Source of the DNA: a virus
Lineage: Duplodnaviria; Caudoviricetes
Length of the DNA stretch: 61,398 nt
Virus record (IMG/VR): IMGVR_UViG_3300029309_000028
Coordinates: 1 to 61,398 of that record
Reading direction: 5' to 3' (one strand)
Shown here: positions 1 through 61,398 of the stretch, one piece after another
Numbering within the stretch: the first letter of the stretch is position 1
Layout of the letters: each line of letters opens with the position of its first letter
Program-made: the position numbers and the translations under genes
Notes under the pieces: model-generated
The model's input: the letters and a program-made list of their open reading frames with translations, nothing else
Told to the model about the DNA's origin: nothing
Database searches by the model: none

Positions 1-95
1 TTCCTTTTGATGAGCATCCATACACTGCTTTAGCGCATTGGTTTAAAACTGATGAAGGTATGGAAATATATGCAAATATAGAAAAACGATTAAAT
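1..95 (+). repeat. Terminal direct repeat / circular overlap, identical to 61237-61331 (3' end of the 60483 gene)
   Basis: 95 nt exact match; the sequences diverge immediately afterwards. Confidence 0.95.
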
Positions 96-107
96 TCGTA
101 ACAACCT

Positions 108-145
108 TAGTAGAGTAACCACTCTTCGGGGTGGTTACAATACTA
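108..145 (+). other. Intergenic stem-loop with UUCG tetraloop (processing/stability element or weak terminator)
   Basis: TAGTA-GA-GTAACCACTC-TTCG-GGGTGGTTAC-AA-TACTA; no U-tract; covarying variant at 61344-61380. Confidence 0.75.
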
Positions 146-157
146 TAAAAAAATATT

Positions 158-835
158 ATGATAAAAATAGACGATGTATATCAGAAAGTTTTAGCTATTG
201 CTAATAAAGAACAGAGAGGTTATGTGACTCCTCAAGAGTTTAATTTATTTTCTGATCAAGCTCAGTTAGATATATTTGAACAGTATATCTATGATATAAA
301 TCAATTTGAAAGAGTAAAAGGTAACGATACAGAGTACTCTGATATGCTAGAGCATCTTAATGAAAAGTTAAGTGCGTTTAAACATTTAGAAAATTTAACT
401 TATACTACAGACTATTTTGAATTAGCTGATGATACTTATAGAATAGGTAGTATAATATATAAAGACATTCAAGTTCAAGAAATAAATGATAAAGAGTTTA
501 TTTATTTAAATTCATCTCCTCTTTTAAGACCAACAGAAAAAAATCCTATATATATAAAAAGACAAAACAAAATATTTTTATATCCTCAAAACATACAAAC
601 AGATATATCTTGCTCGTTTATAAAAAAACCAATAAAACCTAGATGGAATTATGTAGTTGTAAACGGTGAGGCTTTATATAACCCAACAAATTCTGAAAAT
701 TATCAGCTACATATATCAGAAGAAAATAATTTAATAAACAAGATATTGCAGCTAGCAGGTATAACTATGAACAACGAAATATACCAAGTTGCTAGTCAAG
801 AAGAAATAAAAGATATTCAACAAGAAAAAGCATAA
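158..835 (+). CDS. Virion structural protein, probable tail adaptor/ring (tubular protein A-like)
   Basis: Lies downstream of the capsid module; NKEQRGYVTPQEFN N-terminus resembles crAss-like/Bacteroidota podophage ring proteins. Confidence 0.6.
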   Translation: MIKIDDVYQKVLAIANKEQRGYVTPQEFNLFSDQAQLDIFEQYIYDINQFERVKGNDTEYSDMLEHLNEKLSAFKHLENLTYTTDYFELADDTYRIGSIIYKDIQVQEINDKEFIYLNSSPLLRPTEKNPIYIKRQNKIFLYPQNIQTDISCSFIKKPIKPRWNYVVVNGEALYNPTNSENYQLHISEENNLINKILQLAGITMNNEIYQVASQEEIKDIQQEKA

Positions 836-838
836 TAA

Positions 839-2128
839 ATGGCGTTACTTAATCAAACACAACAACAGTATTATCAAGGTAGTGATTTTGGTAATTATCA
901 GTTTATACCTTTATCCGAGGTTATAAATCAATTTATGGTTGTTTATGTAGGTGAAGAAAAAATAATAAACAAAGCTAGAAAAGTAGATGTTCAATTCCAC
1001 GCTATGAGAGCTATGCAAGAGCTTAGCTTTGATACTTTTAAATCTATAAAATCACAAGAAATAACTGTACCACCAGCGTTATCGGCCGTGCTACCTCAAG
1101 ACTATGTTAACTATGTAAAGTTATCTTGGACAGATAGCGCTGGTATTATGCACGTAATATACCCTACTAAATACACTAAAAATCCAGAGCCAATACTGCA
1201 AAACGAACAAGGAGAGTATAAATTACAAGCTATAGGTACTATGACTGATGGAAGTACAACTATTGTTTTAAATAAAGAATATAAAAACATACTAGTTGGT
1301 ATGGTTGTGTCAGCTCCAAACGTACCAGTTGGAAGCACAGTAACAAGCGTGACTAACAACTCTAGCATTACAACTATAGTTATAAGTAGCGCTGCTACGT
1401 ACACTGGAGATGAAACCTTAACGTTTACAAACACAGATGGTTCTTTAATATTTGAAGAAGAGTCTGCGTTTATACTAGAAGATTTAACTATTGTTTCTGG
1501 TAGTAATAAAATTACAGCAAACTCTACCGCGGACGCAAGGCAAATTAAAGTAGGTATGTTAGTGTCTTCAATTGATTTTGCTGTTGGGACGACTGTTATA
1601 GATGTTAACGGTGCTGTAATAACAACTTCTGAAAACGCTACTACAGTCAGTACTGAAGCTACGTTTTTATCTAATAAAAAAATATCACAAACACTTTCTA
1701 ATTACAGATCTTACAGCGCAAGCGATAACACTGATAGATATGATGATGGTACTTATGATTTAGTTGTAGGTGAAAGATATGGTTTAAATCCAGAGCAAGC
1801 TCAAGTAAATGGAACTTTTTATATTAGTAACGGTTACATATACTTTAGCTCTAATATTTCTGGTAAAAATGTAATTATAGATTATATAAGCGATGGTTTA
1901 GGCACGGATGAAGAGATGCAAGTTCATAAATTAGCAGAAGAAGCTATGTATAGATATATAGCTCACGCTATACTAGCTGGTAAAGCTAACGTTCCAGAGT
2001 ACATTGTTAATAGATTTAAAAAAGAAAAGTTTGCTGCTATTAGACAAGCTAAATTAAGATTATCAAATATTAAATTAGAAGAAATAACACAAGTACTTAG
2101 AAATAAATCTAAGTGGATTAAACACTAA
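839..2128 (+). CDS. Virion structural protein (tail ring/hub) with inserted T/S/V-rich beta repeats
   Basis: Position in the tail module; two internal (I)xVGMxVS...VGxTV repeats. Confidence 0.55.
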   Translation: MALLNQTQQQYYQGSDFGNYQFIPLSEVINQFMVVYVGEEKIINKARKVDVQFHAMRAMQELSFDTFKSIKSQEITVPPALSAVLPQDYVNYVKLSWTDSAGIMHVIYPTKYTKNPEPILQNEQGEYKLQAIGTMTDGSTTIVLNKEYKNILVGMVVSAPNVPVGSTVTSVTNNSSITTIVISSAATYTGDETLTFTNTDGSLIFEEESAFILEDLTIVSGSNKITANSTADARQIKVGMLVSSIDFAVGTTVIDVNGAVITTSENATTVSTEATFLSNKKISQTLSNYRSYSASDNTDRYDDGTYDLVVGERYGLNPEQAQVNGTFYISNGYIYFSSNISGKNVIIDYISDGLGTDEEMQVHKLAEEAMYRYIAHAILAGKANVPEYIVNRFKKEKFAAIRQAKLRLSNIKLEEITQVLRNKSKWIKH

Positions 2129-2131
2129 TAT

Positions 2132-5100
2132 ATGGCTAAAATACAGAATACTTTTACTCAAGGTAAAATGAACAAAGACCTTGATGAAAGATTACTGCCA
2201 ATTGGACAGTATAGACATGCTATGAACGTGCAAGTTAACACCTCAGAAGGCTCTGATGTAGGTACTATACAAAATATATTAGGTACTAATAATAATTTAC
2301 CTAAAATAGGCTTGCGTAGTGATGGTGTTTGTGTTGGTTCTATAGCTGATGAAAAAAATAATCACGTATATTGGTTTACTAAAATACAAAGTACTGGCGA
2401 TAATATTATATCAAGATACAACACAGACACTAATATTCATGAGTTAGTTTTAGTCGATAAAAACGATATATTAGAGTTTACTTACGAAAATATTATAACT
2501 GGTATAAATATTATTGATGATATGTTGTTTTTTACAGATAATATATCTGAGCCAAAAAAAATAAATATAACAAGATGTATTGAAGGTACAGTTGATATAA
2601 ATACACACACAAAGCTTTTTGTTAACGGTGAAGTAGTTCAAGATATTGTACCTGCTACTTTTGGAACTCCTGGTTCTGCTACAGATGTTGATTTAAGAAA
2701 AGAGCATATAACTGTAATTAAAAAAGCACCTAAATATCCACCTGTATTAAAAATGTCTTCTGAAATACCAACTGGTGTTTTTAGCGGTAGCACTGAAATA
2801 GACTTTGATACTTACAATGTAGACAATACTTTAATTATAAACGTTGCTCTTCCAGCTAACGTAGATCCAAACTCTTCTTTTAATATACAGCAAGGAAATA
2901 TAATAGTTTTACAAAATTATACTACAAGCGTTCCTAACGTACCTTTAGTTGATTACGTTATTAGAGCTGAAGTATTACAAGTAGTTTCTGGTACAAACCC
3001 TCCTTCATTAAATAATGGTTTAACTTTGTTTTCAATAAAAATACTTAGTAAATCAGTAAATACGCCTTCAGGTACACAAACTTATTACATGTCTTTATTG
3101 CTAGAAGAAAAAAATAAGTTTGAGTTTAAATTTCCTAGATTTGCTTATAGATACAGATATGAAGACGGTGAATATTCTAGCTTCTCTCCATTTTCAGAAA
3201 TAGCTTTTATACCTGGTAATTTTGATTATCATCCTAGAAAAGGTTATAATTTAGGTATGACTAACAGATTAACTGACATATATGTAACAGAGTTTGTAAC
3301 AGAAGATCAACCTGAAGACGTTGTTGAAATAGATTTACTATATAAAGAATCAGACTCATCATCTATTTATGTTCTAGAAACTTTAAAGCCTGATAATGAT
3401 GAATATCAAGTTGTTAACTTTGATGCTAATAATGCTTTAGATTTAAAAAGAAATGGTAGTTATTTAGTTAAATCAGAAACTATATACTCTTTACTACCTT
3501 CAAATCAAATATTAAGACCTTACGATAATGTTCCTAGATTTGCTAAAGCTCAAGAAATTATAGCTAATAGAATAGTATATGGTAATTATGTTCAAAACTA
3601 TGATTTGTCACCAAGATCAGAAAACGCAGATTACAAAACTCAATTAAATGTTATTTTAAAAAGTGAAAACGTAAACTCAAGTTTTGGTGTAAAATCTTTA
3701 AAATCACTTAGAGATTATCAAGTTGGTATTGTGTATTTAGATGAATACGGTAGACAAACACCAGTATTAACAACAAACACTTCTACAGTAGCTGTTGATA
3801 AAGTTAACGCTGACAAATCAAATAAATTAAGAGTTCAAGTTACTGGTGGGCAAACAGCGCCGTCTTGGGCAAAAGGTTTTAAGTTTTATGTAAAAGAAAC
3901 AACTGGCGAATATTATAATTTAGCTATGGATCGTTTTTACGATGCTGAAGACGGTAATATATGGTTAGCTTTTCCTTCTGTTGATAGAAACAAAGTAGAT
4001 ATAGAAACTTTTTTAATATTAAAAAAAGGTTCTGAATCTGATGATTTAGTTACTACAGAAGCTAAGTACAAAATAATAGCTATATCAAATGAAGCTCCAG
4101 ATTTTATAAAAGAAAAATCTTTTCCACTTGGTAGTGTTGTAGAAAACGCTAGTAATGATTTTTTTGGAACTGTATCTTCTTTAGAAGGTAGTAGAAGTAT
4201 TACTATTTTAGCAGATCCTAACGGTGGTTTTGCTTTAAAAAATGGTAGCTTATCACACATACATGAAAAAGTTAAATCAAAAAGAGTAAGAGTTAGATTT
4301 GAAGGAGTTAATAATCAAGTATCTAACTATTATGAAATTACTACTATTGGTTATGAGCCTGATCCAAATGGTATTGACTATCCTCTTAATAAAATAGAAA
4401 TAAATATAGAAGAAAGTTTTGGAGCTGATGTTAATTTTATATTTAGTGGTGGTGTTATTTCTAGTGCAACTACTTTAGTTTTTGAAGAAATAAAAGTTGT
4501 AAATTCACCTAAATTTGACGGTAGGTTTTTTGTAAAAATACATAACGATGCTTCAGTACAAGAAAATATAGGTGTTAATCAAAGTTCTAGTAGCAAATAT
4601 CAAGTTTTAACTTCTAGAAAATTATACTATTTATCACCAAACCATATAGCGCTACACTCTTTAGGAGGTACAGGTGCTGTTAATGATCCTAATTACAGTC
4701 CTAATACAACTACTTTTAACGATAATTATCACGATAATGGTATAATCATACCTTCAAATATAAATCCTAACGATTATTTTAGAGGTATTTATTCTGCTAC
4801 TATTCCTGAGTTTTGGTATAAGTATACTGCTTTTTTTAGAAATCAACCTACGTTTGATATAAATGATAGATCATCGTCAGCTGATGCTAGTTCTTTTGAA
4901 GATGTTTGGTATATAGATGGTGGTTTATCAGTTGGTGCTTTTACAAATACTACGCCTGCAAATTCAACAGGTACAAATCACACGAACGTACCTATAAACC
5001 AAAGTCAACATTTAGGTATGGGTGTAACAAATTATGCTAACTCTTCTATAATGGAAATAGGTTTCGGAGGTTTACAACCAGACCCTAGTAAAGAAGTTCA

Positions 5101-7897
5101 ACCTAATTCATACGCTGGAACGCAAATAGCTCTGATTTCTCCTGGAGGATCAATACAAGCATCTGTAAAAACCGCTGGTAATCTTAGTACTAGAGGTTGG
5201 ACTACAGGAAGTTCAAGCATATACGCTATAGGTGTTGAAGCTAAAAACGAGTATTATGGGCTTGAACAAAAAGAATTTGTAGATCCTATAATGACAGTAG
5301 GTACGCAGTTTAGATGGAAAGAAGATCCAAACGGAACTGTATATACTATAGTAGGAAATAATGATCCAGACTGGTTTTTATTAAGATACGATAATGGAAT
5401 CAATAATAGATTAGAGCCAATAGGTTATAGACCAGAAAACTGGAATAGAAACTTTAGAATTACCTTAAATAAGCCTATGCTTTGGAATCCTATAGTAGAT
5501 GGAGCTTTAAATGGTTATTCTCCAAACTCAATACAAGCTTTAACAAGTAATAGCAATTTACCTTCTGGTGTTACTTCTGCTACTTTCGTTACTATGGAAA
5601 TAGTTAAACAAGTAGACGAAGAAGTACCTTTAGCTGCAAATCCAGCTATATGGGAAACAGAACCAAAAGAAAAAGCAGAATTAAATGTTTATTACGAGGC
5701 TAGTAACGTTTACCCGGTAACTTTAGATGAAAAAAGTTTTAGCAGTATAATAAAAATAGGTTCTACTATAAGTCAAGATCAAAACGGTACAATAATTACT
5801 TCTACAGTAACTGGCCATGATGGTGATGATATTATAAACATAAGTAGTGCTTCAGCTACGTTTAACGCTGATGTAGCTACTATAACTTACAATAATATAT
5901 CATTAAACGTTACTATCGTTAACATGCCTCAGCAAGGTAAAGTTAAAATAAGTAGAAATATACATAGCAGCCCAATAGAACTAGAGTGGTTTAATTGTTA
6001 CAGCTTTGGTAATGGTGTTGAATCTAATAGGATAGAAGATAACTTTAACAAAGCTTTTATAGATAACGGTGCTATTGCTTCGGCTACTTTATCAGACACA
6101 TCTTTAATAAAAGAAGAGCGAAGAAAATATGGTTTAATATTTTCAGGGTTATACAACACTATATCAAATATAAATAACTTAAATCAATTTATACAAGCTG
6201 AAAATATAACTAAAGAAATTAATCCAACATACGGAAGTATACAAAAGCTATTTACTAGACAAACTGATTTAGTTACTTTATGTGAAGATAAAGTTGTAAA
6301 AGTATTAGCAAATAAAACAGCTTTATTTACAGCTGACGGTGAAAATAATGTAACTTCAACTTCTAATGTTTTAGGTCAAACAGTACCTTTTGTAGGTAGT
6401 TACGGTATATCACAAAATCCAGAGTCTTTTGCTAGTGAAAGTTATAGAGCTTACTTTACAGATAAACAAAGAGGAGCTGTTTTAAGACTATCAATGGACG
6501 GTTTAACACCTATATCTGACGCTGGTATGAAAGACTGGTTTGGTGATAATTTAAAAAGTGCAAACTATTTAATAGGTAGCTACGATCAAGATAAAAATGA
6601 TTATAACATAACTATAGTTAATGACACTTTAGTAAAAACTACAGGTTTAAGTAGAGAAATAGATTACACTTTATCTTTTGATGAAGAAGTTAGAGGTTGG
6701 ACAAGTTTTAAGTCTTTTATACCAGAAAGTGGTGTTAGTTGTTCTAATAAATACTATACGTTTTACAAAGGTAATATATTTGAACATCACGCTGAAGACT
6801 CTGAAAGAAATAATTTTTACGGAAACTTTGAGCAAACTTTAGTTTCATTTATATTTAATCAAGAACCAAGTGTTGTTAAAGAGTTTAGAGCTTTAGTTTA
6901 TGAAGGTAGCCAATCAAGAATATTAAGTGTATACGCTAATAACACTTATACAGATGCTAACGGTAATTTATTAACCTCTTCTAACGATAATTATAAAAAT
7001 TTAGTTGATAAAGATGGTTGGTATGCGCAAAAGTTAGAAACTGATTTAGAAAAAGGTATTATACCTTATTTTGTTAAAAGAGAAAACAAATGGTTTAACT
7101 ATATTAGAGGTAATGAAATAGATTATTCTCAAGGTAAGTTAGTTTTAGATACGTCAAAGTTTTCTGTGCAAGGTATAGGTTTTGCTAGCGATATACAGTC
7201 TACAGTAACACCACTTGGGCCATTAACACCGCCGTCTGTAACAGTGACTGGATGTACAGATCCACTAGCAGATAACTATAATCCAAACGCAACTGTTGAT
7301 GATGGTTCATGTGTTTATATAGCGCAACCACCCGTCGGGACACCAGTTGTAGTTCCATCTGATGGTCCTATTATTGACTTAAATGAAAACCCTATTGAAC
7401 CAGTACTTGATGATTCAAATCAAAACGTTAATACTATACAAACGCAAAACATTAACACTACACAAACGCAAAACATTATACAACCAGTAAACCCTCTACT
7501 ACCTGGTAGCTTTAATTTAGTTCAAGATAAAACGATTCCTTTTGTACCTTCTTCAAACAACTATACTTTTATTGGTATAGGTTTTAGCTCTATGGTTAGT
7601 GGAGGCACGCTACCTTACAATTACTTATTAACTGATTTAAAGTACGCTGAAGTTGATGTTAATGGTAATGTTGGAACTTTTACTACGGTAACACCTTCTG
7701 GAGGAGTTCCACCAAGCAATTTTACATCATCTGCAAACGCTTCTGTAAATAGTGGAGTACCTATCACTCATCAGCTATATTATTGGCAAACTGGTGTTAA
7801 TGCACAAACACTTAGATTTGAGATGACCGTTACAGATTCTAACTCTACACCAAATTTTGTAACTTTTACTGAAGACATAACGCTATACAGAGATTAA
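2132..7897 (+). CDS. Tail tubular protein B / muzzle (P22 gp10-like stabilisation protein) with C-terminal extension
   Basis: 1921 aa; N-terminal GKMNKDLDERLLP; GISQNPESFA...YFTDKQRGAVLRLS...GWTSFKSFIPE motifs typical of this family. Confidence 0.7.
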   Translation: MAKIQNTFTQGKMNKDLDERLLPIGQYRHAMNVQVNTSEGSDVGTIQNILGTNNNLPKIGLRSDGVCVGSIADEKNNHVYWFTKIQSTGDNIISRYNTDTNIHELVLVDKNDILEFTYENIITGINIIDDMLFFTDNISEPKKINITRCIEGTVDINTHTKLFVNGEVVQDIVPATFGTPGSATDVDLRKEHITVIKKAPKYPPVLKMSSEIPTGVFSGSTEIDFDTYNVDNTLIINVALPANVDPNSSFNIQQGNIIVLQNYTTSVPNVPLVDYVIRAEVLQVVSGTNPPSLNNGLTLFSIKILSKSVNTPSGTQTYYMSLLLEEKNKFEFKFPRFAYRYRYEDGEYSSFSPFSEIAFIPGNFDYHPRKGYNLGMTNRLTDIYVTEFVTEDQPEDVVEIDLLYKESDSSSIYVLETLKPDNDEYQVVNFDANNALDLKRNGSYLVKSETIYSLLPSNQILRPYDNVPRFAKAQEIIANRIVYGNYVQNYDLSPRSENADYKTQLNVILKSENVNSSFGVKSLKSLRDYQVGIVYLDEYGRQTPVLTTNTSTVAVDKVNADKSNKLRVQVTGGQTAPSWAKGFKFYVKETTGEYYNLAMDRFYDAEDGNIWLAFPSVDRNKVDIETFLILKKGSESDDLVTTEAKYKIIAISNEAPDFIKEKSFPLGSVVENASNDFFGTVSSLEGSRSITILADPNGGFALKNGSLSHIHEKVKSKRVRVRFEGVNNQVSNYYEITTIGYEPDPNGIDYPLNKIEINIEESFGADVNFIFSGGVISSATTLVFEEIKVVNSPKFDGRFFVKIHNDASVQENIGVNQSSSSKYQVLTSRKLYYLSPNHIALHSLGGTGAVNDPNYSPNTTTFNDNYHDNGIIIPSNINPNDYFRGIYSATIPEFWYKYTAFFRNQPTFDINDRSSSADASSFEDVWYIDGGLSVGAFTNTTPANSTGTNHTNVPINQSQHLGMGVTNYANSSIMEIGFGGLQPDPSKEVQPNSYAGTQIALISPGGSIQASVKTAGNLSTRGWTTGSSSIYAIGVEAKNEYYGLEQKEFVDPIMTVGTQFRWKEDPNGTVYTIVGNNDPDWFLLRYDNGINNRLEPIGYRPENWNRNFRITLNKPMLWNPIVDGALNGYSPNSIQALTSNSNLPSGVTSATFVTMEIVKQVDEEVPLAANPAIWETEPKEKAELNVYYEASNVYPVTLDEKSFSSIIKIGSTISQDQNGTIITSTVTGHDGDDIINISSASATFNADVATITYNNISLNVTIVNMPQQGKVKISRNIHSSPIELEWFNCYSFGNGVESNRIEDNFNKAFIDNGAIASATLSDTSLIKEERRKYGLIFSGLYNTISNINNLNQFIQAENITKEINPTYGSIQKLFTRQTDLVTLCEDKVVKVLANKTALFTADGENNVTSTSNVLGQTVPFVGSYGISQNPESFASESYRAYFTDKQRGAVLRLSMDGLTPISDAGMKDWFGDNLKSANYLIGSYDQDKNDYNITIVNDTLVKTTGLSREIDYTLSFDEEVRGWTSFKSFIPESGVSCSNKYYTFYKGNIFEHHAEDSERNNFYGNFEQTLVSFIFNQEPSVVKEFRALVYEGSQSRILSVYANNTYTDANGNLLTSSNDNYKNLVDKDGWYAQKLETDLEKGIIPYFVKRENKWFNYIRGNEIDYSQGKLVLDTSKFSVQGIGFASDIQSTVTPLGPLTPPSVTVTGCTDPLADNYNPNATVDDGSCVYIAQPPVGTPVVVPSDGPIIDLNENPIEPVLDDSNQNVNTIQTQNINTTQTQNIIQPVNPLLPGSFNLVQDKTIPFVPSSNNYTFIGIGFSSMVSGGTLPYNYLLTDLKYAEVDVNGNVGTFTTVTPSGGVPPSNFTSSANASVNSGVPITHQLYYWQTGVNAQTLRFEMTVTDSNSTPNFVTFTEDITLYRD

Positions 7898-7898
7898 T

Positions 7899-9350
7899 AT
7901 GAAAACAATAACTAACTTTGGATTTGACAATACAGATTTACCAAAAAATGAAACTGTAAGATATTTTTATGTTTACGGTGATGTTGATAGTGTTTTTAGT
8001 GTATATATAACTAACGAGGTACATGAAGAAACAACAACAAACAAAGGTGCTGTAGGTCACTACTATGATTTTGACTCTCAAGAGTTCGTGGCTAGTGGAT
8101 TTAAAGGTTTACTTCAAGTTAAAATACCAACAAGTGGTATTTATATTGGTTCTATAAAGTTTCCAACAGTTACTGATAATGATGAGTATAATATATATTT
8201 AAGAGCTGAAACGCATTTTAACACTCAACTATCTACAAACTTAGTTGATAAAGGTTTTTTATACAAAATGCCAAATTTTAGTAAACAAACTAATAGTGAT
8301 GGTAGTTTAACATATCCTTCAACTGTTTATCAATATTTAGACACAACTGTTACTATAGCTGTTTTATCTGGTAACGCAGGTATAGTAGAACCTTCTACAA
8401 CAACTTATGCCGCTTCAAGAGGTGTTTTTCAATTAGACGAAAGTAATATAGAAGTTATTTCGCCTATTAATAGAAAAGCTGTTAGTTATTCAATATCTAC
8501 CGGTGACGCAAGTTTAGTTTTATCTATATTAAAACAACCAGAAGCAAATGATTTTTATATTACAAAAACTTCAGGTACTGTCTACAATGATCAAGCACCT
8601 GCAGATACAGCTGGTACTGGAAGTCTTATTTATAACTATTTAGATGTAAATAGCGTTGAAGGTTTAGCTGTTGGTTACGATGTTTTTTCAGGAGTAAATG
8701 CTAGTGGTGCTGCTTTATCGCTAGAAGCTGGTGTTTATAAAATAGTAGCTATAAAAACTCATGAAGAATTAAGAGCTTTAGGCGGTCAATACATTAGTAA
8801 TTTAGTAGATGGTGTTACAAGAATATTTTTTAACACAACTAGTGGTTTTCCAAACACAGAACAAAACTCTGTTTTAACATTTAGAGGTTATGGTCCTAAC
8901 GCGGCTTTTAAATCTTATAATACTAAATTTAAATTAAACAAACTGAGTGCTGCTTTACCTGTTGTTAACAATGCAGATACAGGTCAACCTACAGAGTTTA
9001 ATGTAGTAACAACTGCCGGGCAAGATTTAACTTCAGCTGACAGTACTACCTGGGAAGTTGCGAGTACAGCTGGTATAAAAGTTGGTAATACGATGCAGTC
9101 TAAAGGTTTAGGTGTTACTAGCGCTGGTGCTAGCATAACAGTAGCTGCTGTAGCTAATGCTACTACAATAACTACAAGTGGAGCTTTAGCTAGCGGTTAT
9201 ACAATATTAAACGGTACTGCTATTTATTTTACAGGTAGCGCTGCTACAGTAACAATATCTGGTAATATTGATTTTATAAACTTAGGCGATACTAATTTTA
9301 CTTTAACTTTAGATTTAGATAAAATACTAACATTAACAGACAACTACTAA
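7899..9350 (+). CDS. Putative tail structural protein
   Basis: 483 aa, T/S/G-rich beta composition, within the tail operon. Confidence 0.5.
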   Translation: MKTITNFGFDNTDLPKNETVRYFYVYGDVDSVFSVYITNEVHEETTTNKGAVGHYYDFDSQEFVASGFKGLLQVKIPTSGIYIGSIKFPTVTDNDEYNIYLRAETHFNTQLSTNLVDKGFLYKMPNFSKQTNSDGSLTYPSTVYQYLDTTVTIAVLSGNAGIVEPSTTTYAASRGVFQLDESNIEVISPINRKAVSYSISTGDASLVLSILKQPEANDFYITKTSGTVYNDQAPADTAGTGSLIYNYLDVNSVEGLAVGYDVFSGVNASGAALSLEAGVYKIVAIKTHEELRALGGQYISNLVDGVTRIFFNTTSGFPNTEQNSVLTFRGYGPNAAFKSYNTKFKLNKLSAALPVVNNADTGQPTEFNVVTTAGQDLTSADSTTWEVASTAGIKVGNTMQSKGLGVTSAGASITVAAVANATTITTSGALASGYTILNGTAIYFTGSAATVTISGNIDFINLGDTNFTLTLDLDKILTLTDNY

Positions 9351-9351
9351 C

Positions 9352-9711
9352 ATGCTAACATTAACATTTCCATTTCCATTAAACACATCTGTTCAAATAG
9401 GTGACTTTGTTTTTGCTAAAGCAACGTCGTTATCTGGGCAATATTCTACTAGTAGTAGCTCTGTAATGGGTGCAGATTTAGTTGGTATTATAACTGATAT
9501 ACAAGACAGAGAAACTAATAATTCTAAAATAATAATTGATAATCAAAATTTTACACCAACATCAAGTGATTTTATTTGTTTTGCTAAAAGTAATATTGTT
9601 AACGCTTCTAGTTTAAAAGGTTATTATGCTGAAACAACGTTTGTTAACAACTCAAAAGAAAAAGCAGAATTATTTGGTGTAACAGCTGAAATACAGCAAA
9701 GTAGTAAATAA
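9352..9711 (+). CDS. Small structural protein
   Basis: Tightly coupled ORF in the tail module. Confidence 0.5.
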   Translation: MLTLTFPFPLNTSVQIGDFVFAKATSLSGQYSTSSSSVMGADLVGIITDIQDRETNNSKIIIDNQNFTPTSSDFICFAKSNIVNASSLKGYYAETTFVNNSKEKAELFGVTAEIQQSSK

Positions 9712-9732
9712 TTAATATATAGTGTAATTATA
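9705..9732 (+). promoter_or_regulatory. Putative class II (middle/late) promoter
   Basis: TAAATAAT-N10-TGTAATTATA, same layout as 44796-44823; 13 nt before the 9746 ATG. Confidence 0.5.
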
Positions 9733-9745
9733 AAAAATAAAAAAT

Positions 9746-10498
9746 ATGGCATTAGGTAAAAAGGTAAGTCCAGCAAAATTTTTAGGTGCAGTATCACTTG
9801 GTTTAGGTGTAGCGCAAGGCGCAACTCAAATTATAGGTGGTATAGCTGAAAGAAGAAGATTAAAGGATGAGATGCGAAGAACTAAAAAAGAGTTTAGAAG
9901 AAATAGAGATACATTACAAGGTATGCAGTTTGAAAATCCTTACGGTGACATGCAGACTAATTTTGAAAATCCTTACGAAGATTTAACAGTTAACCAACAA
10001 CAAGCTCAGTTTCAAGCAGAGCAAGCAGCTCAGTCAAGAGCTAATATACTAAACAGTCTTCAAAGCGCTGCTGGCCCAAGCGGTATAGCTGGTCTTGCTC
10101 AAAGTTTAGCTAATCAAGCAACTCAACAACAAGCTGCAGCTTCTGCTAGTATAGGTCAACAAGAAGCTAGAAACCAAGCATTAGCGGCAAGAGGTGCTGA
10201 ATCAGTGTCAAGAAGAGAACAGGCCGCTGAACAAACTGTTATGGCTGGTGAAGCACAAAGGCAAGCTCAAGAAAGACAAAGAGATTTACAAGTAATGCAA
10301 TTAAGAGCTGGTAAACAAGATGCTTTAGCAGGTTTAAGACAACAAAGGTCTGAAGCTATTGGTGATATAGTTGGTGGTATTGGTACAATAGCTGGTTCTG
10401 CTTCTAACGCTTTTGAGTTAGGTATTGGAACTGGAAATAAACCTCGTGTTACAGCAGATAATCCTTATGGATTTATTCCTGGTCAAGGAGGCATATAA
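9746..10498 (+). CDS. Internal virion/ejection protein (Q/A-rich coiled coil, Gly-rich hydrophobic ends)
   Basis: Composition and position before the giant virion protein, as in podovirus core/ejection genes. Confidence 0.6.
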   Translation: MALGKKVSPAKFLGAVSLGLGVAQGATQIIGGIAERRRLKDEMRRTKKEFRRNRDTLQGMQFENPYGDMQTNFENPYEDLTVNQQQAQFQAEQAAQSRANILNSLQSAAGPSGIAGLAQSLANQATQQQAAASASIGQQEARNQALAARGAESVSRREQAAEQTVMAGEAQRQAQERQRDLQVMQLRAGKQDALAGLRQQRSEAIGDIVGGIGTIAGSASNAFELGIGTGNKPRVTADNPYGFIPGQGGI

Positions 10499-10514
10499 TT
10501 TTAAAAATATAAAC

Positions 10515-11729
10515 ATGGCAATAGATTTTTTTGAAATAGGTAGAAGTGGTGCTAGTCGCACAAGAAAAATAGATTATTCTAAAGCGCTTGATCCACTTGC
10601 TAAAAAAATAGAAACAAGAGTAAAAGAGAGTAAAGCTAAAACAGAAGCTTTAATAAACTCTATGCCACAAGGTGTTGCTATTGATAAAGTACCAGAAGAA
10701 CTAAGAGGTCAAGTAACTGATTTTTTAGCTAAAAATAAAAAAGAGTACGTAGATGCTAGTAGAGTTATAGCTTCAGGTATAAGACCTACTGATCAAAGAT
10801 ATATAGATGCTATGTCTACTATTAACGGTGTAAATAATAAATTTCAAAACTTAAGTAATCAATTAGAAGATATAGCTTTAAAGAGACAAGCTGCTTTGGA
10901 CGGTAGAGATCACTCAAAAGGAGCTTTTGATTGGGAAATAAGTGATCATGAAGGTTTAGCAAATGGTAGTATGTATGCTAGTTTTTCATTACAAGATGAT
11001 GGTAGTTTTAACTACTTGTCAAACGATAGTAAAACTAAAAAGTGGAGTGATTATTCTAATACTTTTCAAACAAGCAGTGTTGGTCAAGAAGGTTTTGATG
11101 TTATTTTACAAAGAGCTAAACAAGATGGTAGATATGGTATAACTTACAACAAAAATACTTACAAAGGTTTATTTAAAAAATTAAGAGCAGATTTAAAAAC
11201 AGATGCTGGTAGAGACTTTTTATTTTCTGATGAAATATTTTTAGAAGAACAAACAGGTGAGAAGTTTGGTACACCAGAATACGAAAAAGCTGTAAGCGCT
11301 CTTCGTAATAAAGGTAACTTTGAAAATTTAATGAACGCTTACGAAAAACATGCTCTTAAAGAAATATTAAAAGTACATAAATCTGCTATTGACGCTTATG
11401 ATGATAGACAGGAAACGCGAAGTGGAAGTGGAAGTGGAAAAACTGAAAATAATCAAGCTTCAATTGAAGCTGCAAGAAGAGGTGATAAAATAATTAAAGT
11501 AGATAATTTTAACGTTGCTGTACAACAAAAAGATGGTTATACATATAAAATAGTTAAAAATAACGAAGCTTCTTTAAATTTAGATGATTATACTATTTCT
11601 TACAGTCAAGATGAATTAATCAAATTTTTTGGTGGTAAAATGGATTCTGATATGAGAAGATTTAAAAAATTAGAAGATACTTTAAATAAACAAGAAACTA
11701 AAGAAAAAGAGCTACCTGCAGGTGGTTAA
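10515..11729 (+). CDS. Internal virion/ejection protein (probable start MAIDFF at 10515)
   Basis: Helical, charged 404-aa ORF between ejection-type genes. Confidence 0.5.
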   Translation: MAIDFFEIGRSGASRTRKIDYSKALDPLAKKIETRVKESKAKTEALINSMPQGVAIDKVPEELRGQVTDFLAKNKKEYVDASRVIASGIRPTDQRYIDAMSTINGVNNKFQNLSNQLEDIALKRQAALDGRDHSKGAFDWEISDHEGLANGSMYASFSLQDDGSFNYLSNDSKTKKWSDYSNTFQTSSVGQEGFDVILQRAKQDGRYGITYNKNTYKGLFKKLRADLKTDAGRDFLFSDEIFLEEQTGEKFGTPEYEKAVSALRNKGNFENLMNAYEKHALKEILKVHKSAIDAYDDRQETRSGSGSGKTENNQASIEAARRGDKIIKVDNFNVAVQQKDGYTYKIVKNNEASLNLDDYTISYSQDELIKFFGGKMDSDMRRFKKLEDTLNKQETKEKELPAGG

Positions 11730-11739
11730 TAAATATAAT

Positions 11740-14700
11740 ATGTTTGAATTACAAGGCGATACATATACTTTAAAGGAGCTTGAAGACTTTGCTTCTCAAC
11801 AAAATTTAGACTTTGATAGTTTCATGTCTGATATGAAAACTAAAGGTTTAGTAGATAAAAGAGAGAAAGAAGATACAAAACAAGCTTTACCTTTTGGCGC
11901 TAAAGTAGCTGTAACAACTGGAAAAGCTTTTGAAACTGGCGTTGATGTTGCTACTGGTTTATCTAAAATAGTAAAAGATTTAATAACTGATGAAGAAGAA
12001 AGAGAAGAAACAAAACAAGCTTTAAAAAACCAATTTGATAACGTTCCTATTAAATTACGTAATACTTTTTTTAATCAAATACCTGCTGCTGTTGTTGATT
12101 TAACAACAAGAGATCTTACAGGTATGCAAAAACCAGAAGTTAGAGAAAAAGCTAGTGAGTTTTTAAAAAATAAGTATAAAGAAATAGATGTTGTAAATAA
12201 ATATTTAATAAAAGATACTGGTGAAGGTATTGTTAAAGGTATAAAGCAAGGTGATGCTTCAGATTTTGTAAGCGGTTTAGTTGGCGCTAACTTACAAATG
12301 GTAGAAACAGTAGTACCAGCTATGTTAACTGGAGGCGCTAGTTTACCTTTTCAAGTGATAGCGCCTATGTATACTGATTATAACATAACTAAAGCTGAAA
12401 ATTTATATGGTAAAAATGATCCTGAAGCTTTAAATAAGTTAATTAGCTCTGGTGAAACAGAAGTTGCAACGCCTTTAGCTTTAGGTCTTATTGCTACTGG
12501 TTTTGAATACATAGGGTTTAAAGGTATAACTAAATACATGCTAGGTAATCAAGCCGCTAGTAAAATGGCTTCAAATTTATTTTTTACAAATAACAGAGAA
12601 GGTGTAACTGAATTATTACAAAATGGTGTAGAAAGTATAAGCACGGCTAAAGCTCAAGGAAAAAGTGATGAAGATGCTATGCAAGAATTTTTTAAAGGTA
12701 TATTTAGCGAAGAAGGTTTAGAGTCATATTTAAATGGTTTTGTTGGAAGCGTTGGTATAAGTACAGCTGGTAGAGCTGTAAATAGAGCTTTAAGAACTGA
12801 TAAAGCTAGCGTGAAAGAAATAAATGAACAAATAAGTAATTTAGCTGAATTAAATTTAGCTAAAAACTCTACTAGAGATGCAGAAGTTAAAGAAGCTTTA
12901 GAACAAGAAATAGAACAAAAAGAACAAGATTTTAAAAAATATATAACTGATAAAAGAAAAGTATCAGAGCTTTTAAACAATGAGCAAAAAATAAATTTAG
13001 TAAATTTTGTTAAACAAAAAGACAATATTAGATCAAAAGCTGAGTCTTTAAAAAATAAATTAGAAAATAATCAGATTACTACAAAAGATTTTGGTTATGC
13101 TATAAGAAGTTTAAATAATCAAAGCAATAGAATAACTGAACAGATTGAGCTTATTAATGAAACAGCAAAAAAACAAACAGCTGTAAAAGCTGCTGAAGAC
13201 GTAAGTCAAATTATAAAAGAAACTGGTTTAGAAGGTGAAGTTACAGAATTATCTTCTGAAGAAATATCTAACTTAGACATAGAACAAGCAAAAGAAGCAT
13301 CTAAACAATTTGGTTTTATAGCTCAAAGAAAAGACGGTAGTTTTAATATAATTTTAAACGAAGATAAACCATCTCTTGGCACAGCTGCTCACGAATTAAT
13401 GCATGCTATATTATATAAAACTATAGGTGGTAATCAAGAACTACAAGACTCTATAGGTAGCGCTTTAACAAGTTTTGTTAATGACAAAAAAGGTGGCGTA
13501 AGCCAAGCTTTTATAAACCGTATGAAACCTTACATTAATGATAAAAACTTTGGAGAAGAAGTTATTACTGTTATGTCAGAGTCTATGCTTGATGGTAGTT
13601 TAAACTTTAACGAAAATTTATTTACAAAACTACGAGACTCTTTTAGAAGATTTTATCAAAAAATTACAAACAAAGACGTAGAGTTTAATACAGGTAGAGA
13701 TGTTTATAATTTTATAAAAGATTATAATAAAAGTATTAAAGAAGGTAAATTAAGTCCTAGAATATTAAAAGCTGCTACTGAAGGTGTTAAAGGTAAATTA
13801 GTTAAAGGTAAAGTTAAACCTGAAGATACCGTACAAATGTCTAAAGAAGCTTCTGATAATGTTCAAAGATTATATGATACTAAAGAAGCTAATTTTGAAG
13901 CTAAAATTATAAATGAGTTTAAGCCAATAGTAAGTCGTATAGTTGAAAGACGTAGTCAAGCACCTAACTTTGATAGAGAGTTATTAACTAGTGAAATAGA
14001 AATAGGTGAAAGAGGTGTATTAGATTTAATTAGAGATTATAAACCAGATTCAGGTGTACCTTTAGCTGCTTATATAAATAAGTTTTTACCAGCAAGAGCC
14101 ATAGAAGCTTCTAGACGTGTTTTAGGTGAAGAATTTACAGAAGACGTAACAGAGGCAAGAGGTGTTGAAGCTAGAGAAGAAACCGTTGAAGTTGAAACAA
14201 AACCAAAACCTAAAAAAATAGTTTTAGCTGATAGATTAAATGTTAAAAGTAAAGTTGATAAAGCTATAAAAGAACAATTACCAAAGCTAGACGTTAAAGA
14301 ATTAACGTTTAAAAAATTAAAAAACTTAGTACCTGATATTACTGGCGAAATGTTTGGTATAAGCTCTAGAAAATTAAAAACTTTAGCAAACATAACTAAA
14401 AAAGAGCTACAAGCTGCGCAAATGTTTATTAATAAAAATGCTGATTTGTTAATAGCAATGTTACCAGAAGGCTCTACAGTAAGTGGTACATCTACAGGTG
14501 TACCTAACACTTTATTAAAAGCTTTTTACACAAAAACAGATAGAGCTAAAATGGCTAAAACAGGTAGTACCTCTGGTTTAGCGATTCAAGTAAAAAATAA
14601 AATAAATAAAAAAGAGTTTTTAGAAGTTTTTGGTATTATTGATGGTAAACCACAACGTGATGATAGAAACACATCTGCTAGAGTGTTAGCGTTAGCTAAT

Positions 14701-17700
14701 TTAACTGGTAAAATGATGACTAATCAAACTGTGAGAGAAAATTTAGAGTTATTAGGTAATAGTGAGCAAACTATAAAAAACATTAGAGAAGGCGCTTCTA
14801 GTGTTATGTTTAATAAAGAAGCTGTTTTAGATATAGACTTAAATTTACCTGAATTAAATTTAAATGATCCTAAAAATAGTTTTGAAAATATTGATATATT
14901 TGTAGATAAAATAGCTTTACTCGCTACTTATGGTAAGCTTGGTATAATTAGAGCTGTTGATTTACGGTCTACAATTACTAATAGCGCTGCAAAAGAGTAT
15001 GTAAGAACAAATACTATATTTGAAGATTTAGGTTTATTTACAATTGATGGTAAAATACAAGGTAAAGAAGTAGATATAAAGTTTCAAAGACCTGATCAAA
15101 AAACAGTTTTAGGTAAAAACGTAAAAGAGATAACTAAAAAACAAGCTAGAGATTATAATAAAAACGGAAAAGCTAATTTTAATGATATGGTAAATATGAT
15201 TAAAAAAGCTATAGAAGCAAATCCTGATGATAAAATACTTCAAGCTGCTATAAAAAAATACTTACAAGCCGCGACTTACGACACGTCACACCCTTTAAGA
15301 CAAGGTGCTGAGTATATTGGAGGCGATGTTACTGCTACTGGCGAGATAAGATACGAGCATGCTGTTCAAGCTGCTACAGTAAGAGATTTATTACTAGATG
15401 TTTTAATAAATAGGCCAAAAGAGTTTAATAAAACAATGAAGGCTATACAAAAAAACTATAAACTAATAGCTTTATCTAAAAAAAATGATGATGCTTTAAA
15501 CTCTTCTAGTTATATAAACGAAAAAGGTGAAATAGTGTTTTACAGTAACGGTATGGGTGTTGGTTGGGATATTTTTATTGATAATTGGTTTGATAGATAT
15601 TTTAACACAGATGTTAATGTTATAGATCCTAATAATCTTAGATTAATTAAAAACGGTAAAACTTTTGCTCAAGAGTATGGTGTTACTATGTCTGGTAAAA
15701 TACCTGCTTTAAACAGTAGCGTTGCAAATGTAAAAATAATTGATAAAGCTATAAATAAAGGTAGATTACTTAGTTTTTCAAAAACACCAAAAGGTATTAG
15801 TATATTAGACTTTGATGATACACTAGCAACTACAGAGTCTTTAGTAAAGTATATAGCTCCAGATGGTAATACAGGTACTTTAAATGCAGAGCAATATGCT
15901 AGTACTTATGAAGATTTATTAGATCAAGGTTTTACTTTTGATTTTTCAGATTTTAATAGAGTTGTAAAAGGTAAATTAGCACCTCTGTTTAATAAAGCTT
16001 TAAAACTACAAAGCAAGTTTGGTCCAGAAAATATGTTTGTGTTAACAGCTAGACCACCTGCAGCGCAAAAACCTATATTTGACTTTTTAAAAGCAAACGG
16101 TTTAAATATACCTTTAAAAAATATAACTGGCTTAGGTAATAGTACTAGTGAAGCAAAAGCCTTATGGATAGCTGATAAAGTTGGTGAAGGTTATAATGAT
16201 TTTTATTTTGCTGATGATGCTTTACAAAACGTGCAGGCTGTAGATAACATGTTAGAGCAATTTGATGTTAAACGTAAAGTGCAGCAAGCTAAGTTACAGT
16301 TTAGTAAAGATTTAGACGGTGAGTTTAACAGTATAATAGAAGATGTAAAAGGTATAAAAGCTGAAAAAAGATATTCACAAGCTAAAGCTAGAAAACGTGG
16401 TGAAGGTAAAGGTAGATTTAGATTTTTTGTACCACCATCACATGAGGATCTTGTAGGTTTGTTGTATAACTTTATAGGTAAAGGCGCAAAAGGTAACAAG
16501 CATAGAGACTTTTTTGAAAAAGCTATAGTAAAACCATTAAACAGAGCTTATAACGAATTAAATATAGCTAAACAGTCTATAGCAAACGATTATAAAGCTT
16601 TAATAAAAGCTTTTCCAGATATAAGAAAAAAATTAACAAAGAAAACTCCTGACGGTGATTATTATTATTCTGATGCTGTAAGAGTTTATTTGTGGAATAA
16701 ATCAGGTTTTGATATACCTGGTATGTCAAAAACAGATGTACAAGAGTTAGTTGATTTAGTAACTAGTGATGGTGAATTACAAGCTTTTGCAGATAACATA
16801 GGTGTAATATCAAAACAAGAACAAGGTTATGTTGAACCTAGCGAGGAGTGGCAAGCTGGTGATATAAGAACTGATTTAGCAGATGCTACAGGTAGAGTTG
16901 GTAGAAAAAAGTTTTTTGCTGAGTTTATAGAAAATGCAGATGTAATATTTAATAAAGAAAATTTAAATAAAATAGAAGCTGCTTATGGTATTGATTTTAG
17001 AGAAGCTTTAGAAGATGTTTTATATAGAACTAAAACAGGTACAAATAGAACTGTAGGTCAAAATAAAATTGTTAATAGATTTTTAGATTATTTAAACGGA
17101 TCTATAGGTGCTACAATGTTTTTTAACGCAAGATCAGCTGTATTACAGACTATATCTACAGTTAACTTTATAAACTTTGGTGATAATAATATATTTGCAG
17201 CATCAAGAGCTTTTGCTAATCAAAAACAATTTTGGTCTGACTTTTCAATGTTGTTTAACTCTGACATGTTAAAACAAAGAAGAGCTGGAGTTGCTTTTGA
17301 TGTTAACGCAAATGAAATAGCTAACGCTGTTAGTAAATCAAAACAACCAGTTAGAGCTGCTATAAGATATTTATTACAAATAGGTTTTTTACCTACGCAG
17401 TTAGCTGATAGTTTTGCAATATCACTCGGTGGTGCTAGCATGTACAGAAATAGAGTTAACACTTATTTAAAACAAGGTTTAGAACAAAAAGAAGCAGAAA
17501 CAAAAGCGTTTAATGACTTTCAAGAAATATCTGAAAGCACACAGCAGTCAGCTAGACCTGATAAAATATCACAACAACAAGCTTCACCGCTTGGTCGTAT
17601 GATATTAGCTTTTCAAAACACACCATCACAGTATGTTAGATTAATGAAAAAAGCTGGTTTAGATTTAATTAATAGAAGAAAAACACCACCTTACGCTAAT

Positions 17701-18375
17701 CAAGCTAAAAGCGATATGTCAAATATATCTAAAATAATATATTATGGCGCTATACAAAATATTATATTTTACGGTTTACAATCAGCAATGTTCGCAATGT
17801 TATTTGACGATGATGAAAAAGATGAAGAGTTTTTTGAAAAGAAAAGAGATAGAATACTTAACGGTAGTTTAGATACTATATTAAGAGGTATGGGTGTTGG
17901 TGGTGCTGTTATATCAACTATAAAAAATACAGCTATAAAATACGCTGAAAATCAAAAGAAAGACTGGGGTAAAGAAGATAATGTTGTTATGATGGAAATG
18001 TTACAATTATCACCACCTATAGGTATTAAAGCTAGAAAACTAAGTAGTGCACAAAAAACTATGGATTTTAATAAAAAAGTAATTGAAGAAATGGACACGT
18101 TTGATATTGATAATCCAGTTTACAGCGCTATAGGTAATTTAATTGAAGCAACTACAAACATACCACTTGCTAGATTACATCGTAAAACAATGAATTTACG
18201 TGAAGCTGCTAACGCTGAAAATGAGTGGTGGCAAAGATTATCTATGGCACTTGGTTGGAGCCGTTGGGATGTTGGTGTAGAAAACAAAGAAGTTGAAGCT
18301 GTTAAAAAAGAAATAAAACAAAGAAACAAAACAAGAGGAAAAGCTAAAAGAAAAGCAACAAGAACAACTAGATAA
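11740..18375 (+). CDS. Giant multidomain (polyvalent) virion ejection protein: zincin HExxH peptidase, sigma70 region-2-like domain, possible His-Me nuclease-like domain, HAD phosphatase, helical C-terminus
   Basis: HELMH at 13390-13404; sigma-like segment at 13906-14118; DFDDT...LTAR...FADD HAD motifs at 15808-16218; ATG at 11740 is more plausible than GTG at 11722. Confidence 0.7.
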   Translation: MFELQGDTYTLKELEDFASQQNLDFDSFMSDMKTKGLVDKREKEDTKQALPFGAKVAVTTGKAFETGVDVATGLSKIVKDLITDEEEREETKQALKNQFDNVPIKLRNTFFNQIPAAVVDLTTRDLTGMQKPEVREKASEFLKNKYKEIDVVNKYLIKDTGEGIVKGIKQGDASDFVSGLVGANLQMVETVVPAMLTGGASLPFQVIAPMYTDYNITKAENLYGKNDPEALNKLISSGETEVATPLALGLIATGFEYIGFKGITKYMLGNQAASKMASNLFFTNNREGVTELLQNGVESISTAKAQGKSDEDAMQEFFKGIFSEEGLESYLNGFVGSVGISTAGRAVNRALRTDKASVKEINEQISNLAELNLAKNSTRDAEVKEALEQEIEQKEQDFKKYITDKRKVSELLNNEQKINLVNFVKQKDNIRSKAESLKNKLENNQITTKDFGYAIRSLNNQSNRITEQIELINETAKKQTAVKAAEDVSQIIKETGLEGEVTELSSEEISNLDIEQAKEASKQFGFIAQRKDGSFNIILNEDKPSLGTAAHELMHAILYKTIGGNQELQDSIGSALTSFVNDKKGGVSQAFINRMKPYINDKNFGEEVITVMSESMLDGSLNFNENLFTKLRDSFRRFYQKITNKDVEFNTGRDVYNFIKDYNKSIKEGKLSPRILKAATEGVKGKLVKGKVKPEDTVQMSKEASDNVQRLYDTKEANFEAKIINEFKPIVSRIVERRSQAPNFDRELLTSEIEIGERGVLDLIRDYKPDSGVPLAAYINKFLPARAIEASRRVLGEEFTEDVTEARGVEAREETVEVETKPKPKKIVLADRLNVKSKVDKAIKEQLPKLDVKELTFKKLKNLVPDITGEMFGISSRKLKTLANITKKELQAAQMFINKNADLLIAMLPEGSTVSGTSTGVPNTLLKAFYTKTDRAKMAKTGSTSGLAIQVKNKINKKEFLEVFGIIDGKPQRDDRNTSARVLALANLTGKMMTNQTVRENLELLGNSEQTIKNIREGASSVMFNKEAVLDIDLNLPELNLNDPKNSFENIDIFVDKIALLATYGKLGIIRAVDLRSTITNSAAKEYVRTNTIFEDLGLFTIDGKIQGKEVDIKFQRPDQKTVLGKNVKEITKKQARDYNKNGKANFNDMVNMIKKAIEANPDDKILQAAIKKYLQAATYDTSHPLRQGAEYIGGDVTATGEIRYEHAVQAATVRDLLLDVLINRPKEFNKTMKAIQKNYKLIALSKKNDDALNSSSYINEKGEIVFYSNGMGVGWDIFIDNWFDRYFNTDVNVIDPNNLRLIKNGKTFAQEYGVTMSGKIPALNSSVANVKIIDKAINKGRLLSFSKTPKGISILDFDDTLATTESLVKYIAPDGNTGTLNAEQYASTYEDLLDQGFTFDFSDFNRVVKGKLAPLFNKALKLQSKFGPENMFVLTARPPAAQKPIFDFLKANGLNIPLKNITGLGNSTSEAKALWIADKVGEGYNDFYFADDALQNVQAVDNMLEQFDVKRKVQQAKLQFSKDLDGEFNSIIEDVKGIKAEKRYSQAKARKRGEGKGRFRFFVPPSHEDLVGLLYNFIGKGAKGNKHRDFFEKAIVKPLNRAYNELNIAKQSIANDYKALIKAFPDIRKKLTKKTPDGDYYYSDAVRVYLWNKSGFDIPGMSKTDVQELVDLVTSDGELQAFADNIGVISKQEQGYVEPSEEWQAGDIRTDLADATGRVGRKKFFAEFIENADVIFNKENLNKIEAAYGIDFREALEDVLYRTKTGTNRTVGQNKIVNRFLDYLNGSIGATMFFNARSAVLQTISTVNFINFGDNNIFAASRAFANQKQFWSDFSMLFNSDMLKQRRAGVAFDVNANEIANAVSKSKQPVRAAIRYLLQIGFLPTQLADSFAISLGGASMYRNRVNTYLKQGLEQKEAETKAFNDFQEISESTQQSARPDKISQQQASPLGRMILAFQNTPSQYVRLMKKAGLDLINRRKTPPYANQAKSDMSNISKIIYYGAIQNIIFYGLQSAMFAMLFDDDEKDEEFFEKKRDRILNGSLDTILRGMGVGGAVISTIKNTAIKYAENQKKDWGKEDNVVMMEMLQLSPPIGIKARKLSSAQKTMDFNKKVIEEMDTFDIDNPVYSAIGNLIEATTNIPLARLHRKTMNLREAANAENEWWQRLSMALGWSRWDVGVENKEVEAVKKEIKQRNKTRGKAKRKATRTTR

Positions 18376-18947
18376 TGAAAAGATTTTTGTTGTGCATAAT
18401 CTTGCTTACAACTTGTGAAAAAATTGATGATGACGGTTTTAGAGTATTTAAAATAAATAAAGGCGAGCACAGGTCAGGTACATACTTACATAATGACGCG
18501 CCTTATAAAATAAACTTTTCAGTTAAAGTTACAGAGTCAATGATATATGATTTTGGCGGTAATACTAAAGATCAATACGATGTAAATAAAATATACGGTT
18601 TTAGTGATTTTGGCCAAATACACCAAGAAGCTTCTATAAGACTTGGTTGGTCATACTACACTAAAGGTGAAAGAGCTGGTGAGTTATGGTTCAGATGGAT
18701 AAAACATGCTTGGGGCCAACATAAAGCAGGTGACCTAATAGAAGTTGAAGTTGATGAAATATATAATGTTACAATAGAACAAAGGTTAATACATTATATT
18801 TTTACTATAAACGATCAAGAATTTATTATTGACAGAGATATAGAGCAAAACAGAAGATTAGATTATATAGATAGATATTATTTATACCCATATTTCGGTG
18901 GTCAAAAAACAGCGCCACACGATATAAAAATTAAAATAAAAGAATGA
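18375..18947 (+). CDS. Putative lipoprotein, beta-sandwich
   Basis: MKRFLLCIILLTTC lipobox-like signal. Confidence 0.55.
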   Translation: MKRFLLCIILLTTCEKIDDDGFRVFKINKGEHRSGTYLHNDAPYKINFSVKVTESMIYDFGGNTKDQYDVNKIYGFSDFGQIHQEASIRLGWSYYTKGERAGELWFRWIKHAWGQHKAGDLIEVEVDEIYNVTIEQRLIHYIFTINDQEFIIDRDIEQNRRLDYIDRYYLYPYFGGQKTAPHDIKIKIKE

Positions 18948-20026
18948 AAAAACTTATTATATTACTTTTAATAACTTTAGTTTCTTGTGCAGCGCCAAAA
19001 AGTTGTTGTGGTCAAGACTTACAGTCACTTTTAAAGTTTTCTACATTTTACGCAGCGGTAAACGGTGGTACGTCGCTATCAGATGTTGATGTGTTTTCTA
19101 TAGATAATGGTTTGTCAACTAGTACAATATCTACACCGTACGATTACAACTTAACGGTTGGGCTTCGTAAAATAGCTAGGTTTGGCTATGAGAACAAAGC
19201 ACAAACGTTTTACGATGGTACAGAGTCAAACTATAGTGACGCTGCTACAGTTGGTAAAGTTAGAGGTTTAGAGTATTTAATTGAGATAGACTACAAAAGA
19301 CAAGAAGGTGTAGACTATACAGATCAACATCATTTTGTACGTTGGAGCTCTGACGATGGTTGTGATAGTGAAGTTTGTATAAACTTCTTTGCTTTAAAGC
19401 TAGAGTATTTACAAGATGGTTTTGCTGATGTACAATATTTTGAAGCATCTGAAAGATATAGGTATAGAAAACATAAAAACTTATCTTGGAATATTGGTTT
19501 AGCTCATAGGTTAGCTGAGCCATACGGTTATAACCCGTTAGACGAGTGGATGTTATCAAATGGTAATTTACATTACACGTATTTAGCTTTACAAGAAGGT
19601 TACAATGTAGACGTGGCTAATTCAGTGTATACAGATCCAAATGGTGAAGTTGTAGCTACAAGCGCAGAAGTATGGGAAGCTATAGTGATACCACAAGTGT
19701 TATCTGATTATACAGAGAAAAAACGAAACGAGCTTGATAGAATAATACAACACTCTATTGTAGTTGGTTTTGATTACTATAAGTATAGTAAAAAAACCTG
19801 GTTACACGCTTGGGGTAATTTAATGCCGTATCATTACGATAGCGGTAATGAGTTCTCATATCACAACTTTAACGACGGCGAGCAATGGTATGATTATAGC
19901 GGTGGACTAATATATGGTATAAAAGTAAACAAAAGCTTAGGTTATTTCTTTGAAGGTAAATACAATAAGTATTGGAATAGAGAGTGGTATGACTTTAAGT
20001 TTGGCGTAAACTATGTAATATTTTAA
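18944..20026 (+). CDS. Exported, probable outer-membrane beta-barrel protein
   Basis: Signal/lipobox LVSC; aromatic alternating strands; C-terminal FKFGVNYVIF resembles a BAM beta-signal. Confidence 0.55.
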   Translation: MKKLIILLLITLVSCAAPKSCCGQDLQSLLKFSTFYAAVNGGTSLSDVDVFSIDNGLSTSTISTPYDYNLTVGLRKIARFGYENKAQTFYDGTESNYSDAATVGKVRGLEYLIEIDYKRQEGVDYTDQHHFVRWSSDDGCDSEVCINFFALKLEYLQDGFADVQYFEASERYRYRKHKNLSWNIGLAHRLAEPYGYNPLDEWMLSNGNLHYTYLALQEGYNVDVANSVYTDPNGEVVATSAEVWEAIVIPQVLSDYTEKKRNELDRIIQHSIVVGFDYYKYSKKTWLHAWGNLMPYHYDSGNEFSYHNFNDGEQWYDYSGGLIYGIKVNKSLGYFFEGKYNKYWNREWYDFKFGVNYVIF

Positions 20027-20045
20027 CTTATAACTACTCACTAAA

Positions 20046-20327
20046 ATGGCAAAAGAATTAAATGAAGATACTAGCTTTAAAGTAAGCGTAAAAACATTAG
20101 TAGCAATAGGTGCTGGTTTATCAGCTTTAATAGGTATGTGGTTTACACTACAAGCCGATATTGCAGAAGCGAAAGAACTACCAATATCAGCTCCAGAAGT
20201 TACACGTATGGAGTTTGATATGAAAGATCAATTAGTTAGACAAACAATTATGTCTACACAAGAAGACGTTGCAGAGATAAAAGAAGATATAAAACGTATT
20301 GAAGAAAAAATAGATAAACTAAGATGA
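20046..20327 (+). CDS. Single-pass membrane protein with coiled coil
   Basis: One hydrophobic segment followed by heptad repeats. Confidence 0.55.
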   Translation: MAKELNEDTSFKVSVKTLVAIGAGLSALIGMWFTLQADIAEAKELPISAPEVTRMEFDMKDQLVRQTIMSTQEDVAEIKEDIKRIEEKIDKLR

Positions 20328-20677
20328 AAGCTATAGATATGTCAACTTTTGTTTACGTTCTAATAATGATACTTGTTTTTATGTCAGCAACAGTTTTTGG
20401 ACAAATAAAAGTAATTCAGTTTAACGCTGAGTGGAACCAAACAAACCAAGTGCCTTGGGTACAAGAATTAAAAGACTGTAGAACTATAAGTTTTATTGAC
20501 ATCGGTAAAAACGCTGATGATGCTAAAAAACATAAAATTGCAGTTATACCTACTATAATTATATTTAAAGACGGAGAAGAAGTTGCTAGGTTTCAAGCTG
20601 ATTTAAGCTTTAAAATGGTAGCAACACGTGAAGATATACAAGAGGAAATAGATAATCAATTAATGAGCGACTTTTAA
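20324..20677 (+). CDS. Exported thioredoxin-fold protein lacking CxxC
   Basis: Signal peptide; VIQFNAEWN...IAVIPTIIIFKDGEEVARF matches the Trx pattern with the catalytic Cys replaced. Confidence 0.65.
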   Translation: MKAIDMSTFVYVLIMILVFMSATVFGQIKVIQFNAEWNQTNQVPWVQELKDCRTISFIDIGKNADDAKKHKIAVIPTIIIFKDGEEVARFQADLSFKMVATREDIQEEIDNQLMSDF

Positions 20678-20678
20678 C

Positions 20679-21071
20679 ATGCCAGGATCACCAATGCAAA
20701 ATAATATGTTTACAACTAGCTCTGGTTACAAACAAGAAGGTAACCCTTTTCCTGTAACTAGTTGTGGTAGACGTAGAAACACTGGTTCTCCTTTATTTAA
20801 AGCAGATCCTCGTAGAACTATTGGTAAAGGCAAAAACTTTAACAAAGTTTCTAAAAATAAAAAAGCAAGAGGTGGTGCTGCAGGTGGCGGTATGACTGAA
20901 AAAGGAGTTCGTGAATACAGAAGAAATAATCCTGGTAGTAAATTAAAAACTGCAGTAACTGGTAAAAATCCATCAAAAAAAGACGCGGCAAGACGTAAGT
21001 CGTTTTGTGCTAGATCAAGAAGCTGGAAAAGTGAAAGAGGTTTAGCTGCACGTAGACGTTGGAGATGTTAA
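20679..21071 (+). CDS. Small basic phage protein (RRKSFCARS...RRWRC; DUF6321-like)
   Basis: K/R-rich; motif recalled from marine phage proteins. Confidence 0.5.
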   Translation: MPGSPMQNNMFTTSSGYKQEGNPFPVTSCGRRRNTGSPLFKADPRRTIGKGKNFNKVSKNKKARGGAAGGGMTEKGVREYRRNNPGSKLKTAVTGKNPSKKDAARRKSFCARSRSWKSERGLAARRRWRC

Positions 21072-21081
21072 AATAATAAAA

Positions 21082-21327
21082 ATGGAAAGAAAATTAAAAA
21101 AAATATCAAAACAGCTAAAAGGAGCTAGTAAACTACACGCTGGTCAAGCTAAAAAAATAGACAGTATGATAAAAAATAAAGCATCAGCTTTAAAAATGAA
21201 AAAATCACCTGCTCTAGTTAAGCTTAGCGCTAGTTGTAAAGCAGCTGCAAAAAGAAAATTTAAAGTATATCCATCTGCATACGCAAATATGTGGGCTGCT
21301 AAAACGCAGAGACAAGGTAAGTGTTAA
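21082..21327 (+). CDS. Small basic protein (KRKFKVYPSAYAN; DUF5872-like fragment)
   Basis: Motif recognition. Confidence 0.45.
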   Translation: MERKLKKISKQLKGASKLHAGQAKKIDSMIKNKASALKMKKSPALVKLSASCKAAAKRKFKVYPSAYANMWAAKTQRQGKC

Positions 21328-21600
21328 ATGTATAGTCAAAGTAATAATCCGTTTAAAAAGCGTATGGGTAAGTTTAAACACTCAGATGCGCCAGATGCTA
21401 AAGGTAAATTTAAAAGCTTGTCAGCTTCAGGTTTAGCTAGTTGGATGATAAAGTCTCGTAAGGGTAACTTATCAAGAATTATTAGTAGCTTAAATCAACA
21501 AGTAGTTTTTAACAGAAAGAAAAATCCTAGTTACGCAGCTAAAATGAAAACAACTATGAATATAGTTAGAAAACGTTTAGGTAAGAAAAAAGATGAGTAA
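21328..21600 (+). CDS. Small basic protein
   Basis: K-rich ORF in an abutting gene cluster. Confidence 0.6.
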   Translation: MYSQSNNPFKKRMGKFKHSDAPDAKGKFKSLSASGLASWMIKSRKGNLSRIISSLNQQVVFNRKKNPSYAAKMKTTMNIVRKRLGKKKDE

Positions 21601-22048
21601 AGCATATAGAGGTGTATTAAAAGCTAGAATAACAAAGCTTTACGGTGGAAACGTAACTGTTACTAAAGCTAAAAAATTAAAAGCTAGAAAAGGCGCTACT
21701 TCTAGAGATAAACAATTAGCTAATTGGTTTATTAACATGCAAACTAATAAACCTTCACCTGCTAAACGTAAAGATCCACTTGTTGGTACTGGTAAAAAAC
21801 CAAAAGGTAGTGGAAGACGTTTGTATACTGATGAAAACCCAAAAGATACAGTACGTATTAAATTCGCTACCCCTAGTGATGCTAGAGCGACCGTAGCTAA
21901 AGTTAAAAGAATAAATAAGCCTTACGCACGTAAGATACAAATATTAACTGTAGGAGAGCAGAGAGCAAAAGTAATGAAAAAGACGCAAGTTGCTGCAATA
22001 TTTAAACGTGGTAAAGAAGCAATAAGAAAAGCAAGAAAAAATGTTTAA
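21593..22048 (+). CDS. Small basic protein (LYTDENPKDT motif)
   Basis: K/R-rich; overlaps the neighbouring genes. Confidence 0.6.
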   Translation: MSKAYRGVLKARITKLYGGNVTVTKAKKLKARKGATSRDKQLANWFINMQTNKPSPAKRKDPLVGTGKKPKGSGRRLYTDENPKDTVRIKFATPSDARATVAKVKRINKPYARKIQILTVGEQRAKVMKKTQVAAIFKRGKEAIRKARKNV

Positions 22049-22583
22049 AGATTTTGATATAAGTAGTTTTAAAAAGATGAAGCCGCCAGGTGATAATACT
22101 TTTGACACTATGCAAGAGATTAAAGCGTTAAAAAAAATACCTATAAAAAAAGATTTTGTAAAAAAGTTTGACGATCAAGAAAAAGCTTTTAAACAAACAG
22201 CGGAAAAAGAAGGTATAAAAAATTATGATAATAGTATAGCTGCTAAATTAATAGAAAAATCAGCACCTATAATATTAAAATTAAAAAAATATTTTGATAG
22301 ACCAAGACCAAAAGTTTTGGCTAAAAAAATGAATATAAAAATGAATGATATTGAAATGGCTTCAATGAAGACACCTTCATATCCTTCAGGACACTCTACA
22401 CAAGGTATGTTAATTGGGTTAACATTAAGCGCTAAATACCCTAGATCAAGAAAAGCGTTTATGAAAACAGCTAATAACATATCTGATAGTAGAAATGTTG
22501 CGCATGCACATTACAAAAGTGATAGTGACATGGGTAAAAAACTAGGAAAATCAATGTACAACCATATAAAAAACAAAATTTAA
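22041..22583 (+). CDS. PAP2/haloperoxidase-superfamily phosphatase
   Basis: KKYFDRPRP, PSYPSGHS and SRNVAHAHYKSD are the three PAP2 motifs. Confidence 0.85.
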   Translation: MFKDFDISSFKKMKPPGDNTFDTMQEIKALKKIPIKKDFVKKFDDQEKAFKQTAEKEGIKNYDNSIAAKLIEKSAPIILKLKKYFDRPRPKVLAKKMNIKMNDIEMASMKTPSYPSGHSTQGMLIGLTLSAKYPRSRKAFMKTANNISDSRNVAHAHYKSDSDMGKKLGKSMYNHIKNKI

Positions 22584-22584
22584 A

Positions 22585-23010
22585 ATGAAAAAAGCACCTG
22601 CTAAAATGAAAAAAAAGTCTATGGCTAAAGCTAAGATGCCAATGACAACTGTTAACGGTAAGAAAGTACCTGCTTTCGCTGCTGACGGTAAAGGAGCAAA
22701 CGATATGAAAAAAGGATCTGCTGCTACTATGAAGAAAAAATCAATGGCTAAAATGAAAAAAGCACCTATGAAAGTTACTGCTAAACAAAAAGCTAATTTA
22801 CCTGCTAATTTAGTTAAAGAAATAGCTAAAAAAGAAGGTTCTGTTGCTAAAATGAAAAAAGCTGCTATGAAACTTAAAAAAGAATCAATGGCAATGATAA
22901 AAAAATCTGCTATGGAAATGAAAAAAGTTTCAGCTATGAAAATGAAAATGAAAAAGTCTATGGCTAAAATGAAAAAAGCTTCTATGACTAAAATGATGAA
23001 AAAGAAGTAA
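22585..23010 (+). CDS. Low-complexity K/M/A-rich basic protein (histone H1/protamine-like)
   Basis: Repeated AKMKK/SMAKMKK units. Confidence 0.7.
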   Translation: MKKAPAKMKKKSMAKAKMPMTTVNGKKVPAFAADGKGANDMKKGSAATMKKKSMAKMKKAPMKVTAKQKANLPANLVKEIAKKEGSVAKMKKAAMKLKKESMAMIKKSAMEMKKVSAMKMKMKKSMAKMKKASMTKMMKKK

Positions 23011-23011
23011 A

Positions 23012-23296
23012 GTGTACTTACAAAAAGGTAATCCTTTTAAAAAGGTAAAACGTACTAAAGCAAAAGGTGGAGGTACAACAAAAGTATGCCTACCTAAAGC
23101 TAAAATAGCAAGTATGAGTAAGTCTGAAAGACAAGCTGTTATACGCGCTAAAAGAAAAGCTGGTAAAGCTGGTAAATACAGACGTTCTAGTAAAAGTTTT
23201 GTTACTGGTACTAGCAGTGGAGGTAGCTTAAAAACTTGGGTAAAGCAAGACTGGAGACAGGTTGCTAATCCAAGTAAAAAATGCGGAGAAAAATGA
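23012..23296 (+). CDS. Small basic protein (DUF5872-like fragment), GTG start
   Basis: CLPKAK..MSKSER..RAKRKA and LKTWVKQDW..KKCG motifs. Confidence 0.5.
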   Translation: MYLQKGNPFKKVKRTKAKGGGTTKVCLPKAKIASMSKSERQAVIRAKRKAGKAGKYRRSSKSFVTGTSSGGSLKTWVKQDWRQVANPSKKCGEK

Positions 23297-25524
23297 TTAG
23301 AATTTTATTACTATTATTTCCTATACTTACAATTGCACAAAAACCAATTGTAGTTAGTGTTACTACTGACCAATACCCGAGTGAAACGTCATGGTGTTTA
23401 TTTGCTGATAGTTTATATGGAGACACTATATCTTATTCAAGTGCTGGTGATTATAATATTAGTTACAACAATTATATAGACACTGCTTTTATAAGCGATA
23501 GCGTTAACAATATTACTTTTTTAATAAGAGATAGCTTTGGAGATGGTATTGATAGTGGTGGTAGTTATTTTGTTATAGTATGTAACGATACAATAGTTAA
23601 CTACCCACAACCTAATTTTAACTCAGGTTTATACTCTAATAGAGTAATACCACAATGTTTACCACAACCACCACCTTTACCACCAGGACCACCAATATGT
23701 GAAACTACTATAATAAACGTAAACTTAGATCAATATCCTCAAGAAACTAGTTGGGATATAAAAGATAGTACAGGTACTATTATAATATCAGGCGGAACTT
23801 ATAATAATGTACCAGATTATCAACCACAGTTTATAGTTAATTGTTTACCAATAGGTGAATTAACTTTTACAATATATGACACTTACGGTGATGGTGTTGC
23901 AGGTAGTTTGTGGGGTGGTCAAGATGGTTCTTATTACGTAATACAGTGTAATGATACTTTAGTTTACGGTACCGTTGCTAATTTTGGCCGTGATACAAGT
24001 CATGTTTTTATTAGTGACACATGTGCACCGCTTCCACCAGTTTATGGTTGTACAAATGATGATTATGTAGAGTATAACCCGCTAGCTACAATAAATGATA
24101 GTAGTTGTGCTACATTGAAAGTGTATGGTTGTACAGACAGCACAATGTTTAACTATGACTCATTAGCTAACACGATGGAAGATATTGATTCATGCGAGTA
24201 CACGTTAATACTACATGATTTAGTGGGTAATGGTTGGGTAGGTACAAGATTAGAAATATGGCAAGATGCTGATACATCTATATTTTTTATTAACGGACCA
24301 TATTTTAACAAAACATTTAACATAGGTTTGTATGCGCCGGCAGAGATACATGCTAAGCTATTTGTAAGTCAACAGGCTCAGCACACGGCGTTAGAGTGTG
24401 GTTTTACTTTAATAAACCCGTTAGGTGACACTACAATGAGTGTACAACCACCGTTTATTGTGCCTTTTAAAACTTACGACGCCACAACGTATTGTGGTAA
24501 TATTTGCGAAGAAAAAGTTTACGGCTGTTTAGATAGCACAGCGTTTAATTACGTTGATAGTGCTAATACAGCTTTACCTTGTTATTATTACCCTGGTTGT
24601 ATATCACCAGCATATTTAGAGTATCACGTAGATACTACTAATGGTTATTATACAGATATTAATATACAAGACAGCTGCAACACTTTAGCAGTGTTCGGTT
24701 GTATGGACGATACTATGTATAACTATAATCCGCTAGCTAATGTAGATAACGGCGGTTGTGTAGCTTATATATATGGTTGTACGGATCCGTTGATGTGGAA
24801 TTATAATCCGCAAGCAACAGCAAGTGATACGTGTATAGCATACGTATACGGTTGTACTGATCCGACAGCTTACAACTATAATCCACTAGCAAACACTGAT
24901 AACGGTAGTTGCGAAGAAGTAGTTTATGGTTGTACTGATAGCACTATGTATAATTTTAATCCACTCGCAAATGTTGACAATAATTCTTGTATACCTTTTA
25001 TCTATGGCTGCACTGATCCTAGCATGCTTAACTATAACCCACAGGCTAACACTGAAGATTTTAGCTGTATTCCTTACGTTTATGGTTGCACTGACAGTAA
25101 TGCCTTTAATTATGATTCAACAGCTAACACTGACAATGGTTCGTGTATTGCTATCGTTGAAGGGTGTATGGATGTCAACGCGTACAACTATAGCATCGAG
25201 GCTAACACTAACGATTCCGTGGCATGTTTGTATGCAGCGAATTGTATAACAGGACCTGGTAATCCTTATTGGTTAAACGATCCTTGTTATGCTTGGGTAT
25301 TAGAAGTTGATGACTATTGTTGTGAGAACGAGTGGGACACTATATGTCAAGCTACATACGATTATTGTGACGGAACTTGGTCTGGTCCGTTATTAACAAG
25401 ACAAGCTGAGAAGAAGCTAGTCGCTGTAACTGATCTTCTTGGTAGACCAACACAGATAATTAAAAACAAGCTTCTATTATTTATATACAGCGATGGAAGC
25501 GTAACTAAAAAAATAATAAAATAA
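23293..25524 (+). CDS. Secreted Cys-rich repeat protein with T9SS-like C-terminal sorting domain
   Basis: Signal peptide MIRILLLLFPILTIA; >10 GC[TM]D..A.NYNP.AN.D.GSC repeats; C-terminal TDLLGR...FIYSDGSVTKKIIK. Confidence 0.7.
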   Translation: MIRILLLLFPILTIAQKPIVVSVTTDQYPSETSWCLFADSLYGDTISYSSAGDYNISYNNYIDTAFISDSVNNITFLIRDSFGDGIDSGGSYFVIVCNDTIVNYPQPNFNSGLYSNRVIPQCLPQPPPLPPGPPICETTIINVNLDQYPQETSWDIKDSTGTIIISGGTYNNVPDYQPQFIVNCLPIGELTFTIYDTYGDGVAGSLWGGQDGSYYVIQCNDTLVYGTVANFGRDTSHVFISDTCAPLPPVYGCTNDDYVEYNPLATINDSSCATLKVYGCTDSTMFNYDSLANTMEDIDSCEYTLILHDLVGNGWVGTRLEIWQDADTSIFFINGPYFNKTFNIGLYAPAEIHAKLFVSQQAQHTALECGFTLINPLGDTTMSVQPPFIVPFKTYDATTYCGNICEEKVYGCLDSTAFNYVDSANTALPCYYYPGCISPAYLEYHVDTTNGYYTDINIQDSCNTLAVFGCMDDTMYNYNPLANVDNGGCVAYIYGCTDPLMWNYNPQATASDTCIAYVYGCTDPTAYNYNPLANTDNGSCEEVVYGCTDSTMYNFNPLANVDNNSCIPFIYGCTDPSMLNYNPQANTEDFSCIPYVYGCTDSNAFNYDSTANTDNGSCIAIVEGCMDVNAYNYSIEANTNDSVACLYAANCITGPGNPYWLNDPCYAWVLEVDDYCCENEWDTICQATYDYCDGTWSGPLLTRQAEKKLVAVTDLLGRPTQIIKNKLLLFIYSDGSVTKKIIK

Positions 25525-25526
25525 CT

Positions 25527-25931
25527 ATGGCAACAACAACTGCAGCGATTACGCTAACAAGTACTGATTTGCTTTCTGATTCATTGTCACTGTCAACAAC
25601 AGCTACTCTTACAAAAGCTGGAGGTGCTGTTGGCCTAGACCAGACATCAGGATTAGGAAGAAAAACTACAACAGCAACTTCAACGTTTACATTGTTTGAT
25701 GGTGCTGATTACACAGCAGCAAAAGCACATAAACTTTACTTAAAAAACACTTCTACTACAGACTCTGAATATTATACTCTAGTAGTTAACAGTGAAGAGA
25801 TAGGTAGATTATATGCTGGTGACTGGGCTTTTTTACCTTACTCAGCTTCTGCTGATACTAATGATATTAAGCTTACTCCAAGTGTTGGTACTACTATGAC
25901 GCTTGAATACATGTTAATATTTGAAGCTTAA
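25527..25931 (+). CDS. Putative structural protein
   Basis: T/A/S-rich beta protein in the late arm. Confidence 0.45.
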   Translation: MATTTAAITLTSTDLLSDSLSLSTTATLTKAGGAVGLDQTSGLGRKTTTATSTFTLFDGADYTAAKAHKLYLKNTSTTDSEYYTLVVNSEEIGRLYAGDWAFLPYSASADTNDIKLTPSVGTTMTLEYMLIFEA

Positions 25932-25937
25932 TAAGTA

Positions 25938-26252
25938 ATGGCTTTTACAGCTAGATATAACATAACAAGTTCAAACCCAACAGATCTTATAGCTGCCGGT
26001 GAAAACGCCGGCAACTTAAGGTCTATACTACTAACCAACGTACATAGTAGTAATTCTATTAGTGTAGACTTATCTTTATATAATGCTAGTGATTATAAAA
26101 CGACTTATATAATTAAAAACACAGCTATACCTTCTGGTACTAGTTTAGATTTAGATGTTTCTAATATATCTATAAACACAGCTAAAAATCAAGATACGTT
26201 AACAATAAAATGTTCTTCTGCTGATGGTATAGACGTAATAATAAGTAAATAA
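25938..26252 (+). CDS. Putative structural protein
   Basis: Small beta protein preceding the tail fibre. Confidence 0.45.
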   Translation: MAFTARYNITSSNPTDLIAAGENAGNLRSILLTNVHSSNSISVDLSLYNASDYKTTYIIKNTAIPSGTSLDLDVSNISINTAKNQDTLTIKCSSADGIDVIISK

Positions 26253-26253
26253 A

Positions 26254-28788
26254 ATGAAAAAATATATCGGTCAGCACATATTTGATTATGTTGCCAGCTT
26301 TCGTCAGAAGGTTGGTATAGGCACCGATACACCGGCACAACCTCTACATGTTAGTGGTAACGCTAGAGTAGATGGTGATTTTTTTATTATTGAGTCAAAT
26401 CCACAAATATTTCTTGCAGATACAAACCATAACTCTGACTTTTCAATTAATCTTAACAGCGGTCTTTTTAAAATTACAGACACTACAAACACTGTTGACG
26501 TATTGACTATAGACTCTTCTAGTAACGTTGGCATAGGTTTAACAAATCCAACTGAAAAGCTTCACGTTTCTGGTAACGCTATAATAACAGGTGATCTAAC
26601 TGTAAGCGGTACAACAACAACAATAGATACTACGAACTTAAACGTAGAAGATAAAAACATAACAATAAACTATAGCACCGGTGATTCTTCATCTACGGCA
26701 GACGGTGCTGGTATTACAATACAAGATGCTGTAGATTCTTCAAATGATGCCACTATTCTGTGGGATGCAACTAACGATGAATTTGATTTTAGTCATGGCG
26801 CTACTTTTAGCGGCGCTGTAAATTTTGGTGTTGACGACACTGGTGTAGATGTAAAATTTTATGGAGCTACATCTGGCAGGTTTATGCTATGGGATGAGAG
26901 TTTAGATTCTTTAATATTTAAAGACAATGTTGAAATAAGAATTGGTAGCGGTTTTGATTTAAGATTATCACATGATGGTTCACACTCAAGAATAAAAAAT
27001 AATAATGGTGATTTATTTATAACACAAAAGGCAGATGACGGAGATATTAGCTTCCAGTCAGATGACGGAAGTGGTGGTACAACAGAATATTTTAGATTAG
27101 ACGGTGGCGATGTTAAAACTATTGTTAACCAAACAATGGAGTTTCAAGACAATGTTAAACTTGCTATTGGTAATAGTGAAGATTTAACTATTGATCACAA
27201 CGCTACAAACTCAAGAATATTTAATAACACTGGAAACTTAAGAATAATAAATAGCGCAGATAACGGAGACATAACATTTGAGTCTGATGACGGAAGTGGA
27301 GGTGTAACTACATATCTAACTTTAGATGGTGGTTTTAGCTCACCACAAATAATAATGCCAGACAATGTTCAAATGAGTTTTGGTACTGGTTTAGATTTAA
27401 GAATTATTCATGATGGTTTTGATAGTTACATAACTAGCAATGGAACAGGTGACTTATATATAAGGCAAGCTAATGACGACAAAGATATTATTTTCCAAAG
27501 CGACGACGGCTCTGGTGGTTTAGCTACGTACATAACTATTGACGGTAGTACTAATAGAGTTAATTTTAATAAGCCTATTAAAGTAGCTGATAATACAGCT
27601 GTAAATATAGGTTCAGGTTTAGATTTACAATTAAGCCATGACGGTAGTGATAGTTATATATCTCAAAATGGTGCTGGCCATCTTTATATTGAAAACAACA
27701 ATGATGATCAAGATGTAATATTTAGATGCGATGATGGTAGCGGTGGTACAACAAATTATTTTAAGTTAGATGGTGGTGATGCTATAATTAAATTTGAAAA
27801 AGATACTAAGCACTTTGATAATGTTAAAGGAACTTTTGGTAACGCAAGTGATTTACAAATATATCATAGTGGAACAAAAAGTTTTATACAAAACGAAACT
27901 GGTCACCTTGACATACGTAATACAGCTACTAACTCTGATATTATTTTTCAAGCTGATGATGGTAGTGGTAGTTTTACTACATATTTCCAAATAGATGGTG
28001 GTGATGAAAAAATATATGCTTTTAAAGATGTGAAGTTTGGCGATGGCATAAGCGCTAGTTTTGGTAATAACGATCTTTTAATTCAACATAATGGTACTAA
28101 ATCTTTTATAAATAATTTTACGGGTGATTTAGAAATATCAAACTCAGCTGATGACTCAGATATTAAGTTTATTTGTGATGATGGCAGTGGAGGTACTCAA
28201 ACTTATTTAACTATAGATGGTGGTTTAGAAGCTGTAATTGCTCCAGACACTATATATTTAGCGGCAGGTAATAGTTTAGATTTAAGTCTTAGGCATGATG
28301 GTACTAATTCACATTTTCAAAATAATACAGGTAACTTAACTATTAAAAATGCTGCTAACGACAAAGATATTATATTTCAGTGTGATGATGGCTCTGGTGG
28401 ATTAACAACTTATTTTAAATTAGATGGTAGTATAGCTACACACGATGGTAGTTCTACAACTAGTATGTTTACTAAATGGGAAGACAACTCTATAATAAGC
28501 TTAGGTACTAGTAACGATGCTAGGCTTTATCATAATGGTACAGATACTTATTTAGATAATTTAACTGGTGATTATTACATAAGACAAAAAGCAAACGATA
28601 AAGATTTAATATTACAATGTGATGACGGATCAGGTGGTAATGCAACTTATATTACTTTAGATGGTAGTGATGTTAATACAACTATACACACTATAAAAGT
28701 ATTAATGCCAAACTTACCAACATCAGATCCAAGTAATGCAGGGCAATTGTGGAACGATAGTGGTACATTAAAAATTTCAGCAGGTTAA
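26254..28788 (+). CDS. Tail fibre / receptor-binding protein with 8 tandem ~70-79 aa DDGSG repeats
   Basis: VGIGT..P..LHVSG trimer motifs; eight IxFxxDDGSG[GS]xxxYxxxDG units; C-terminal LPTSDP..AGQLWND.GTLKIS. Confidence 0.8.
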   Translation: MKKYIGQHIFDYVASFRQKVGIGTDTPAQPLHVSGNARVDGDFFIIESNPQIFLADTNHNSDFSINLNSGLFKITDTTNTVDVLTIDSSSNVGIGLTNPTEKLHVSGNAIITGDLTVSGTTTTIDTTNLNVEDKNITINYSTGDSSSTADGAGITIQDAVDSSNDATILWDATNDEFDFSHGATFSGAVNFGVDDTGVDVKFYGATSGRFMLWDESLDSLIFKDNVEIRIGSGFDLRLSHDGSHSRIKNNNGDLFITQKADDGDISFQSDDGSGGTTEYFRLDGGDVKTIVNQTMEFQDNVKLAIGNSEDLTIDHNATNSRIFNNTGNLRIINSADNGDITFESDDGSGGVTTYLTLDGGFSSPQIIMPDNVQMSFGTGLDLRIIHDGFDSYITSNGTGDLYIRQANDDKDIIFQSDDGSGGLATYITIDGSTNRVNFNKPIKVADNTAVNIGSGLDLQLSHDGSDSYISQNGAGHLYIENNNDDQDVIFRCDDGSGGTTNYFKLDGGDAIIKFEKDTKHFDNVKGTFGNASDLQIYHSGTKSFIQNETGHLDIRNTATNSDIIFQADDGSGSFTTYFQIDGGDEKIYAFKDVKFGDGISASFGNNDLLIQHNGTKSFINNFTGDLEISNSADDSDIKFICDDGSGGTQTYLTIDGGLEAVIAPDTIYLAAGNSLDLSLRHDGTNSHFQNNTGNLTIKNAANDKDIIFQCDDGSGGLTTYFKLDGSIATHDGSSTTSMFTKWEDNSIISLGTSNDARLYHNGTDTYLDNLTGDYYIRQKANDKDLILQCDDGSGGNATYITLDGSDVNTTIHTIKVLMPNLPTSDPSNAGQLWNDSGTLKISAG

Positions 28789-28792
28789 AATT

Positions 28793-29248
28793 ATGATTAG
28801 TAAACACATTAGTAATAAAGAAGGTACGCACAGCAGAACAGCTTTACGTCGTGGTATTAAAAACAAACCAAACAAAGAACAGTTAGGTAATATGGTTAAA
28901 TTAGCTGAAGAAGTATTTGAACCACTTCGTGAATACGCTAATGGTCCTATAAAGATTAATAGTTTTTTCAGATCACCTGAGCTTAACAAAGCTATAGGTG
29001 GTTCTGTAAAATCACAGCATTGTCATGGCCAAGCAATTGATATTGATGACACATACGGTCATTTAACAAATGCTGAAATGTATAGGTTTATCAAAAAACA
29101 CTTAGACTTCGATCAAATGATATGGGAGTTTGGTGATGACGATAACCCTGATTGGGTGCACGTGAGTTACGTGAGTGAAAGTGAGAATAGAAATAGATGT
29201 TTAAAAGCATATAAACATCAAGGTAAAACTAAATATAAAATTATATAA
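28793..29248 (+). CDS. Peptidase M15 endolysin
   Basis: SFFRSPELNKAIGG..SQHCHGQAIDI...WVHVS zinc motifs. Confidence 0.85.
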   Translation: MISKHISNKEGTHSRTALRRGIKNKPNKEQLGNMVKLAEEVFEPLREYANGPIKINSFFRSPELNKAIGGSVKSQHCHGQAIDIDDTYGHLTNAEMYRFIKKHLDFDQMIWEFGDDDNPDWVHVSYVSESENRNRCLKAYKHQGKTKYKII

Positions 29249-29249
29249 C

Positions 29250-29573
29250 ATGGCATTAACAGGAAGTTTAACATACAAAGGTTTAACTATATCTAATGCG
29301 CACTTAAGAGTTATGCAAGCACATCACAGAGTTGTAGATACGTCTACAGAAGCTGAAGATGGTTCTGTAACTTGGAGCAAGACTTTATATGCTGATTACT
29401 CAGCTAGAGTTTATAAAGACGCTAGTTCTTACGCTGCAAACCCAGATGAAGCTATATATACTATAAGTGGATCGTTTACGCCTTCAGTGGCAGACGGAGC
29501 TACAGATATAGTTGAACAAACTTATGTTCACTTAAAAACGTTAGCAGATTATAAAGATCTTACTGACGCGTAA
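29250..29573 (+). CDS. Hypothetical protein, possibly tail-fibre associated
   Basis: Last + strand ORF before the terminator. Confidence 0.45.
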   Translation: MALTGSLTYKGLTISNAHLRVMQAHHRVVDTSTEAEDGSVTWSKTLYADYSARVYKDASSYAANPDEAIYTISGSFTPSVADGATDIVEQTYVHLKTLADYKDLTDA

Positions 29574-29606
29574 AAAAAAAGGGAGCTAAATGCTCCCTTT
29601 ATTATT
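29574..29606. terminator. Bidirectional intrinsic terminator between the converging arms
   Basis: A-run, GGGAGC-TAAAT-GCTCCC, then TTTATTATTTT. Confidence 0.85.
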
Positions 29607-29801
29607 TTAGAACTGAGCGTTCTTTTGATCTTGTACTTCGATCCTAACTTCTTGAGCTAAGTTCTTCACGTTCATCATAGCTTTTCTAACTCTAGTTCCT
29701 GCAGAGTTATTTCCCTCTACAAATTTATTTACATCACCTTGACAGTCGTTAACTGCGTCTTGCAGTTCATCGAACAGTCTGTGTAGCTTATTAAAAGACA
29801 T
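29607..29801 (-). CDS. Histone H1-like protein, Hc1 family (Bacteroidota type)
   Basis: KFVEGNNSAGTRVRKA...LAQEVR motif. Confidence 0.75.
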   Translation of the reverse strand: MSFNKLHRLFDELQDAVNDCQGDVNKFVEGNNSAGTRVRKAMMNVKNLAQEVRIEVQDQKNAQF

Positions 29802-29824
29802 ATTTAATTTAATTTTATTAGTAT

Positions 29825-30235
29825 TTAAAACTTATAAGATATAGTAAAATTTAATTTACCATCATATTCATCATCACTATTTTTCTTCATTGAAACAGTG
29901 TAGTTAGGATCAATATATAGGCCTTGCCAAATATTAAACGAGTAACCTACGCCTAAATCTAATCTGTCTACATACTCACCTTCACCTTCGGTATCGAACG
30001 AACCGTAAGCCCAACAGTTATCAGCAAAAGTATATCTTGCCATTACTTCATAGTTGTCTTCACCGTCCATTTCTAAACCTAACATAAGTATATCGCTAAC
30101 ATTATAACCAACAGCTAAGTTATCAGTGAAGTTGTATTCATCTTCAACTTCTGTAACTGTAGTCATAACTGTCATCTGCGCTGACGCTACTATTGTAGCT
30201 ACACTGAATAACATTGTTAAAAATAATTTGTTCAT
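29825..30235 (-). CDS. Small outer-membrane beta-barrel protein
   Basis: Signal peptide ending ASA-Q; amphipathic strands; C-terminal ISYKF. Confidence 0.7.
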   Translation of the reverse strand: MNKLFLTMLFSVATIVASAQMTVMTTVTEVEDEYNFTDNLAVGYNVSDILMLGLEMDGEDNYEVMARYTFADNCWAYGSFDTEGEGEYVDRLDLGVGYSFNIWQGLYIDPNYTVSMKKNSDDEYDGKLNFTISYKF

Positions 30236-30249
30236 AATAATTGTTTTAG

Positions 30250-32118
30250 TTATAAGCTTGTTATTTCACAAGATCCACCAGCACAAGCTAATTCACTAGA
30301 TAGATCTGTTTGGTCAGTTGCTTCTTTTACTTTTGTTATATCAACATCATGTAAAGATTTAACTAACTTATTAAACTCCGATTTTTTAATATCTTCAAAA
30401 GGAGCTTGTGTGTATGTTCCACCATCATACGGTAACACAGATAAACCATTATAGTATTCTCTGTTTCTCCACATCCACTCACCTGCTTTATCCCAGTCTT
30501 CTTGTTTTAAACTTATTGTAGCTGAAACGTTATGTGTGTTACTGCCAGATCTATGACCAGCTTTAACCCAGTTTTCTGCTATAAGCTTAACACGTTCTAA
30601 CAAGTCAAACGCAGACTCAGTTCTTAATATAGAACCTTCTGGTGATGACTGCGGTATTTCTATTACTGCAGTATCGTGTGGCCTGAAATATTCATCTTGA
30701 ACAAGTTCAGGGTGGTTTTGTTTTAGATATGTGTATATAGCTTCGTTCTTTCCTACACGAAGTCTACGTACATAATAATCATTATGCCACGCGTGAATAC
30801 CTGATGATGTACCGAGTACAAGAGACGTTGTCCCTGCGGGTTTAACACATGTTGTTCTTGCTGCTCTGTTGATACCAATAAGCTTTGCAACTCTAGTATT
30901 TTCACGCTTAACAACATCTGCGGCTTTATTCATATCTAAATTTAAAACTTTGTTTGACGCTATACCAGTCATTGAAACACCAATTAAAGCGTCACGTTCA
31001 GTAGTCTCTTGCCATACTTCTCTAAGATAATGAAACTCTGTATATCCAGCTTGTAACGTACCTATAAATGAAGCCGCTTTTACTCTAGCGTTTAGATCAT
31101 CTTGATCTTCAATGTTTGATACATTTACTTCGCATAAGTTACAAAACTGAAACGGTCTTAGTGCTATTTCACAACAAGGGTTTGTACCCCAGTCTTTATC
31201 GTTGTTAAAATAAATACCAGGCTCACCGCTACCTGACAACTCAATACGTTTCCATAGATCTAAGAAAAACTCTTTAGTTATCTTGTGTCTTACTAAAACA
31301 GCTGAGTTGTTTGCTCTACCTCGTTGTGGGTTTGTTTCCCACCAGTTACCTGATTTACACGAGACCATCTCATCATCTTTCGCACTAAATAACGATATAA
31401 GAGCTGCTCTTCTGATTCCTCCCGCCAAGACAGCATCCGCAATATGGCAGATAATATCGTGAACTTCAAGCGTTGTAAGTTTTGCACTATCTTGTTTTGC
31501 ATCTAATATTCCTTTAATTTTTAATAAACACTCTTTTAACGGTTGAGGCCCAGGAGCTTTACCGCCAGACGTAACTAGCAATGCTCCTTTTGGCCTAATA
31601 TCAGAATAATCAAACTTTATCTTAGATGATCTCCTAGAGCCTAAATAAGACTTAATTAATACTTTGATTGCGTCTGACCAACCTTCAATACTATCACCGA
31701 TAACAAACCTTCGTGTTCTACCTACAAACGGTTTAGTTACGTGTGGTAGTTTTTCTATATGATGCTTTTGAACACTATAACCAACACCGCAACCAGATAA
31801 CAAAAGAAACATACACTCACTAAAGCTGTCAACGTGGTCAATAGGTAAGTATGAACAGTTGTATAATCTATTCGGGCTGATCTCAATCGGCTTACCGCTG
31901 AACTGAAGCGATCGCATACTTGGTAAAACTTTTTTCTTATATACATATCTATAATTCTCTTCTATTTCATTATATAATTTAGGATATTTTTTTTGGTGCA
32001 TTTCTTTATTACGAGTCACCAGCTCTTCCCATGTTTCTCTTCTGTTAAGTTCTGGGATAAATTTTGCATACTTCATGTACACAGTAATGTCTGATAAAAT
32101 TTTGTTATTTAAATTCAT
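30250..32118 (-). CDS. nrdJ: Class II (adenosylcobalamin-dependent) ribonucleotide reductase
   Basis: TNPCCEIAL, VKPAGTTS, C-terminal ACAGGSC; no beta-subunit gene. Confidence 0.9.
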   Translation of the reverse strand: MNLNNKILSDITVYMKYAKFIPELNRRETWEELVTRNKEMHQKKYPKLYNEIEENYRYVYKKKVLPSMRSLQFSGKPIEISPNRLYNCSYLPIDHVDSFSECMFLLLSGCGVGYSVQKHHIEKLPHVTKPFVGRTRRFVIGDSIEGWSDAIKVLIKSYLGSRRSSKIKFDYSDIRPKGALLVTSGGKAPGPQPLKECLLKIKGILDAKQDSAKLTTLEVHDIICHIADAVLAGGIRRAALISLFSAKDDEMVSCKSGNWWETNPQRGRANNSAVLVRHKITKEFFLDLWKRIELSGSGEPGIYFNNDKDWGTNPCCEIALRPFQFCNLCEVNVSNIEDQDDLNARVKAASFIGTLQAGYTEFHYLREVWQETTERDALIGVSMTGIASNKVLNLDMNKAADVVKRENTRVAKLIGINRAARTTCVKPAGTTSLVLGTSSGIHAWHNDYYVRRLRVGKNEAIYTYLKQNHPELVQDEYFRPHDTAVIEIPQSSPEGSILRTESAFDLLERVKLIAENWVKAGHRSGSNTHNVSATISLKQEDWDKAGEWMWRNREYYNGLSVLPYDGGTYTQAPFEDIKKSEFNKLVKSLHDVDITKVKEATDQTDLSSELACAGGSCEITSL

Positions 32119-32258
32119 TATTTGTCTTTATATATCGTTAAACAAATATCTACAAACAGTAGATATATCACATGGTTAGTTCTGTATTGTTCGACGTATG
32201 ATCTAACGCCGAGTAGAAGACCAGGAAATGTTCCGATACTTAATTCCCAATTTGTCAT
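32118..32258 (-). CDS. Hypothetical 46-aa protein (not in ORF track)
   Basis: ATG at 32258 to TAA at 32118, MTNWELSIGTFPG...; fills the gap with coupled stop/start. Confidence 0.55.
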   Translation of the reverse strand: MTNWELSIGTFPGLLLGVRSYVEQYRTNHVIYLLFVDICLTIYKDK

Positions 32259-32716
32259 TTGATTTTACTTTTGGTTATTAATTCGATTACAGTATCGCAT
32301 TCCTTCTGGTTCTGAGGTTTATATAAAGTTACATGTGGCATATTCGCTTTTACATACTTTTTAAATAATTTCCAACGCATTGGAAAACTTTCATTAGCAC
32401 GGCCTTTGCACTCTATTATAAATGAATTACTTATGAAGTCTGGTGTGTATTTAATTGGTAATATTTTTTTGTTACCTCTGTTTTTAAATTCACCTTTACC
32501 GTTGCTTTGACGCTCGTAACTTTGCACATCAAACTCAAAACCTTCTTGTATTGTATATGTTTTACCTTCGTATTTATTTTTTATTTTAGCTTTTTTAAGA
32601 GCAAGATACATATACTTTTCAAGACCGGAAGCAAACTTGATCCCGTCACAAACTACTTTTTTAGCTTGGACAGGACCACGTTTTCTTTTTAATCTGCCTC
32701 TAATTCTTCTTTTCAT
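32255..32716 (-). CDS. PD-(D/E)XK endonuclease, T7 endonuclease I / resolvase-like
   Basis: FASGLE...YTPDF...IECKG. Confidence 0.75.
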   Translation of the reverse strand: MKRRIRGRLKRKRGPVQAKKVVCDGIKFASGLEKYMYLALKKAKIKNKYEGKTYTIQEGFEFDVQSYERQSNGKGEFKNRGNKKILPIKYTPDFISNSFIIECKGRANESFPMRWKLFKKYVKANMPHVTLYKPQNQKECDTVIELITKSKIK

Positions 32717-32969
32717 TTAATTCTTCTCTTGCAGCTTGTATATACAATATAGCATCCATAAGCTCTTCTTGTATATCGTTTAAATATTCAGCTAAGCCTT
32801 TAACACCAGATGTTCTTTCATCATGTAATGTTTGGCCGTACTTTTCATAACCTATATCTGAACGATCAACAAACTTATCTACAACGTTTTTAACGACTTC
32901 ATCACGAAAGCCATAAGACTTTCTAGCTACGATACCTCGTTTAGCATCTATTATTTCTCTGTCTGACAT
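32700..32969 (-). CDS. All-alpha NTP pyrophosphohydrolase-like protein (probable start MSDRE)
   Basis: R..IGYEKYG.TL...IQEELMDAILY MazG-like acidic helix. Confidence 0.55.
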   Translation of the reverse strand: MSDREIIDAKRGIVARKSYGFRDEVVKNVVDKFVDRSDIGYEKYGQTLHDERTSGVKGLAEYLNDIQEELMDAILYIQAAREELNEKKN

Positions 32970-32970
32970 A

Positions 32971-33792
32971 TTAATCTTTTTTAAATGTTCCGTTATCCAT
33001 TTTACCTGTACGATCTTTAATCTCTTGATATGCTTGTTCAATACAGTCTTCTATTGACACACCAAGCAATTCAGCTAAGTTAGTTAATACAACTACACAA
33101 TCACCAATACCGTCAATAGCATCATGATCTTCGTTTTTAAGTATAGCTCTACACGTTTCACCAACTTCTTCAACAAGCTTTAACGCTTGTGTTTTAGTAT
33201 CACCGTGCTCATACAAACCTCTTTCATCAGCCCACTCTCTAATTAACTCGAAATAACTAGTTTGTAACTTTATACCGTTTTGCTTGTGTTTATGTCTATA
33301 GTCTGACATAATACCACCGGTTAATGTTACATGTGAATGTGGATCGTTGTTATCAAACCATCTAGCAAAAGCTTTATTATATACATAACATCTTTCTTTG
33401 TTATACATAGACTCTTTTACATTTTTCATAATCCATTTAATAGACTCTTCTGTTAACAAACACTCACCGTGTTCTGTTGACCATTTCATACCTATGTTAT
33501 CGATTAATCGACCTTTAAGTTTGTTGACTGGTACAGGAAACGTTGTTGTTTGCTCTGTTACGTTTATCTTCATTTTATTACATTTTAATTTATTATAAGG
33601 TACTTCATCTACTCTATATTTGTAGAATTTTTGCATTACTTGCTCTGCAGCAGATATAAAATCTATATCGTTAGAAGTTTCAAGAACTTCGTACTCGTGT
33701 GGGTAATAACCTTGTTGTTTGTGTACTCTGTTTTCAAGATCAGATGTTACACCTATTTTTTTACCTGGTATGTGATATAAATAGTACGTCAT
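32971..33792 (-). CDS. mazG: Fusion: GIY-YIG-like N-terminus plus C-terminal MazG-like NTP pyrophosphohydrolase
   Basis: YYLYHIPGKKIGVT..L..R; WADERGL...KLVEEVGE...DGIGD. Confidence 0.7.
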   Translation of the reverse strand: MTYYLYHIPGKKIGVTSDLENRVHKQQGYYPHEYEVLETSNDIDFISAAEQVMQKFYKYRVDEVPYNKLKCNKMKINVTEQTTTFPVPVNKLKGRLIDNIGMKWSTEHGECLLTEESIKWIMKNVKESMYNKERCYVYNKAFARWFDNNDPHSHVTLTGGIMSDYRHKHKQNGIKLQTSYFELIREWADERGLYEHGDTKTQALKLVEEVGETCRAILKNEDHDAIDGIGDCVVVLTNLAELLGVSIEDCIEQAYQEIKDRTGKMDNGTFKKD

Positions 33793-34445
33793 ACTTTATC
33801 GTTATATAAATGCATATTGTGTGCAAAGTGGTAGTATACACCAACCTCAACACCGACTTCGTGAGCTATCATTTTTTGTAGCTCTGAAAAACAATACTGA
33901 TCGTTGCAAAAGCCATACCATAGATCGTTACTACGCATAACAACACACATATCTAGTTTATCATGTAGTATTGTAAATTGCACGGCGTAAGTACATGGTG
34001 TGTCTTGTTCATAGGTATTATGCTCTTTACAGTCGTATATACTTATTGCAGCATGTCTTGTGTTATGTTTTTCTTTGAGTTTGTTAATTACATAATATAT
34101 TTGATTATTACGTAACCATTGCCAACCGTAATTAGAATTAACATTACCTTTGCTGTCAGCCATACGTTTCCATATTTCAGGTATTTTACCGTATACCTTA
34201 CCAAGCTCAGATATATTTCTATTACCAGATAAATACCACTGCCATTCGGCTTGAGCATAATCTAGTTTCCAGTTACGTTCTTTGTTTGTGATTTCGTTAG
34301 CTAAAGGATTTGTAATGTAGAAACCTACATTAAACAAAGCTTTTGTGTTGTCAAAATCTACACCGTTTTGTATAATAGCGTCGTGTAGATATTCGTAAGC
34401 TTCGTTAGCTGTTTGGAATTTTTTGTTGTTTATTGTATTTATCAT
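33789..34445 (-). CDS. Thymidylate-synthase-superfamily enzyme, dCMP hydroxymethylase (T4 gp42)-like
   Basis: EWQWYLSG...IWKRMADSKGNVNSNYG, PCT, MRSNDLWYGFCND (Asp at the specificity position), HLY. Confidence 0.75.
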   Translation of the reverse strand: MINTINNKKFQTANEAYEYLHDAIIQNGVDFDNTKALFNVGFYITNPLANEITNKERNWKLDYAQAEWQWYLSGNRNISELGKVYGKIPEIWKRMADSKGNVNSNYGWQWLRNNQIYYVINKLKEKHNTRHAAISIYDCKEHNTYEQDTPCTYAVQFTILHDKLDMCVVMRSNDLWYGFCNDQYCFSELQKMIAHEVGVEVGVYYHFAHNMHLYNDKV

Positions 34446-34695
34446 AATAGTATTTATAGTATTCGTAAACTTTATCTAATACATTATCATCATATCTTTT
34501 TGGATCGTGATGTGATGTGCCATTTATACGTATCTCTATTTGCCAAAGATTATATTCGTGTTTAAAGTCTGGTGTTACACCAATGTGTATGTTTTTATTC
34601 ATACACCATCCGACGATCTTCATTTGATCTTCGTCCCACACTTTTGTAGGGGCTTTTTTCTTTGGTAGCTTTTTTCTCCAGTGCTTCATTCCCAA
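34405..34695 (-). CDS. Hypothetical protein
   Basis: Overlapping ORF in the replication operon. Confidence 0.55.
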   Translation of the reverse strand: MGMKHWRKKLPKKKAPTKVWDEDQMKIVGWCMNKNIHIGVTPDFKHEYNLWQIEIRINGTSHHDPKRYDDNVLDKVYEYYKYYYDKYNKQQKIPNS

Positions 34696-36398
34696 GGCAT
34701 TGGCTCGTTCTCATCTACAACTTGTTCATTAGAAACAAATGTACCAGAACGTGGTTCCCATGTAAAATGAGCTTCAGCACCGTTTTCACCTAAGTTTTGA
34801 AACTTAACTTTAAGTACCTTAACTTTAGTTGTTTTAGCTTCATAGTCTCTGTGTACTAATAAACCGTGGTAACTAGCATCATACCATTCACCACCACCTT
34901 TAATGTTGTACATGGTTGGCTCTTCAATTTTACCATCTTGTCCTTTATACATTTTAGTAGGATGCGCAACGATAAAAGTTAACACATCATACTTTTTACA
35001 AAAAGCTTCGATTTTAGCTAGATAATCCATTGTGTAACGGTTTACGTCATCTGATTTAGCATCGACATCTCTAATCTTATTAAACGGGTCAAGAACTAAA
35101 CATTTAATACCTTTACGTTTAACAAGCTCAGCTCCTTTACGTAATACAGACTCTAAACTGTATTTATCCATATCAATGAAGAAATAATTATCATTAACAT
35201 GATTAGTTACTTGTTGCCATTTACCGTTACCAATATCACCAACACCTGGCATATCTTGCCAATGCTTACGCATTAATTTATGTGCGTGTAGATATACTGG
35301 TTGATTTTCTGGACTTGCATACGCAGTTTTCCAACCGTATAGATTATTGTAACCAACAACCATTTGATCAACAAAGTCAGACTTACCAGAACTAGGGATG
35401 CCAGTGACAGTAATAAACTGCCCAGTGTAAGTGCTAAATATTTTGTCAAAGTTTTCAATGCCGATTTGGAAACCGGGTTTAAATCCGTTTTTAACGAAGT
35501 CTCTAAGTTCATCTTCTACATCTTTTAAAGTTGATACATTTTCAAGTGGTACTGGTCGCGCGTTGTATATAGCATCGCTTAACTCTTGCTTACCGTACTT
35601 GAGTAAATAGTCGTTTGCGTCTTTCTCGCCGTTAAAATCTACAAGATAACATACTTCAGCGCCGAGCCTACGTACAAGCTCTTGCTTTAACATCTGGCCA
35701 GGATCATCAGCATCAACAGCTAGTATTATCTTTTGTTTATCATCGAAGTAATCGATGCAGTTATCAAGATAATCTAAGTTGTTGTTGTTTAATGTAGCTC
35801 CGTTAGGTACAGAGATCGCGTTTGTAATACCAGCTTCGTGTAAAGCTAATACATCTATCTCGCCTTCGGTTATAACACACCAGTCATAACCGACAATACT
35901 ATTAATATTGTAAAATACTTTTTCAGCGCCTTTAAATAATTTAAAGTTTTTTCTACCATCACGGTATTTAATATTAATGAGCTGATCACCCATATAATAA
36001 TTAAACTGAATAGTATTTTCTTGTCTACCTGTCTGTGGCATAAACTCAGAACCTTCAGAAACCTGTAAAGCTCTAAGTGTATGTTTAGATATACCACGTT
36101 TGTCAAACCACTCTTCAACTTTCGTACTTACCTCGTTTAAGTTGGTAGGCTTAGTAGGCCTAGTATAGACCTTCTCGCTCGCACCCTTGCGTTGATAAGT
36201 ATGAAGTTGAAAAGAGGTGTTACAATTGTGACAGGTACCGAGACCACGTTCCCAGTCGTAAGAAGCACATTTAGCCTTCTGATTTTTGGGTTTCCTAGTA
36301 TGAGAGCACAACGGGCAAATGCCTTGTGATGCGCCTTCTTTTAGGCTATGTTTATTGAACTCGTCAATAACAAATCCATTGATCTCAACTGTCTGCAT
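34686..36398 (-). CDS. Bifunctional primase-helicase (T7 gp4/Twinkle-like)
   Basis: CPLC...CHNC zinc finger; TOPRIM ITEGEID...DADDPG; Walker A GIPSSGKS; LDPFN, VAHP. Confidence 0.92.
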   Translation of the reverse strand: MQTVEINGFVIDEFNKHSLKEGASQGICPLCSHTRKPKNQKAKCASYDWERGLGTCHNCNTSFQLHTYQRKGASEKVYTRPTKPTNLNEVSTKVEEWFDKRGISKHTLRALQVSEGSEFMPQTGRQENTIQFNYYMGDQLINIKYRDGRKNFKLFKGAEKVFYNINSIVGYDWCVITEGEIDVLALHEAGITNAISVPNGATLNNNNLDYLDNCIDYFDDKQKIILAVDADDPGQMLKQELVRRLGAEVCYLVDFNGEKDANDYLLKYGKQELSDAIYNARPVPLENVSTLKDVEDELRDFVKNGFKPGFQIGIENFDKIFSTYTGQFITVTGIPSSGKSDFVDQMVVGYNNLYGWKTAYASPENQPVYLHAHKLMRKHWQDMPGVGDIGNGKWQQVTNHVNDNYFFIDMDKYSLESVLRKGAELVKRKGIKCLVLDPFNKIRDVDAKSDDVNRYTMDYLAKIEAFCKKYDVLTFIVAHPTKMYKGQDGKIEEPTMYNIKGGGEWYDASYHGLLVHRDYEAKTTKVKVLKVKFQNLGENGAEAHFTWEPRSGTFVSNEQVVDENEPMPWE

Positions 36399-36400
36399 AA

Positions 36401-36706
36401 TTAAAACGGTAAGTCATCAGCAGGTGCTGCGGCCGGTGCAGGTGCCGGTACGTCAGTCCTTGGTGCTGGTTCAACATTGTTACCGTTTGTCCATACTACC
36501 TTAACATTACCAAGATATGTCTTAGCTGCTTTAGCATCTCTTTCATCTTTGGTTTGTTCTACAACTACTGGACCTTGATTACCGAACTGATCTAGCTCGT
36601 CATTCAACGTAATTGTAATAGGTAGATATTTACCTTTAGCACCTTGATATATTTTATCTTTAGGTATCTTGTTAAGGTCAATATTAGCTTTTATAATACT
36701 AGCCAT
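36401..36706 (-). CDS. ssb: Single-stranded DNA-binding protein (Bacteroidota phage type)
   Basis: Small OB-like ORF with acidic C-terminal DDLPF tail. Confidence 0.7.
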   Translation of the reverse strand: MASIIKANIDLNKIPKDKIYQGAKGKYLPITITLNDELDQFGNQGPVVVEQTKDERDAKAAKTYLGNVKVVWTNGNNVEPAPRTDVPAPAPAAAPADDLPF

Positions 36707-36873
36707 TAATAATTATTTATTTGGTTAAACATTCTCATAATTTGTTCTTTTGTAGCGCCACTGTTTCTTCTTAGATTATCTATAGCTTTAACATGGTTTT
36801 GATTTGTGTAAAAATTCTTTTCAGATGTTTTAACACCGCTTACGCTACATACTTTTTGCTTTGTTCTAGGCAT
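36706..36873 (-). CDS. Hypothetical 55-aa protein (not in ORF track)
   Basis: MPRTKQKVCSVSG...; TAA overlaps the ssb ATG. Confidence 0.55.
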   Translation of the reverse strand: MPRTKQKVCSVSGVKTSEKNFYTNQNHVKAIDNLRRNSGATKEQIMRMFNQINNY

Positions 36874-36885
36874 AATTATTTGGTT

Positions 36886-37617
36886 TTATAATGTTTTGCT
36901 TATGAAATACTGTTTAGGATCAAAGTCCTTGGTCTTGTAAAACAAGTCATAAGCTTCACTTGCTCTACGCACCTTATCTTCACCGCGTTCATAAAACTCA
37001 GGTGAACAGTCAAACACACCAATTTGATGTGTTGTTTTATCTATTACAACAAACACCATCTCATAACCAAACATTTTACTGTATATATAAGCTTGTGAAT
37101 CGTAATTGTATCTATTTGCTGACCATCTGAAACCTTCTATATCTGCGGTTGTTTTTAAGTCGATAACTAGTTTCTCATTGTGATTAACAATATCAGCTTT
37201 ACCTTTCCACGTATTATCAAACAATTGTATTATCCCAGGTTGTTCGTATTTGTTTTGTGTATCAACTATAAGATCTTTACATATATCGTTTGACATTATC
37301 TTGTCACGCATAAAAACTATATCATCAACTTCTTTTTGTAGCAAGCATAGCTCACCGCCAGACATATCTTTGTATACTTTGGTGTTTCTGGTTGCAGAAG
37401 GTATAACCTTAAACTTTTCGAGTTTATCTGGTTCAAGTATACACGTGTGGAAATAACCACCAACAAGAAATGCTGGCGAGGCTTTACTTGGCTCGTGAAG
37501 AGCTAACGGATTTTTGAGCAACGTTTTTATATCTGAGTTAGATAAGTACTGCTGGCCAAATTTACCGTAATAATCTTCGTCGTTACAAAGTCTTTGTAAG
37601 ATTTGTTCTTTGTTCAT
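36886..37617 (-). CDS. PD-(D/E)XK exonuclease (RecE/DUF3799-like)
   Basis: LSNSDIK, GGYFHTCILEP, KGKAD, IDLKTT, YDSQAYIY. Confidence 0.8.
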   Translation of the reverse strand: MNKEQILQRLCNDEDYYGKFGQQYLSNSDIKTLLKNPLALHEPSKASPAFLVGGYFHTCILEPDKLEKFKVIPSATRNTKVYKDMSGGELCLLQKEVDDIVFMRDKIMSNDICKDLIVDTQNKYEQPGIIQLFDNTWKGKADIVNHNEKLVIDLKTTADIEGFRWSANRYNYDSQAYIYSKMFGYEMVFVVIDKTTHQIGVFDCSPEFYERGEDKVRRASEAYDLFYKTKDFDPKQYFISKTL

Positions 37618-38143
37618 TTGTTAATTTATATTTATTTTCAATAGCATCAACAGTACCACCAGCCGCTACATATTCTTTAGCTTTACTTAACTGATCTTGT
37701 GTTATAGCTGGTTTTGCAGCTTCTTTAATTTTAGACACAGCTTTAGATTTACCGTGTGTATTACCACCATCGGCATCTTGTGTGTCATCGATTAAAAACA
37801 AATTACCAAGCGCATACTTTTTACCGTAAGATGATGCTGCACCAAACTGTTGTGCTGCTTGCATACCTTTTTGATTTAAGTCTACACCGACTATTGCTGT
37901 TGTTGAAATTTGATTTTCGCCATCAGAAATAATGGCTGTTGATTTTAGCATTGGAACAGGATCTGTTGCTAGTATATCTTCGTCTATTGTTACTGAAACA
38001 TTATGTTTAAGTAGAAAAGGTTTTACTGCTTCTAGTATATCCTCTGCTTTACGGAAATAATATTTACCGAACGAGTTGTAACTCGATTTTTTAACTTTAA
38101 GCTCAGTTTGTATTTGAGCTAGTTTTTGGTTTAATTCTTTCAT
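37583..38143 (-). CDS. erf: ERF-family ssDNA annealing protein
   Basis: KSSYNSFGKYYFR.AEDI...GAASSYGKKYALGNLFLIDDTQDAD. Confidence 0.88.
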   Translation of the reverse strand: MKELNQKLAQIQTELKVKKSSYNSFGKYYFRKAEDILEAVKPFLLKHNVSVTIDEDILATDPVPMLKSTAIISDGENQISTTAIVGVDLNQKGMQAAQQFGAASSYGKKYALGNLFLIDDTQDADGGNTHGKSKAVSKIKEAAKPAITQDQLSKAKEYVAAGGTVDAIENKYKLTNEQRTNLTKTL

Positions 38144-38164
38144 AGGTTTATTGGTTTGTATATA

Positions 38165-38193
38165 TATAGTTACACATTAATTGTACGCTTTTA
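38165..38193 (-). promoter_or_regulatory. Putative class II promoter for the recombination/replication operon
   Basis: Minus strand TAAAA-N14-TGTAACTATA, between sigma and erf. Confidence 0.45.
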
Positions 38194-38203
38194 AGTTTGT
38201 AAC

Positions 38204-38959
38204 TTACAGAAAATCAATGACTTGCGAAGAGTCTACATTGTCTATAAGCTTTTGTATAGCTTGCTTTTTTAGTTGTGAAACACGTACGTAAGAGCTACTA
38301 CCGTTAATACCTATTTTGTTAGCTATTTCAGTCGCAGAGTGCTTAACACAGTCAAGGCCATAGCTCATACGTAATACATCATATTCTTTATTATCAAGAT
38401 GTAACTTAAGTATACTTAACAAATAACTATTTAACATAGCGTTATTGTACTTGTTAGAATCATCTGGTATTTGATATACATAGCTACTTTCACTTGCACC
38501 TACATCGTCTATACTAGCAAACACAGAGTTAAAAAATAACTCAACAGCTTTTTTACCATCGCCTTTACGTATTTCATTTAGTTTATGCTCAGGTATACGC
38601 ATGTTACCTCTGTTAATATCAATACCTCTACGTATTGCACCTTTTATACGCTTAGATAAAAACGACTTAATTGTTTTTTCTTGATCTTCAGATTCCATAA
38701 TAGTGTCCCAGTGTATTTTATCTACAGCTCTTATTAAGCCTGCAGAACCTTCTTGTATTAAATCGTTAATACTCATAACACCGCTAGCTTGTTGTGATGT
38801 TGCAAACTTACGCGCTAAGTTTTCTACAAGTGGCATGAACAATATTATTAGCTCATCTCTAGTATAATCTCTATAATCAAATTTTTGTGGTAATCTTTTA
38901 TAAGCTTGTTTTAAATCTTGCTTATATCTAATGTAGTTTTGTACATTATAACTTTTCAT
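38204..38959 (-). CDS. Phage-encoded sigma70-family RNA polymerase sigma factor
   Basis: Region 2: PLVENLARKF...DLIQEGSAGLIRAVDK...RIKGAIRR; region 4: LDNKEYDVLRMSYGL...TEIANKIGI...RVSQLKKQAIQKL. Confidence 0.9.
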   Translation of the reverse strand: MKSYNVQNYIRYKQDLKQAYKRLPQKFDYRDYTRDELIILFMPLVENLARKFATSQQASGVMSINDLIQEGSAGLIRAVDKIHWDTIMESEDQEKTIKSFLSKRIKGAIRRGIDINRGNMRIPEHKLNEIRKGDGKKAVELFFNSVFASIDDVGASESSYVYQIPDDSNKYNNAMLNSYLLSILKLHLDNKEYDVLRMSYGLDCVKHSATEIANKIGINGSSSYVRVSQLKKQAIQKLIDNVDSSQVIDFL

Positions 38960-39572
38960 TTTCTTTATTTAATAGTTCTTTTTCTCTTTTTAACTCATCT
39001 TCCATATTCCTGTGTATAGTTCTTTTTGAGCAGTCTAACAAATCTGCTATTTTACTTATAGTTATTTTTTTACCCATATCATGTAAATCTAACATACACT
39101 CGTATATATCATCAGGATGTATACGTTTAGATCTACCTATTAATGCACCTACTATTTTTAGTTTTTCTTCTTTCGTTAGACCTGTAAATGGTTTAAATAT
39201 AACTTTACGTAGTTTGTTTTTTGGTGGTGCATCAAGATCTAGCATGCTAACTTCGTACACTATTTTTCGTAGCAGTTGAGCGTGTATAGCAAATGAAACG
39301 AAGCCGTTAGGTTTATGTGTTATAACTTCTGCTAGTTTCATAAAGTCATCTTGATCAAGCTGTGGGTTTAAATACCATAATACCAACAAGTGCCACTTCA
39401 AAGATTTATAAGTAGTTATCTTTGCTGATGACCTAAACAACTCATAACACTCGTTAGTACCGTTTTCATAAAACATGTACTTATCTGTTTCTTGTGTTGG
39501 TTTGTCTGTGAGCGGCAGTCGTCTATATACGATGCGGTTGGTATTAAGGTATTTAAGGTTTCTTTGTGACAT
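38946..39572 (-). CDS. DNA-binding protein with C-terminal HTH (Rep-like initiator or regulator)
   Basis: ITISKIADLLDCSKRTIHRNM HTH. Confidence 0.7.
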   Translation of the reverse strand: MSQRNLKYLNTNRIVYRRLPLTDKPTQETDKYMFYENGTNECYELFRSSAKITTYKSLKWHLLVLWYLNPQLDQDDFMKLAEVITHKPNGFVSFAIHAQLLRKIVYEVSMLDLDAPPKNKLRKVIFKPFTGLTKEEKLKIVGALIGRSKRIHPDDIYECMLDLHDMGKKITISKIADLLDCSKRTIHRNMEDELKREKELLNKENEKL

Positions 39573-39610
39573 TAGCCTGTTACTTATTAGTCTTAACAGC
39601 TTTTGTCACA
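39565..39610. promoter_or_regulatory. Palindromic operator-like site, copy 1
   Basis: TGTGACA-TTA-GCCTGTTA-N11-TAACAGC-TTT-TGTCACA overlapping the HTH gene start codon. Confidence 0.7.
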
Positions 39611-39708
39611 TCTGGTTTTAACGATGCGACTATTATTCTTTGACTGTTTTCACCTTTGAATTTAATTTTATTAAATTCTTTAATACGTAGTTTTAATTCT
39701 TTATTCAT
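39580..39708 (-). CDS. Hypothetical 42-aa basic protein (not in ORF track)
   Basis: MNKELKLRIKEF...; start overlaps the upstream gene end. Confidence 0.4.
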   Translation of the reverse strand: MNKELKLRIKEFNKIKFKGENSQRIIVASLKPDVTKAVKTNK

Positions 39709-39895
39709 ATTGTTGCTTCATTAATTTTTCTAGTATCTTTGCAAGCCTAGTTAACGCTTTAGTTAACTCGCTAATGTCTTTATACATTTGTTGTTCGTTT
39801 CTATTCATTTCTTTTTTATTTTTATAGTCATACCACGCAGGGTTAGGTAATTCTGAGTAGTGATCCCACATTTCTTTTTCAACTATTTTACTCAT
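39701..39895 (-). CDS. Hypothetical protein
   Basis: ORF overlapping the ligase end. Confidence 0.5.
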   Translation of the reverse strand: MSKIVEKEMWDHYSELPNPAWYDYKNKKEMNRNEQQMYKDISELTKALTRLAKILEKLMKQQYE

Positions 39896-40763
39896 AGTTA
39901 CGTATACATTTAAATAATGGGTGCCTATAACTATTAGCTTTAGTTTTTTCGAAATACGTAAACGTAGCTACTTTACCTACATAACCTTGCATAAGCTTAA
40001 AGTTATCTTGAAGGTATTTATAGTTAGCCATAACAGGCATACCGAAACGTATACCATTAGCATCGATAGCTAAAAACTTACCAATAGTACCTATACGTTT
40101 ACCTTTACCTTCAACCCAACCTTCAATTCTAGCTTCAGCATCTTGAAAGTCTTTGAACTTACGTAAGTTATGAGAACGTTTACAAGCATACATGTCGTTA
40201 GTACGCACAATAGAACCTTCATAGCCATCGATTAAATGTAAACCGTGATGATGCTTAGCGTTATTATCACCGTATACTTGCATTGTATGTACATGTTTAA
40301 TGCAATAGCTTTGTGGTAAAGTTAGTTCAATAAACTTATTACGGTTTTGAAACGATTGTGTTTCATCAACTATATCGTAACAATGAAACTGTACGTTATC
40401 GCGTGATTTAGATCTATCTTCTGCTGTTGGTTTTTGTTTTCTGACCATAGATATTATAGACTCAAAATCGTTTCTAAAATCATGATTATACAACTCGCCA
40501 TCGAGTATAACGTTAGGATTTTTATCAAAGAAAGGTTTAAGCTGTTTTAGTATGTGGTCAATATTTTTCCACACTTTACCTGTACGTGAATATGCTGTAA
40601 CTTTATATACAGGCTCACCTGTTTCTAGCTTTGTTAAGTAATCAATTGAATCTGCTTGTATTAGACAACGTACGCCATCAAGCTTTGGTTGTATGAACAC
40701 TGGTTTGTTATAGTCTATTGGTTTATCGCTTACTGGATAAGCTAGCATTGGTTTTTTTCTCAT
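39888..40763 (-). CDS. lig: ATP-dependent DNA ligase
   Basis: QPKLDGVR adenylation motif, LDGELY, YDI, EGSIVR, LRKFK. Confidence 0.92.
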   Translation of the reverse strand: MRKKPMLAYPVSDKPIDYNKPVFIQPKLDGVRCLIQADSIDYLTKLETGEPVYKVTAYSRTGKVWKNIDHILKQLKPFFDKNPNVILDGELYNHDFRNDFESIISMVRKQKPTAEDRSKSRDNVQFHCYDIVDETQSFQNRNKFIELTLPQSYCIKHVHTMQVYGDNNAKHHHGLHLIDGYEGSIVRTNDMYACKRSHNLRKFKDFQDAEARIEGWVEGKGKRIGTIGKFLAIDANGIRFGMPVMANYKYLQDNFKLMQGYVGKVATFTYFEKTKANSYRHPLFKCIRNYE

Positions 40764-41041
40764 TTGTATTTTTTTAATATTTTGTTAACAACTTTCATAC
40801 GTCTTTTGACAATAGCACATTTTTCGTACTCTTCATCTTCTTGTAGTATATTCATTAATGTCATAAGCTTTGCAGCTTCACCTAAAGCTTCAACTTCTTC
40901 AGATAAGTTTAATTGGCTATAGTCACTGTCAGCAGCTTGTGCTGTAGACTCAACGTGGTTAAACCAGTCTTCCATAGTTTTAACTTTAAGCATACGGCTA
41001 ACAATTTTAGTCGCTAACATGTTTAAATCTTTTTCGTTCAT
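40760..41041 (-). CDS. Hypothetical protein with UVR-like C-terminal motif (probable start MNEKD)
   Basis: EDEEYEKCAIVKRR. Confidence 0.5.
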   Translation of the reverse strand: MNEKDLNMLATKIVSRMLKVKTMEDWFNHVESTAQAADSDYSQLNLSEEVEALGEAAKLMTLMNILQEDEEYEKCAIVKRRMKVVNKILKKYK

Positions 41042-41052
41042 TTTATTTATAT

Positions 41053-41084
41053 TATTATCCGTCATCGTTCGTATTATCTTTGTA
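41053..41084 (-). promoter_or_regulatory. Early promoter motif, copy 6
   Basis: Minus strand TACAAA-N5-TACGA-N8-GGATAATA. Confidence 0.8.
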
Positions 41085-41417
41085 TTTATTAATTAGTTGT
41101 TCTGGTTTACCTACAAATATACATTTTAAATCTTCAGCACAACCATAACCTTCAAATATACTTATCCAAGTTTCTTTGAGTGGATGTTGCCATACATAAT
41201 AACAATATTCTAAATCACAATGTCTTGTAGATAAAAAATCTATTTCCCAGTTAGTTATTTTTGCACTATCTAATATTGATTTAGCTATTTCTATACCTCT
41301 ATGCTCAGGATAACCATCCCAATGTGCGTAAAATTGTGCGTCAAAACTATCCGGATGCTCACTAAACGATACTCCGTCTTCACGTTTAGCAAATCTTATT
41401 ATACTTCTTGTTGCCAT
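41055..41417 (-). CDS. Hypothetical phage protein (MATRS...HWDGYP family)
   Basis: Motif recognition. Confidence 0.6.
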   Translation of the reverse strand: MATRSIIRFAKREDGVSFSEHPDSFDAQFYAHWDGYPEHRGIEIAKSILDSAKITNWEIDFLSTRHCDLEYCYYVWQHPLKETWISIFEGYGCAEDLKCIFVGKPEQLINKYKDNTNDDG

Positions 41418-41418
41418 A

Positions 41419-41709
41419 TTATTCTTGTATTGGTGTTACGTCTTTTACATCATAGTAATGAGCTTGTAACGAAGTTATTATATGTCTACCAGTTGCAGTA
41501 TGAAAACCATAGCTATGTGTATGTAGCGGTGGTATTGCATCGTTAAAGCATAATAGCTTTAGCATATCTAGTGGCTTATCATAATTTAGTTCATCAGATA
41601 TATCATTGCAAGCTGCGGCTAGTGCTTTATGACAATGCCTGATTGGTTCATCTGAGCGTTGCTTTAAATATTTAAGTACAAACTCTGGTGTAAGGTATTT
41701 TTTATTCAT
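41419..41709 (-). CDS. Hypothetical early protein
   Basis: ORF directly downstream of an early promoter motif. Confidence 0.6.
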   Translation of the reverse strand: MNKKYLTPEFVLKYLKQRSDEPIRHCHKALAAACNDISDELNYDKPLDMLKLLCFNDAIPPLHTHSYGFHTATGRHIITSLQAHYYDVKDVTPIQE

Positions 41710-41720
41710 AATTTTTATTT

Positions 41721-41752
41721 TATTATCCGTTAGTTATCGTATTTAATTTGTA
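41721..41752 (-). promoter_or_regulatory. Early promoter motif, copy 5
   Basis: Minus strand TACAAA-N5-TACGA-N8-GGATAATA. Confidence 0.8.
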
Positions 41753-41845
41753 AAAAAGAGACAGGCAAGCGAGTAATATCGCCTTTATCTAATGAAAGAC
41801 CTAGCATACACTCCTCGCGCCTTGCCTCTTTGAAAACAATGCTAA

Positions 41846-42031
41846 CTAAGCATCTTGATAGCTACCATACCTTTCGTATAGAGCTTTGTAATTTGACATT
41901 ATTGCTATTATTTTAGCTCTGTTTAATCCAGAGTAGTCTGATACTACTGATACATTAAACATATTAGTTACGCCTGATTGTCTTACGTCTTCGTAAGCAT
42001 TAAAATCATCTTGAGTTATTTCTATTGTCAT
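41846..42031 (-). CDS. Small phage protein (VRQSGVTNMF; DUF5049-like)
   Basis: Motif recognition. Confidence 0.55.
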   Translation of the reverse strand: MTIEITQDDFNAYEDVRQSGVTNMFNVSVVSDYSGLNRAKIIAIMSNYKALYERYGSYQDA

Positions 42032-42062
42032 ATTTATTTAATTTAATTAGTTATACATTGAT

Positions 42063-42197
42063 TTACTTGTACCAAACACCGTAAACTTTAACACCTCTAA
42101 CATCTTTTATAAGTACTCGTTTGATTACTTCTTTTTCAGTTAACTGGCTTTTGTCCATGTATTTTGGATTTTTGCTATTTAGTTTTCTTTTTTTCAT
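42063..42197 (-). CDS. Hypothetical 44-aa basic protein (not in ORF track)
   Basis: MKKRKLNSKNPKY...; A-rich leader. Confidence 0.45.
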   Translation of the reverse strand: MKKRKLNSKNPKYMDKSQLTEKEVIKRVLIKDVRGVKVYGVWYK

Positions 42198-42271
42198 ATC
42201 ATTTACTTTTATAAAAGCAGTATAAGTGCCGTTCAGTACGAGCCTAGGAGATACTTACTAGTGCACTTATA

Positions 42272-42481
42272 TTACCTTAACATTGTACCATAACCTTTGC
42301 GGCGAGTTAACTTAGCGATACGTGCTGCGTCACTTGCCGACATAATCTGGATAGAGTTACCAGTTTTATGATAAGTGATTGGCGCACAGCCATATTGCTC
42401 GACAGTAGAACAGTTAACGCAAGTTTTGTAGCCAAGATTAACTCTGCCTGCAGGTATTATATTATTACATTTACATTTCAT
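42272..42481 (-). CDS. C4 zinc-finger protein, DksA/TraR-finger-like
   Basis: CKC..IPAGR......CVNCS. Confidence 0.6.
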   Translation of the reverse strand: MKCKCNNIIPAGRVNLGYKTCVNCSTVEQYGCAPITYHKTGNSIQIMSASDAARIAKLTRRKGYGTMLR

Positions 42482-42497
42482 TGTTGTTATTTGTATA

Positions 42498-42529
42498 TAT
42501 TATCCAATAGCAATCGTATTTAGTTTGTA
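42498..42529 (-). promoter_or_regulatory. Early promoter motif, copy 4
   Basis: Minus strand TACAAA-N5-TACGA-N8-GGATAATA. Confidence 0.8.
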
Positions 42530-42530
42530 A

Positions 42531-42716
42531 TTATAAATAGTTTATGCTATTGTCTTCATGACACATCCACTCACAGCTATTTAAGTTGTGACCTTTGGCT
42601 ACTAAGTAGCCTTGCACGTTACCGTCATCTGGAGTCCAACCATCTGCACTTATATCGTACATATATACTTGACCTTTTTCAAAGTCTAATACTGTTAAGT
42701 AATTCATTTTTTCCAT
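42531..42716 (-). CDS. Hypothetical early protein
   Basis: ORF with A-rich leader. Confidence 0.55.
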   Translation of the reverse strand: MEKMNYLTVLDFEKGQVYMYDISADGWTPDDGNVQGYLVAKGHNLNSCEWMCHEDNSINYL

Positions 42717-42843
42717 ATTGTTTTATGTTTAAATTTTCTGTTATACTTCTTTTTATTAACAAACACAGAGCTGCCTGGTGGTCTTACACCTTGTTCGAGA
42801 TCTACTCGCCGTTTGACAGCTCGTTTGTGCTTGTTATTTAGTT

Positions 42844-43302
42844 TCATATTACTTTATATTTATGCCCATCTATTGTTACTGTTACTTCATTTGGCATTTC
42901 AGGTGCTATCTCGCCCATCATCTTTTCTTGCATGTCATACTTCCACTTCGGTATAAATCTACCACTTGATAACATGTTAGCTTGATTAATGTAATAGTTT
43001 TTGAGACAAAAGGCTATTAAATATTCTAATCTATCTGATTCGTTTGGTATTAGTATACGCTTTATACACATAAAATCTTTATAACCTGACGGTACTTTTT
43101 TAGTTTTATTTAGTTGCCAACTCGGCGAATAACCATTTGCTTTAGTACGTCTTACGTAACCACTAACAAAACTTGCTACATATATTGGTTTACCATGCTG
43201 GTCTTTTATTGGTAGCTTAAATTCACGCGTACCGTTTTTACTTTGTTGTTTAGTTGTAACTTCTTGAATACCAAGTAGTTGCATTGTTTGTTTTATGTTC
43301 AT
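42844..43302 (-). CDS. Hypothetical early protein (start MNIKQ at 43302; the longer call runs into the tRNA)
   Basis: The upstream extension overlaps tRNA-Ala. Confidence 0.6.
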   Translation of the reverse strand: MNIKQTMQLLGIQEVTTKQQSKNGTREFKLPIKDQHGKPIYVASFVSGYVRRTKANGYSPSWQLNKTKKVPSGYKDFMCIKRILIPNESDRLEYLIAFCLKNYYINQANMLSSGRFIPKWKYDMQEKMMGEIAPEMPNEVTVTIDGHKYKVI

Positions 43303-43318
43303 ATTTACTTTTATTTTG

Positions 43319-43392
43319 TGGAGAATATCGGAGTCGAACCGATGACCTCTTGCGTGCAAAGCAAGCGCTCTAGCCAACTGAGCTAATCCCCC
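43319..43392 (-). tRNA. tRNA-Ala(UGC), CCA not encoded
   Basis: GGGGGATTAGCTCAGTTGGCTAGAGCGCTTGCTTTGCACGCAAGAGGTCATCGGTTCGACTCCGATATTCTCCA; cloverleaf with G3:U70. Confidence 0.95.
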
Positions 43393-43400
43393 ATTGTAGT

Positions 43401-43562
43401 TTAATCTAATCCATCTCTGTTGTTATTAGGCCAAGCAGCAGGTGGATTATTTGCTTTACGCTGCTTTTCCATTTGTATCATAGCATATATTGCTTGAGCT
43501 TCAGAGCTACTTTGTTTAGTTACTTTGTATTTTTCTTTATTTTGCTTTTTATTCTGCGACAT
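43401..43562 (-). CDS. Hypothetical 53-aa protein (start MSQNK)
   Basis: ATG at 43562 overlaps the upstream ORF end. Confidence 0.45.
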   Translation of the reverse strand: MSQNKKQNKEKYKVTKQSSSEAQAIYAMIQMEKQRKANNPPAAWPNNNRDGLD

Positions 43563-43722
43563 AAGTGAAACCTTTATAGTTAAACCATTGAGTAACATAC
43601 GAGAAACCATCTTCATCGACTTGACCAAACCTAGTGTCAGCAAGTTGACAAATAGTGTATGGTTTATATAGTATGTTGTTTAGTATTATTTTATTGTTTT
43701 TTAGAAATTTAATTTTATTCAT
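43549..43722 (-). CDS. Hypothetical 57-aa early protein (not in ORF track)
   Basis: MNKIKFLKNNKII...; ATG 15 nt downstream of promoter copy 3. Confidence 0.6.
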   Translation of the reverse strand: MNKIKFLKNNKIILNNILYKPYTICQLADTRFGQVDEDGFSYVTQWFNYKGFTYVAE

Positions 43723-43737
43723 ATTGTTATTTATTAT

Positions 43738-43769
43738 TATTATCCAACTTTATTCGTAATTAATTTGTA
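43738..43769 (-). promoter_or_regulatory. Early promoter motif, copy 3
   Basis: Minus strand TACAAA-N5-TACGA-N8-GGATAATA. Confidence 0.8.
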
Positions 43770-43948
43770 ATTAGTTCACTATGTTTGTATTCTATACTTT
43801 CACCACAGTCCCATAAAGCGTGCGCAGTTTCTTTATCACAACACTTTATTGGTTCTTGCTTTTTAGTTTTACAAGAAGTTATTAACATTAGTGAAATAAT
43901 TAATATTATTATTATTTCTGCACTATATTTTTCTTTAATTTTACTCAT
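43760..43948 (-). CDS. Small early lipoprotein
   Basis: Hydrophobic stretch ending in lipobox LITSC. Confidence 0.6.
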   Translation of the reverse strand: MSKIKEKYSAEIIIILIISLMLITSCKTKKQEPIKCCDKETAHALWDCGESIEYKHSELITN

Positions 43949-43964
43949 AGTTATTATATTTTAG

Positions 43965-44018
43965 TAGTAGTGGTGAGAATCGAACTCACATATCACATTG
44001 ATATTACCATTGACTACT
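43965..44018 (-). ncRNA. Minimal tRNA-like RNA (acceptor stem plus canonical T-arm, no D-stem)
   Basis: AGTAGT-C-AATGGTA-ATATCA(ATG)TGATAT-GTGAG(TTCGATT)CTCAC-C-ACTACT-A. Confidence 0.6.
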
Positions 44019-44124
44019 TTTACTTGTTCACATTTTTTATAAGTCGCTAAACAAAGCGTAACTACGACTTGACCCACCACTCGCTAATAGGCACTTCACG
44101 AGTGGTTATTTAGAGCCTGAGTTA

Positions 44125-44352
44125 TTATACTAGCTCGATATTTCTAACTGACATTGGTATGTTATTAGTTGCAGTGTAACTTTTATACTTTAACCAACAT
44201 GGCATTACACTTAGTTTATCTTTCATAACTTCCCACACTTTGTCGTGATTATAAGTTACTGTGTCACCTTTTTTGTTTACAAATTCGATTACTTGATTTT
44301 TACCGATTAGAGACTTTCTTACAACAAATCTCTTAGATTTTAATATATTCAT
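44125..44352 (-). CDS. Hypothetical first early protein
   Basis: Downstream of two early promoter copies. Confidence 0.65.
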   Translation of the reverse strand: MNILKSKRFVVRKSLIGKNQVIEFVNKKGDTVTYNHDKVWEVMKDKLSVMPCWLKYKSYTATNNIPMSVRNIELV

Positions 44353-44389
44353 AGTTGTTTATTTTTATTTAGTTATACATTGTTTATTA

Positions 44390-44421
44390 TATTATCCACA
44401 TTACTTCGTATTACATTTGTA
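44390..44421 (-). promoter_or_regulatory. Early promoter motif, copy 2
   Basis: Minus strand TACAAA-N5-TACGA-N8-GGATAATA. Confidence 0.8.
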
Positions 44422-44514
44422 AAAGTATATTAATTGTTTAGTTATAAATTTACTTGTGTATGTATTGCCCTCAACTTCATTGTGTGTAATAATTATTTTT
44501 TTTATTTACATATA

Positions 44515-44546
44515 TATTATCCACAATAAGTCGTAATTGTTTTGTA
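44515..44546 (-). promoter_or_regulatory. Early promoter motif, copy 1
   Basis: Minus strand TACAAA-N5-TACGA-N8-GGATAATA. Confidence 0.8.
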
Positions 44547-44743
44547 AAAAAACGTAAAATATATTAGAAAAATATAAATGATAGTACATGTGTAAACTGA
44601 TATAATCAGAGCAATCACGAAAACATTAATGGCAAAACGGAAAAAACAGGTGGGGCCCGGTTTTAATAAAGTACTTTTGTATATACGCGCGTAGTGCAGC
44701 GTAGTGGCGCAAGTCTCTACTCCAATATTTATAACGATTTTTT

Positions 44744-44791
44744 TGTGACATAAGCCTATTAATAAAGATATAGTAACAGGCAAGTGTCACA
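44744..44791. promoter_or_regulatory. Palindromic operator-like site, copy 2
   Basis: TGTGACA-TAA-GCCTATTA-N12-TAACAGGC-AAG-TGTCACA. Confidence 0.7.
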
Positions 44792-44795
44792 CTTT

Positions 44796-44823
44796 TAAAT
44801 AATCCATTTACTATGTAATAATA
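44796..44823 (+). promoter_or_regulatory. Putative class II (late) promoter heading the + strand arm
   Basis: TAAATAAT-N10-TGTAATAATA. Confidence 0.5.
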
Positions 44824-44829
44824 TACATT

Positions 44830-45069
44830 ATGAGAAGTTCACCAATATTACTAAAACAAAAACTTAGTCCAAAAGCTGCAGCAGCTAAAAAAAAGCGTGA
44901 TATAGCAATGGCTAAGACAACGGTGAGAAAAGCTAAAAAAGCACAAAACCAAAGAATAGGCCAAAAACCAGACTCAGACCTACACCATACTAAATCTGGT
45001 AGAGTACGAAGGGTATCGGTTAAAAGCAACAGAGGTAATTTTGGAAGAGGAACTAAACTAGAAAAGTAA
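44830..45069 (+). CDS. Small basic protein with degenerate HNH-like motif
   Basis: DLHH...SVKSNRG. Confidence 0.5.
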   Translation: MRSSPILLKQKLSPKAAAAKKKRDIAMAKTTVRKAKKAQNQRIGQKPDSDLHHTKSGRVRRVSVKSNRGNFGRGTKLEK

Positions 45070-45093
45070 ATATTAACCAAAAACCAATTAAAC

Positions 45094-45384
45094 ATGACTT
45101 ATTTATATTATAAAACGAGTACAGCATCGTATAATCACAAACCAAACGAAAAAACTATAGAACAGTGGCAGCATCTTGCAGATAAAAGTAACTGGAGGAT
45201 AACGCAACTACCAAATGGTTTTTACCAAACAGAAGTATCTGATACAGATGGTAAACAATGGCATGATGTAACTCGTAGAGAAACAATAGAAGGTGCAGAA
45301 GCAGCAATTGACGGAAGCATCGACCACTTCTCAAAAAAGTTAGAGGCAACGAAAGGCCCAAAAGTTATTAGAACATTCGAATAA
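45094..45384 (+). CDS. Hypothetical protein
   Basis: ORF preceding groEL. Confidence 0.6.
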   Translation: MTYLYYKTSTASYNHKPNEKTIEQWQHLADKSNWRITQLPNGFYQTEVSDTDGKQWHDVTRRETIEGAEAAIDGSIDHFSKKLEATKGPKVIRTFE

Positions 45385-45404
45385 ATTAAATTAAATTAAA
45401 TTAA

Positions 45405-46976
45405 ATGGAATACAACTTACCTAGTGAGATCGTCAAAGACTTAAACTTTGGCGATCAAGCTAAAAAACAAATAATAGCTGGCGTTGATAAGCTAGCACAA
45501 GCCGTTAAATCCACATTAGGTGCTTCAGGAAAGTGCGTAATATATGAAGATGCTCGCGGCAAACCGGTCATAACAAAAGATGGTGTAACCGTTGCGCAAA
45601 GCGTAGTCTTATTTGATCCGGTTGAAAACATTGGTGCTACTTTAATTAAAGAAGCAGCTCAAAACACTGTAAGAGAAGCAGGTGATGGTACTACTACAGC
45701 TACAGTTTTAGCGCAAGCAATACTAAAAGATGCTACAGAAGTACAAAAAACAGGTACATCTACAAGAGAAATTAAAGAAGGTATAAATTCTTGTCTTAAA
45801 AAAGTCAACGAATACTTAGAAAACATGTCTATTGACGTAGAAGGTGACATGTTAAGCAATGTTTCTGCTATTTCTTGCAATAATGATGCAGATCTTGGTA
45901 AAATTATCGCCGAAGCTTACACAAAAGTTGGTAAAAATGGTGTAGTTTTGATGGAAACGTCAGAAACTGATGAAACTTACGTAGATTTAGTTGATGGAGT
46001 ACAAATAGACTGCGGTTTAACATCACCAAATTTTGTAACAAACGCAGAAAAACATAAATGTGAGCTAGATAACCCACTTATTTTAATAGTTTCTAGCGAA
46101 ATACCTAATATTCGTAAAATACAAAAAGTATTAGAGCATGTTATTAAAAAAGGTAGAGCATTATTGATAGTAGCGCCAGTTGCACAGCAAGTAAAAGCTG
46201 CATTAATGATGAATAAAGTAAAAGGTAATATAAAAGTTAATATAATTGACTTACCAGGCTTTGGTCCTACTAAAAAAGACACTACTGAAGACTTAGCTGT
46301 ATTAACAGGTGCTACAGTAATTGATGAAGAACTAGGTGATGATCTTGATTTAATAGATATTAATTGCTTAGGTGAAGCTGAATACGCTTCAACAGATGAC
46401 ACTAACACTGTTATAACTACTAAAGATGATATACAACAGGATTTACAAGAAAGAATTGAACTCGTTTCAAAACTCGTTTCTAACGAAAAAAATGGTTTCA
46501 TTAAGAAAAAGCTGGAACAAAGACTGTCTATGCTATCGGGTAGTGTTGGAATCATCAAAGTGGGTGGTAATTCTAAAGTAGAGTTAAAAGAGAAAAAAGA
46601 TAGAGTTGAAGACGCTATATACGCAACTAAAGCTGCTTTGAAAGAAGGTATTGTACCTGGTGGCGGTGTTGCTTTACTAAACGCATCGCAACAAATAACT
46701 TCAAATAATATAGGTGAAACTATATTGCTAAGAGCTATATCATCACCGTTTAATACTATATTAAAAAATGCTGGCTTAGAACAAGTTGGTCCACGACCAT
46801 CAGATGGTGTAGGTGTTAATGTAGTAACTGGTGAAGATGTTAACATGGTAGAAGCTGGTATCGTAGATCCAGTGTTAGTAACTAAATCAGCACTTAAAAA
46901 TGCTGTTAGTGTAGTTTCAACAATTATATCTGCTGATTGTGTAATTTCAAACATAAGAGTAAATGAAGGCGGTTAA
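45405..46976 (+). CDS. groEL: Chaperonin GroEL
   Basis: ITKDGVTVA, AGDGTTTATVLA, EKKDRVEDA, GIVPGGG, GIVDP. Confidence 0.97.
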   Translation: MEYNLPSEIVKDLNFGDQAKKQIIAGVDKLAQAVKSTLGASGKCVIYEDARGKPVITKDGVTVAQSVVLFDPVENIGATLIKEAAQNTVREAGDGTTTATVLAQAILKDATEVQKTGTSTREIKEGINSCLKKVNEYLENMSIDVEGDMLSNVSAISCNNDADLGKIIAEAYTKVGKNGVVLMETSETDETYVDLVDGVQIDCGLTSPNFVTNAEKHKCELDNPLILIVSSEIPNIRKIQKVLEHVIKKGRALLIVAPVAQQVKAALMMNKVKGNIKVNIIDLPGFGPTKKDTTEDLAVLTGATVIDEELGDDLDLIDINCLGEAEYASTDDTNTVITTKDDIQQDLQERIELVSKLVSNEKNGFIKKKLEQRLSMLSGSVGIIKVGGNSKVELKEKKDRVEDAIYATKAALKEGIVPGGGVALLNASQQITSNNIGETILLRAISSPFNTILKNAGLEQVGPRPSDGVGVNVVTGEDVNMVEAGIVDPVLVTKSALKNAVSVVSTIISADCVISNIRVNEGG

Positions 46977-47220
46977 CAATTACATAATAGTAGACAAAAT
47001 AAAAGCTGAACCAAAAAAAGTGGCAGGCCTTATCGTAACAGAAGATACCGATCAAGACAACAGATACACTAAAGCTAAAGTAATTTCTGTAGGTAATCTA
47101 GTTGAAGGTATAAAAAACAACGACGTCGTGTATTACGATAAACACGCGGGCCACGGTGTTCAGTATAAAGATATATTATATTACGTTATACGTTCAGTTG
47201 ACGTAGTACTAATTGATTAA
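46963..47220 (+). CDS. groES: Co-chaperonin GroES-like
   Basis: KAVNNYIIV...GLIV...AKVISVG....IK.NDVVYY. Confidence 0.8.
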   Translation: MKAVNNYIIVDKIKAEPKKVAGLIVTEDTDQDNRYTKAKVISVGNLVEGIKNNDVVYYDKHAGHGVQYKDILYYVIRSVDVVLID

Positions 47221-47295
47221 ACCTAAACCAAAAACAATAAACCTTAAACTTAAAACATAAAATTAACCTAATTATTAACAAAAAAATTATTAAAA

Positions 47296-47634
47296 ATGAC
47301 TGATCCAATTTTAATTTTCATCGACGCTGCTGACGACGCAGGTGCTTACCCAGCTTCCAACTTACTTGGTATGACTGTTGCTGGTGACGGTACTATATTA
47401 GTAAAGTTTGGTAGTTCAATTGGTAGTGGTGGTACAGATGGTTCTGCTGCTGATATTGTAACTTTAACTGTTACTGCTGACACTGAGTTAGCTGTATTTA
47501 AAGGTATTGCTGAAGCTATTGAAGGTGCTAAGAAAAACACTAAAAACTTAGGACACGTTACTATTTGTGATGATGTAAATGGTGTATTTGCTCACCCAAA
47601 CATTTTGAGCTGTACTCTAGCTATTGACTCATAG
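47296..47634 (+). CDS. Hypothetical (possibly structural) protein
   Basis: Codon usage suggests high expression; long G-free leader. Confidence 0.6.
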   Translation: MTDPILIFIDAADDAGAYPASNLLGMTVAGDGTILVKFGSSIGSGGTDGSAADIVTLTVTADTELAVFKGIAEAIEGAKKNTKNLGHVTICDDVNGVFAHPNILSCTLAIDS

Positions 47635-47637
47635 TAG

Positions 47638-48078
47638 ATGCGATTAACCGCGCAAGATTTGCGTGAAATGAATATCCTTAAGTATTACAGGCTCGTGCGT
47701 AAATGGGCCTGTAAAACTTATGGGTTAAAAGACGCAGACTTAGAATTATTAATTTATTTAGATTGTAAAAAAAGATTTACACGAAACGATTTTATTGACG
47801 GAGTTTATACATACTCTTGGGATAAAAACAGATGGGAACGATTAAGACGTGATGGTTGGATAGAAGCTTGGAGACATCGTAATAGAACAACAATTAAATA
47901 TTCAGTGTTTAAAACATCATTTAAATGTTCTCAACTTATAAGTAGAATATATAGAGTATTACTAGGTGAAGAAGATTTACCTGTATCTGAGCGTAGTACT
48001 TTTTTTAATAATAAATCATATACAGATAAAGTTTATAATAAAGCTATAGATGATATGATAAAAGATATTGACAGATAA
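47638..48078 (+). CDS. Hypothetical protein, possibly winged-helix
   Basis: YGLKDADLELLIYL...RLRRDGWIE pattern resembles MarR-like wHTH. Confidence 0.45.
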   Translation: MRLTAQDLREMNILKYYRLVRKWACKTYGLKDADLELLIYLDCKKRFTRNDFIDGVYTYSWDKNRWERLRRDGWIEAWRHRNRTTIKYSVFKTSFKCSQLISRIYRVLLGEEDLPVSERSTFFNNKSYTDKVYNKAIDDMIKDIDR

Positions 48079-48500
48079 TGGCATACAAACTAGGTAAAGG
48101 TTACAAACCATACATGACAAACGGTAACATGCGTACTAAGCTTGCGTTTGGTAGAAAAGCTGGTGGAGACGCATCAGTACCTGGTACACCTGTAATTAGA
48201 AAGCCACTTGGCGAAGGTATTATGGGTGAAGCTAATATGGATGGTAGTATATTTATAAATAAAAATATAATACCTGGTAGTAAAGAAGAAAGAGAAGTTG
48301 TAAACCACGAAATGAGACATGCTACTGATATGAAAATTGGTAAATTATCTTATGGTGATAACTTTGTTAAGTTTAACGGCGAAACTTATTTAAGGAAAAC
48401 AATTAATGGTAAAGATATGATTATAGTAGATGGTGTTGCAAAAGAAGCTGGTAGCCATGACTTTCCTTGGGAAAATGACGCAAATAACGGTAATAAATGA
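48078..48500 (+). CDS. Small zincin metallopeptidase
   Basis: GEANMDGSIFIN...VVNHEMRH...PWE.DA. Confidence 0.7.
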   Translation: MAYKLGKGYKPYMTNGNMRTKLAFGRKAGGDASVPGTPVIRKPLGEGIMGEANMDGSIFINKNIIPGSKEEREVVNHEMRHATDMKIGKLSYGDNFVKFNGETYLRKTINGKDMIIVDGVAKEAGSHDFPWENDANNGNK

Positions 48501-48808
48501 GTTTAATAGGTAATATAGATAATATACCACTATTCACAACTATAGCTGAAGCTGAGCTTTGGGGTAGTCAATATGGTATAAATGGTCATCATACGCACGT
48601 GCTTTTAGGTCAACTAGGTTATATGGCAGGCACTACACACGCAGATATTACAGCTGCAAATTTAAATGTAGTAACAAATCCTTTAACTCCAAGTCAAGTT
48701 AGACAAGCTAGCGGGTCACCTACACCAACAGTTAGTGTTACAATGTCTAGCGGTGGTAGTGGCGGTAGTAGTGGCGGTAGTTCTAGCGGTGGCGGTGGTG
48801 GATATTAA
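48497..48808 (+). CDS. Hypothetical protein with Gly/Ser tail
   Basis: GHHTH motif; SSGGSGGSSGGSSSGGGGGY. Confidence 0.55.
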   Translation: MSLIGNIDNIPLFTTIAEAELWGSQYGINGHHTHVLLGQLGYMAGTTHADITAANLNVVTNPLTPSQVRQASGSPTPTVSVTMSSGGSGGSSGGSSSGGGGGY

Positions 48809-48817
48809 AAATAAATT

Positions 48818-49210
48818 ATGAGTATATTAAGTAAAGTATTTTCAGCAGGAGCTGGTGAATTAGTAAAAAACGTGGGTGGAGTTTTAGATAACTTAACTAC
48901 AACTAAAGAAGAGAAACTAGCAGCTGAAGCAAAAATAAAAGATCTGATAATGGGTTACGAGGCTGAAATGCAAAAGCAAGTAACTGAGAGATGGAAGCTT
49001 GACATGAACAGTGATTCATGGTTAAGCAAAAATATAAGACCATTAGTTCTAGTGTTCTTAGTAATAAGTACAGTGTTGTTAGTATTTATAGATGCTGGTT
49101 TTATAAATTTCGATGTAAAGGACTCTTATGTAGATCTTTTACAATTAGTATTAATAACTGTGATCGGTGCTTATTTTGGAGGTCGTTCACTAGAAAAAGT
49201 AAAAAAATAA
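48818..49210 (+). CDS. Holin (GTA 3TM-holin-like)
   Basis: RWKLDMNSDSWLSKNIRPL, two TM segments, AYFGGRSLEK. Confidence 0.75.
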   Translation: MSILSKVFSAGAGELVKNVGGVLDNLTTTKEEKLAAEAKIKDLIMGYEAEMQKQVTERWKLDMNSDSWLSKNIRPLVLVFLVISTVLLVFIDAGFINFDVKDSYVDLLQLVLITVIGAYFGGRSLEKVKK

Positions 49211-49545
49211 TGGGAATAAATTCAACAGAAGTAGCTTACAACTTTGGACAACTTGGTAGCGGCCACTTACAAGCAGGTAGTAGCGCTTTAACACCACCAA
49301 CAGGTTTGGTGATAGTTGCTATTACGTTTTTAGATAATATAGAATTAAGCGCTTTAGTTCCAGAACAAGTTTATGGAGCTGACACATATATTGGTACCGG
49401 TAGTACTGCTAACACAGCTAACAACAGTGTTGTTATAGATACTGACGTAACTTTTCCAAAAGGCGTTACAATATACGGTAGATTTACATCTGTAACAATG
49501 AACGCTGCTAATGCTAATGGTATAATCTGTTACTTTGGTCAATAA
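49210..49545 (+). CDS. Putative structural protein (start MGINS)
   Basis: TAATG coupling to the holin; FPKGVTIYGRFT. Confidence 0.55.
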   Translation: MGINSTEVAYNFGQLGSGHLQAGSSALTPPTGLVIVAITFLDNIELSALVPEQVYGADTYIGTGSTANTANNSVVIDTDVTFPKGVTIYGRFTSVTMNAANANGIICYFGQ

Positions 49546-50699
49546 TGTTAGGAGTGCCAAGCAGTGTTACAAGTAGCTGTGATATAACACACAAGTTAGT
49601 ATCTAACAAAGGTTCTGCTATTTTTGATGGAACTAATGATTTTATAGATGCTTCTTCAGTAGCTAATGATTTAAACTTAAACACAGGAACTATATCTTTA
49701 TGGGCTCGTGTAACAACTACTGATAGTAATGAATCTTTTTTTAACGTTTCAGACGGTACTAGCGGTAATGATAAACTTGTTCTAATGTATAAAACAAGTA
49801 GTTCTTTAATAAAAGCAAATTATAAAGCTGGAGGAACTAATCAAGAAGCTACTCACTCTATATCTAATAGTGATATTGTATCTGCAGGATGGTTTCATGT
49901 TGTTATGACTTATGATACTACAGCTGATGAAGTAAAGCTTTATTACAATGGATCTTTAGTTAATACAAGATCATCAAGTCTAACCGCTATAGACGCTGAA
50001 ACAGTAAGTTTTGATACAGTTTTACTAGGAAAATCTGCTAATGCTGACAACACATACCAACAAGGTTATATTGATGAGTACGCTTATTTTACTAGAGTTT
50101 TATCAGCTTCAGAAATAACAAGAATATATAATGAAAAAGGAAAGTTTAATTACGCTGAAGATTTAGATTTAACAGGTAGTGCAAATGCTTTAAAACAATG
50201 GTTACGCTTTGGTGATGGTAGTGTTGGTGGTGTAGGAGATCAAACTACTGGTATTATAGATATGAGTAACGCTACTTTAGGTAGCGAGTTAGTTACTAAT
50301 GGTGGTTTTGATGCTAATAGTGATTTTGATTTTATTGGAAATGCAACAATTAGTGGTGGTACTGGTAATTTTTCAGGAGGAGCTAATAGCTTTATTATAC
50401 AAACTAGTGTTGTACCAACTAGTGTTAAATTTTATCAATTAAAGTATGAATTACTAGAAAGCAATGGTGCTACTTTTAGATTATCAGGTGGTAATTCAGC
50501 TTTTGGTACAGTAATATTAACTAATACAGTTGGTGTACATACCGTATTTTTAAAATCTAATGGTACAAAAACATCTTTACAGCTTAACGGTACAACTTCG
50601 TTTGTTGGTACAATAGACAACGTTTCGCTAAAAGAAGTAAATGGCAACCTTGCTTTTACAAGCGGTGCTTTAATTAATCAAAATAATTTACCAGGATAA
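49545..50699 (+). CDS. LamG/concanavalin A-like lectin domain virion protein
   Basis: FDGTNDFI, GWFHVVMTYD, LYYNG, GYIDEYAYFTRVLSASEI; ELVTNGGFD CBM-like domain. Confidence 0.8.
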   Translation: MLGVPSSVTSSCDITHKLVSNKGSAIFDGTNDFIDASSVANDLNLNTGTISLWARVTTTDSNESFFNVSDGTSGNDKLVLMYKTSSSLIKANYKAGGTNQEATHSISNSDIVSAGWFHVVMTYDTTADEVKLYYNGSLVNTRSSSLTAIDAETVSFDTVLLGKSANADNTYQQGYIDEYAYFTRVLSASEITRIYNEKGKFNYAEDLDLTGSANALKQWLRFGDGSVGGVGDQTTGIIDMSNATLGSELVTNGGFDANSDFDFIGNATISGGTGNFSGGANSFIIQTSVVPTSVKFYQLKYELLESNGATFRLSGGNSAFGTVILTNTVGVHTVFLKSNGTKTSLQLNGTTSFVGTIDNVSLKEVNGNLAFTSGALINQNNLPG

Positions 50700-50932
50700 T
50701 GTTTGAAAATAGAAAGTACGTAATAATAAACACGAGTGATGTTTCATCTATAGACTTTAGTTTAGTAATAGAAAACAATGAATCATCATTAAGATATAAT
50801 AATGCTGGAACTAAAACTTTTGTAAAGTTTGAAGGTGATACTCCAGATTTTTTAAGCGGTAAAACGCAATACACACATTCAGAAATATTAAACGAATTAA
50901 ACAAGTCTGAGTGGATAAACACAGACGATTAG
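50699..50932 (+). CDS. Hypothetical protein
   Basis: Coupled ORF. Confidence 0.55.
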   Translation: MFENRKYVIINTSDVSSIDFSLVIENNESSLRYNNAGTKTFVKFEGDTPDFLSGKTQYTHSEILNELNKSEWINTDD

Positions 50933-50947
50933 TAAAAAAATAAAATT

Positions 50948-51712
50948 ATGGGATATTTAAATGTAAAATTTCAACCTGACTTAATACAAGGTGACACTAC
51001 AGTAATGATTGCTGATGATAGAACAGATACGCCTTTTGCCGCTGGTGACGTGCTTTTTGATTGGCACGCTGTAGACATACCAAAAGGTGCATCAGTTTTA
51101 AAAGGAATAACAATAGTAATGAATGGTAAAAATGGATCTAGACAAACAGAAAGAGATATACAGTTTGTTTTTGCAAAAGATATTGATAATGTAGCACCAC
51201 CTACACTAGGTGTTGTAAACGCTACAGCTACAGCTTTATCACTTCAAAACCATATTATAGGAGGTTTTGTTGTAGATTCAACTGTAATTACTAAAATAGA
51301 TCCTTTTAGTGTTTTTGGATCTTGCTCTGGTCCAGCTCCTGCTAACGCGCTTAATTTACCTGTTTTAGAAGGAGACGCTTCTTCAACACAAGGTTTTCAA
51401 CGTGTTTATGTAGGTGCTATTGTTACCGGTGAAATAGACTTTGCTACAAACACTTTAGTAAATGGAGCTATAGACGCTTCAGCTACAAATGGTAAAACTA
51501 TAACAGTAGATGGTACTGACGCTAGAAAAGTGTTTACTAAAGGCGATTTAGTTTACGTTAGTGCTAACGATACACAAATACCTGGTAAAGTAGAAAGTGT
51601 AACTAATACTGTAATTACTTTTGATACTGTTAACTCAACAGTTGATATTGATAATGACACAGAAGTACTGTGTGCAACACCTATTAAAATAACACTTCAT
51701 CTTGAAGATTAA
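50948..51712 (+). CDS. Putative structural protein
   Basis: Beta-rich composition, late arm. Confidence 0.5.
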   Translation: MGYLNVKFQPDLIQGDTTVMIADDRTDTPFAAGDVLFDWHAVDIPKGASVLKGITIVMNGKNGSRQTERDIQFVFAKDIDNVAPPTLGVVNATATALSLQNHIIGGFVVDSTVITKIDPFSVFGSCSGPAPANALNLPVLEGDASSTQGFQRVYVGAIVTGEIDFATNTLVNGAIDASATNGKTITVDGTDARKVFTKGDLVYVSANDTQIPGKVESVTNTVITFDTVNSTVDIDNDTEVLCATPIKITLHLED

Positions 51713-51739
51713 ATAAATAATTAATTTAAATTAAATAAA

Positions 51740-52021
51740 ATGACAAAAAAAGAAAAGTTGGTTGACTTAAAACCAGAGAAGGTTACATCCTCACAATTGG
51801 AAAAAATACAAAAAACTGTTAGTGATATTAACAGAGCTCAAATGGAAATAGGTAGGTTTGAAACACAAAAGCATAACTTATTACATCAAGTAGCTGGTTT
51901 ACAAGATGAACTTAAACTTATTCAAAATGAACTTGAAAAAGATTACGGTACAGTAAACGTTAATATTGAAGACGGTACAATACAATACACTGAAGATGGC
52001 GAGACTGATAAGAAAGATTAG
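51740..52021 (+). CDS. Coiled-coil hypothetical protein
   Basis: Heptad pattern; YGTVNVNIEDG. Confidence 0.55.
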   Translation: MTKKEKLVDLKPEKVTSSQLEKIQKTVSDINRAQMEIGRFETQKHNLLHQVAGLQDELKLIQNELEKDYGTVNVNIEDGTIQYTEDGETDKKD

Positions 52022-52217
52022 TATTGGTAAAGATTATAAAAATGATGCTATGCATTATGCTGTTGGTCAAGAAGTTTACGGTGGACATACTATTTGTGAT
52101 ATAATAGAAGAAGAAGATAAGTTTTCAATATATATTAGAAAAAACAAAGATGTGTTGCCATGGAAAGACTTTAACAAAAACATGGCTGTATCTGTAGAAT
52201 ATAATCTAGAATACTAA
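51996..52217 (+). CDS. Hypothetical protein (start MARLIRK)
   Basis: ATG at 51996. Confidence 0.55.
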   Translation: MARLIRKISIGKDYKNDAMHYAVGQEVYGGHTICDIIEEEDKFSIYIRKNKDVLPWKDFNKNMAVSVEYNLEY

Positions 52218-52807
52218 TGAAAAGCGTTTACAACTTTGTTGTAAAGCCAATAGGTAAAAGATATAATAACGTAAAGAAGGTTGGAAATAAAGAGTTAATT
52301 ATTAACACTGAGATCTTCAACCATCAATACGTTAATAGACAAGCGACTGTAATATCGAAACCTATTATTGGTGATACAGATATAAATGTAGGTAGTGATA
52401 TTATATTACACCACAACGTGTTTAGACGCTGGTATAATGTGAAAGGTATAGAGAAAAATAGTAAGAACTATTTTAATGAAGATACTTATATTGTTTATCC
52501 AGATCAAATATTTTTGTATAAAAAGTTTTGGCAGTGGCACTCACCAAAAGGTTTTTGCTGGGTTAAACCTATAAAAAACAAAGATAAATACGCTAATAGC
52601 GAAACACAAGAAAATATTGGTATTATAAAATATACTGACGGTAGTTTTAAAGTTAATGATCTTGTAGGTTTTACACCTATATCTAATTACGAGTTTGTTA
52701 TTGATGGTGAGCTACTATATAGAGTATATACTAAATTTATTACAATTAAATATGAATATCAAGGAGACGAAGAAACTTATAATCCAAGCTGGGCACAGAG
52801 CAGTTGA
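52217..52807 (+). CDS. Tandem GroES-like (co-chaperonin-like) protein
   Basis: Two FVVKPI/CWVKPI...G.I.....VG.. repeats resembling Cpn10 folds. Confidence 0.5.
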   Translation: MKSVYNFVVKPIGKRYNNVKKVGNKELIINTEIFNHQYVNRQATVISKPIIGDTDINVGSDIILHHNVFRRWYNVKGIEKNSKNYFNEDTYIVYPDQIFLYKKFWQWHSPKGFCWVKPIKNKDKYANSETQENIGIIKYTDGSFKVNDLVGFTPISNYEFVIDGELLYRVYTKFITIKYEYQGDEETYNPSWAQSS

Positions 52808-53030
52808 AGAACTGATTAATGTTGCTAAAGAAAAAATAATAACTAACACAGAAGATGATGTTAGTGCTGATAGATTAAAAAACGCTGCGGCTACGAAAAA
52901 GCTTGCTATATTTGATGCGTTTGAAATACTAAACAGAATACAAGAAGAAGAAAATATACTTGATGGTAAGGAACTAGAAGAAAAGAAACAAAGAGTATTT
53001 AGAGGTTTTGCTGAAGGTAGATCAAAATGA
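52752..53030 (+). CDS. Putative terminase small subunit (start MNIKET)
   Basis: Small helical ORF overlapping the terL start. Confidence 0.5.
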   Translation: MNIKETKKLIIQAGHRAVEELINVAKEKIITNTEDDVSADRLKNAAATKKLAIFDAFEILNRIQEEENILDGKELEEKKQRVFRGFAEGRSK

Positions 53031-55237
53031 GTTACGAACAAACATTAGTTAAGATAATTGAACCTGTTAAACGTACGACTATAACTCGTATGAACAGGGG
53101 TAAAAAATGGCAATATGGATATAATAAAGAACACGATATTATCGTTATATCAAAAACTGGTAAAATTGGTGAAATCATTGAGCTGCAAGGTTTGCGCATT
53201 GCTTTGCCAATGGAACCAGTGCGAGTGCACATGCACGATAAAAACAAATGGCAAAAGTTAGAATATCCTAAAGAATTATCTAAACTAAAAAATATATTTG
53301 ACTGGCGTAGTTATCCTGAAGAAGCAAAAGATCAATGGTATGACTATATAGACAAAGAGTTTAAACGAAGAGATGAAGGCTTTTGGTTTAAAAACAATAG
53401 TAAGTCAACGTACATAACCGGTAGTCATTACATGTATTTACAATGGAGTAAAATAGATGTAGGTGCACCTGATTTTAGAGAAGCTAATAGATTATTTTAT
53501 ATATTTTGGGAAGCATGTAAAGCTGATAAAAGGTGTTATGGTATGTGTTACTTGAAAAATAGAAGATCTGGTTTTTCTTTTATGTCATCAGCCGAAACAG
53601 TTAACTTAGCTACAATATCAAGTGATAGTAGATATGGTATATTATCAAAAAGTGGAAGTGATGCAAAGAAAATGTTTACAGACAAAGTTGTACCAATATC
53701 TGTTAACTATCCGTTTTTCTTTAAACCGATACAGGATGGTATGGATAGACCTAAGTCTGAGCTTGCTTACCGTGTACCTGCGAGTAAGTTTACTCGTAGA
53801 AAAATTACTGCAAACGAAAAGCAAGAAGACTTACAAGGATTAGATACAACTATAGACTGGAAAAATACTGGTGATAATAGTTATGATGGTGAAAAACTAA
53901 ACTTATTAGTACACGATGAAAGTGGTAAATGGGAAAAGCCTGATAACATATTAAATAACTGGAGAGTTACAAAAACTTGTTTAAGATTAGGTAGTAGAAT
54001 AATTGGTAAGTGTATGATGGGTAGTACTAGCAATGCTCTTGATAAAGGTGGTGGTAACTTTAAAAAATTATACAATGATTCAGATGTTAATAGACGAAAC
54101 CGTAATGGACAAACAAAGTCTGGCCTTTATTCTCTCTTTATCCCTATGGAGTGGAACTACGAAGGATTTATTGATGAATACGGACGTCCAGTCTTTAATA
54201 GTTCAAGTCATGATGTATACGGACCAGACGGTGAACTAATAGATTACGGTATTATAGATCATTGGCAAAACGAAGCTGATGGTTTAAAAAACGATCAAGA
54301 CGCGTTAAACGAGTTTTATAGACAGTTTCCAAGAACTGAAGAACACGCGTTTAGAGATGAAGCAAAAAACAGTATATTTAATTTAGTTAGAATATACGAG
54401 CAAATAGATTATAATGATGGTGTGAAACCACCAGTTAACACAGGTAATTTTCAATGGGTTAACGGTATAAAAGATAGTCAAGTTATATTTTATCCAGATC
54501 CAAAAGGTAGATTTAATGTTAGTTGGGTACCACCATCACAATTACAAAATAAAATTAAATTAAAAAATGGAAGCAAACACCCTGGCAACGATCATCTGGG
54601 CGCTTTTGGCTGTGATAGCTACGACATTAGCGGTACTGTAGATGGTAAAGGTTCAAAAGGCTCGTTACACGGTCTTACAAAGTTTAGCATGGAAGAAGCT
54701 CCTGTTAATCAATTTTTTTTAGAATATATAGCTAGACCACAAACCGCAGATATATTCTTTGAAGATGTACTAATGGCATTAGTGTTTTATGGTATGCCAT
54801 TACTTGCTGAAAACAACAAACCTAGATTATTATACTATTTACGAAGACGTGGTTATAGAGGTTATAGTATGAATCGTCCTGATAAATCTTGGAATAAGTT
54901 GTCAACAGCTGAAAAAGAAATAGGTGGTATACCTAATTCAAGTGAAGATATAAAGCAAGCTCATGCAGCAGCTATAGAAATGTATATACAAGGCCATGTT
55001 GGTCAAATGCAAACAGGTGGTTATGGAAGCATGTACTTTAATAGAACTTTAAACGATTGGGGTAAATTTGATATAAATAAACGTACAAAGTTTGACGCAA
55101 CAATTAGTAGCGGTTTAGCTATTATGGCTTGTAATAGACATTTATACGCACCAAACCCAAACGTTGAAAAACAAAAACTAAATATAAACATATCCAGATA
55201 TAGTAATGCTGGTTATAATTCTAAAATAATAAAATAA
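53027..55237 (+). CDS. terL: Terminase large subunit
   Basis: LKNRRSGFS Walker A, LLVHDESGK Walker B, GST, FGCDSYD nuclease motif, KFDATIS. Confidence 0.9.
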   Translation: MSYEQTLVKIIEPVKRTTITRMNRGKKWQYGYNKEHDIIVISKTGKIGEIIELQGLRIALPMEPVRVHMHDKNKWQKLEYPKELSKLKNIFDWRSYPEEAKDQWYDYIDKEFKRRDEGFWFKNNSKSTYITGSHYMYLQWSKIDVGAPDFREANRLFYIFWEACKADKRCYGMCYLKNRRSGFSFMSSAETVNLATISSDSRYGILSKSGSDAKKMFTDKVVPISVNYPFFFKPIQDGMDRPKSELAYRVPASKFTRRKITANEKQEDLQGLDTTIDWKNTGDNSYDGEKLNLLVHDESGKWEKPDNILNNWRVTKTCLRLGSRIIGKCMMGSTSNALDKGGGNFKKLYNDSDVNRRNRNGQTKSGLYSLFIPMEWNYEGFIDEYGRPVFNSSSHDVYGPDGELIDYGIIDHWQNEADGLKNDQDALNEFYRQFPRTEEHAFRDEAKNSIFNLVRIYEQIDYNDGVKPPVNTGNFQWVNGIKDSQVIFYPDPKGRFNVSWVPPSQLQNKIKLKNGSKHPGNDHLGAFGCDSYDISGTVDGKGSKGSLHGLTKFSMEEAPVNQFFLEYIARPQTADIFFEDVLMALVFYGMPLLAENNKPRLLYYLRRRGYRGYSMNRPDKSWNKLSTAEKEIGGIPNSSEDIKQAHAAAIEMYIQGHVGQMQTGGYGSMYFNRTLNDWGKFDINKRTKFDATISSGLAIMACNRHLYAPNPNVEKQKLNINISRYSNAGYNSKIIK

Positions 55238-55241
55238 ATAT

Positions 55242-57665
55242 ATGGCAGAGTCTGTTATAAAAAGTTATTTTCCAAGTCAAGTTGTAAGTGATGCTGAAAA
55301 GCTAAGCTATGATTATGGTTTAAAAGTTGCTAAAGCTATTGAAACAGAGTGGTTTTACAATGACTATAATCAAACTAGATATACAACTAATAAAAACAAT
55401 TATCATAATTTAAGATTATACGCTAGAGGTGAACAGTCAATACAAAAGTATAAAGACGAATTATCTATAAACGGTGATTTAAGCTACTTAAATCTTGATT
55501 GGAAACCTGTACCTATAATACCTAAGTTTGTTGATATAGTAGTTAACGGTATAGCTGAGCGTACTTATGATATAAAAGCTTACTCGCAAGATCCTTATGG
55601 TATAGAAAAAAGAACTCAATACATGGAGTCTATATTAGGTGATATGAGAAGTGTTGATTTAAACGAGTTTACTGAACAAGCTTTTGGTATACAAATATCT
55701 GAAAACGATCCTGAAACTTTACCTGAATCTGAAGAAGAGTTAGCGTTACACATGCAGCTTACTTATAAACAAGCTGTAGAGCTAGCAGAAGAACAAGCTT
55801 TAAACGTTTTAATGGAAGGTAGTAAGTACGAGTTAATTAAAAAACGTTTTTATTACGACTTAACAGTACTTGGTATTGGTGCTGTTAAAACAGATTTTAA
55901 TACTTCTGAAGGTGCAACTATTAAGTACGTTGACCCAGCAGACTTAATTTATTCGTATACAGAATCACCTTATTTTGAAGACTTGTATTACGTTGGTGAA
56001 GTTAAATCTATACCTGTAAATGAACTTGCTAAAGAGTTTCCTTTTTTAGAGCAAGAAGATTTAGAAGATATAGTAAAAAATAAAAGTTATAGTCAATCAA
56101 ATTACAACGAAGGCTCTTTTAATCGTAGAGAAATAGATAATAATAAAGTTCAAGTTTTATATTTTAACTATAAAACTTATATGAACGAAGTTTATAAAGT
56201 AAAAGAAACTGGTAGTGGCGCTGAAAAAGCTATAGAAAAAGATGACACGTTTAATCCGCCAGAAGATAAAGAAGGTAATTTTACAAGATTACAAAGAGCT
56301 ATAGAAGTTTTATATGAAGGCGCTTTAATATTAGGTACTAATAAACTTTTAAAATGGCAATTGTCTAAAAACATGATGCGTCCTAAAAGTGATTACAACA
56401 AAGTAAAAATGAACTATGCTATTGTAGCGCCTCGTATGTATAAAGGTAAAATAGAAAGTTTAGTAAGACGTATTACTGGTTTTGCTGATATGATACAGCT
56501 TACTCATTTAAAATTACAGCAAGTTATGCAACGTATGATACCAGATGGTATTTATTTAGACGCCGATGGTCTTGCTGAAATAGATTTAGGTAATGGTACT
56601 AACTACAACCCACAAGAAGCTTTGAATATGTTTTTTCAAACTGGTTCTGTAATTGGTAGATCATTAACTTCTGAAGGTGATATGAATCCTGGTAAAGTGC
56701 CAATACAAGAAATAACAAGTGGTAGTGGTGGTAATAAAATACAAGCTTTAATAGCAAATTACAATTACTATTTACAAATGATTAGAGATACAACTGGTCT
56801 TAACGAAGCAAGAGATGGTAGTTTACCTGACAAAAACGCTTTAGTAGGTGTTCAAAAATTAGCTGCAGCCAATAGTAACACGGCTACAAGACATATACTA
56901 CAGTCTGGTTTATTTTTAACTTCTGAAGTAGCTGAGCAATTATCACTTAGAATATCTGATATAATAGAATACTCACCAACAAAAGATGCTTTTATACAAG
57001 CTATAGGCGCTCATAATGTAGCTACGTTAGATGAAATGTCTAACTTACACTTGTATGATTTTGGTATATTTATAGAATTATCACCAGATGAAGAAGAAAA
57101 AGCTTTATTAGAAAACAATATACAACAAGCTTTAGCTCAGCAAAGCATAGAGCTTGAAGACGCTATTGATTTAAGAGATATTAAAAATGTAAAGCTAGCT
57201 AATCAACTTTTAAAAATTAGAAGAAAAAAGAAACAAGAAAGAGATCAAATAGCTCAACGTATGAATATACAAGCTCAAGCTCAAGCTAATGCTCAAGCGC
57301 AGCAGGTTGCAGCTCAAGCTGAAGTTCAAAAAAACCAAGCTAACGCTCAAGTTCAAGCTCAGCTAGAACAAATTAAAGCTCAGCTTGAAGCTCAAAAACA
57401 AGCACAAGAAGTTGAGTATAAAAAAGAGTTGATGCAACTAGAGTTTCAAATGAACATGCAGTTAAGAAGTATAGAGGTTGATGCTCAAAAACAAAAAGAA
57501 ACTGAAAAAGAAAATCGTAAAGATGAAAGAACAAGAATACAAGCAACTCAACAAAGTGAGTTAATTGATCAAAGAAAAGGTGATAAACCACCTAAAAACT
57601 TTGAGTCTGCAGGTAATGATATACTTAGTGGAGACTTTGATTTAGGTACGTTTGATCCTAGATAA
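55242..57665 (+). CDS. Portal protein
   Basis: Follows terL; LDWKPVPIIPKFVDIVVNG, TGLNEARDG, Q-rich C-terminal barrel. Confidence 0.85.
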   Translation: MAESVIKSYFPSQVVSDAEKLSYDYGLKVAKAIETEWFYNDYNQTRYTTNKNNYHNLRLYARGEQSIQKYKDELSINGDLSYLNLDWKPVPIIPKFVDIVVNGIAERTYDIKAYSQDPYGIEKRTQYMESILGDMRSVDLNEFTEQAFGIQISENDPETLPESEEELALHMQLTYKQAVELAEEQALNVLMEGSKYELIKKRFYYDLTVLGIGAVKTDFNTSEGATIKYVDPADLIYSYTESPYFEDLYYVGEVKSIPVNELAKEFPFLEQEDLEDIVKNKSYSQSNYNEGSFNRREIDNNKVQVLYFNYKTYMNEVYKVKETGSGAEKAIEKDDTFNPPEDKEGNFTRLQRAIEVLYEGALILGTNKLLKWQLSKNMMRPKSDYNKVKMNYAIVAPRMYKGKIESLVRRITGFADMIQLTHLKLQQVMQRMIPDGIYLDADGLAEIDLGNGTNYNPQEALNMFFQTGSVIGRSLTSEGDMNPGKVPIQEITSGSGGNKIQALIANYNYYLQMIRDTTGLNEARDGSLPDKNALVGVQKLAAANSNTATRHILQSGLFLTSEVAEQLSLRISDIIEYSPTKDAFIQAIGAHNVATLDEMSNLHLYDFGIFIELSPDEEEKALLENNIQQALAQQSIELEDAIDLRDIKNVKLANQLLKIRRKKKQERDQIAQRMNIQAQAQANAQAQQVAAQAEVQKNQANAQVQAQLEQIKAQLEAQKQAQEVEYKKELMQLEFQMNMQLRSIEVDAQKQKETEKENRKDERTRIQATQQSELIDQRKGDKPPKNFESAGNDILSGDFDLGTFDPR

Positions 57666-57693
57666 AATTTATTAATTATTATTATATTATATT

Positions 57694-58905
57694 ATGGCAA
57701 AAAAACAAAAAGAAAAAGTAGCTGAAAAAGCTACTGATAATATTACTAAGGTAGATCTTAGTACAAAAAAAGAAACAAAAGATGATAATATCATCAAAGT
57801 AGATTTAAATAACCCACCAAAAAAAGAAGAAAATGCCGTTTCAGAGCAAAGCACAGATGAGGTTCCTGTACGCGACAAACCCGAGACTAGCGGAGAAGTT
57901 CAGGAAGAAAACGAAAAAGTCGTTGAAGAAGTTACCGGAGAAAGTGAAAAATCCGATACCGTTCAAGATGAACAACCCGTTATTGAAGAAGTAACAGATG
58001 AACAGGTTGAAGAACAAACAGAAGATCTAGTTGAAGAAACTAAAGAAGCTATAGCTGAAGCTGAAGAAACAGGTAAAGAACTTCCAGAAAATATACAAAA
58101 GCTCATGGATTTTATGAATGAGACTGGTGGTGATGTTGAAGATTATGTTAGGTTAAATCAAGATTATAGTAAATACGATGACAATAGCGTGTTAAGAGAA
58201 TACTATAGACAAACTAAAAAACATCTTACAGACGAAGAAATTAATTTTTTAATGGAAGACTCTTTTTCATACGATGAAGAAGAAAATACTGAAAGAGAAA
58301 TAAAAAGAAAAAAACTAGCGTTTAAAGAGCAAGTTGCCAGCGCTAGAAGCCACTTAGACGGGCAAAAGTCTAAATACTATGAAGAAATTAAAGCTGGGTC
58401 AAGGTTGACCTCTGAACAACAGAAGGCTGTTAACTTCTTTAATAGATACAACAAAGAATCAGAAGAGAATAAAAAAGTTGTAGAACGTCAAACAAATGCT
58501 TTTAAATTAAAAACTGACAGTTTATTTAATAAAAACTTTAAAGGTTTTAGTTATAATGTTGGTGATAAAAAGTATAGGTTTAATGTTAAAAATACAAACG
58601 AGGTAAAAGAAACTCAAAGCGACATTAATAATTTTGTAAAGAAGTTCTTGAACAAAAATAATGAAATGGAAGATGCTGCGGGTTATCACAAGTCTTTGTT
58701 TACGGCAATGAACTCTGATGCTATTGCTAAACACTTTTATGAACAAGGTAAAGCTGATGCTTTAAAAGAAAGTATAGCTAAATCTAAAAACGTTGATATG
58801 GCACCAAGACAAGCTTTTGGTAAAATTGAAGCCGGAGGTGTAAAAGTAAAAGTATTAGGTGATAACTCTAATGATTTTAAGTTTAGAATTAAAAACAATA
58901 AATAA
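57694..58905 (+). CDS. Capsid scaffolding protein
   Basis: Highly acidic N-terminal half; lies between portal and capsid genes. Confidence 0.7.
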   Translation: MAKKQKEKVAEKATDNITKVDLSTKKETKDDNIIKVDLNNPPKKEENAVSEQSTDEVPVRDKPETSGEVQEENEKVVEEVTGESEKSDTVQDEQPVIEEVTDEQVEEQTEDLVEETKEAIAEAEETGKELPENIQKLMDFMNETGGDVEDYVRLNQDYSKYDDNSVLREYYRQTKKHLTDEEINFLMEDSFSYDEEENTEREIKRKKLAFKEQVASARSHLDGQKSKYYEEIKAGSRLTSEQQKAVNFFNRYNKESEENKKVVERQTNAFKLKTDSLFNKNFKGFSYNVGDKKYRFNVKNTNEVKETQSDINNFVKKFLNKNNEMEDAAGYHKSLFTAMNSDAIAKHFYEQGKADALKESIAKSKNVDMAPRQAFGKIEAGGVKVKVLGDNSNDFKFRIKNNK

Positions 58906-58925
58906 CAATTTAAAATTACAAAATT

Positions 58926-60416
58926 ATGGCAATTACTGCAGGAAGTTTGTTGAATAGCGTTGCTGCACCAGTGCAACAAGCGTTAGCATCAAACTATTTA
59001 GATTTAGCGTCAACAGCAAACCAAGGCTGGGCGCAACAATACGTGCCAGATCTTATGGAGAAAGAAGCTGAAGTTTTCGGTAAAAGAACAATTTCAGGTT
59101 TTCTTTCACAAGTAGGAGCTGAAGAGGCTATGACAGCTGATCAAGTTGTCTGGTCTGAACAATCAAGATTACATTTATCATATATCGGTACTTTAGACGT
59201 AGACGGTGATACTAATGGTACATTTGAGGTTGTTTCTGATATTGACGGAAACACAACTGTAGCAGATAACAATCACGGTATTAGAGTTAACGACATGGTG
59301 TTAATAGCGCAGGCTGGTACTGTTGTTAAAGCACTAGTTGTTGAAACTCCAGCTTCAGATACAGTTACAGTTGAGCCTTATGCTACAGCTGCTTTAAGTA
59401 CTTTAGCTGATGGAACTGCTACTTTATTAGTTGTAGGTTCTGAGTTTGGTAAAGGTCAGTCTTACTCTGATATTACTGGAACTGCTGCTGCTGAAAAAAG
59501 AACAGCTTTAGAGCCTCAGTTTAAATCTTTCAACAATAAACCAATTATCATTAAAGATAACTACACAGTGTCAGGATCTGACGCGTCTAGAATTGGTTGG
59601 GTTGAAATTTCTGGAGAAGAAGGACAAAGCGGTTACTTATGGTACTTAAAAGCTGAAGGTGACACAAGAGCTAGGTTTACTGATTACTTAGAAATGACTA
59701 TGCTAGAAGCTGAGAAAACAGCTGCTGCATCTGTCATTGGTTTTGCTGATGGTCAAATTAGAGGATCTGCTGATTCTGGTGCTGGTGGTTCTGGTACTGA
59801 AGGTTTATTCGCTGCTATTGAGTCTAGAGGTAACGTTACTTCAGGTATAACTGGTGTTAACGCTGCTACTGATTTAGCTGAGTTCGATGCAATATTAGCT
59901 GAGTTTGATAAGCAAGGCGCTATTGAAGAAAACATGATGTTCGTAAACAGAGCTACTAGTTTAGCTATTGACGATATGTTAGCTTCAATGAACTCTTATG
60001 GAGCTGGTGGTACATCTTACGGTGTATTCGACAACTCTGAAGACATGGCGTTAAACTTAGGTTTCTCTGGTTTCAGAAGAGGTTCTTATGACTTCTACAA
60101 ATCTGACTTCAGATACTTAAACGACAAAGCTACAAGAGGTGGTATTAATGACAGAGCAGGTAGCGCAGCTATCAGAGGTGTTATTATACCAGCTGGTGTA
60201 TCTTCAGTTTACGATGAGCAACTAGGTAAAAACATGAAAAGACCTTTCTTACATGTAAGATTTAGAGCTTCACAAACTGATGACCGAAGAATGAAAACTT
60301 GGGTTACTGGTTCTGTAGGTGCTGCTACATCTGCCTTAGATGCAATGCTAATACACTACTTATCAGAAAGATGTTTAGTTACTCAAGGTGCTAACAACTT
60401 TATGTTAATGAAGTAA
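58926..60416 (+). CDS. Major capsid protein
   Basis: Position after scaffold; high-expression codon usage; followed by a strong terminator. Confidence 0.85.
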   Translation: MAITAGSLLNSVAAPVQQALASNYLDLASTANQGWAQQYVPDLMEKEAEVFGKRTISGFLSQVGAEEAMTADQVVWSEQSRLHLSYIGTLDVDGDTNGTFEVVSDIDGNTTVADNNHGIRVNDMVLIAQAGTVVKALVVETPASDTVTVEPYATAALSTLADGTATLLVVGSEFGKGQSYSDITGTAAAEKRTALEPQFKSFNNKPIIIKDNYTVSGSDASRIGWVEISGEEGQSGYLWYLKAEGDTRARFTDYLEMTMLEAEKTAAASVIGFADGQIRGSADSGAGGSGTEGLFAAIESRGNVTSGITGVNAATDLAEFDAILAEFDKQGAIEENMMFVNRATSLAIDDMLASMNSYGAGGTSYGVFDNSEDMALNLGFSGFRRGSYDFYKSDFRYLNDKATRGGINDRAGSAAIRGVIIPAGVSSVYDEQLGKNMKRPFLHVRFRASQTDDRRMKTWVTGSVGAATSALDAMLIHYLSERCLVTQGANNFMLMK

Positions 60417-60426
60417 ATCATTATTT

Positions 60427-60460
60427 AAAAGTCGGGGCTTCGGCCTCGACTTTATTTTAT
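60427..60460 (+). terminator. Intrinsic terminator after the capsid gene
   Basis: AAAAGTCGGGGC-TTCG-GCCTCGACTTT then ATTTTAT. Confidence 0.85.
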
Positions 60461-60482
60461 TAATTTTATTATATATTATATT

Positions 60483-61337
60483 ATGGCAAAAAAGAAAACA
60501 AAAGTGGAAGTTGAAGAAACTCCACAAGTAGTTGAAACACCGGTTGTTGAAACACCGGTTGTTGAAACACCAAAACAAAAAAGAACTGGACCAACTTATA
60601 AAAAAACAAACGACGGTTGGGAAATAAAAAATAGAATATACAGATTAAAAGGAGGTAAAAAACCTTTATCAAGATCTATTAGATCAGCAAACATATACTG
60701 GTTTGACGAAGAACTAGGTTATGAAAGAGAATTAAAATATTGTGAAAATCAAAAAACACAGTTTGTTGATGAGATGAAAGGTGATCAAAGATTGTCTCAC
60801 ATTATATTTAGAAACGGTATGTTGATTGTTGAAAAAGAAAAAACAGTTTTACAAAAACTACTTTCTTTATATCACCCTGATAATAACGTTTTGTTTTATG
60901 AAGAAAAACCAGAAGTTAACGCTTCTAATGAAATAGATATTTTAGAAATGGAAGCAGATGCAATATTAATGGCTAGAGAGTTAGACATTGATTTAGCTGA
61001 AGCTATAATGAGAGTTGAGATTGGTTCTAAAGTGTCTAAGATGAGTTCTAAAGAGCTTAAAAGAGACTTGTTGTTGTTTGCTAGAAACAACCCTGCTTTG
61101 TTCTTAGAATTAGCTTCTGATGACAACGTTCAACTTAGAAACTTTGGTATAAAAGCTGTTGAGCTTAAAATTATTAAATTAACTACAGATCAAAGAAAGT
61201 TTTTATGGGCTTCTAATGATAGAGTTATTATGACAGTTCCTTTTGATGAGCATCCATACACTGCTTTAGCGCATTGGTTTAAAACTGATGAAGGTATGGA
61301 AATATATGCAAATATAGAAAAACGATTAAATAATTAA
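60483..61337 (+). CDS. Conserved phage protein with N-terminal VVETP repeats
   Basis: 284 aa; 15-bp tandem repeat at about 60528-60572. Confidence 0.65.
   Translation: MAKKKTKVEVEETPQVVETPVVETPVVETPKQKRTGPTYKKTNDGWEIKNRIYRLKGGKKPLSRSIRSANIYWFDEELGYERELKYCENQKTQFVDEMKGDQRLSHIIFRNGMLIVEKEKTVLQKLLSLYHPDNNVLFYEEKPEVNASNEIDILEMEADAILMARELDIDLAEAIMRVEIGSKVSKMSSKELKRDLLLFARNNPALFLELASDDNVQLRNFGIKAVELKIIKLTTDQRKFLWASNDRVIMTVPFDEHPYTALAHWFKTDEGMEIYANIEKRLNN
61237..61331 (+). repeat. Terminal repeat, copy of 1-95
   Basis: Exact match. Confidence 0.95.
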
Positions 61338-61343
61338 TCAAAC

Positions 61344-61380
61344 TGTAGAGGTGATCGCCCTACGGGGCGATTACACTACA
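61344..61380 (+). other. Variant stem-loop with UACG tetraloop, homologous to 108-145
   Basis: TGTAG-AG-GTGATCGCCC-TACG-GGGCGATTAC-A-CTACA. Confidence 0.75.
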
Positions 61381-61398
61381 ATTAAAAAAATATGGCAA

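What the first reader, a model, noticed from the sequence alone, without database searches (positions are those of the whole stretch)
13831..14820. Candidate new system: a sigma-factor-like domain inside the giant ejected virion polyprotein, which could start early transcription
Seen: residues ~729-799 of the 2217-aa ORF (13906-14118) read IINEFKPIVSRIVERR..FDRELLTSEIEIGERGVLDLIRDYKPDSGVPLAAYINKFLPARAIEASRR. By eye this aligns with sigma70 region 2 of the FliA/ECF type (LI..YLPLV..IARR...DDLIQ.G..GLL.AI..FDP.RG..F..YA...I...I....R). A weaker HTH-like segment, ITGEMFGISSRKLKTL (~14338-14385), could be region 4. Known: podoviruses eject large core proteins, and N4 and crAss-like phages eject a complete RNA polymerase. 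I see no RNAP motifs in this protein. Inference: this phage injects a sigma-like specificity module that redirects host RNAP core to six non-canonical early promoters. Early transcription would then produce the stand-alone sigma (38204-38959) for middle/late genes. I know of no described cascade that starts from a virion-borne sigma.
Basis: partly seen in the sequence, partly recalled or inferred. Interest (0 to 1): 0.88.

Follow-up and report, generated by a model that had tools for sequence, protein, structure and literature searches.

The report
Sigma-like module in giant virion protein
A giant protein that this marine phage probably injects with its DNA contains a very diverged copy of the part of bacterial sigma factors that grips RNA polymerase, which hints at a new way for a virus to take over host transcription.

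Summary
The quoted sequence is at the stated coordinates, inside a 2217-aa ORF (11722-18375). By synteny with Cellulophaga and Flavobacterium podophages, this ORF sits where those phages have a giant virion structural protein.

Curated models (Pfam, PHROGs, PDB sequences) give no sigma hit. Four other lines agree that aa ~725-803 form a highly diverged sigma-70 region-2 (sigma2) domain:
- AlphaFold2 plus Foldseek: 43 of 48 listed PDB rows are sigma entries, and phage sigmas top the viral library.
- Language-model features point to Sigma70_r2.
- Weak NCBIfam hits recur and are almost all sigma factors.
- Profile-profile alignment to Bacteroidota sigma2 scores 24.9, against a maximum of 13.6 in 100 shuffles.

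The proposed region 4 has only weak profile support and no fold support. It lies inside a compact domain with no match among solved structures.

The module follows an HExxH peptidase-like motif. It occurs in at least 490 clusters of giant marine phage proteins, and some relatives carry SLT or Zeta-kinase domains ("polyvalent protein" style).

A seven-copy promoter-like motif and a stand-alone sigma co-occur with the module, so co-occurrence cannot show which factor reads the motif.

RNA polymerase binding, virion packaging and the proposed cascade are untested inferences.

The parts
11722..18375 (+). Giant ORF, 2217 aa: putative virion/ejected polyvalent protein that carries the module
   Evidence: ORF list and translation. 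It lies downstream of virion structural genes, in the position of phi38:1 gp101 and elemovirus gp20, both annotated 'structural protein'. There are 909 homologues of 1219-3880 aa.
13390..13581 (+). HExxH motif (HELMH, aa 557) and a downstream Glu-rich helix (GEEVITVMSE, aa 611): zincin-like metallopeptidase signature
   Evidence: Read from the sequence. An HExxH lies a median of 157 aa upstream of the N-domain in 202 of 210 giants that have the N-domain. No Pfam model matches this stretch, so it rests on the motif only.
13843..14130 (+). N-domain (aa 708-803): diverged sigma-70 region-2-like helical domain. The sigma2-equivalent helices are at about nt 13894-14124.
   Evidence: AF2 block-mean pLDDT is 75-90. 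Foldseek PDB and BFVD top hits are sigma factors. ESM features point to Sigma70_r2. NCBIfam gives weak sigma hits. hhalign against Bacteroidota sigma2 is supported by shuffle controls. It is the best-conserved part of the region: mean identity 65% against 51% for the C-domain, and N>C in 51 of 57 pairs.
14131..14217 (+). Charged, disordered linker (aa 804-832)
   Evidence: pLDDT is below 50 for residues 101-126 of the fragment. The sequence varies across the alignments.
14239..14463 (+). Candidate degenerate sigma4-like HTH (aa 840-914), the first part of the C-domain
   Evidence: hhalign against the post-region-2 part of 30 Bacteroidota sigmas: score 20.6, P 0.013, shuffle maximum 12.8. A collinear alignment of fragment residues 6-211 to ECF sigma positions 7-183 was obtained. 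There is no fold support and no atlas hit. Inconclusive.
14464..14820 (+). Rest of the C-domain (aa 915-1033): alpha/beta subdomain with invariant G, T and Y (GTSTGVP...FYTK); function unknown
   Evidence: The AF2 model of the whole C-domain has pLDDT 87.3 and pTM 0.86. The best PDB Foldseek match has E 0.86 and prob 0.12. Invariant columns are listed.
38204..38959 (-). Stand-alone sigma-70-family factor (251 aa) with regions 2 and 4
   Evidence: Pfam r2 7.2e-5 and r4 1.2e-3, both below cut-off. phrog_351 1.7e-19. NCBIfam sigma70-ECF superfamily model 50.8 bits, above the 42.9 cut-off. It is conserved in relatives that carry the module.
41055..44546 (-). Six co-oriented copies of a promoter-like motif, read on the minus strand as TACAAA-N5-TACGA-N8-GGATAA. 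Plus-strand spans: 41055-41084, 41723-41752, 42500-42529, 43740-43769, 44392-44421, 44517-44546. A seventh copy lies at 37230-37259.
   Evidence: The core pattern gives 7 matches against 0.07 expected; 0 of 100 shuffles reach 7. All copies point the same way as the genes. In 4 copies an ATG that opens a 57-96 aa ORF follows 13-18 nt after GGATAA.

Best explanation
Shown by computation: residues ~708-803 of the 2217-aa protein form a highly diverged member of the sigma-70 region-2 (sigma2) fold. A disordered charged linker follows, then a compact 200-aa domain whose first ~70 residues may be a degenerate sigma4-like helix-turn-helix. The module lies ~150 aa after an HExxH peptidase-like motif. 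It is conserved in hundreds of giant proteins of uncultured marine podophages. These proteins also carry variable effector-type domains.

Inferred:
- The giant protein is packaged in the capsid and ejected with the DNA, as are the giant structural proteins in the same gene position of Cellulophaga phage phi38:1 and the elemoviruses.
- In the cytoplasm the sigma2-like domain, perhaps cut free by the neighbouring peptidase, docks on the beta-prime clamp helices of host RNA polymerase, as sigma region 2.2 does.
- Because ejected proteins are few per virion (recalled from T7 and N4), it would act locally on the entering genome. It would recruit or re-aim one or a few polymerases to start early transcription, and possibly to help draw the DNA in, rather than titrate all cellular polymerase.
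- Whether it reads the seven-copy TACAAA-N5-TACGA-N8-GGATAA motif is open.
For: Fold:
- AF2 model from a 62-row alignment: mean pLDDT 79.8, N-domain block means 75-90.
- Foldseek against PDB: 43 of 48 listed rows are sigma factors or sigma-containing complexes. They include sigma2-only structures: SigE N-terminal domain TM 0.67 and rmsd 2.6 over 74 columns; RpoS region 1.2-2 TM 0.62; sigmaE region 2 TM 0.62.
- Foldseek against BFVD: after one distant homologue (3.1e-9), the next hits are phage sigma factors at E 4e-3 to 4e-2, prob 0.9-1.0.
- Internal negative control: the C-domain model returns no sigma.

Sequence:
- ESM features: 24 of 30 named hits are in the Sigma70_r2 set, score 0.95.
- NCBIfam: 10 of the 13 families hit by 39 members at E<=1 are sigma factors (SigI in 20 of 39, best E 0.0068). 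The window's domain aligns aa 15-96 to SigI model positions 20-98.
- hhalign of the broadened profile against sigma2: score 24.9, P 3.4e-4, collinear 22-95 to 24-91. The reversed control scores 7.4. Shuffles give mean 7.8, max 13.6, and 0 of 100 reach the real score.
- One source (JGI) names a fragment of a homologue 'DNA-directed RNA polymerase specialized sigma subunit'.

Context:
- Structural-module synteny.
- HExxH upstream in 202 of 210 giants.
- Homologues carry an N-terminal SLT domain or a Zeta-type kinase domain, which fits the polyvalent-protein pattern (PMC5512222, passages read).
- The N-domain is the most conserved part of the region.
Against: - No curated model reaches significance: Pfam and PHROGs on the protein and the fragment, the six-frame Pfam r2 search, and the 25 of 36 families listed for 62 members.
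- A profile of the 62-row alignment against PDB sequences gives 5 hits at E<=10, none a sigma.
- Two earlier hhalign runs were negative: Prob 1.35 against the phage sigma family and Prob 0.4-1.2 against Bacteroidota sigma2 with the narrow profile. The positive run was therefore the third attempt, and it depended on adding 13 variant segments.
- All Foldseek E-values against sigmas are weak (PDB best 7.8e-3; none <=0.001), and sigma entries are highly redundant in PDB.
- The model breaks the region-2.2-equivalent helix at G-x-R-G, and only some of the aromatic positions of region 2.3 are kept.
- Nothing here shows virion packaging, ejection, proteolytic release or RNA polymerase binding.
- No cultured relative carries the module.
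Confidence: 0.5

Rival explanations
1. The sigma2-like domain is an injected decoy. It occupies the sigma-docking site on beta-prime to block host sigma and shut off host transcription, and it does not direct initiation on phage DNA.
For: The same fold evidence applies. Sigma4 is doubtful, so the module may lack full promoter-recognition capacity. The phage already encodes a complete sigma for its own promoters.
Against: Ejected proteins are present in only a few copies per virion (recalled from T7 and N4), too few to titrate cellular polymerase. The strong conservation of the region-2.3/2.4-equivalent helix VPLAAYINKFLPxRxIEA suggests more than clamp-helix binding.
Confidence: 0.15
2. The domain descends from or resembles sigma2 but no longer touches RNA polymerase. 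It serves the giant protein itself, for instance as an accessory or substrate-positioning domain of the adjacent HExxH peptidase, as a DNA-end binder, or as a packing or ejection element.
For: It lies at a fixed distance after the HExxH motif in 202 of 210 giants. It always sits inside giant proteins: all 150 listed representatives and 120 listed homologues. The C-domain is a compact fold with no PDB match. Variant N-domains occupy the same slot.
Against: The N-domain is conserved more strongly than its neighbours. That fits a conserved external target better than an internal structural role. Polyvalent proteins typically string together independently acting effector domains (PMC5512222, passages).
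Confidence: 0.2
3. The sigma likeness is coincidental: a generic four-helix bundle that prediction and search tools pull toward the very abundant sigma entries.
For: No curated model is significant. Foldseek E-values are weak. The atlas notes that a third of shuffled proteins also get ten same-family hits, and that nothing was measured for parts of proteins.
Against: Four methods of different kinds converge on the same family and the same region in collinear order. Shuffle and reversal controls fail to reproduce the hhalign score. The C-domain, put through the same fold-prediction and Foldseek steps, gives no sigma.
Confidence: 0.1

Closest known systems
Sigma-70 family region 2 (sigma2; Pfam PF04542), as in ECF, FliA/WhiG, SigI and SigK-type factors
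   Same: The predicted helical fold and the order of the region 2.1-2.4 helices match. Profile similarity is collinear, and the G-x-x-G-hydrophobic and aromatic-x-P...G...Y patterns are shared with the phage's own sigma.
   Different: It is below every curated threshold. It is embedded at aa ~708-803 of a 2217-aa virion-type protein instead of being a free 20-70 kDa factor. The region-2.2-equivalent helix is interrupted in the model. Sigma4 is doubtful, and an extra 120-aa alpha/beta subdomain follows.
Phage T4 gp55, a minimal late sigma consisting essentially of a sigma2-like domain (recalled, not tested here)
   Same: It shows that a phage sigma2-only protein can dock on the beta-prime clamp helices and read a single -10-type element. 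That is what the module would do if sigma4 is absent.
   Different: gp55 is a free, late-expressed protein that needs gp33 and the sliding clamp. Here the domain is part of a presumed ejected structural protein that would be present before any gene expression. No sequence or fold comparison with gp55 was made.
Virion RNA polymerases of N4-like (Schitoviridae) and crAss-like phages
   Same: In both cases a giant virion protein is ejected with the DNA to start early transcription. N4-like polymerases are always fused to zincin-like peptidase domains (PMC5512222 passages; N4 ejectosome abstracts seen in the listing).
   Different: No polymerase domain or motif was detected here. Only a specificity-subunit-like module is present, so the host core enzyme would be needed.
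Polyvalent proteins of phages and conjugative elements (Iyer et al. 2017, PMC5512222)
   Same: It is a giant multidomain protein in a virion gene block. It has an HExxH peptidase motif and interchangeable effector domains in homologues (SLT, Zeta-type kinase).
   Different: The main text of that paper has no occurrence of 'sigma'. A sigma-like domain is therefore not among the domains discussed there. Its supplementary domain lists could not be seen.
Giant terminal structural proteins of Cellulophaga phage phi38:1 (gp101, 5076-nt gene) and Flavobacterium elemoviruses (gp20, 11085-nt gene)
   Same: They occupy the same gene position, at the end of the structural module after the homologue of window ORF 2132-7897.
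   Different: There is no detectable sequence similarity to the window's protein. No hit of the N- or C-domain profiles was found in the fetched structural-module stretches of the two genomes. These phages also lack the stand-alone sigma family and the motif.

Membership tests
Sigma-70 family, region 2 domain (PF04542) | Match to the curated family model above its gathering score | tested here: not met
   There is no Sigma70_r2 hit for the giant protein, the fragment or the N-domain at E up to 1-10. The six-frame search of the window finds only the stand-alone sigma. No sigma family is among the 25 listed for 62 members.
Sigma-70 family, region 2 domain (PF04542) | Sigma2 fold: helical bundle with the region 2.1, 2.2 and 2.3/2.4 helices in order | tested here: met
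   Tested on a predicted model only. Foldseek top hits in PDB and BFVD are sigma factors, with TM 0.62-0.67 to sigma2-only structures.
Sigma-70 family, region 2 domain (PF04542) | Sequence-profile relatedness to sigma2 | tested here: inconclusive
   Negative with narrow profiles. Positive with the broadened profile: score 24.9, P 3.4e-4, and 0 of 100 shuffles reach it. Sub-threshold NCBIfam sigma hits recur.
Sigma-70 family, region 2 domain (PF04542) | Binds the beta-prime clamp helices of core RNA polymerase | not testable with these tools
   This needs a binding assay or a structure of the complex.
Sigma-70 family, region 2 domain (PF04542) | Recognises and melts the -10 promoter element through region 2.3/2.4 residues | not tested
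   Only a by-eye note was made: a conserved Tyr, Phe and an invariant Arg lie in the last helix. No structural residue mapping was done.
Complete sigma factor of ECF-like architecture (sigma2-linker-sigma4) | Sigma4 helix-turn-helix domain after a linker | tested here: inconclusive
   hhalign gives score 20.6, P 0.013, above all 50 shuffles, and there is a collinear 6-211 to 7-183 alignment. However, the C-domain model finds no sigma by Foldseek, there is no atlas hit, and in the model the first sigma4 helix is coil and the recognition helix is interrupted.
Complete sigma factor of ECF-like architecture (sigma2-linker-sigma4) | Encoded as a free, dissociable subunit | tested here: not met
   The module is internal to the 2217-aa ORF. 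All listed relatives are giant proteins or fragments. Release by proteolysis is conjecture.
Polyvalent proteins (Iyer et al. 2017) | Several unrelated domains in one large polypeptide of a phage or conjugative element | tested here: met
   The protein has an HExxH motif, the sigma2-like domain, the C-domain without a PDB match and a HAD-like motif set. Homologues swap in SLT and Zeta-type kinase domains.
Polyvalent proteins (Iyer et al. 2017) | Zincin-like metallopeptidase domain (HExxH plus a downstream Glu) | tested here: inconclusive
   The motifs are present and positionally conserved in 202 of 210 giants. No family model matches the stretch.
Polyvalent proteins (Iyer et al. 2017) | Delivered into the host with the DNA | not testable with these tools
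   Only position in the structural gene block and analogy support this.
Virion RNA polymerase (N4-like or crAss-like) | RNA polymerase catalytic domain | tested here: not met
   No polymerase family or solved polymerase matches the 2217-aa protein.

The most novel reading that the evidence does not exclude
The module is a working, virion-borne ECF-like sigma: sigma2, a linker, a degenerate sigma4 and an added DNA- or protein-binding subdomain. It enters the cell with the genome, is cut free by the adjacent peptidase, and loads host core RNA polymerase onto the TACAAA-N5-TACGA-N8-GGATAA promoters. This starts a cascade that then produces the phage's stand-alone sigma. The variant N-domains seen in the same slot of related giants would be alternative specificities. 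This would be a third way, besides packaged polymerases and packaged polymerase-modifying enzymes, for a phage to control the first round of transcription.
Probability: 0.2. Interest if true: 0.9.

Novelty: new variant of a known kind. Interest (0 to 1): 0.7.

Why it matters
Known phages secure their first transcripts in one of three ways. They use host holoenzyme promoters, they inject a whole RNA polymerase (N4, crAss-like, phiKZ-like), or they inject enzymes that modify the host polymerase (T4 Alt). A sigma-type specificity domain carried in the particle would be a cheaper fourth route: bring only the targeting subunit and borrow the host core.

The family is large: 909 clusters at 90% identity and 490 at 50%. 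It comes from marine metagenomes, and its kin infect Flavobacteriia, which are major degraders of algal carbon.

The result also adds a transcription-factor-type domain to the repertoire of polyvalent proteins. It provides a well-defined 100-aa fragment and a candidate promoter, so the idea can be tested directly in vitro.

No description of a virion-borne or ejected sigma-like domain was found in six full-text searches or in the main text of the polyvalent-protein paper.

Tried and rejected
- Nearest neighbours: megablast and tblastn of the giant gene, the giant protein and the fragment against 50,697 phage records gave no match.
- PHROGs and Pfam on the giant protein and five sub-segments gave nothing above threshold. 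The only lead was a weak DUF2608 hit (E 0.002) on the HAD-like stretch. A PDB sequence search of that stretch gave nothing relevant.
- Profiles of the N- and C-domains against six-frame ORFs of the structural-module stretches fetched from phi38:1 and elemoC gave nothing.
- The atlas search with the C-domain gave no usable hit.
- Complex prediction with the N-domain (alignment) and residues 225-360 of a Flavobacteriaceae MAG beta-prime returned 'no answer': median score 0.31 against a mark of 0.32. It is not used for or against binding.
- Natural-swap idea: record G007 carries a divergent N-domain and no motif cluster. Its contig breaks inside the early region, so it says nothing. A search for more records with that variant found only G007 itself.
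- Co-occurrence across 30 related or kindred records cannot separate the module from the stand-alone sigma.
- A domain-order-swapped control showed that the full-length ECF alignment score is carried by the sigma4-like block alone. That alignment is therefore not independent evidence for sigma2.
- The first motif pattern was written with the wrong spacer and found nothing. It was corrected.
- The N4/crAss-type virion polymerase reading was considered and rejected, because no polymerase domain is present.

Full report
What the window is. The window is one whole IMG/VR virus record of 61,398 bases, estimated 97% complete. On the plus strand it encodes GroEL, GroES, large terminase, portal, capsid-type and other 'virion structural' proteins, then a 1921-aa structural protein, and then the 2217-aa ORF 11722-18375. 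On the minus strand it encodes small early-type ORFs, a ligase, a 251-aa sigma factor, Erf, an exonuclease, primase-helicase, thymidylate synthase, MazG, a resolvase and ribonucleotide reductase. No RNA polymerase was seen in the ORFs scanned. The 1921-aa protein is 31-35% identical to structural proteins of Flavobacterium elemoviruses and Cellulophaga phages phi38:1 and phi40:1. In those phages the same gene block ends with a giant gene (5076 nt in phi38:1, 11085 nt in elemoC) annotated 'structural protein'. The window's giant ORF holds that position but has no detectable similarity to any of 50,697 phage records.

The observation.

The family. The 351-aa stretch (aa 690-1040) around the flagged region has 909 relatives at E<=0.001 among proteins of 1219-3880 aa. 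The 120 listed are 64-100% identical over it. An exhaustive phmmer search of 1.84 billion cluster representatives found 490 (154 at E<=1e-30). All 150 listed are giant proteins or fragments of them. Scans of viral contigs gave 42 and then 245 relatives, of which 80 were kept. From these I built a 62-row alignment, A2, after dropping L116, which has four in-frame stops.

The region is two domains. An N-domain (fragment residues ~5-100) and a C-domain (~130-330) are joined by a charged linker predicted to be disordered. The N-domain is the better conserved: mean identity to the window is 65% against 51%, and it is higher in 51 of 57 pairs.

Is the N-domain sigma-like? Negative results come first.
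- Pfam and PHROGs give no sigma family for the protein, the fragment or the N-domain.
- A six-frame Pfam Sigma70_r2 search of the window finds only the stand-alone sigma.
- None of the 25 families listed (36 in all) for the 62 members is a sigma family.
- The A2 profile against PDB sequences gives 5 hits at E<=10, none a sigma.
- hhalign of A2 against the phage's own sigma family gives Prob 1.35, although it aligns the right segment.
- A narrow N-domain profile against 30 sigma2 segments, taken from three Bacteroidota MAGs reached through loci, gives Prob 0.4-1.2.

Positive results.
- (i) An AlphaFold2 model from A2 (mean pLDDT 79.8) searched with Foldseek against PDB returns 155 matches at E<=10, none at E<=0.001. 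Of the 48 rows listed, 43 are sigma factors or sigma-containing complexes. For the three RsiG-WhiG rows the output does not say which chain is which. Sigma2-only structures match with TM 0.62-0.67 normalised to the target (SigE N-terminal domain: rmsd 2.6 over 74 columns).
- (ii) The viral library gives one distant giant homologue first (3.1e-9) and then phage sigma factors (E 4.4e-3 upward, prob up to 1.00). At least 13 of the 50 rows are named sigma factors, and many rows carry no name.
- (iii) Language-model features of residues 1-105 put 24 of 30 named hits in the Sigma70_r2 set at score 0.95. The tool says shuffled proteins reach that score about once in 100, with the caveat that this was not calibrated for parts of proteins.
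- (iv) In NCBIfam at E<=1, the 39 members of an N-domain alignment hit 13 families, of which 10 are sigma factors: SigI in 20 of 39 members (best E 0.0068), SigK in 8, FliA/WhiG in 5, and others. The window's domain aligns residues 15-96 to SigI model positions 20-98. All of these hits are far below the curated cut-offs.
- (v) I broadened the profile with 13 variant N-domains taken from giants that keep the C-domain but lack the canonical N-domain. hhalign against the Bacteroidota sigma2 alignment then gave score 24.9, P 3.4e-4, Prob 37.8, collinear over 22-95 to 24-91. The reversed target scored 7.4. One hundred column shuffles gave mean 7.8, sd 1.5 and max 13.6. This was my third profile-profile attempt and should be discounted accordingly. 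The genuine phage sigma scored 36.2 in the same test.
- (vi) One source names a fragment of a homologue a 'specialized sigma subunit'.
Together these make a diverged sigma2 domain likely. I put it at about 0.85.

Region 4 and the C-domain. Modelled alone, the C-domain is a confident compact alpha/beta domain (pLDDT 87.3, pTM 0.86). It has no convincing PDB match: the best is E 0.86 at prob 0.12, and none of the 46 listed rows is a sigma. It also has no atlas hit. The phage sigma control scores 32.5. A2 aligns collinearly to 25 ECF-size sigmas over 6-211 to 7-183, with score 19.3 and 0 of 100 shuffles reaching it. A domain-swap control shows that this score comes from the sigma4-like block alone. 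In the model the first sigma4 helix is coil and the recognition helix is interrupted. I call region 4 inconclusive, at about 0.4-0.45.

Architecture and context. An HExxH lies upstream of the N-domain in 202 of 210, at a median of 157 aa. With finer profiles, 176 have N plus the sigma4-like part plus the tail, 11 have N plus the sigma4-like part, 23 have N only, and 14 have the sigma4-like part plus the tail behind a non-canonical N-domain. Those variant N-domains fall into several sequence classes, and four are remotely related to the canonical one. Examples can be read in G007 and L038. Homologues carry an N-terminal SLT lytic transglycosylase domain, a Zeta-type kinase domain (at aa 1441-1596 of the 2557-aa P0080; the window's protein has HAD-like motifs at aa 1361-1500), and a short DUF5763. 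This is the pattern of 'polyvalent proteins': giant injected multidomain proteins whose commonest hub domain is a zincin-like peptidase thought to process them, and to which N4-like virion polymerases are always fused (PMC5512222, passages read). The main text of that paper never mentions sigma.

The promoter-like motif. The core TTATCC-N8-YCGTA occurs 7 times against 0.07 expected. All copies are in one orientation, six lie between 41055 and 44546, and one lies at 37230. Read in the sense of the genes it is TACAAA-N5-TACGA-N8-GGATAA. In four copies an ATG opening a 57-96 aa ORF follows 13-18 nt later. It is a good promoter candidate, but nothing ties it to the module.
- Three complete relatives carry the module, the stand-alone sigma and the motif (6, 7 and 3 copies; 0 in the reversed-pattern control).
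- phi38:1 and elemoC lack all three.
- In 25 further records the sigma is found in 12 (8 of the 9 that are at least 90% complete) and the motif in 10 (7 of those 9). The misses are mostly in incomplete records.
- G007, which has a divergent N-domain and no motif cluster, turned out to break inside the early region.

Mechanism. Shown: the fold-level and profile-level sigma2 likeness, the domain layout, the conservation and the gene context. Inferred from what sigma region 2 does in all sigma-70 factors (established knowledge): the domain binds the beta-prime clamp helices. Inferred from gene position and polyvalent-protein biology: the protein arrives with the DNA and may be cut by its own peptidase. 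Inferred from the low copy number of ejected proteins (recalled): it acts locally on the entering genome, recruiting or re-aiming host polymerase, rather than as a global inhibitor. The rivals are a decoy/shut-off role, a role unrelated to polymerase, and chance likeness.

Comparison and novelty. It works like, and probably descends from, sigma2. It is not a member by any curated threshold and is not a free subunit. It is not a virion RNA polymerase. It fits the polyvalent-protein class and adds a new kind of domain to it. Six literature searches found no virion-borne or ejected sigma-like domain. I rate it a new variant of a known kind (virion-delivered takeover of transcription), with interest 0.7. 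The bold reading, an injected working sigma that starts the cascade, stays open at about 0.2.

Noticed in passing
window 41055-44546 and 37230-37259 (minus-strand sense): Seven co-oriented copies of TACAAA-N5-TACGA-N8-GGATAA lie just upstream of small early ORFs, against 0.07 expected for the core pattern. The motif is conserved in related complete genomes, with 3-9 copies.
   Followed up: partly
window 43318-43392 (-): A tRNA-Ala (anticodon TGC) lies among the small early ORFs (ARAGORN; Rfam 67.9 bits).
   Followed up: yes
window ~44600-44730: A G+C-rich non-coding island sits in an otherwise A+T-rich early/divergent region, between the last motif copy and the strand switch. No Rfam family matches at E<=0.1. 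It could be a genome end, an origin or a small RNA.
   Followed up: partly
window 15802-16221 (aa 1361-1500 of the giant ORF): A HAD-phosphatase-like motif set is present (DxDxT, a downstream T, and a DD motif). The only model support is a weak DUF2608 hit (E 0.002, below cut-off). The homologue P0080 has a Zeta-type kinase domain at aa 1441-1596, which suggests a variable effector slot.
   Followed up: partly
L028 9770-10150 (record G007); L038 9980-10330; 13 giants: Divergent, non-canonical N-domains occupy the same slot before the conserved C-domain. They fall into several sequence classes, and four are remotely related to the canonical N-domain. They may be alternative specificities.
   Followed up: partly
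window 45405-46976 and 52217-52807 (+): The phage encodes its own GroEL (phrog_5725, 1.1e-135) and a GroES-like co-chaperonin. phi38:1 and the elemoviruses also encode GroES.
   Followed up: no
record G026 3695-4444 and 64909-65658: One complete relative carries two copies of the stand-alone sigma gene near its two ends. This could be a terminal repeat or a true duplication.
   Followed up: no
proteins P0388, P0389, P0234, P0412: Short gene calls (107-178 aa) containing the N-domain lie on long contigs (19-86 kb). They could be split or frameshifted forms of the giant gene, or free-standing N-domains. They were not examined.
   Followed up: no
loci L127-L150: Contigs encoding the phage-type sigma are binned into MAGs labelled as many unrelated phyla, including archaea. 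This is most likely phage contigs mis-binned. One lies on a 117-kb Flavobacteriaceae contig.
   Followed up: no
window 17734-17805 (aa 2005-2028): There is a single strongly hydrophobic segment near the C-terminus of the giant protein. It may be a membrane-inserting element of an ejection protein.
   Followed up: no

Follow-up and report, generated by a model that had tools for sequence, protein, structure and literature searches.

A predicted dCMP hydroxymethylase beside a MazG-type pyrophosphatase in the replication operon of a marine podovirus

The window, by which we mean the whole 61,398-nucleotide stretch of DNA analysed, is an entire virus record (completeness 97%) and represents the near-complete 61.4 kb genome of a marine podovirus. 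Its replication operon appears to encode a two-enzyme route to 5hm-dCMP, with host kinases and the host polymerase putting 5hmC into the DNA; going by the sequence evidence, we give this reading a probability of roughly 60%. The phage DNA probably holds modified cytosine, since a T4-like active site occurs together with an adjoining pyrophosphatase gene. The observations behind this are a family assignment, an active-site signature and a gene order conserved across related loci.

The central enzyme is a thymidylate synthase (TS)-superfamily protein of 218 residues, encoded on the minus strand at 33789–34445 and predicted to be a dCMP hydroxymethylase (5hm-dCMP synthase). It contains a thymidylate-synthase domain (Pfam PF00303, E-value 7.3e-26, 91.3 bits against a cut-off of 24.3), and its top match in a PDB search is T4 dCMP hydroxymethylase (gp42; 1b49, E-value 7.7e-16), in an alignment that spans residues 62–186 only. 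The second-best solved match, the CMP hydroxymethylase MilA (E-value 2.5e-15), covers nearly its full length. An earlier note on this DNA had described two motifs as present and T4-like, and both, CVVMRSNDLWYGFCND and PEIWKRMADSKGNVNSNYGW, are found in the translation; opposite them, the T4 sequence in the alignment is mrsndvvfgfrnd and iwqqvasskgeinsnygw.

In its own numbering, the key residues of the TS homologue are E67, S104-N-Y106, R130, D148, C151, T152, S172, D174, D182, H212 and Y214. The catalytic cysteine is C151 (E. coli C146, T4 C148) and the general-acid glutamate is E67 (E58 and E60, respectively). The cytosine-specificity site has an aspartate, D182, in place of Asn177 (T4 D179), and a further aspartate, D148, lies three positions before the cysteine (T4 D145, E. 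coli L143), accompanied by S104-N-Y106 (T4 S94/Y96). Asp174 retains E. coli Asp169, and S172 and R130 correspond to the deoxyribose-preferring Ser167 and Arg126', unlike the Ala and Lys of MilA. After Y209 (E. coli numbering) the tail has 4 residues, compared to 28 in T4 and 55 in E. coli.

The best solved match, T4 gp42 (1b49, 1b5e, 6a9b), is identical to the TS homologue at 15 of 19 tabulated E. coli-numbered positions (17 of 18 where both have a residue). In E. coli ThyA numbering, the two proteins agree at W80, Y94, R126, D143, C146, T147, M165, R166, S167, N168, D169, G173, D177, H207 and Y209; in T4 numbering, the retained residues are Y56, E60, I81, W82, S94-x-Y96, D145, C148, D171, D179, H216 and Y218, so that Asp145, Ser94-x-Tyr96, Asp179 and a short tail are common to both. 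The differences lie in length (246 residues in gp42) and in the T4 contacts to the folate tail and phosphate, which are changed (R59A, R124H, R177C, R220D) or, for K28, have no equivalent.

At the sites that discriminate between the characterised families, ThyA has L143/H147/N177, N147/N177 is found in the dUMP hydroxymethylases of SPO1, ViI and phiW-14, and E143/N169/V173 in the 5-hydroxy-dCMP synthases of RB69 and Thanatos. PMC13326640 links N177D to cytosine, L143D/E to hydroxymethylation and D169N to 5-hydroxylation, and PMC6400193 gives as the signature of hydroxymethylation an Asp three residues before the Cys, a Ser-x-Tyr and a missing tail. Similarly, PMC5175136 associates Ser167/Arg126 with deoxyribose and Ala/Lys with ribose, and PMC8670742 describes positions 177 and 147 as separating cytosine-modified from unmodified environmental phage contigs. 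The TS homologue is not a canonical ThyA, having D, T and D at positions 143, 147 and 177 and a 4-residue tail, and as a ThyA equivalog it falls below every NCBIfam thymidylate-synthase cut-off (best 69.5 bits against 327). The retained Asp169 (Asp174), where RB69 and Thanatos have Asn, likewise argues against a 5-hydroxy-dCMP synthase of the RB69 gp48 type. All sequence discriminators tested thus agree in supporting a protein of the dCMP-hydroxymethylase type, as the earlier note had proposed, on signatures drawn from a handful of characterised enzymes.

Phage XP12 reportedly has a dCMP methyltransferase, and were the TS homologue an enzyme of this kind, or comparable to the N177D mutants of ThyA, the genome would carry 5-methylcytosine. 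The earlier note had allowed for this by writing of 5hmC or 5mC, and PMC8670742, citing older mutagenesis, states that Asp177 alone switches ThyA to dCMP methylation. Position 143 of the TS homologue is Asp, with no bulky hydrophobic residue, and Ser-x-Tyr is present; the C-terminal tail, which closes the active site for hydride transfer according to PMC13326640 and PMC6400193, is missing, the protein ending 4 residues after Y209. Due to Asp143, Ser-x-Tyr and the absent C-terminal tail, the choice narrows towards 5hmC, and we consider methylation very unlikely.

The signature extends well beyond the window. D143, C146, T147, M165, D169, G173 and D177 are common to all 80 TS homologues from viral contigs, and among 114 TS representatives D143 occurs in 112 and D177 in all 114. 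A quick maximum-likelihood tree of 60 rows separates ThyA from the TS homologue with 100% branch support. The clade of the window protein lies in a basal polytomy of the non-ThyA group, with gp42 elsewhere on a long branch rather than as its sister, in a tree where 27 of 57 branches are unsupported. Because this tree does not group the TS homologue with gp42, its function is deduced from convergent or retained residues and not from orthology.

Close homologues are labelled 'thymidylate synthase' in public sources and in PHROGs, which would suit an ordinary auxiliary metabolic module, in which a divergent thymidylate synthase, together with a house-cleaning MazG, raises the dTTP supply of a phage with unmodified DNA. 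MazG genes are also widespread in phages as auxiliary genes unconnected with modification (the MazG clade found here is frequent in phages that lack a TS homologue), and the avoidance of C-containing palindromes described below is as expected of an unmodified genome. Nevertheless, the wide margin by which all ThyA equivalog cut-offs are missed, the lack of L143, H147, N177 and the C-terminal tail, and the full support for the ThyA branch make this the least probable of the readings considered here.

The closest homologues from cultured phages belong to the Bacteroides fragilis phages BF503P4 and BF486P2 and their relatives (46% identity over 94%), have the same signature and are annotated, as a record label, 'deoxycytidylate 5-hydroxymethyltransferase'; our search for an experimental paper behind this annotation found none. 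Unlike the window, these phages have a second divergent TS homologue, a dUTPase and no adjoining MazG gene. Next in similarity are Lactobacillus phage ATCCB and Enterococcus phage nattely, where the TS homologue again has the signature and an annotated beta-glucosyltransferase gene lies one to two genes downstream. When the neighbourhoods of the TS homologues in these Bacteroides, Lactobacillus and Enterococcus phages were searched with a MazG profile, no counterpart was found. The 5-hydroxy-dCMP synthases (RB69 gp48, DLP3 gp80 and that of Shewanella phage Thanatos; PMC13326640) share the superfamily, Asp177, Thr147 and a short tail, but differ by D169N and by Val where the window protein has Trp80 and Gly173. 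The CMP hydroxymethylases MilA and BcmA of nucleoside-antibiotic pathways (5b6d, 5jnh) share Asp143 and Asp177; MilA has Ala/Lys where the window protein has Ser172/Arg130 (PMC5175136), and is encoded in a biosynthetic cluster rather than a phage.

The stop of the TS gene is overlapped by 4 bases by the start of the next gene (32971–33792, minus strand), whose 273-residue product combines a T5orf172/GIY-YIG-like region (residues ∼1–65), a conserved middle domain (∼75–150), a disordered linker (150–177) and a MazG domain (∼178–273). This C-terminal part is a MazG-type all-alpha NTP pyrophosphatase domain with the motifs EEVGE and DGIGD, both invariant across 18 homologues. It matches PF03819 (E-value 1.4e-7, 32.1 bits, cut-off 22) and, more weakly, PF01503 (0.001), as well as phrog_1992 and phrog_715, both named 'MazG-like pyrophosphatase', and the family profile finds 1vmg (1e-7), 2yxh and 2gta in PDB. 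T5orf172 matches at 0.008 and was the Atlas lead for residues 1–150.

In Foldseek searches with an AF2 model of the fusion protein (pLDDT 79), human DCTPP1 (7mu5) and mouse dCTPase were the top matches (E-value about 0.02, probability 1.0), and the listed matches were MazG-family or related NTP pyrophosphatases with probabilities of 0.99–1.0; the E-values to dCTPases are weak, with hardly any advantage over those to other MazG proteins. With DCTPP1/RS21-C6 and MazG-type proteins such as S-2L MazZ (7ody), the domain shares the four-helix fold and an intact EExxE at 15–29% identity (E-values 0.015–0.05); the second acidic motif is DxxxD where 1vmg has EELAD. Those proteins lack the N-terminal fusion. 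Gene context and the weak top rank of DCTPP1 make the MazG domain a candidate dCTPase. T4 also pairs its hydroxymethylase with an all-alpha NTP pyrophosphatase, yet gp56 dCTPase has no detectable sequence similarity to the MazG domain, which unlike gp56 is fused to a GIY-YIG-like domain.

On related viral contigs of 50–70 kb, the order primase-helicase, p96, TS, MazG fusion, p113, DUF1064, ribonucleotide reductase recurs. Of 80 related loci, 76 encode a MazG homologue, in most cases as the gene right after TS; in the gene orders written out, it follows TS immediately or after at most two unassigned ORFs. Stand-alone MazG genes of 100 residues also follow TS on contigs with otherwise different neighbours: on L097–L101 the two are directly adjacent, and on L063, L065 and L067 they are separated by a small ORF and a dCMP deaminase gene (for L063, PF00383 at 4.8e-24). 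A 2OG-Fe(II) oxygenase is inserted between TS and MazG on L054 and L070, and on L100 and L101 a PLP-dependent enzyme and two ORFs of 300 residues without known function lie just upstream of TS, additions showing that this locus readily takes up further chemistry.

The deaminases raise the question whether 5hm-dCMP or dCMP might be deaminated, giving 5-hydroxymethyluracil or thymine in DNA, with the module serving a thymidylate-type supply. In T4, however, hmC is made in the presence of a deaminase, whose product goes into dTMP synthesis, and the deaminases on related contigs are therefore no argument for 5-hydroxymethyluracil. The MetaGPA study (PMC8670742) describes TS domains as co-occurring with PF01503 and dCMP deaminase, often specifically on cytosine-modified contigs; PF01503 and MazG belong to the same all-alpha NTP pyrophosphatase superfamily. 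Contigs of that study resemble the window in TS Asp177, a non-His residue at 147 and a co-occurring PRA-PH/MazG-superfamily pyrophosphatase, and differ in the associated carbamoyltransferase and deaminase, both absent from the window. Although neither ThyA nor ThyX was found among the ORFs scanned, which speaks for this reading, no deaminase was found in the window either, and the characterised dUMP hydroxymethylases all keep N177. We regard deamination as still less likely than dCMP methylation.

The earlier note had described two adjacent MazG-like genes. This holds for the fusion gene, but not for its neighbour p113 (32700–33041, minus strand), a small conserved helical orphan in which no MazG, PRA-PH or dUTPase-type similarity was detected and which hhalign relates to the MazG family of the fusion protein with a probability of 1.1%. 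The ORF encodes 113 residues from a TTG start; its homologues favour an ATG at 32969, so that the protein probably has 89. In this numbering, D23, R36, S37, G40, K43, Y44, Q67, E68, E69, D72 and Y76 are invariant. Sequence and profile searches found no match in Pfam, NCBIfam or PDB, and matches in PHROGs were to families of unknown function only. The AF2 model (pLDDT 68) is all helical, with no Foldseek match at an E-value of 0.001 or better. p113 has at least 8000 metagenome relatives (all 8000 scored had E-values ≤0.001), and the 120 listed are all without a Pfam domain or functional name. A homologue occurs in 64 of the 80 related loci.

Directly upstream of TS lies a second conserved orphan, p96 (34405–34695, minus strand, 96 residues), which has no match in Pfam, PHROGs or NCBIfam and has homologues in 50 of the 80 loci, at the same position in the written-out gene orders. 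On the other side of p113, a DUF1064 protein (32255–32716, minus strand; PF06356 at 5.8e-9, phrog_190 at 1.9e-11), described in PHROGs as Holliday-junction-resolvase-like, belongs to the same operon and probably stands outside the nucleotide pathway. It is followed by a class II (adenosylcobalamin) ribonucleotide reductase (30250–32118, minus strand; phrog_367 at 1.1e-133, PF21995, PF02867). Its match to TIGR02505 (RTPR; 4.8e-84, 282.9 bits) is below the cut-off of 340; since this NTP-reducing type is nevertheless its best model, the reductase is a likely source of dCTP.

From these assignments we infer the following route. The reductase would supply deoxynucleotides, and dCTP directly if it is RTPR-like. 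The MazG domain would convert dCTP to dCMP and pyrophosphate, both removing the canonical nucleotide and feeding the next enzyme. The TS homologue would transfer a CH2 group from methylene-tetrahydrofolate onto C5 of dCMP via Cys151, and a water activated by Asp148 would be added instead of hydride transfer, yielding 5hm-dCMP. Host CMP/dCMP kinase, nucleoside-diphosphate kinase and the host replicase may then bring the product into phage DNA; they are invoked since the searches for a phage kinase or polymerase gene found none. Since a glycosyltransferase was not found either, the base would be expected to stay plain 5hmC unless an orphan gene modifies it further.

The earlier note had seen no kinase or glycosyltransferase, which stands at the level of Pfam and PHROGs: scans of 59 of the 61 non-nested ORFs with at least 90 residues detected neither these nor a DNA polymerase, the two outside the scan being 29825–30235 and 52695–53030. 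Distant or novel kinases may still be present. The only convincing P-loop found with a Walker-A regular expression is in the primase-helicase, and none is of the kinase type. T4 differs in having the dNMP kinase gp1, which it needs for hm-dCMP, and alpha- and beta-glucosyltransferases. PMC13326640 describes a related TS homologue whose expression in the absence of its kinase led to no more than a trace of modified base in E. coli DNA.

It is possible that 5hmC is an intermediate, which p113, p96, the non-MazG domains of the fusion or host enzymes turn into a hypermodified cytosine in virion DNA. The invariant residues R36, S37, K43, Y44, E68, E69 and D72 of p113 are polar and enzyme-like, the positions of p113 and p96 relative to TS are constant wherever the order was written out, and related loci carry the extra enzymes described above. 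Decoration of the base is usual among known 5hmC phages, as in T4 and in the carbamoyltransferase system of PMC8670742. Against this, the window ORFs scanned have no match to a glycosyltransferase, carbamoyltransferase, kinase, aminotransferase or oxygenase, the oxygenase and the PLP-dependent enzyme are on other contigs, and a relative of p113 also occurs in phage MW202828.1, which has no TS, so that p113 is not tied to modification. We therefore find further modification unlikely, if more credible than methylation, deamination or an auxiliary module, and prefer plain 5hmC as the product.

Restriction sites provide a different kind of evidence. The earlier note had cited AAGCTT (at 2612, 5535 and 6051) as a sign of little avoidance; the sites exist, but the argument fails, since 65 occurrences against 66.4 expected under a maximal-order Markov model are uninformative and other C-containing hexamers are strongly avoided. 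GATATC is absent from the window, with 21.2 expected. In a pool of 74 of the 80 related loci (L022–L095), observed and expected counts were 109 and 215.8 for GATATC, 34 and 108.6 for GGTACC, 28 and 83.6 for GAATTC, and 12 and 44.1 for GGATCC, and the phage family also avoids CATG and TCGA. Such strong avoidance of C-containing palindromes is not obviously what a fully protective cytosine modification would predict.

The relatives of the window are Flavobacterium and Cellulophaga phages, with terminase identities of 45–64% to Flavobacterium Elemovirus, Cellulophaga phages and MW202828.1, and the best reading of the host group is marine Bacteroidota-type, as opposed to the Enterobacteria of T4. 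The TS homologue gene is absent from the nearest complete relatives, MW202828.1 and Elemovirus elemoF, and is thus accessory. At least 8000 metagenome proteins match it (all 8000 scored had E-values ≤1e-5), and the 8-kb stretch around the locus is at least partly held by 20 of 24 listed runs, from 12 studies and mostly labelled marine or seawater.

A bolder extension, which we offer as speculation with the odds well against it, is that globally recurrent marine Bacteroidota podoviruses replace cytosine by 5hmC or a derivative without a phage kinase, glycosyltransferase or DNA polymerase, that the T5orf172/GIY-YIG-like domain acts like T4 endonuclease II on unmodified host cytosine DNA, and that p113 and p96 supply the missing steps (hm-dCMP phosphorylation or decoration). 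If true, this stripped-down pathway would give pre-replicative cytosine replacement a new architecture, one reliant on the host replisome.

T4-type cytosine modification is already known in phages; the host group is new, and the system is not of a new kind. The compact 218-residue hydroxymethylase candidate may serve as a reagent. If the prediction holds, an abundant marine phage lineage would carry plain or lightly decorated 5hmC, which would affect the response of the marine virome to restriction, some library preparations and methylation-aware sequencing. Bacteroidota-type podoviruses would then join the hosts of T4-style cytosine replacement and offer a natural setting in which to ask whether full base replacement can run on host kinases and a host polymerase alone.

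The candidate cytosine-modifying enzyme is a protein of 218 residues (33789-34445, -) which contains both of the motifs that the earlier note had quoted and which, as assigned there, belongs to the thymidylate synthase (TS) family (PF00303, E 7.3e-26). Its best relatives of solved structure are the T4 dCMP hydroxymethylase (1b49, E 7.7e-16) and, next, the CMP hydroxymethylase MilA (E 2.5e-15), both of which outrank every ThyA; against the NCBIfam thymidylate-synthase models it falls far under every curated cut-off (best score 69.5 vs 327 bits). The length of 218 residues is not a truncation artefact, since the 120 near relatives listed from metagenomes mostly have 217-218 residues (range 217-232) and 45 of the 80 homologues on related viral contigs likewise end exactly four residues past the HxY motif. 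The closest cultured homologues are found in Bacteroides fragilis phages, whose records label them dCMP hydroxymethyltransferase, followed by those of Lactobacillus and Enterococcus phages, in which a gene annotated as beta-glucosyltransferase lies one or two genes downstream of the TS homologue. Bacteroides phage BF503P4 (L003) has two TS homologues, at 3154-3915 and 5989-6669, and its record gives the dCMP hydroxymethyltransferase label to both. The latter, which adjoins a dUTPase, has diverged strongly (L58, Y80, L173) and stands on a long branch.

We drew on public phage records for reference enzymes whose products are known from experiment and aligned the TS homologue with them: E. coli ThyA and RB69 Td (dTMP), T4 gp42 (5hm-dCMP), RB69 gp48 and the Shewanella phage Thanatos enzyme (5-hydroxy-dCMP), and the SPO1, ViI and phiW-14 enzymes (5hm-dUMP). 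The XP12 dCMP methyltransferase and full-length MilA stand outside this alignment and the tree. The alignment shows the residues behind four published discriminators, namely those for the base, for methyl or hydroxymethyl, for hydroxymethyl or hydroxyl, and for the sugar. Replacement of Asn177 (E. coli ThyA numbering) by Asp is reported to confer cytosine specificity (PMC13326640; PMC8670742), and the equivalent residue in the alignment is Asp182. The bulky Leu143 of ThyA is described as keeping water out, whereas hydroxymethylases carry an acidic residue (Asp or Glu) at the third position ahead of the catalytic Cys and a Ser-x-Tyr pair, and lack the C-terminal tail (PMC6400193; PMC13326640); the TS homologue has Asp148, Ser104-Asn-Tyr106 and a tail of four residues. 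Flavin-dependent 5-hydroxy-dCMP synthases are reported to carry Asn in place of Asp169 (PMC13326640). The TS homologue retains this residue as Asp174, and has Trp80 and Gly173 where the 5-hydroxy-dCMP synthases have Val at both positions. Finally, Ser167 and Arg126' are described as favouring deoxyribose, with Ala and Lys in MilA (PMC5175136), and the corresponding residues here are Ser172 and Arg130. Of the two products the earlier note had left open, 5hmC or 5mC, these residues predict the hydroxymethyl one; Asp148, the Ser-x-Tyr pair and the short tail argue against a methyl product, and Asp174 against a hydroxyl product.

Position 147 is a Thr, as in T4; it belongs to the pair of positions reported as the best at telling environmental contigs with modified cytosine from unmodified ones (PMC8670742). 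The residues D143, C146, T147, M165, D169, G173 and D177 occur in all 80 viral-contig homologues, and among 114 full-length representatives from clustering at 50%, D143 is present in 112 and D177 in every one. Relative to the T4 enzyme, the changes R59A, R124H, R177C and R220D lie only at contacts to the folate glutamate tail or at the second phosphate-binding Arg. At every sequence-level criterion the protein reads as a dCMP hydroxymethylase, and we predict this activity with a probability of about 0.8.

This assignment rests on active-site residues and not on orthology, because the window's clade falls at the unresolved base of the hydroxymethylase-like group and not beside T4 gp42. In a quick maximum-likelihood tree of 60 rows, ThyA was split from all other sequences with 100% support, and dUMP-type and dCMP-type enzymes were interleaved. 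We therefore dropped tree position as a guide to the substrate and used the residues instead.

The TS homologue is embedded in a conserved gene order. Across 80 IMG/VR loci, whose TS homologues are 58-80% identical to that of the window, the recurring order is primase-helicase, p96 (a 96-residue orphan directly upstream of TS), TS, a MazG fusion protein, p113 (a 113-residue ORF), a DUF1064 protein and ribonucleotide reductase (RNR). Homologues of the MazG protein are present in at least 76 of these loci, of p113 in at least 64, of the DUF1064 protein in at least 60 and of p96 in at least 50, all of these being lower bounds because contig ends cut many loci. A stand-alone MazG of 100 residues persists after TS in contigs with otherwise different neighbours: it directly adjoins TS in L097-L101, and in L063, L065 and L067 a small ORF and a dCMP deaminase (L063:6654-7067, PF00383, E 4.8e-24) lie in between. 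This L063 arrangement is that of the trio of TS, deaminase and pyrophosphatase on the cytosine-modified contigs of MetaGPA, a study which reports TS domains to be found together with PF01503 and dCMP deaminase, in many cases specifically on such contigs (PMC8670742). Exceptions are L078 and L091, where TS lies elsewhere without an adjacent MazG, and L053, which has no MazG within reach. Two loci carry a 2OG-Fe(II) oxygenase (PF13640) between TS and the MazG fusion gene (L054:1880-2635, L070:2892-3587). In a divergent lineage (L100:270-2948, L101:511-3189), two ORFs of 300 residues without known function and a PLP-dependent enzyme (PALP, E 4e-10) precede a TS homologue of 58% identity; these genes may form a cytosine hypermodification cluster.

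The MazG fusion (32971-33792, -; 273 residues) starts four bases inside the TS gene, its start overlapping the TS stop. A MazG domain (PF03819 above cut-off, PF01503 weaker) makes up the last 100 residues, the EEVGE and DGIGD motifs are invariant among 18 homologues, and the family profile matches the MazG structures 1vmg, 2yxh and 2gta. The top Foldseek matches of its AF2 model (pLDDT 79) are human DCTPP1 and mouse dCTPase, at E-values of only 0.015-0.03 and with many other MazG proteins close behind. Substrate specificity is not readable from the sequence, and we give the domain roughly even odds of acting as a dCTPase. A likeness to the T4 gp56 dCTPase was considered and rejected, as BLASTP gave no significant match between the two. 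The N-terminal 65 residues match T5orf172 (GIY-YIG superfamily) weakly in Pfam; the AF2 model shows a beta-beta-alpha-beta-alpha element, and T5orf172 is also the language-model lead for residues 1-150 (19 of 30 matches).

The earlier note had counted two MazG-like genes, of which only the fusion has a MazG domain. For the other, p113 (32700-33041, -), the most likely start is the ATG at 32969, which leaves 89 residues and agrees with the start of the majority of its 56 distinct homologues; its invariant residues include R36, S37, K43, Y44, E68, E69 and D72. Neither a MazG relationship nor membership of a named family emerged from Pfam, PHROGs, NCBIfam, PDB sequence and profile searches, hhalign, AF2 with Foldseek, the ESM Atlas or a profile search of 5.8 billion proteins, and we rejected p113 as a second MazG gene as unproven. 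A relative of p113 occurs in the TS-less uncultured podovirus MW202828.1 (L018:11729-12211, profile E 1.7e-9), where it is annotated as 'prophage lp2 protein 33'.

Palindromes give no support for modification. AAGCTT is indeed present at 2612, 5535 and 6051, but its frequency had been called consistent with little site avoidance, and the observed/expected statistics place it at expectation (65 copies vs 66.4 under a maximal-order Markov model), while several C-containing hexamers are avoided; we therefore rejected palindrome statistics as evidence of modification. GATATC is absent from the window (21.2 expected, z -5.6), as are CATATG (7.5 expected) and GAATTC (4.3 expected), and GGTACC occurs 4 times vs 13.5 expected. 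Pooled over loci L022-L095, which are 74 of the 80 TS-bearing relatives, GATATC, GGTACC, GAATTC and GGATCC are strongly depleted and CATATG is only mildly low (201 vs 237.0 expected); CATG and TCGA are likewise avoided by the phage family. A cytosine modification, if present, thus gives no freedom from restriction pressure at GATATC, GGTACC, GAATTC, GGATCC, CATG and TCGA. T4 hmC DNA is cut by few restriction enzymes, among them those of the EcoRV, NdeI and TaqI types, and we take their sites to be among those avoided here. MW202828.1 lacks GATC (0 vs 126 expected) and CCGG (0 vs 21), neither of which is avoided in the TS-bearing family; this contrast is suggestive, a lead from a single comparison confounded by host.

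The window, an entire IMG/VR virus record (61,398 bp, GC ~32%, estimated 97% complete), switches strand at ~29.8 kb and ~45 kb. Its large terminase shares 63.5% identity with that of MW202828.1 and 45% with those of Flavobacterium Elemovirus phages, with Cellulophaga, Tenacibaculum and Maribacter phages lower down the match list. MW202828.1 and Elemovirus elemoF, the closest complete relatives, were searched for the module and have no TS homologue, and megablast of the locus region against 50,697 phage records gave no match. At least part of an 8-kb stretch round the locus is contained in 20 of the 24 runs listed, from 12 studies and mostly with marine or seawater labels; the data are assembled contigs and two sets of Illumina WGA raw reads, in neither of which a base modification would show. 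Genes recognised by PHROGs and Pfam include those for portal, capsid-type virion proteins, tail fibre, endolysin, GroEL and GroES; the GroEL (45405-46976, +; phrog_5725, E 1e-135) and the GroES-like co-chaperonin (52217-52807, +) also occur as a pair in MW202828.1. An ORF of 1921 residues (2132-7897, +) ends in a crAss-virus 'muzzle protein' domain (PF25729, E 2.3e-6), which points to a structural link between the Elemovirus-like podovirus group and crAss-like phages; its neighbour of 2217 residues (11722-18375) has zero Pfam matches. The structural/late module further contains a thioredoxin-like protein (20324-20677, +; E 1.1e-5) and a PAP2-superfamily phosphatase (22041-22583, +; E 1e-8). 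The replication module (29.8-45 kb, -) comprises class II RNR, the DUF1064 protein, primase-helicase, exonuclease, an Erf protein, a sigma factor and an ATP-dependent ligase. Just downstream of RNR, an ORF of 136 residues (29825-30235, -) with homologues in 18 of the 80 related loci has a signal-peptide-like N-terminus (MNKLFLTMLFSVATIVASAQ) and is beta-rich and outer-membrane-protein-like.

In the literature we found nothing on hydroxymethylcytosine or dCMP hydroxymethylase enzymes in Bacteroidota or marine flavobacterial phages, although the supplements of PMC13326640 and PMC8670742 might already list the clade. The first reading is corrected on three points: there is one recognisable MazG gene, the predicted product is hydroxymethyl, and the palindrome argument fails.

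Pfam or PHROGs detected no kinase, glycosyltransferase, carbamoyltransferase, deaminase or DNA polymerase in 59 of the 61 non-nested ORFs of at least 90 residues (all but 29825-30235 and 52695-53030), and the sole convincing P-loop of the window is in the primase-helicase, which bears out the earlier remark that neither a kinase nor a glycosyltransferase is visible. Replication of the phage is presumably carried out by the host polymerase. RNR scores best against the model of the NTP-reducing RTPR, at 282.9 bits and so short of the cut-off of 340; if this assignment is right, dCTP is formed directly and a dCTPase is the natural route to dCMP. In the proposed pathway, RNR would supply dCTP, MazG would cleave it to dCMP and pyrophosphate, the TS homologue would convert dCMP to 5hm-dCMP, and host kinases and the host replicase would build 5hmC-DNA. 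T4 needs the kinase gp1 for this, and we count the missing counterpart among the main weaknesses of the 5hmC reading, along with the site avoidance and a MazG specificity that sequence does not reveal; a related TS enzyme expressed without its kinase is reported to leave E. coli DNA with no more than traces of the modified base (PMC13326640). The MazG/TS pair may work as gp56 and gp42 do in T4, and we consider it fairly likely that the virion DNA of this phage carries 5hmC or a derivative of it.
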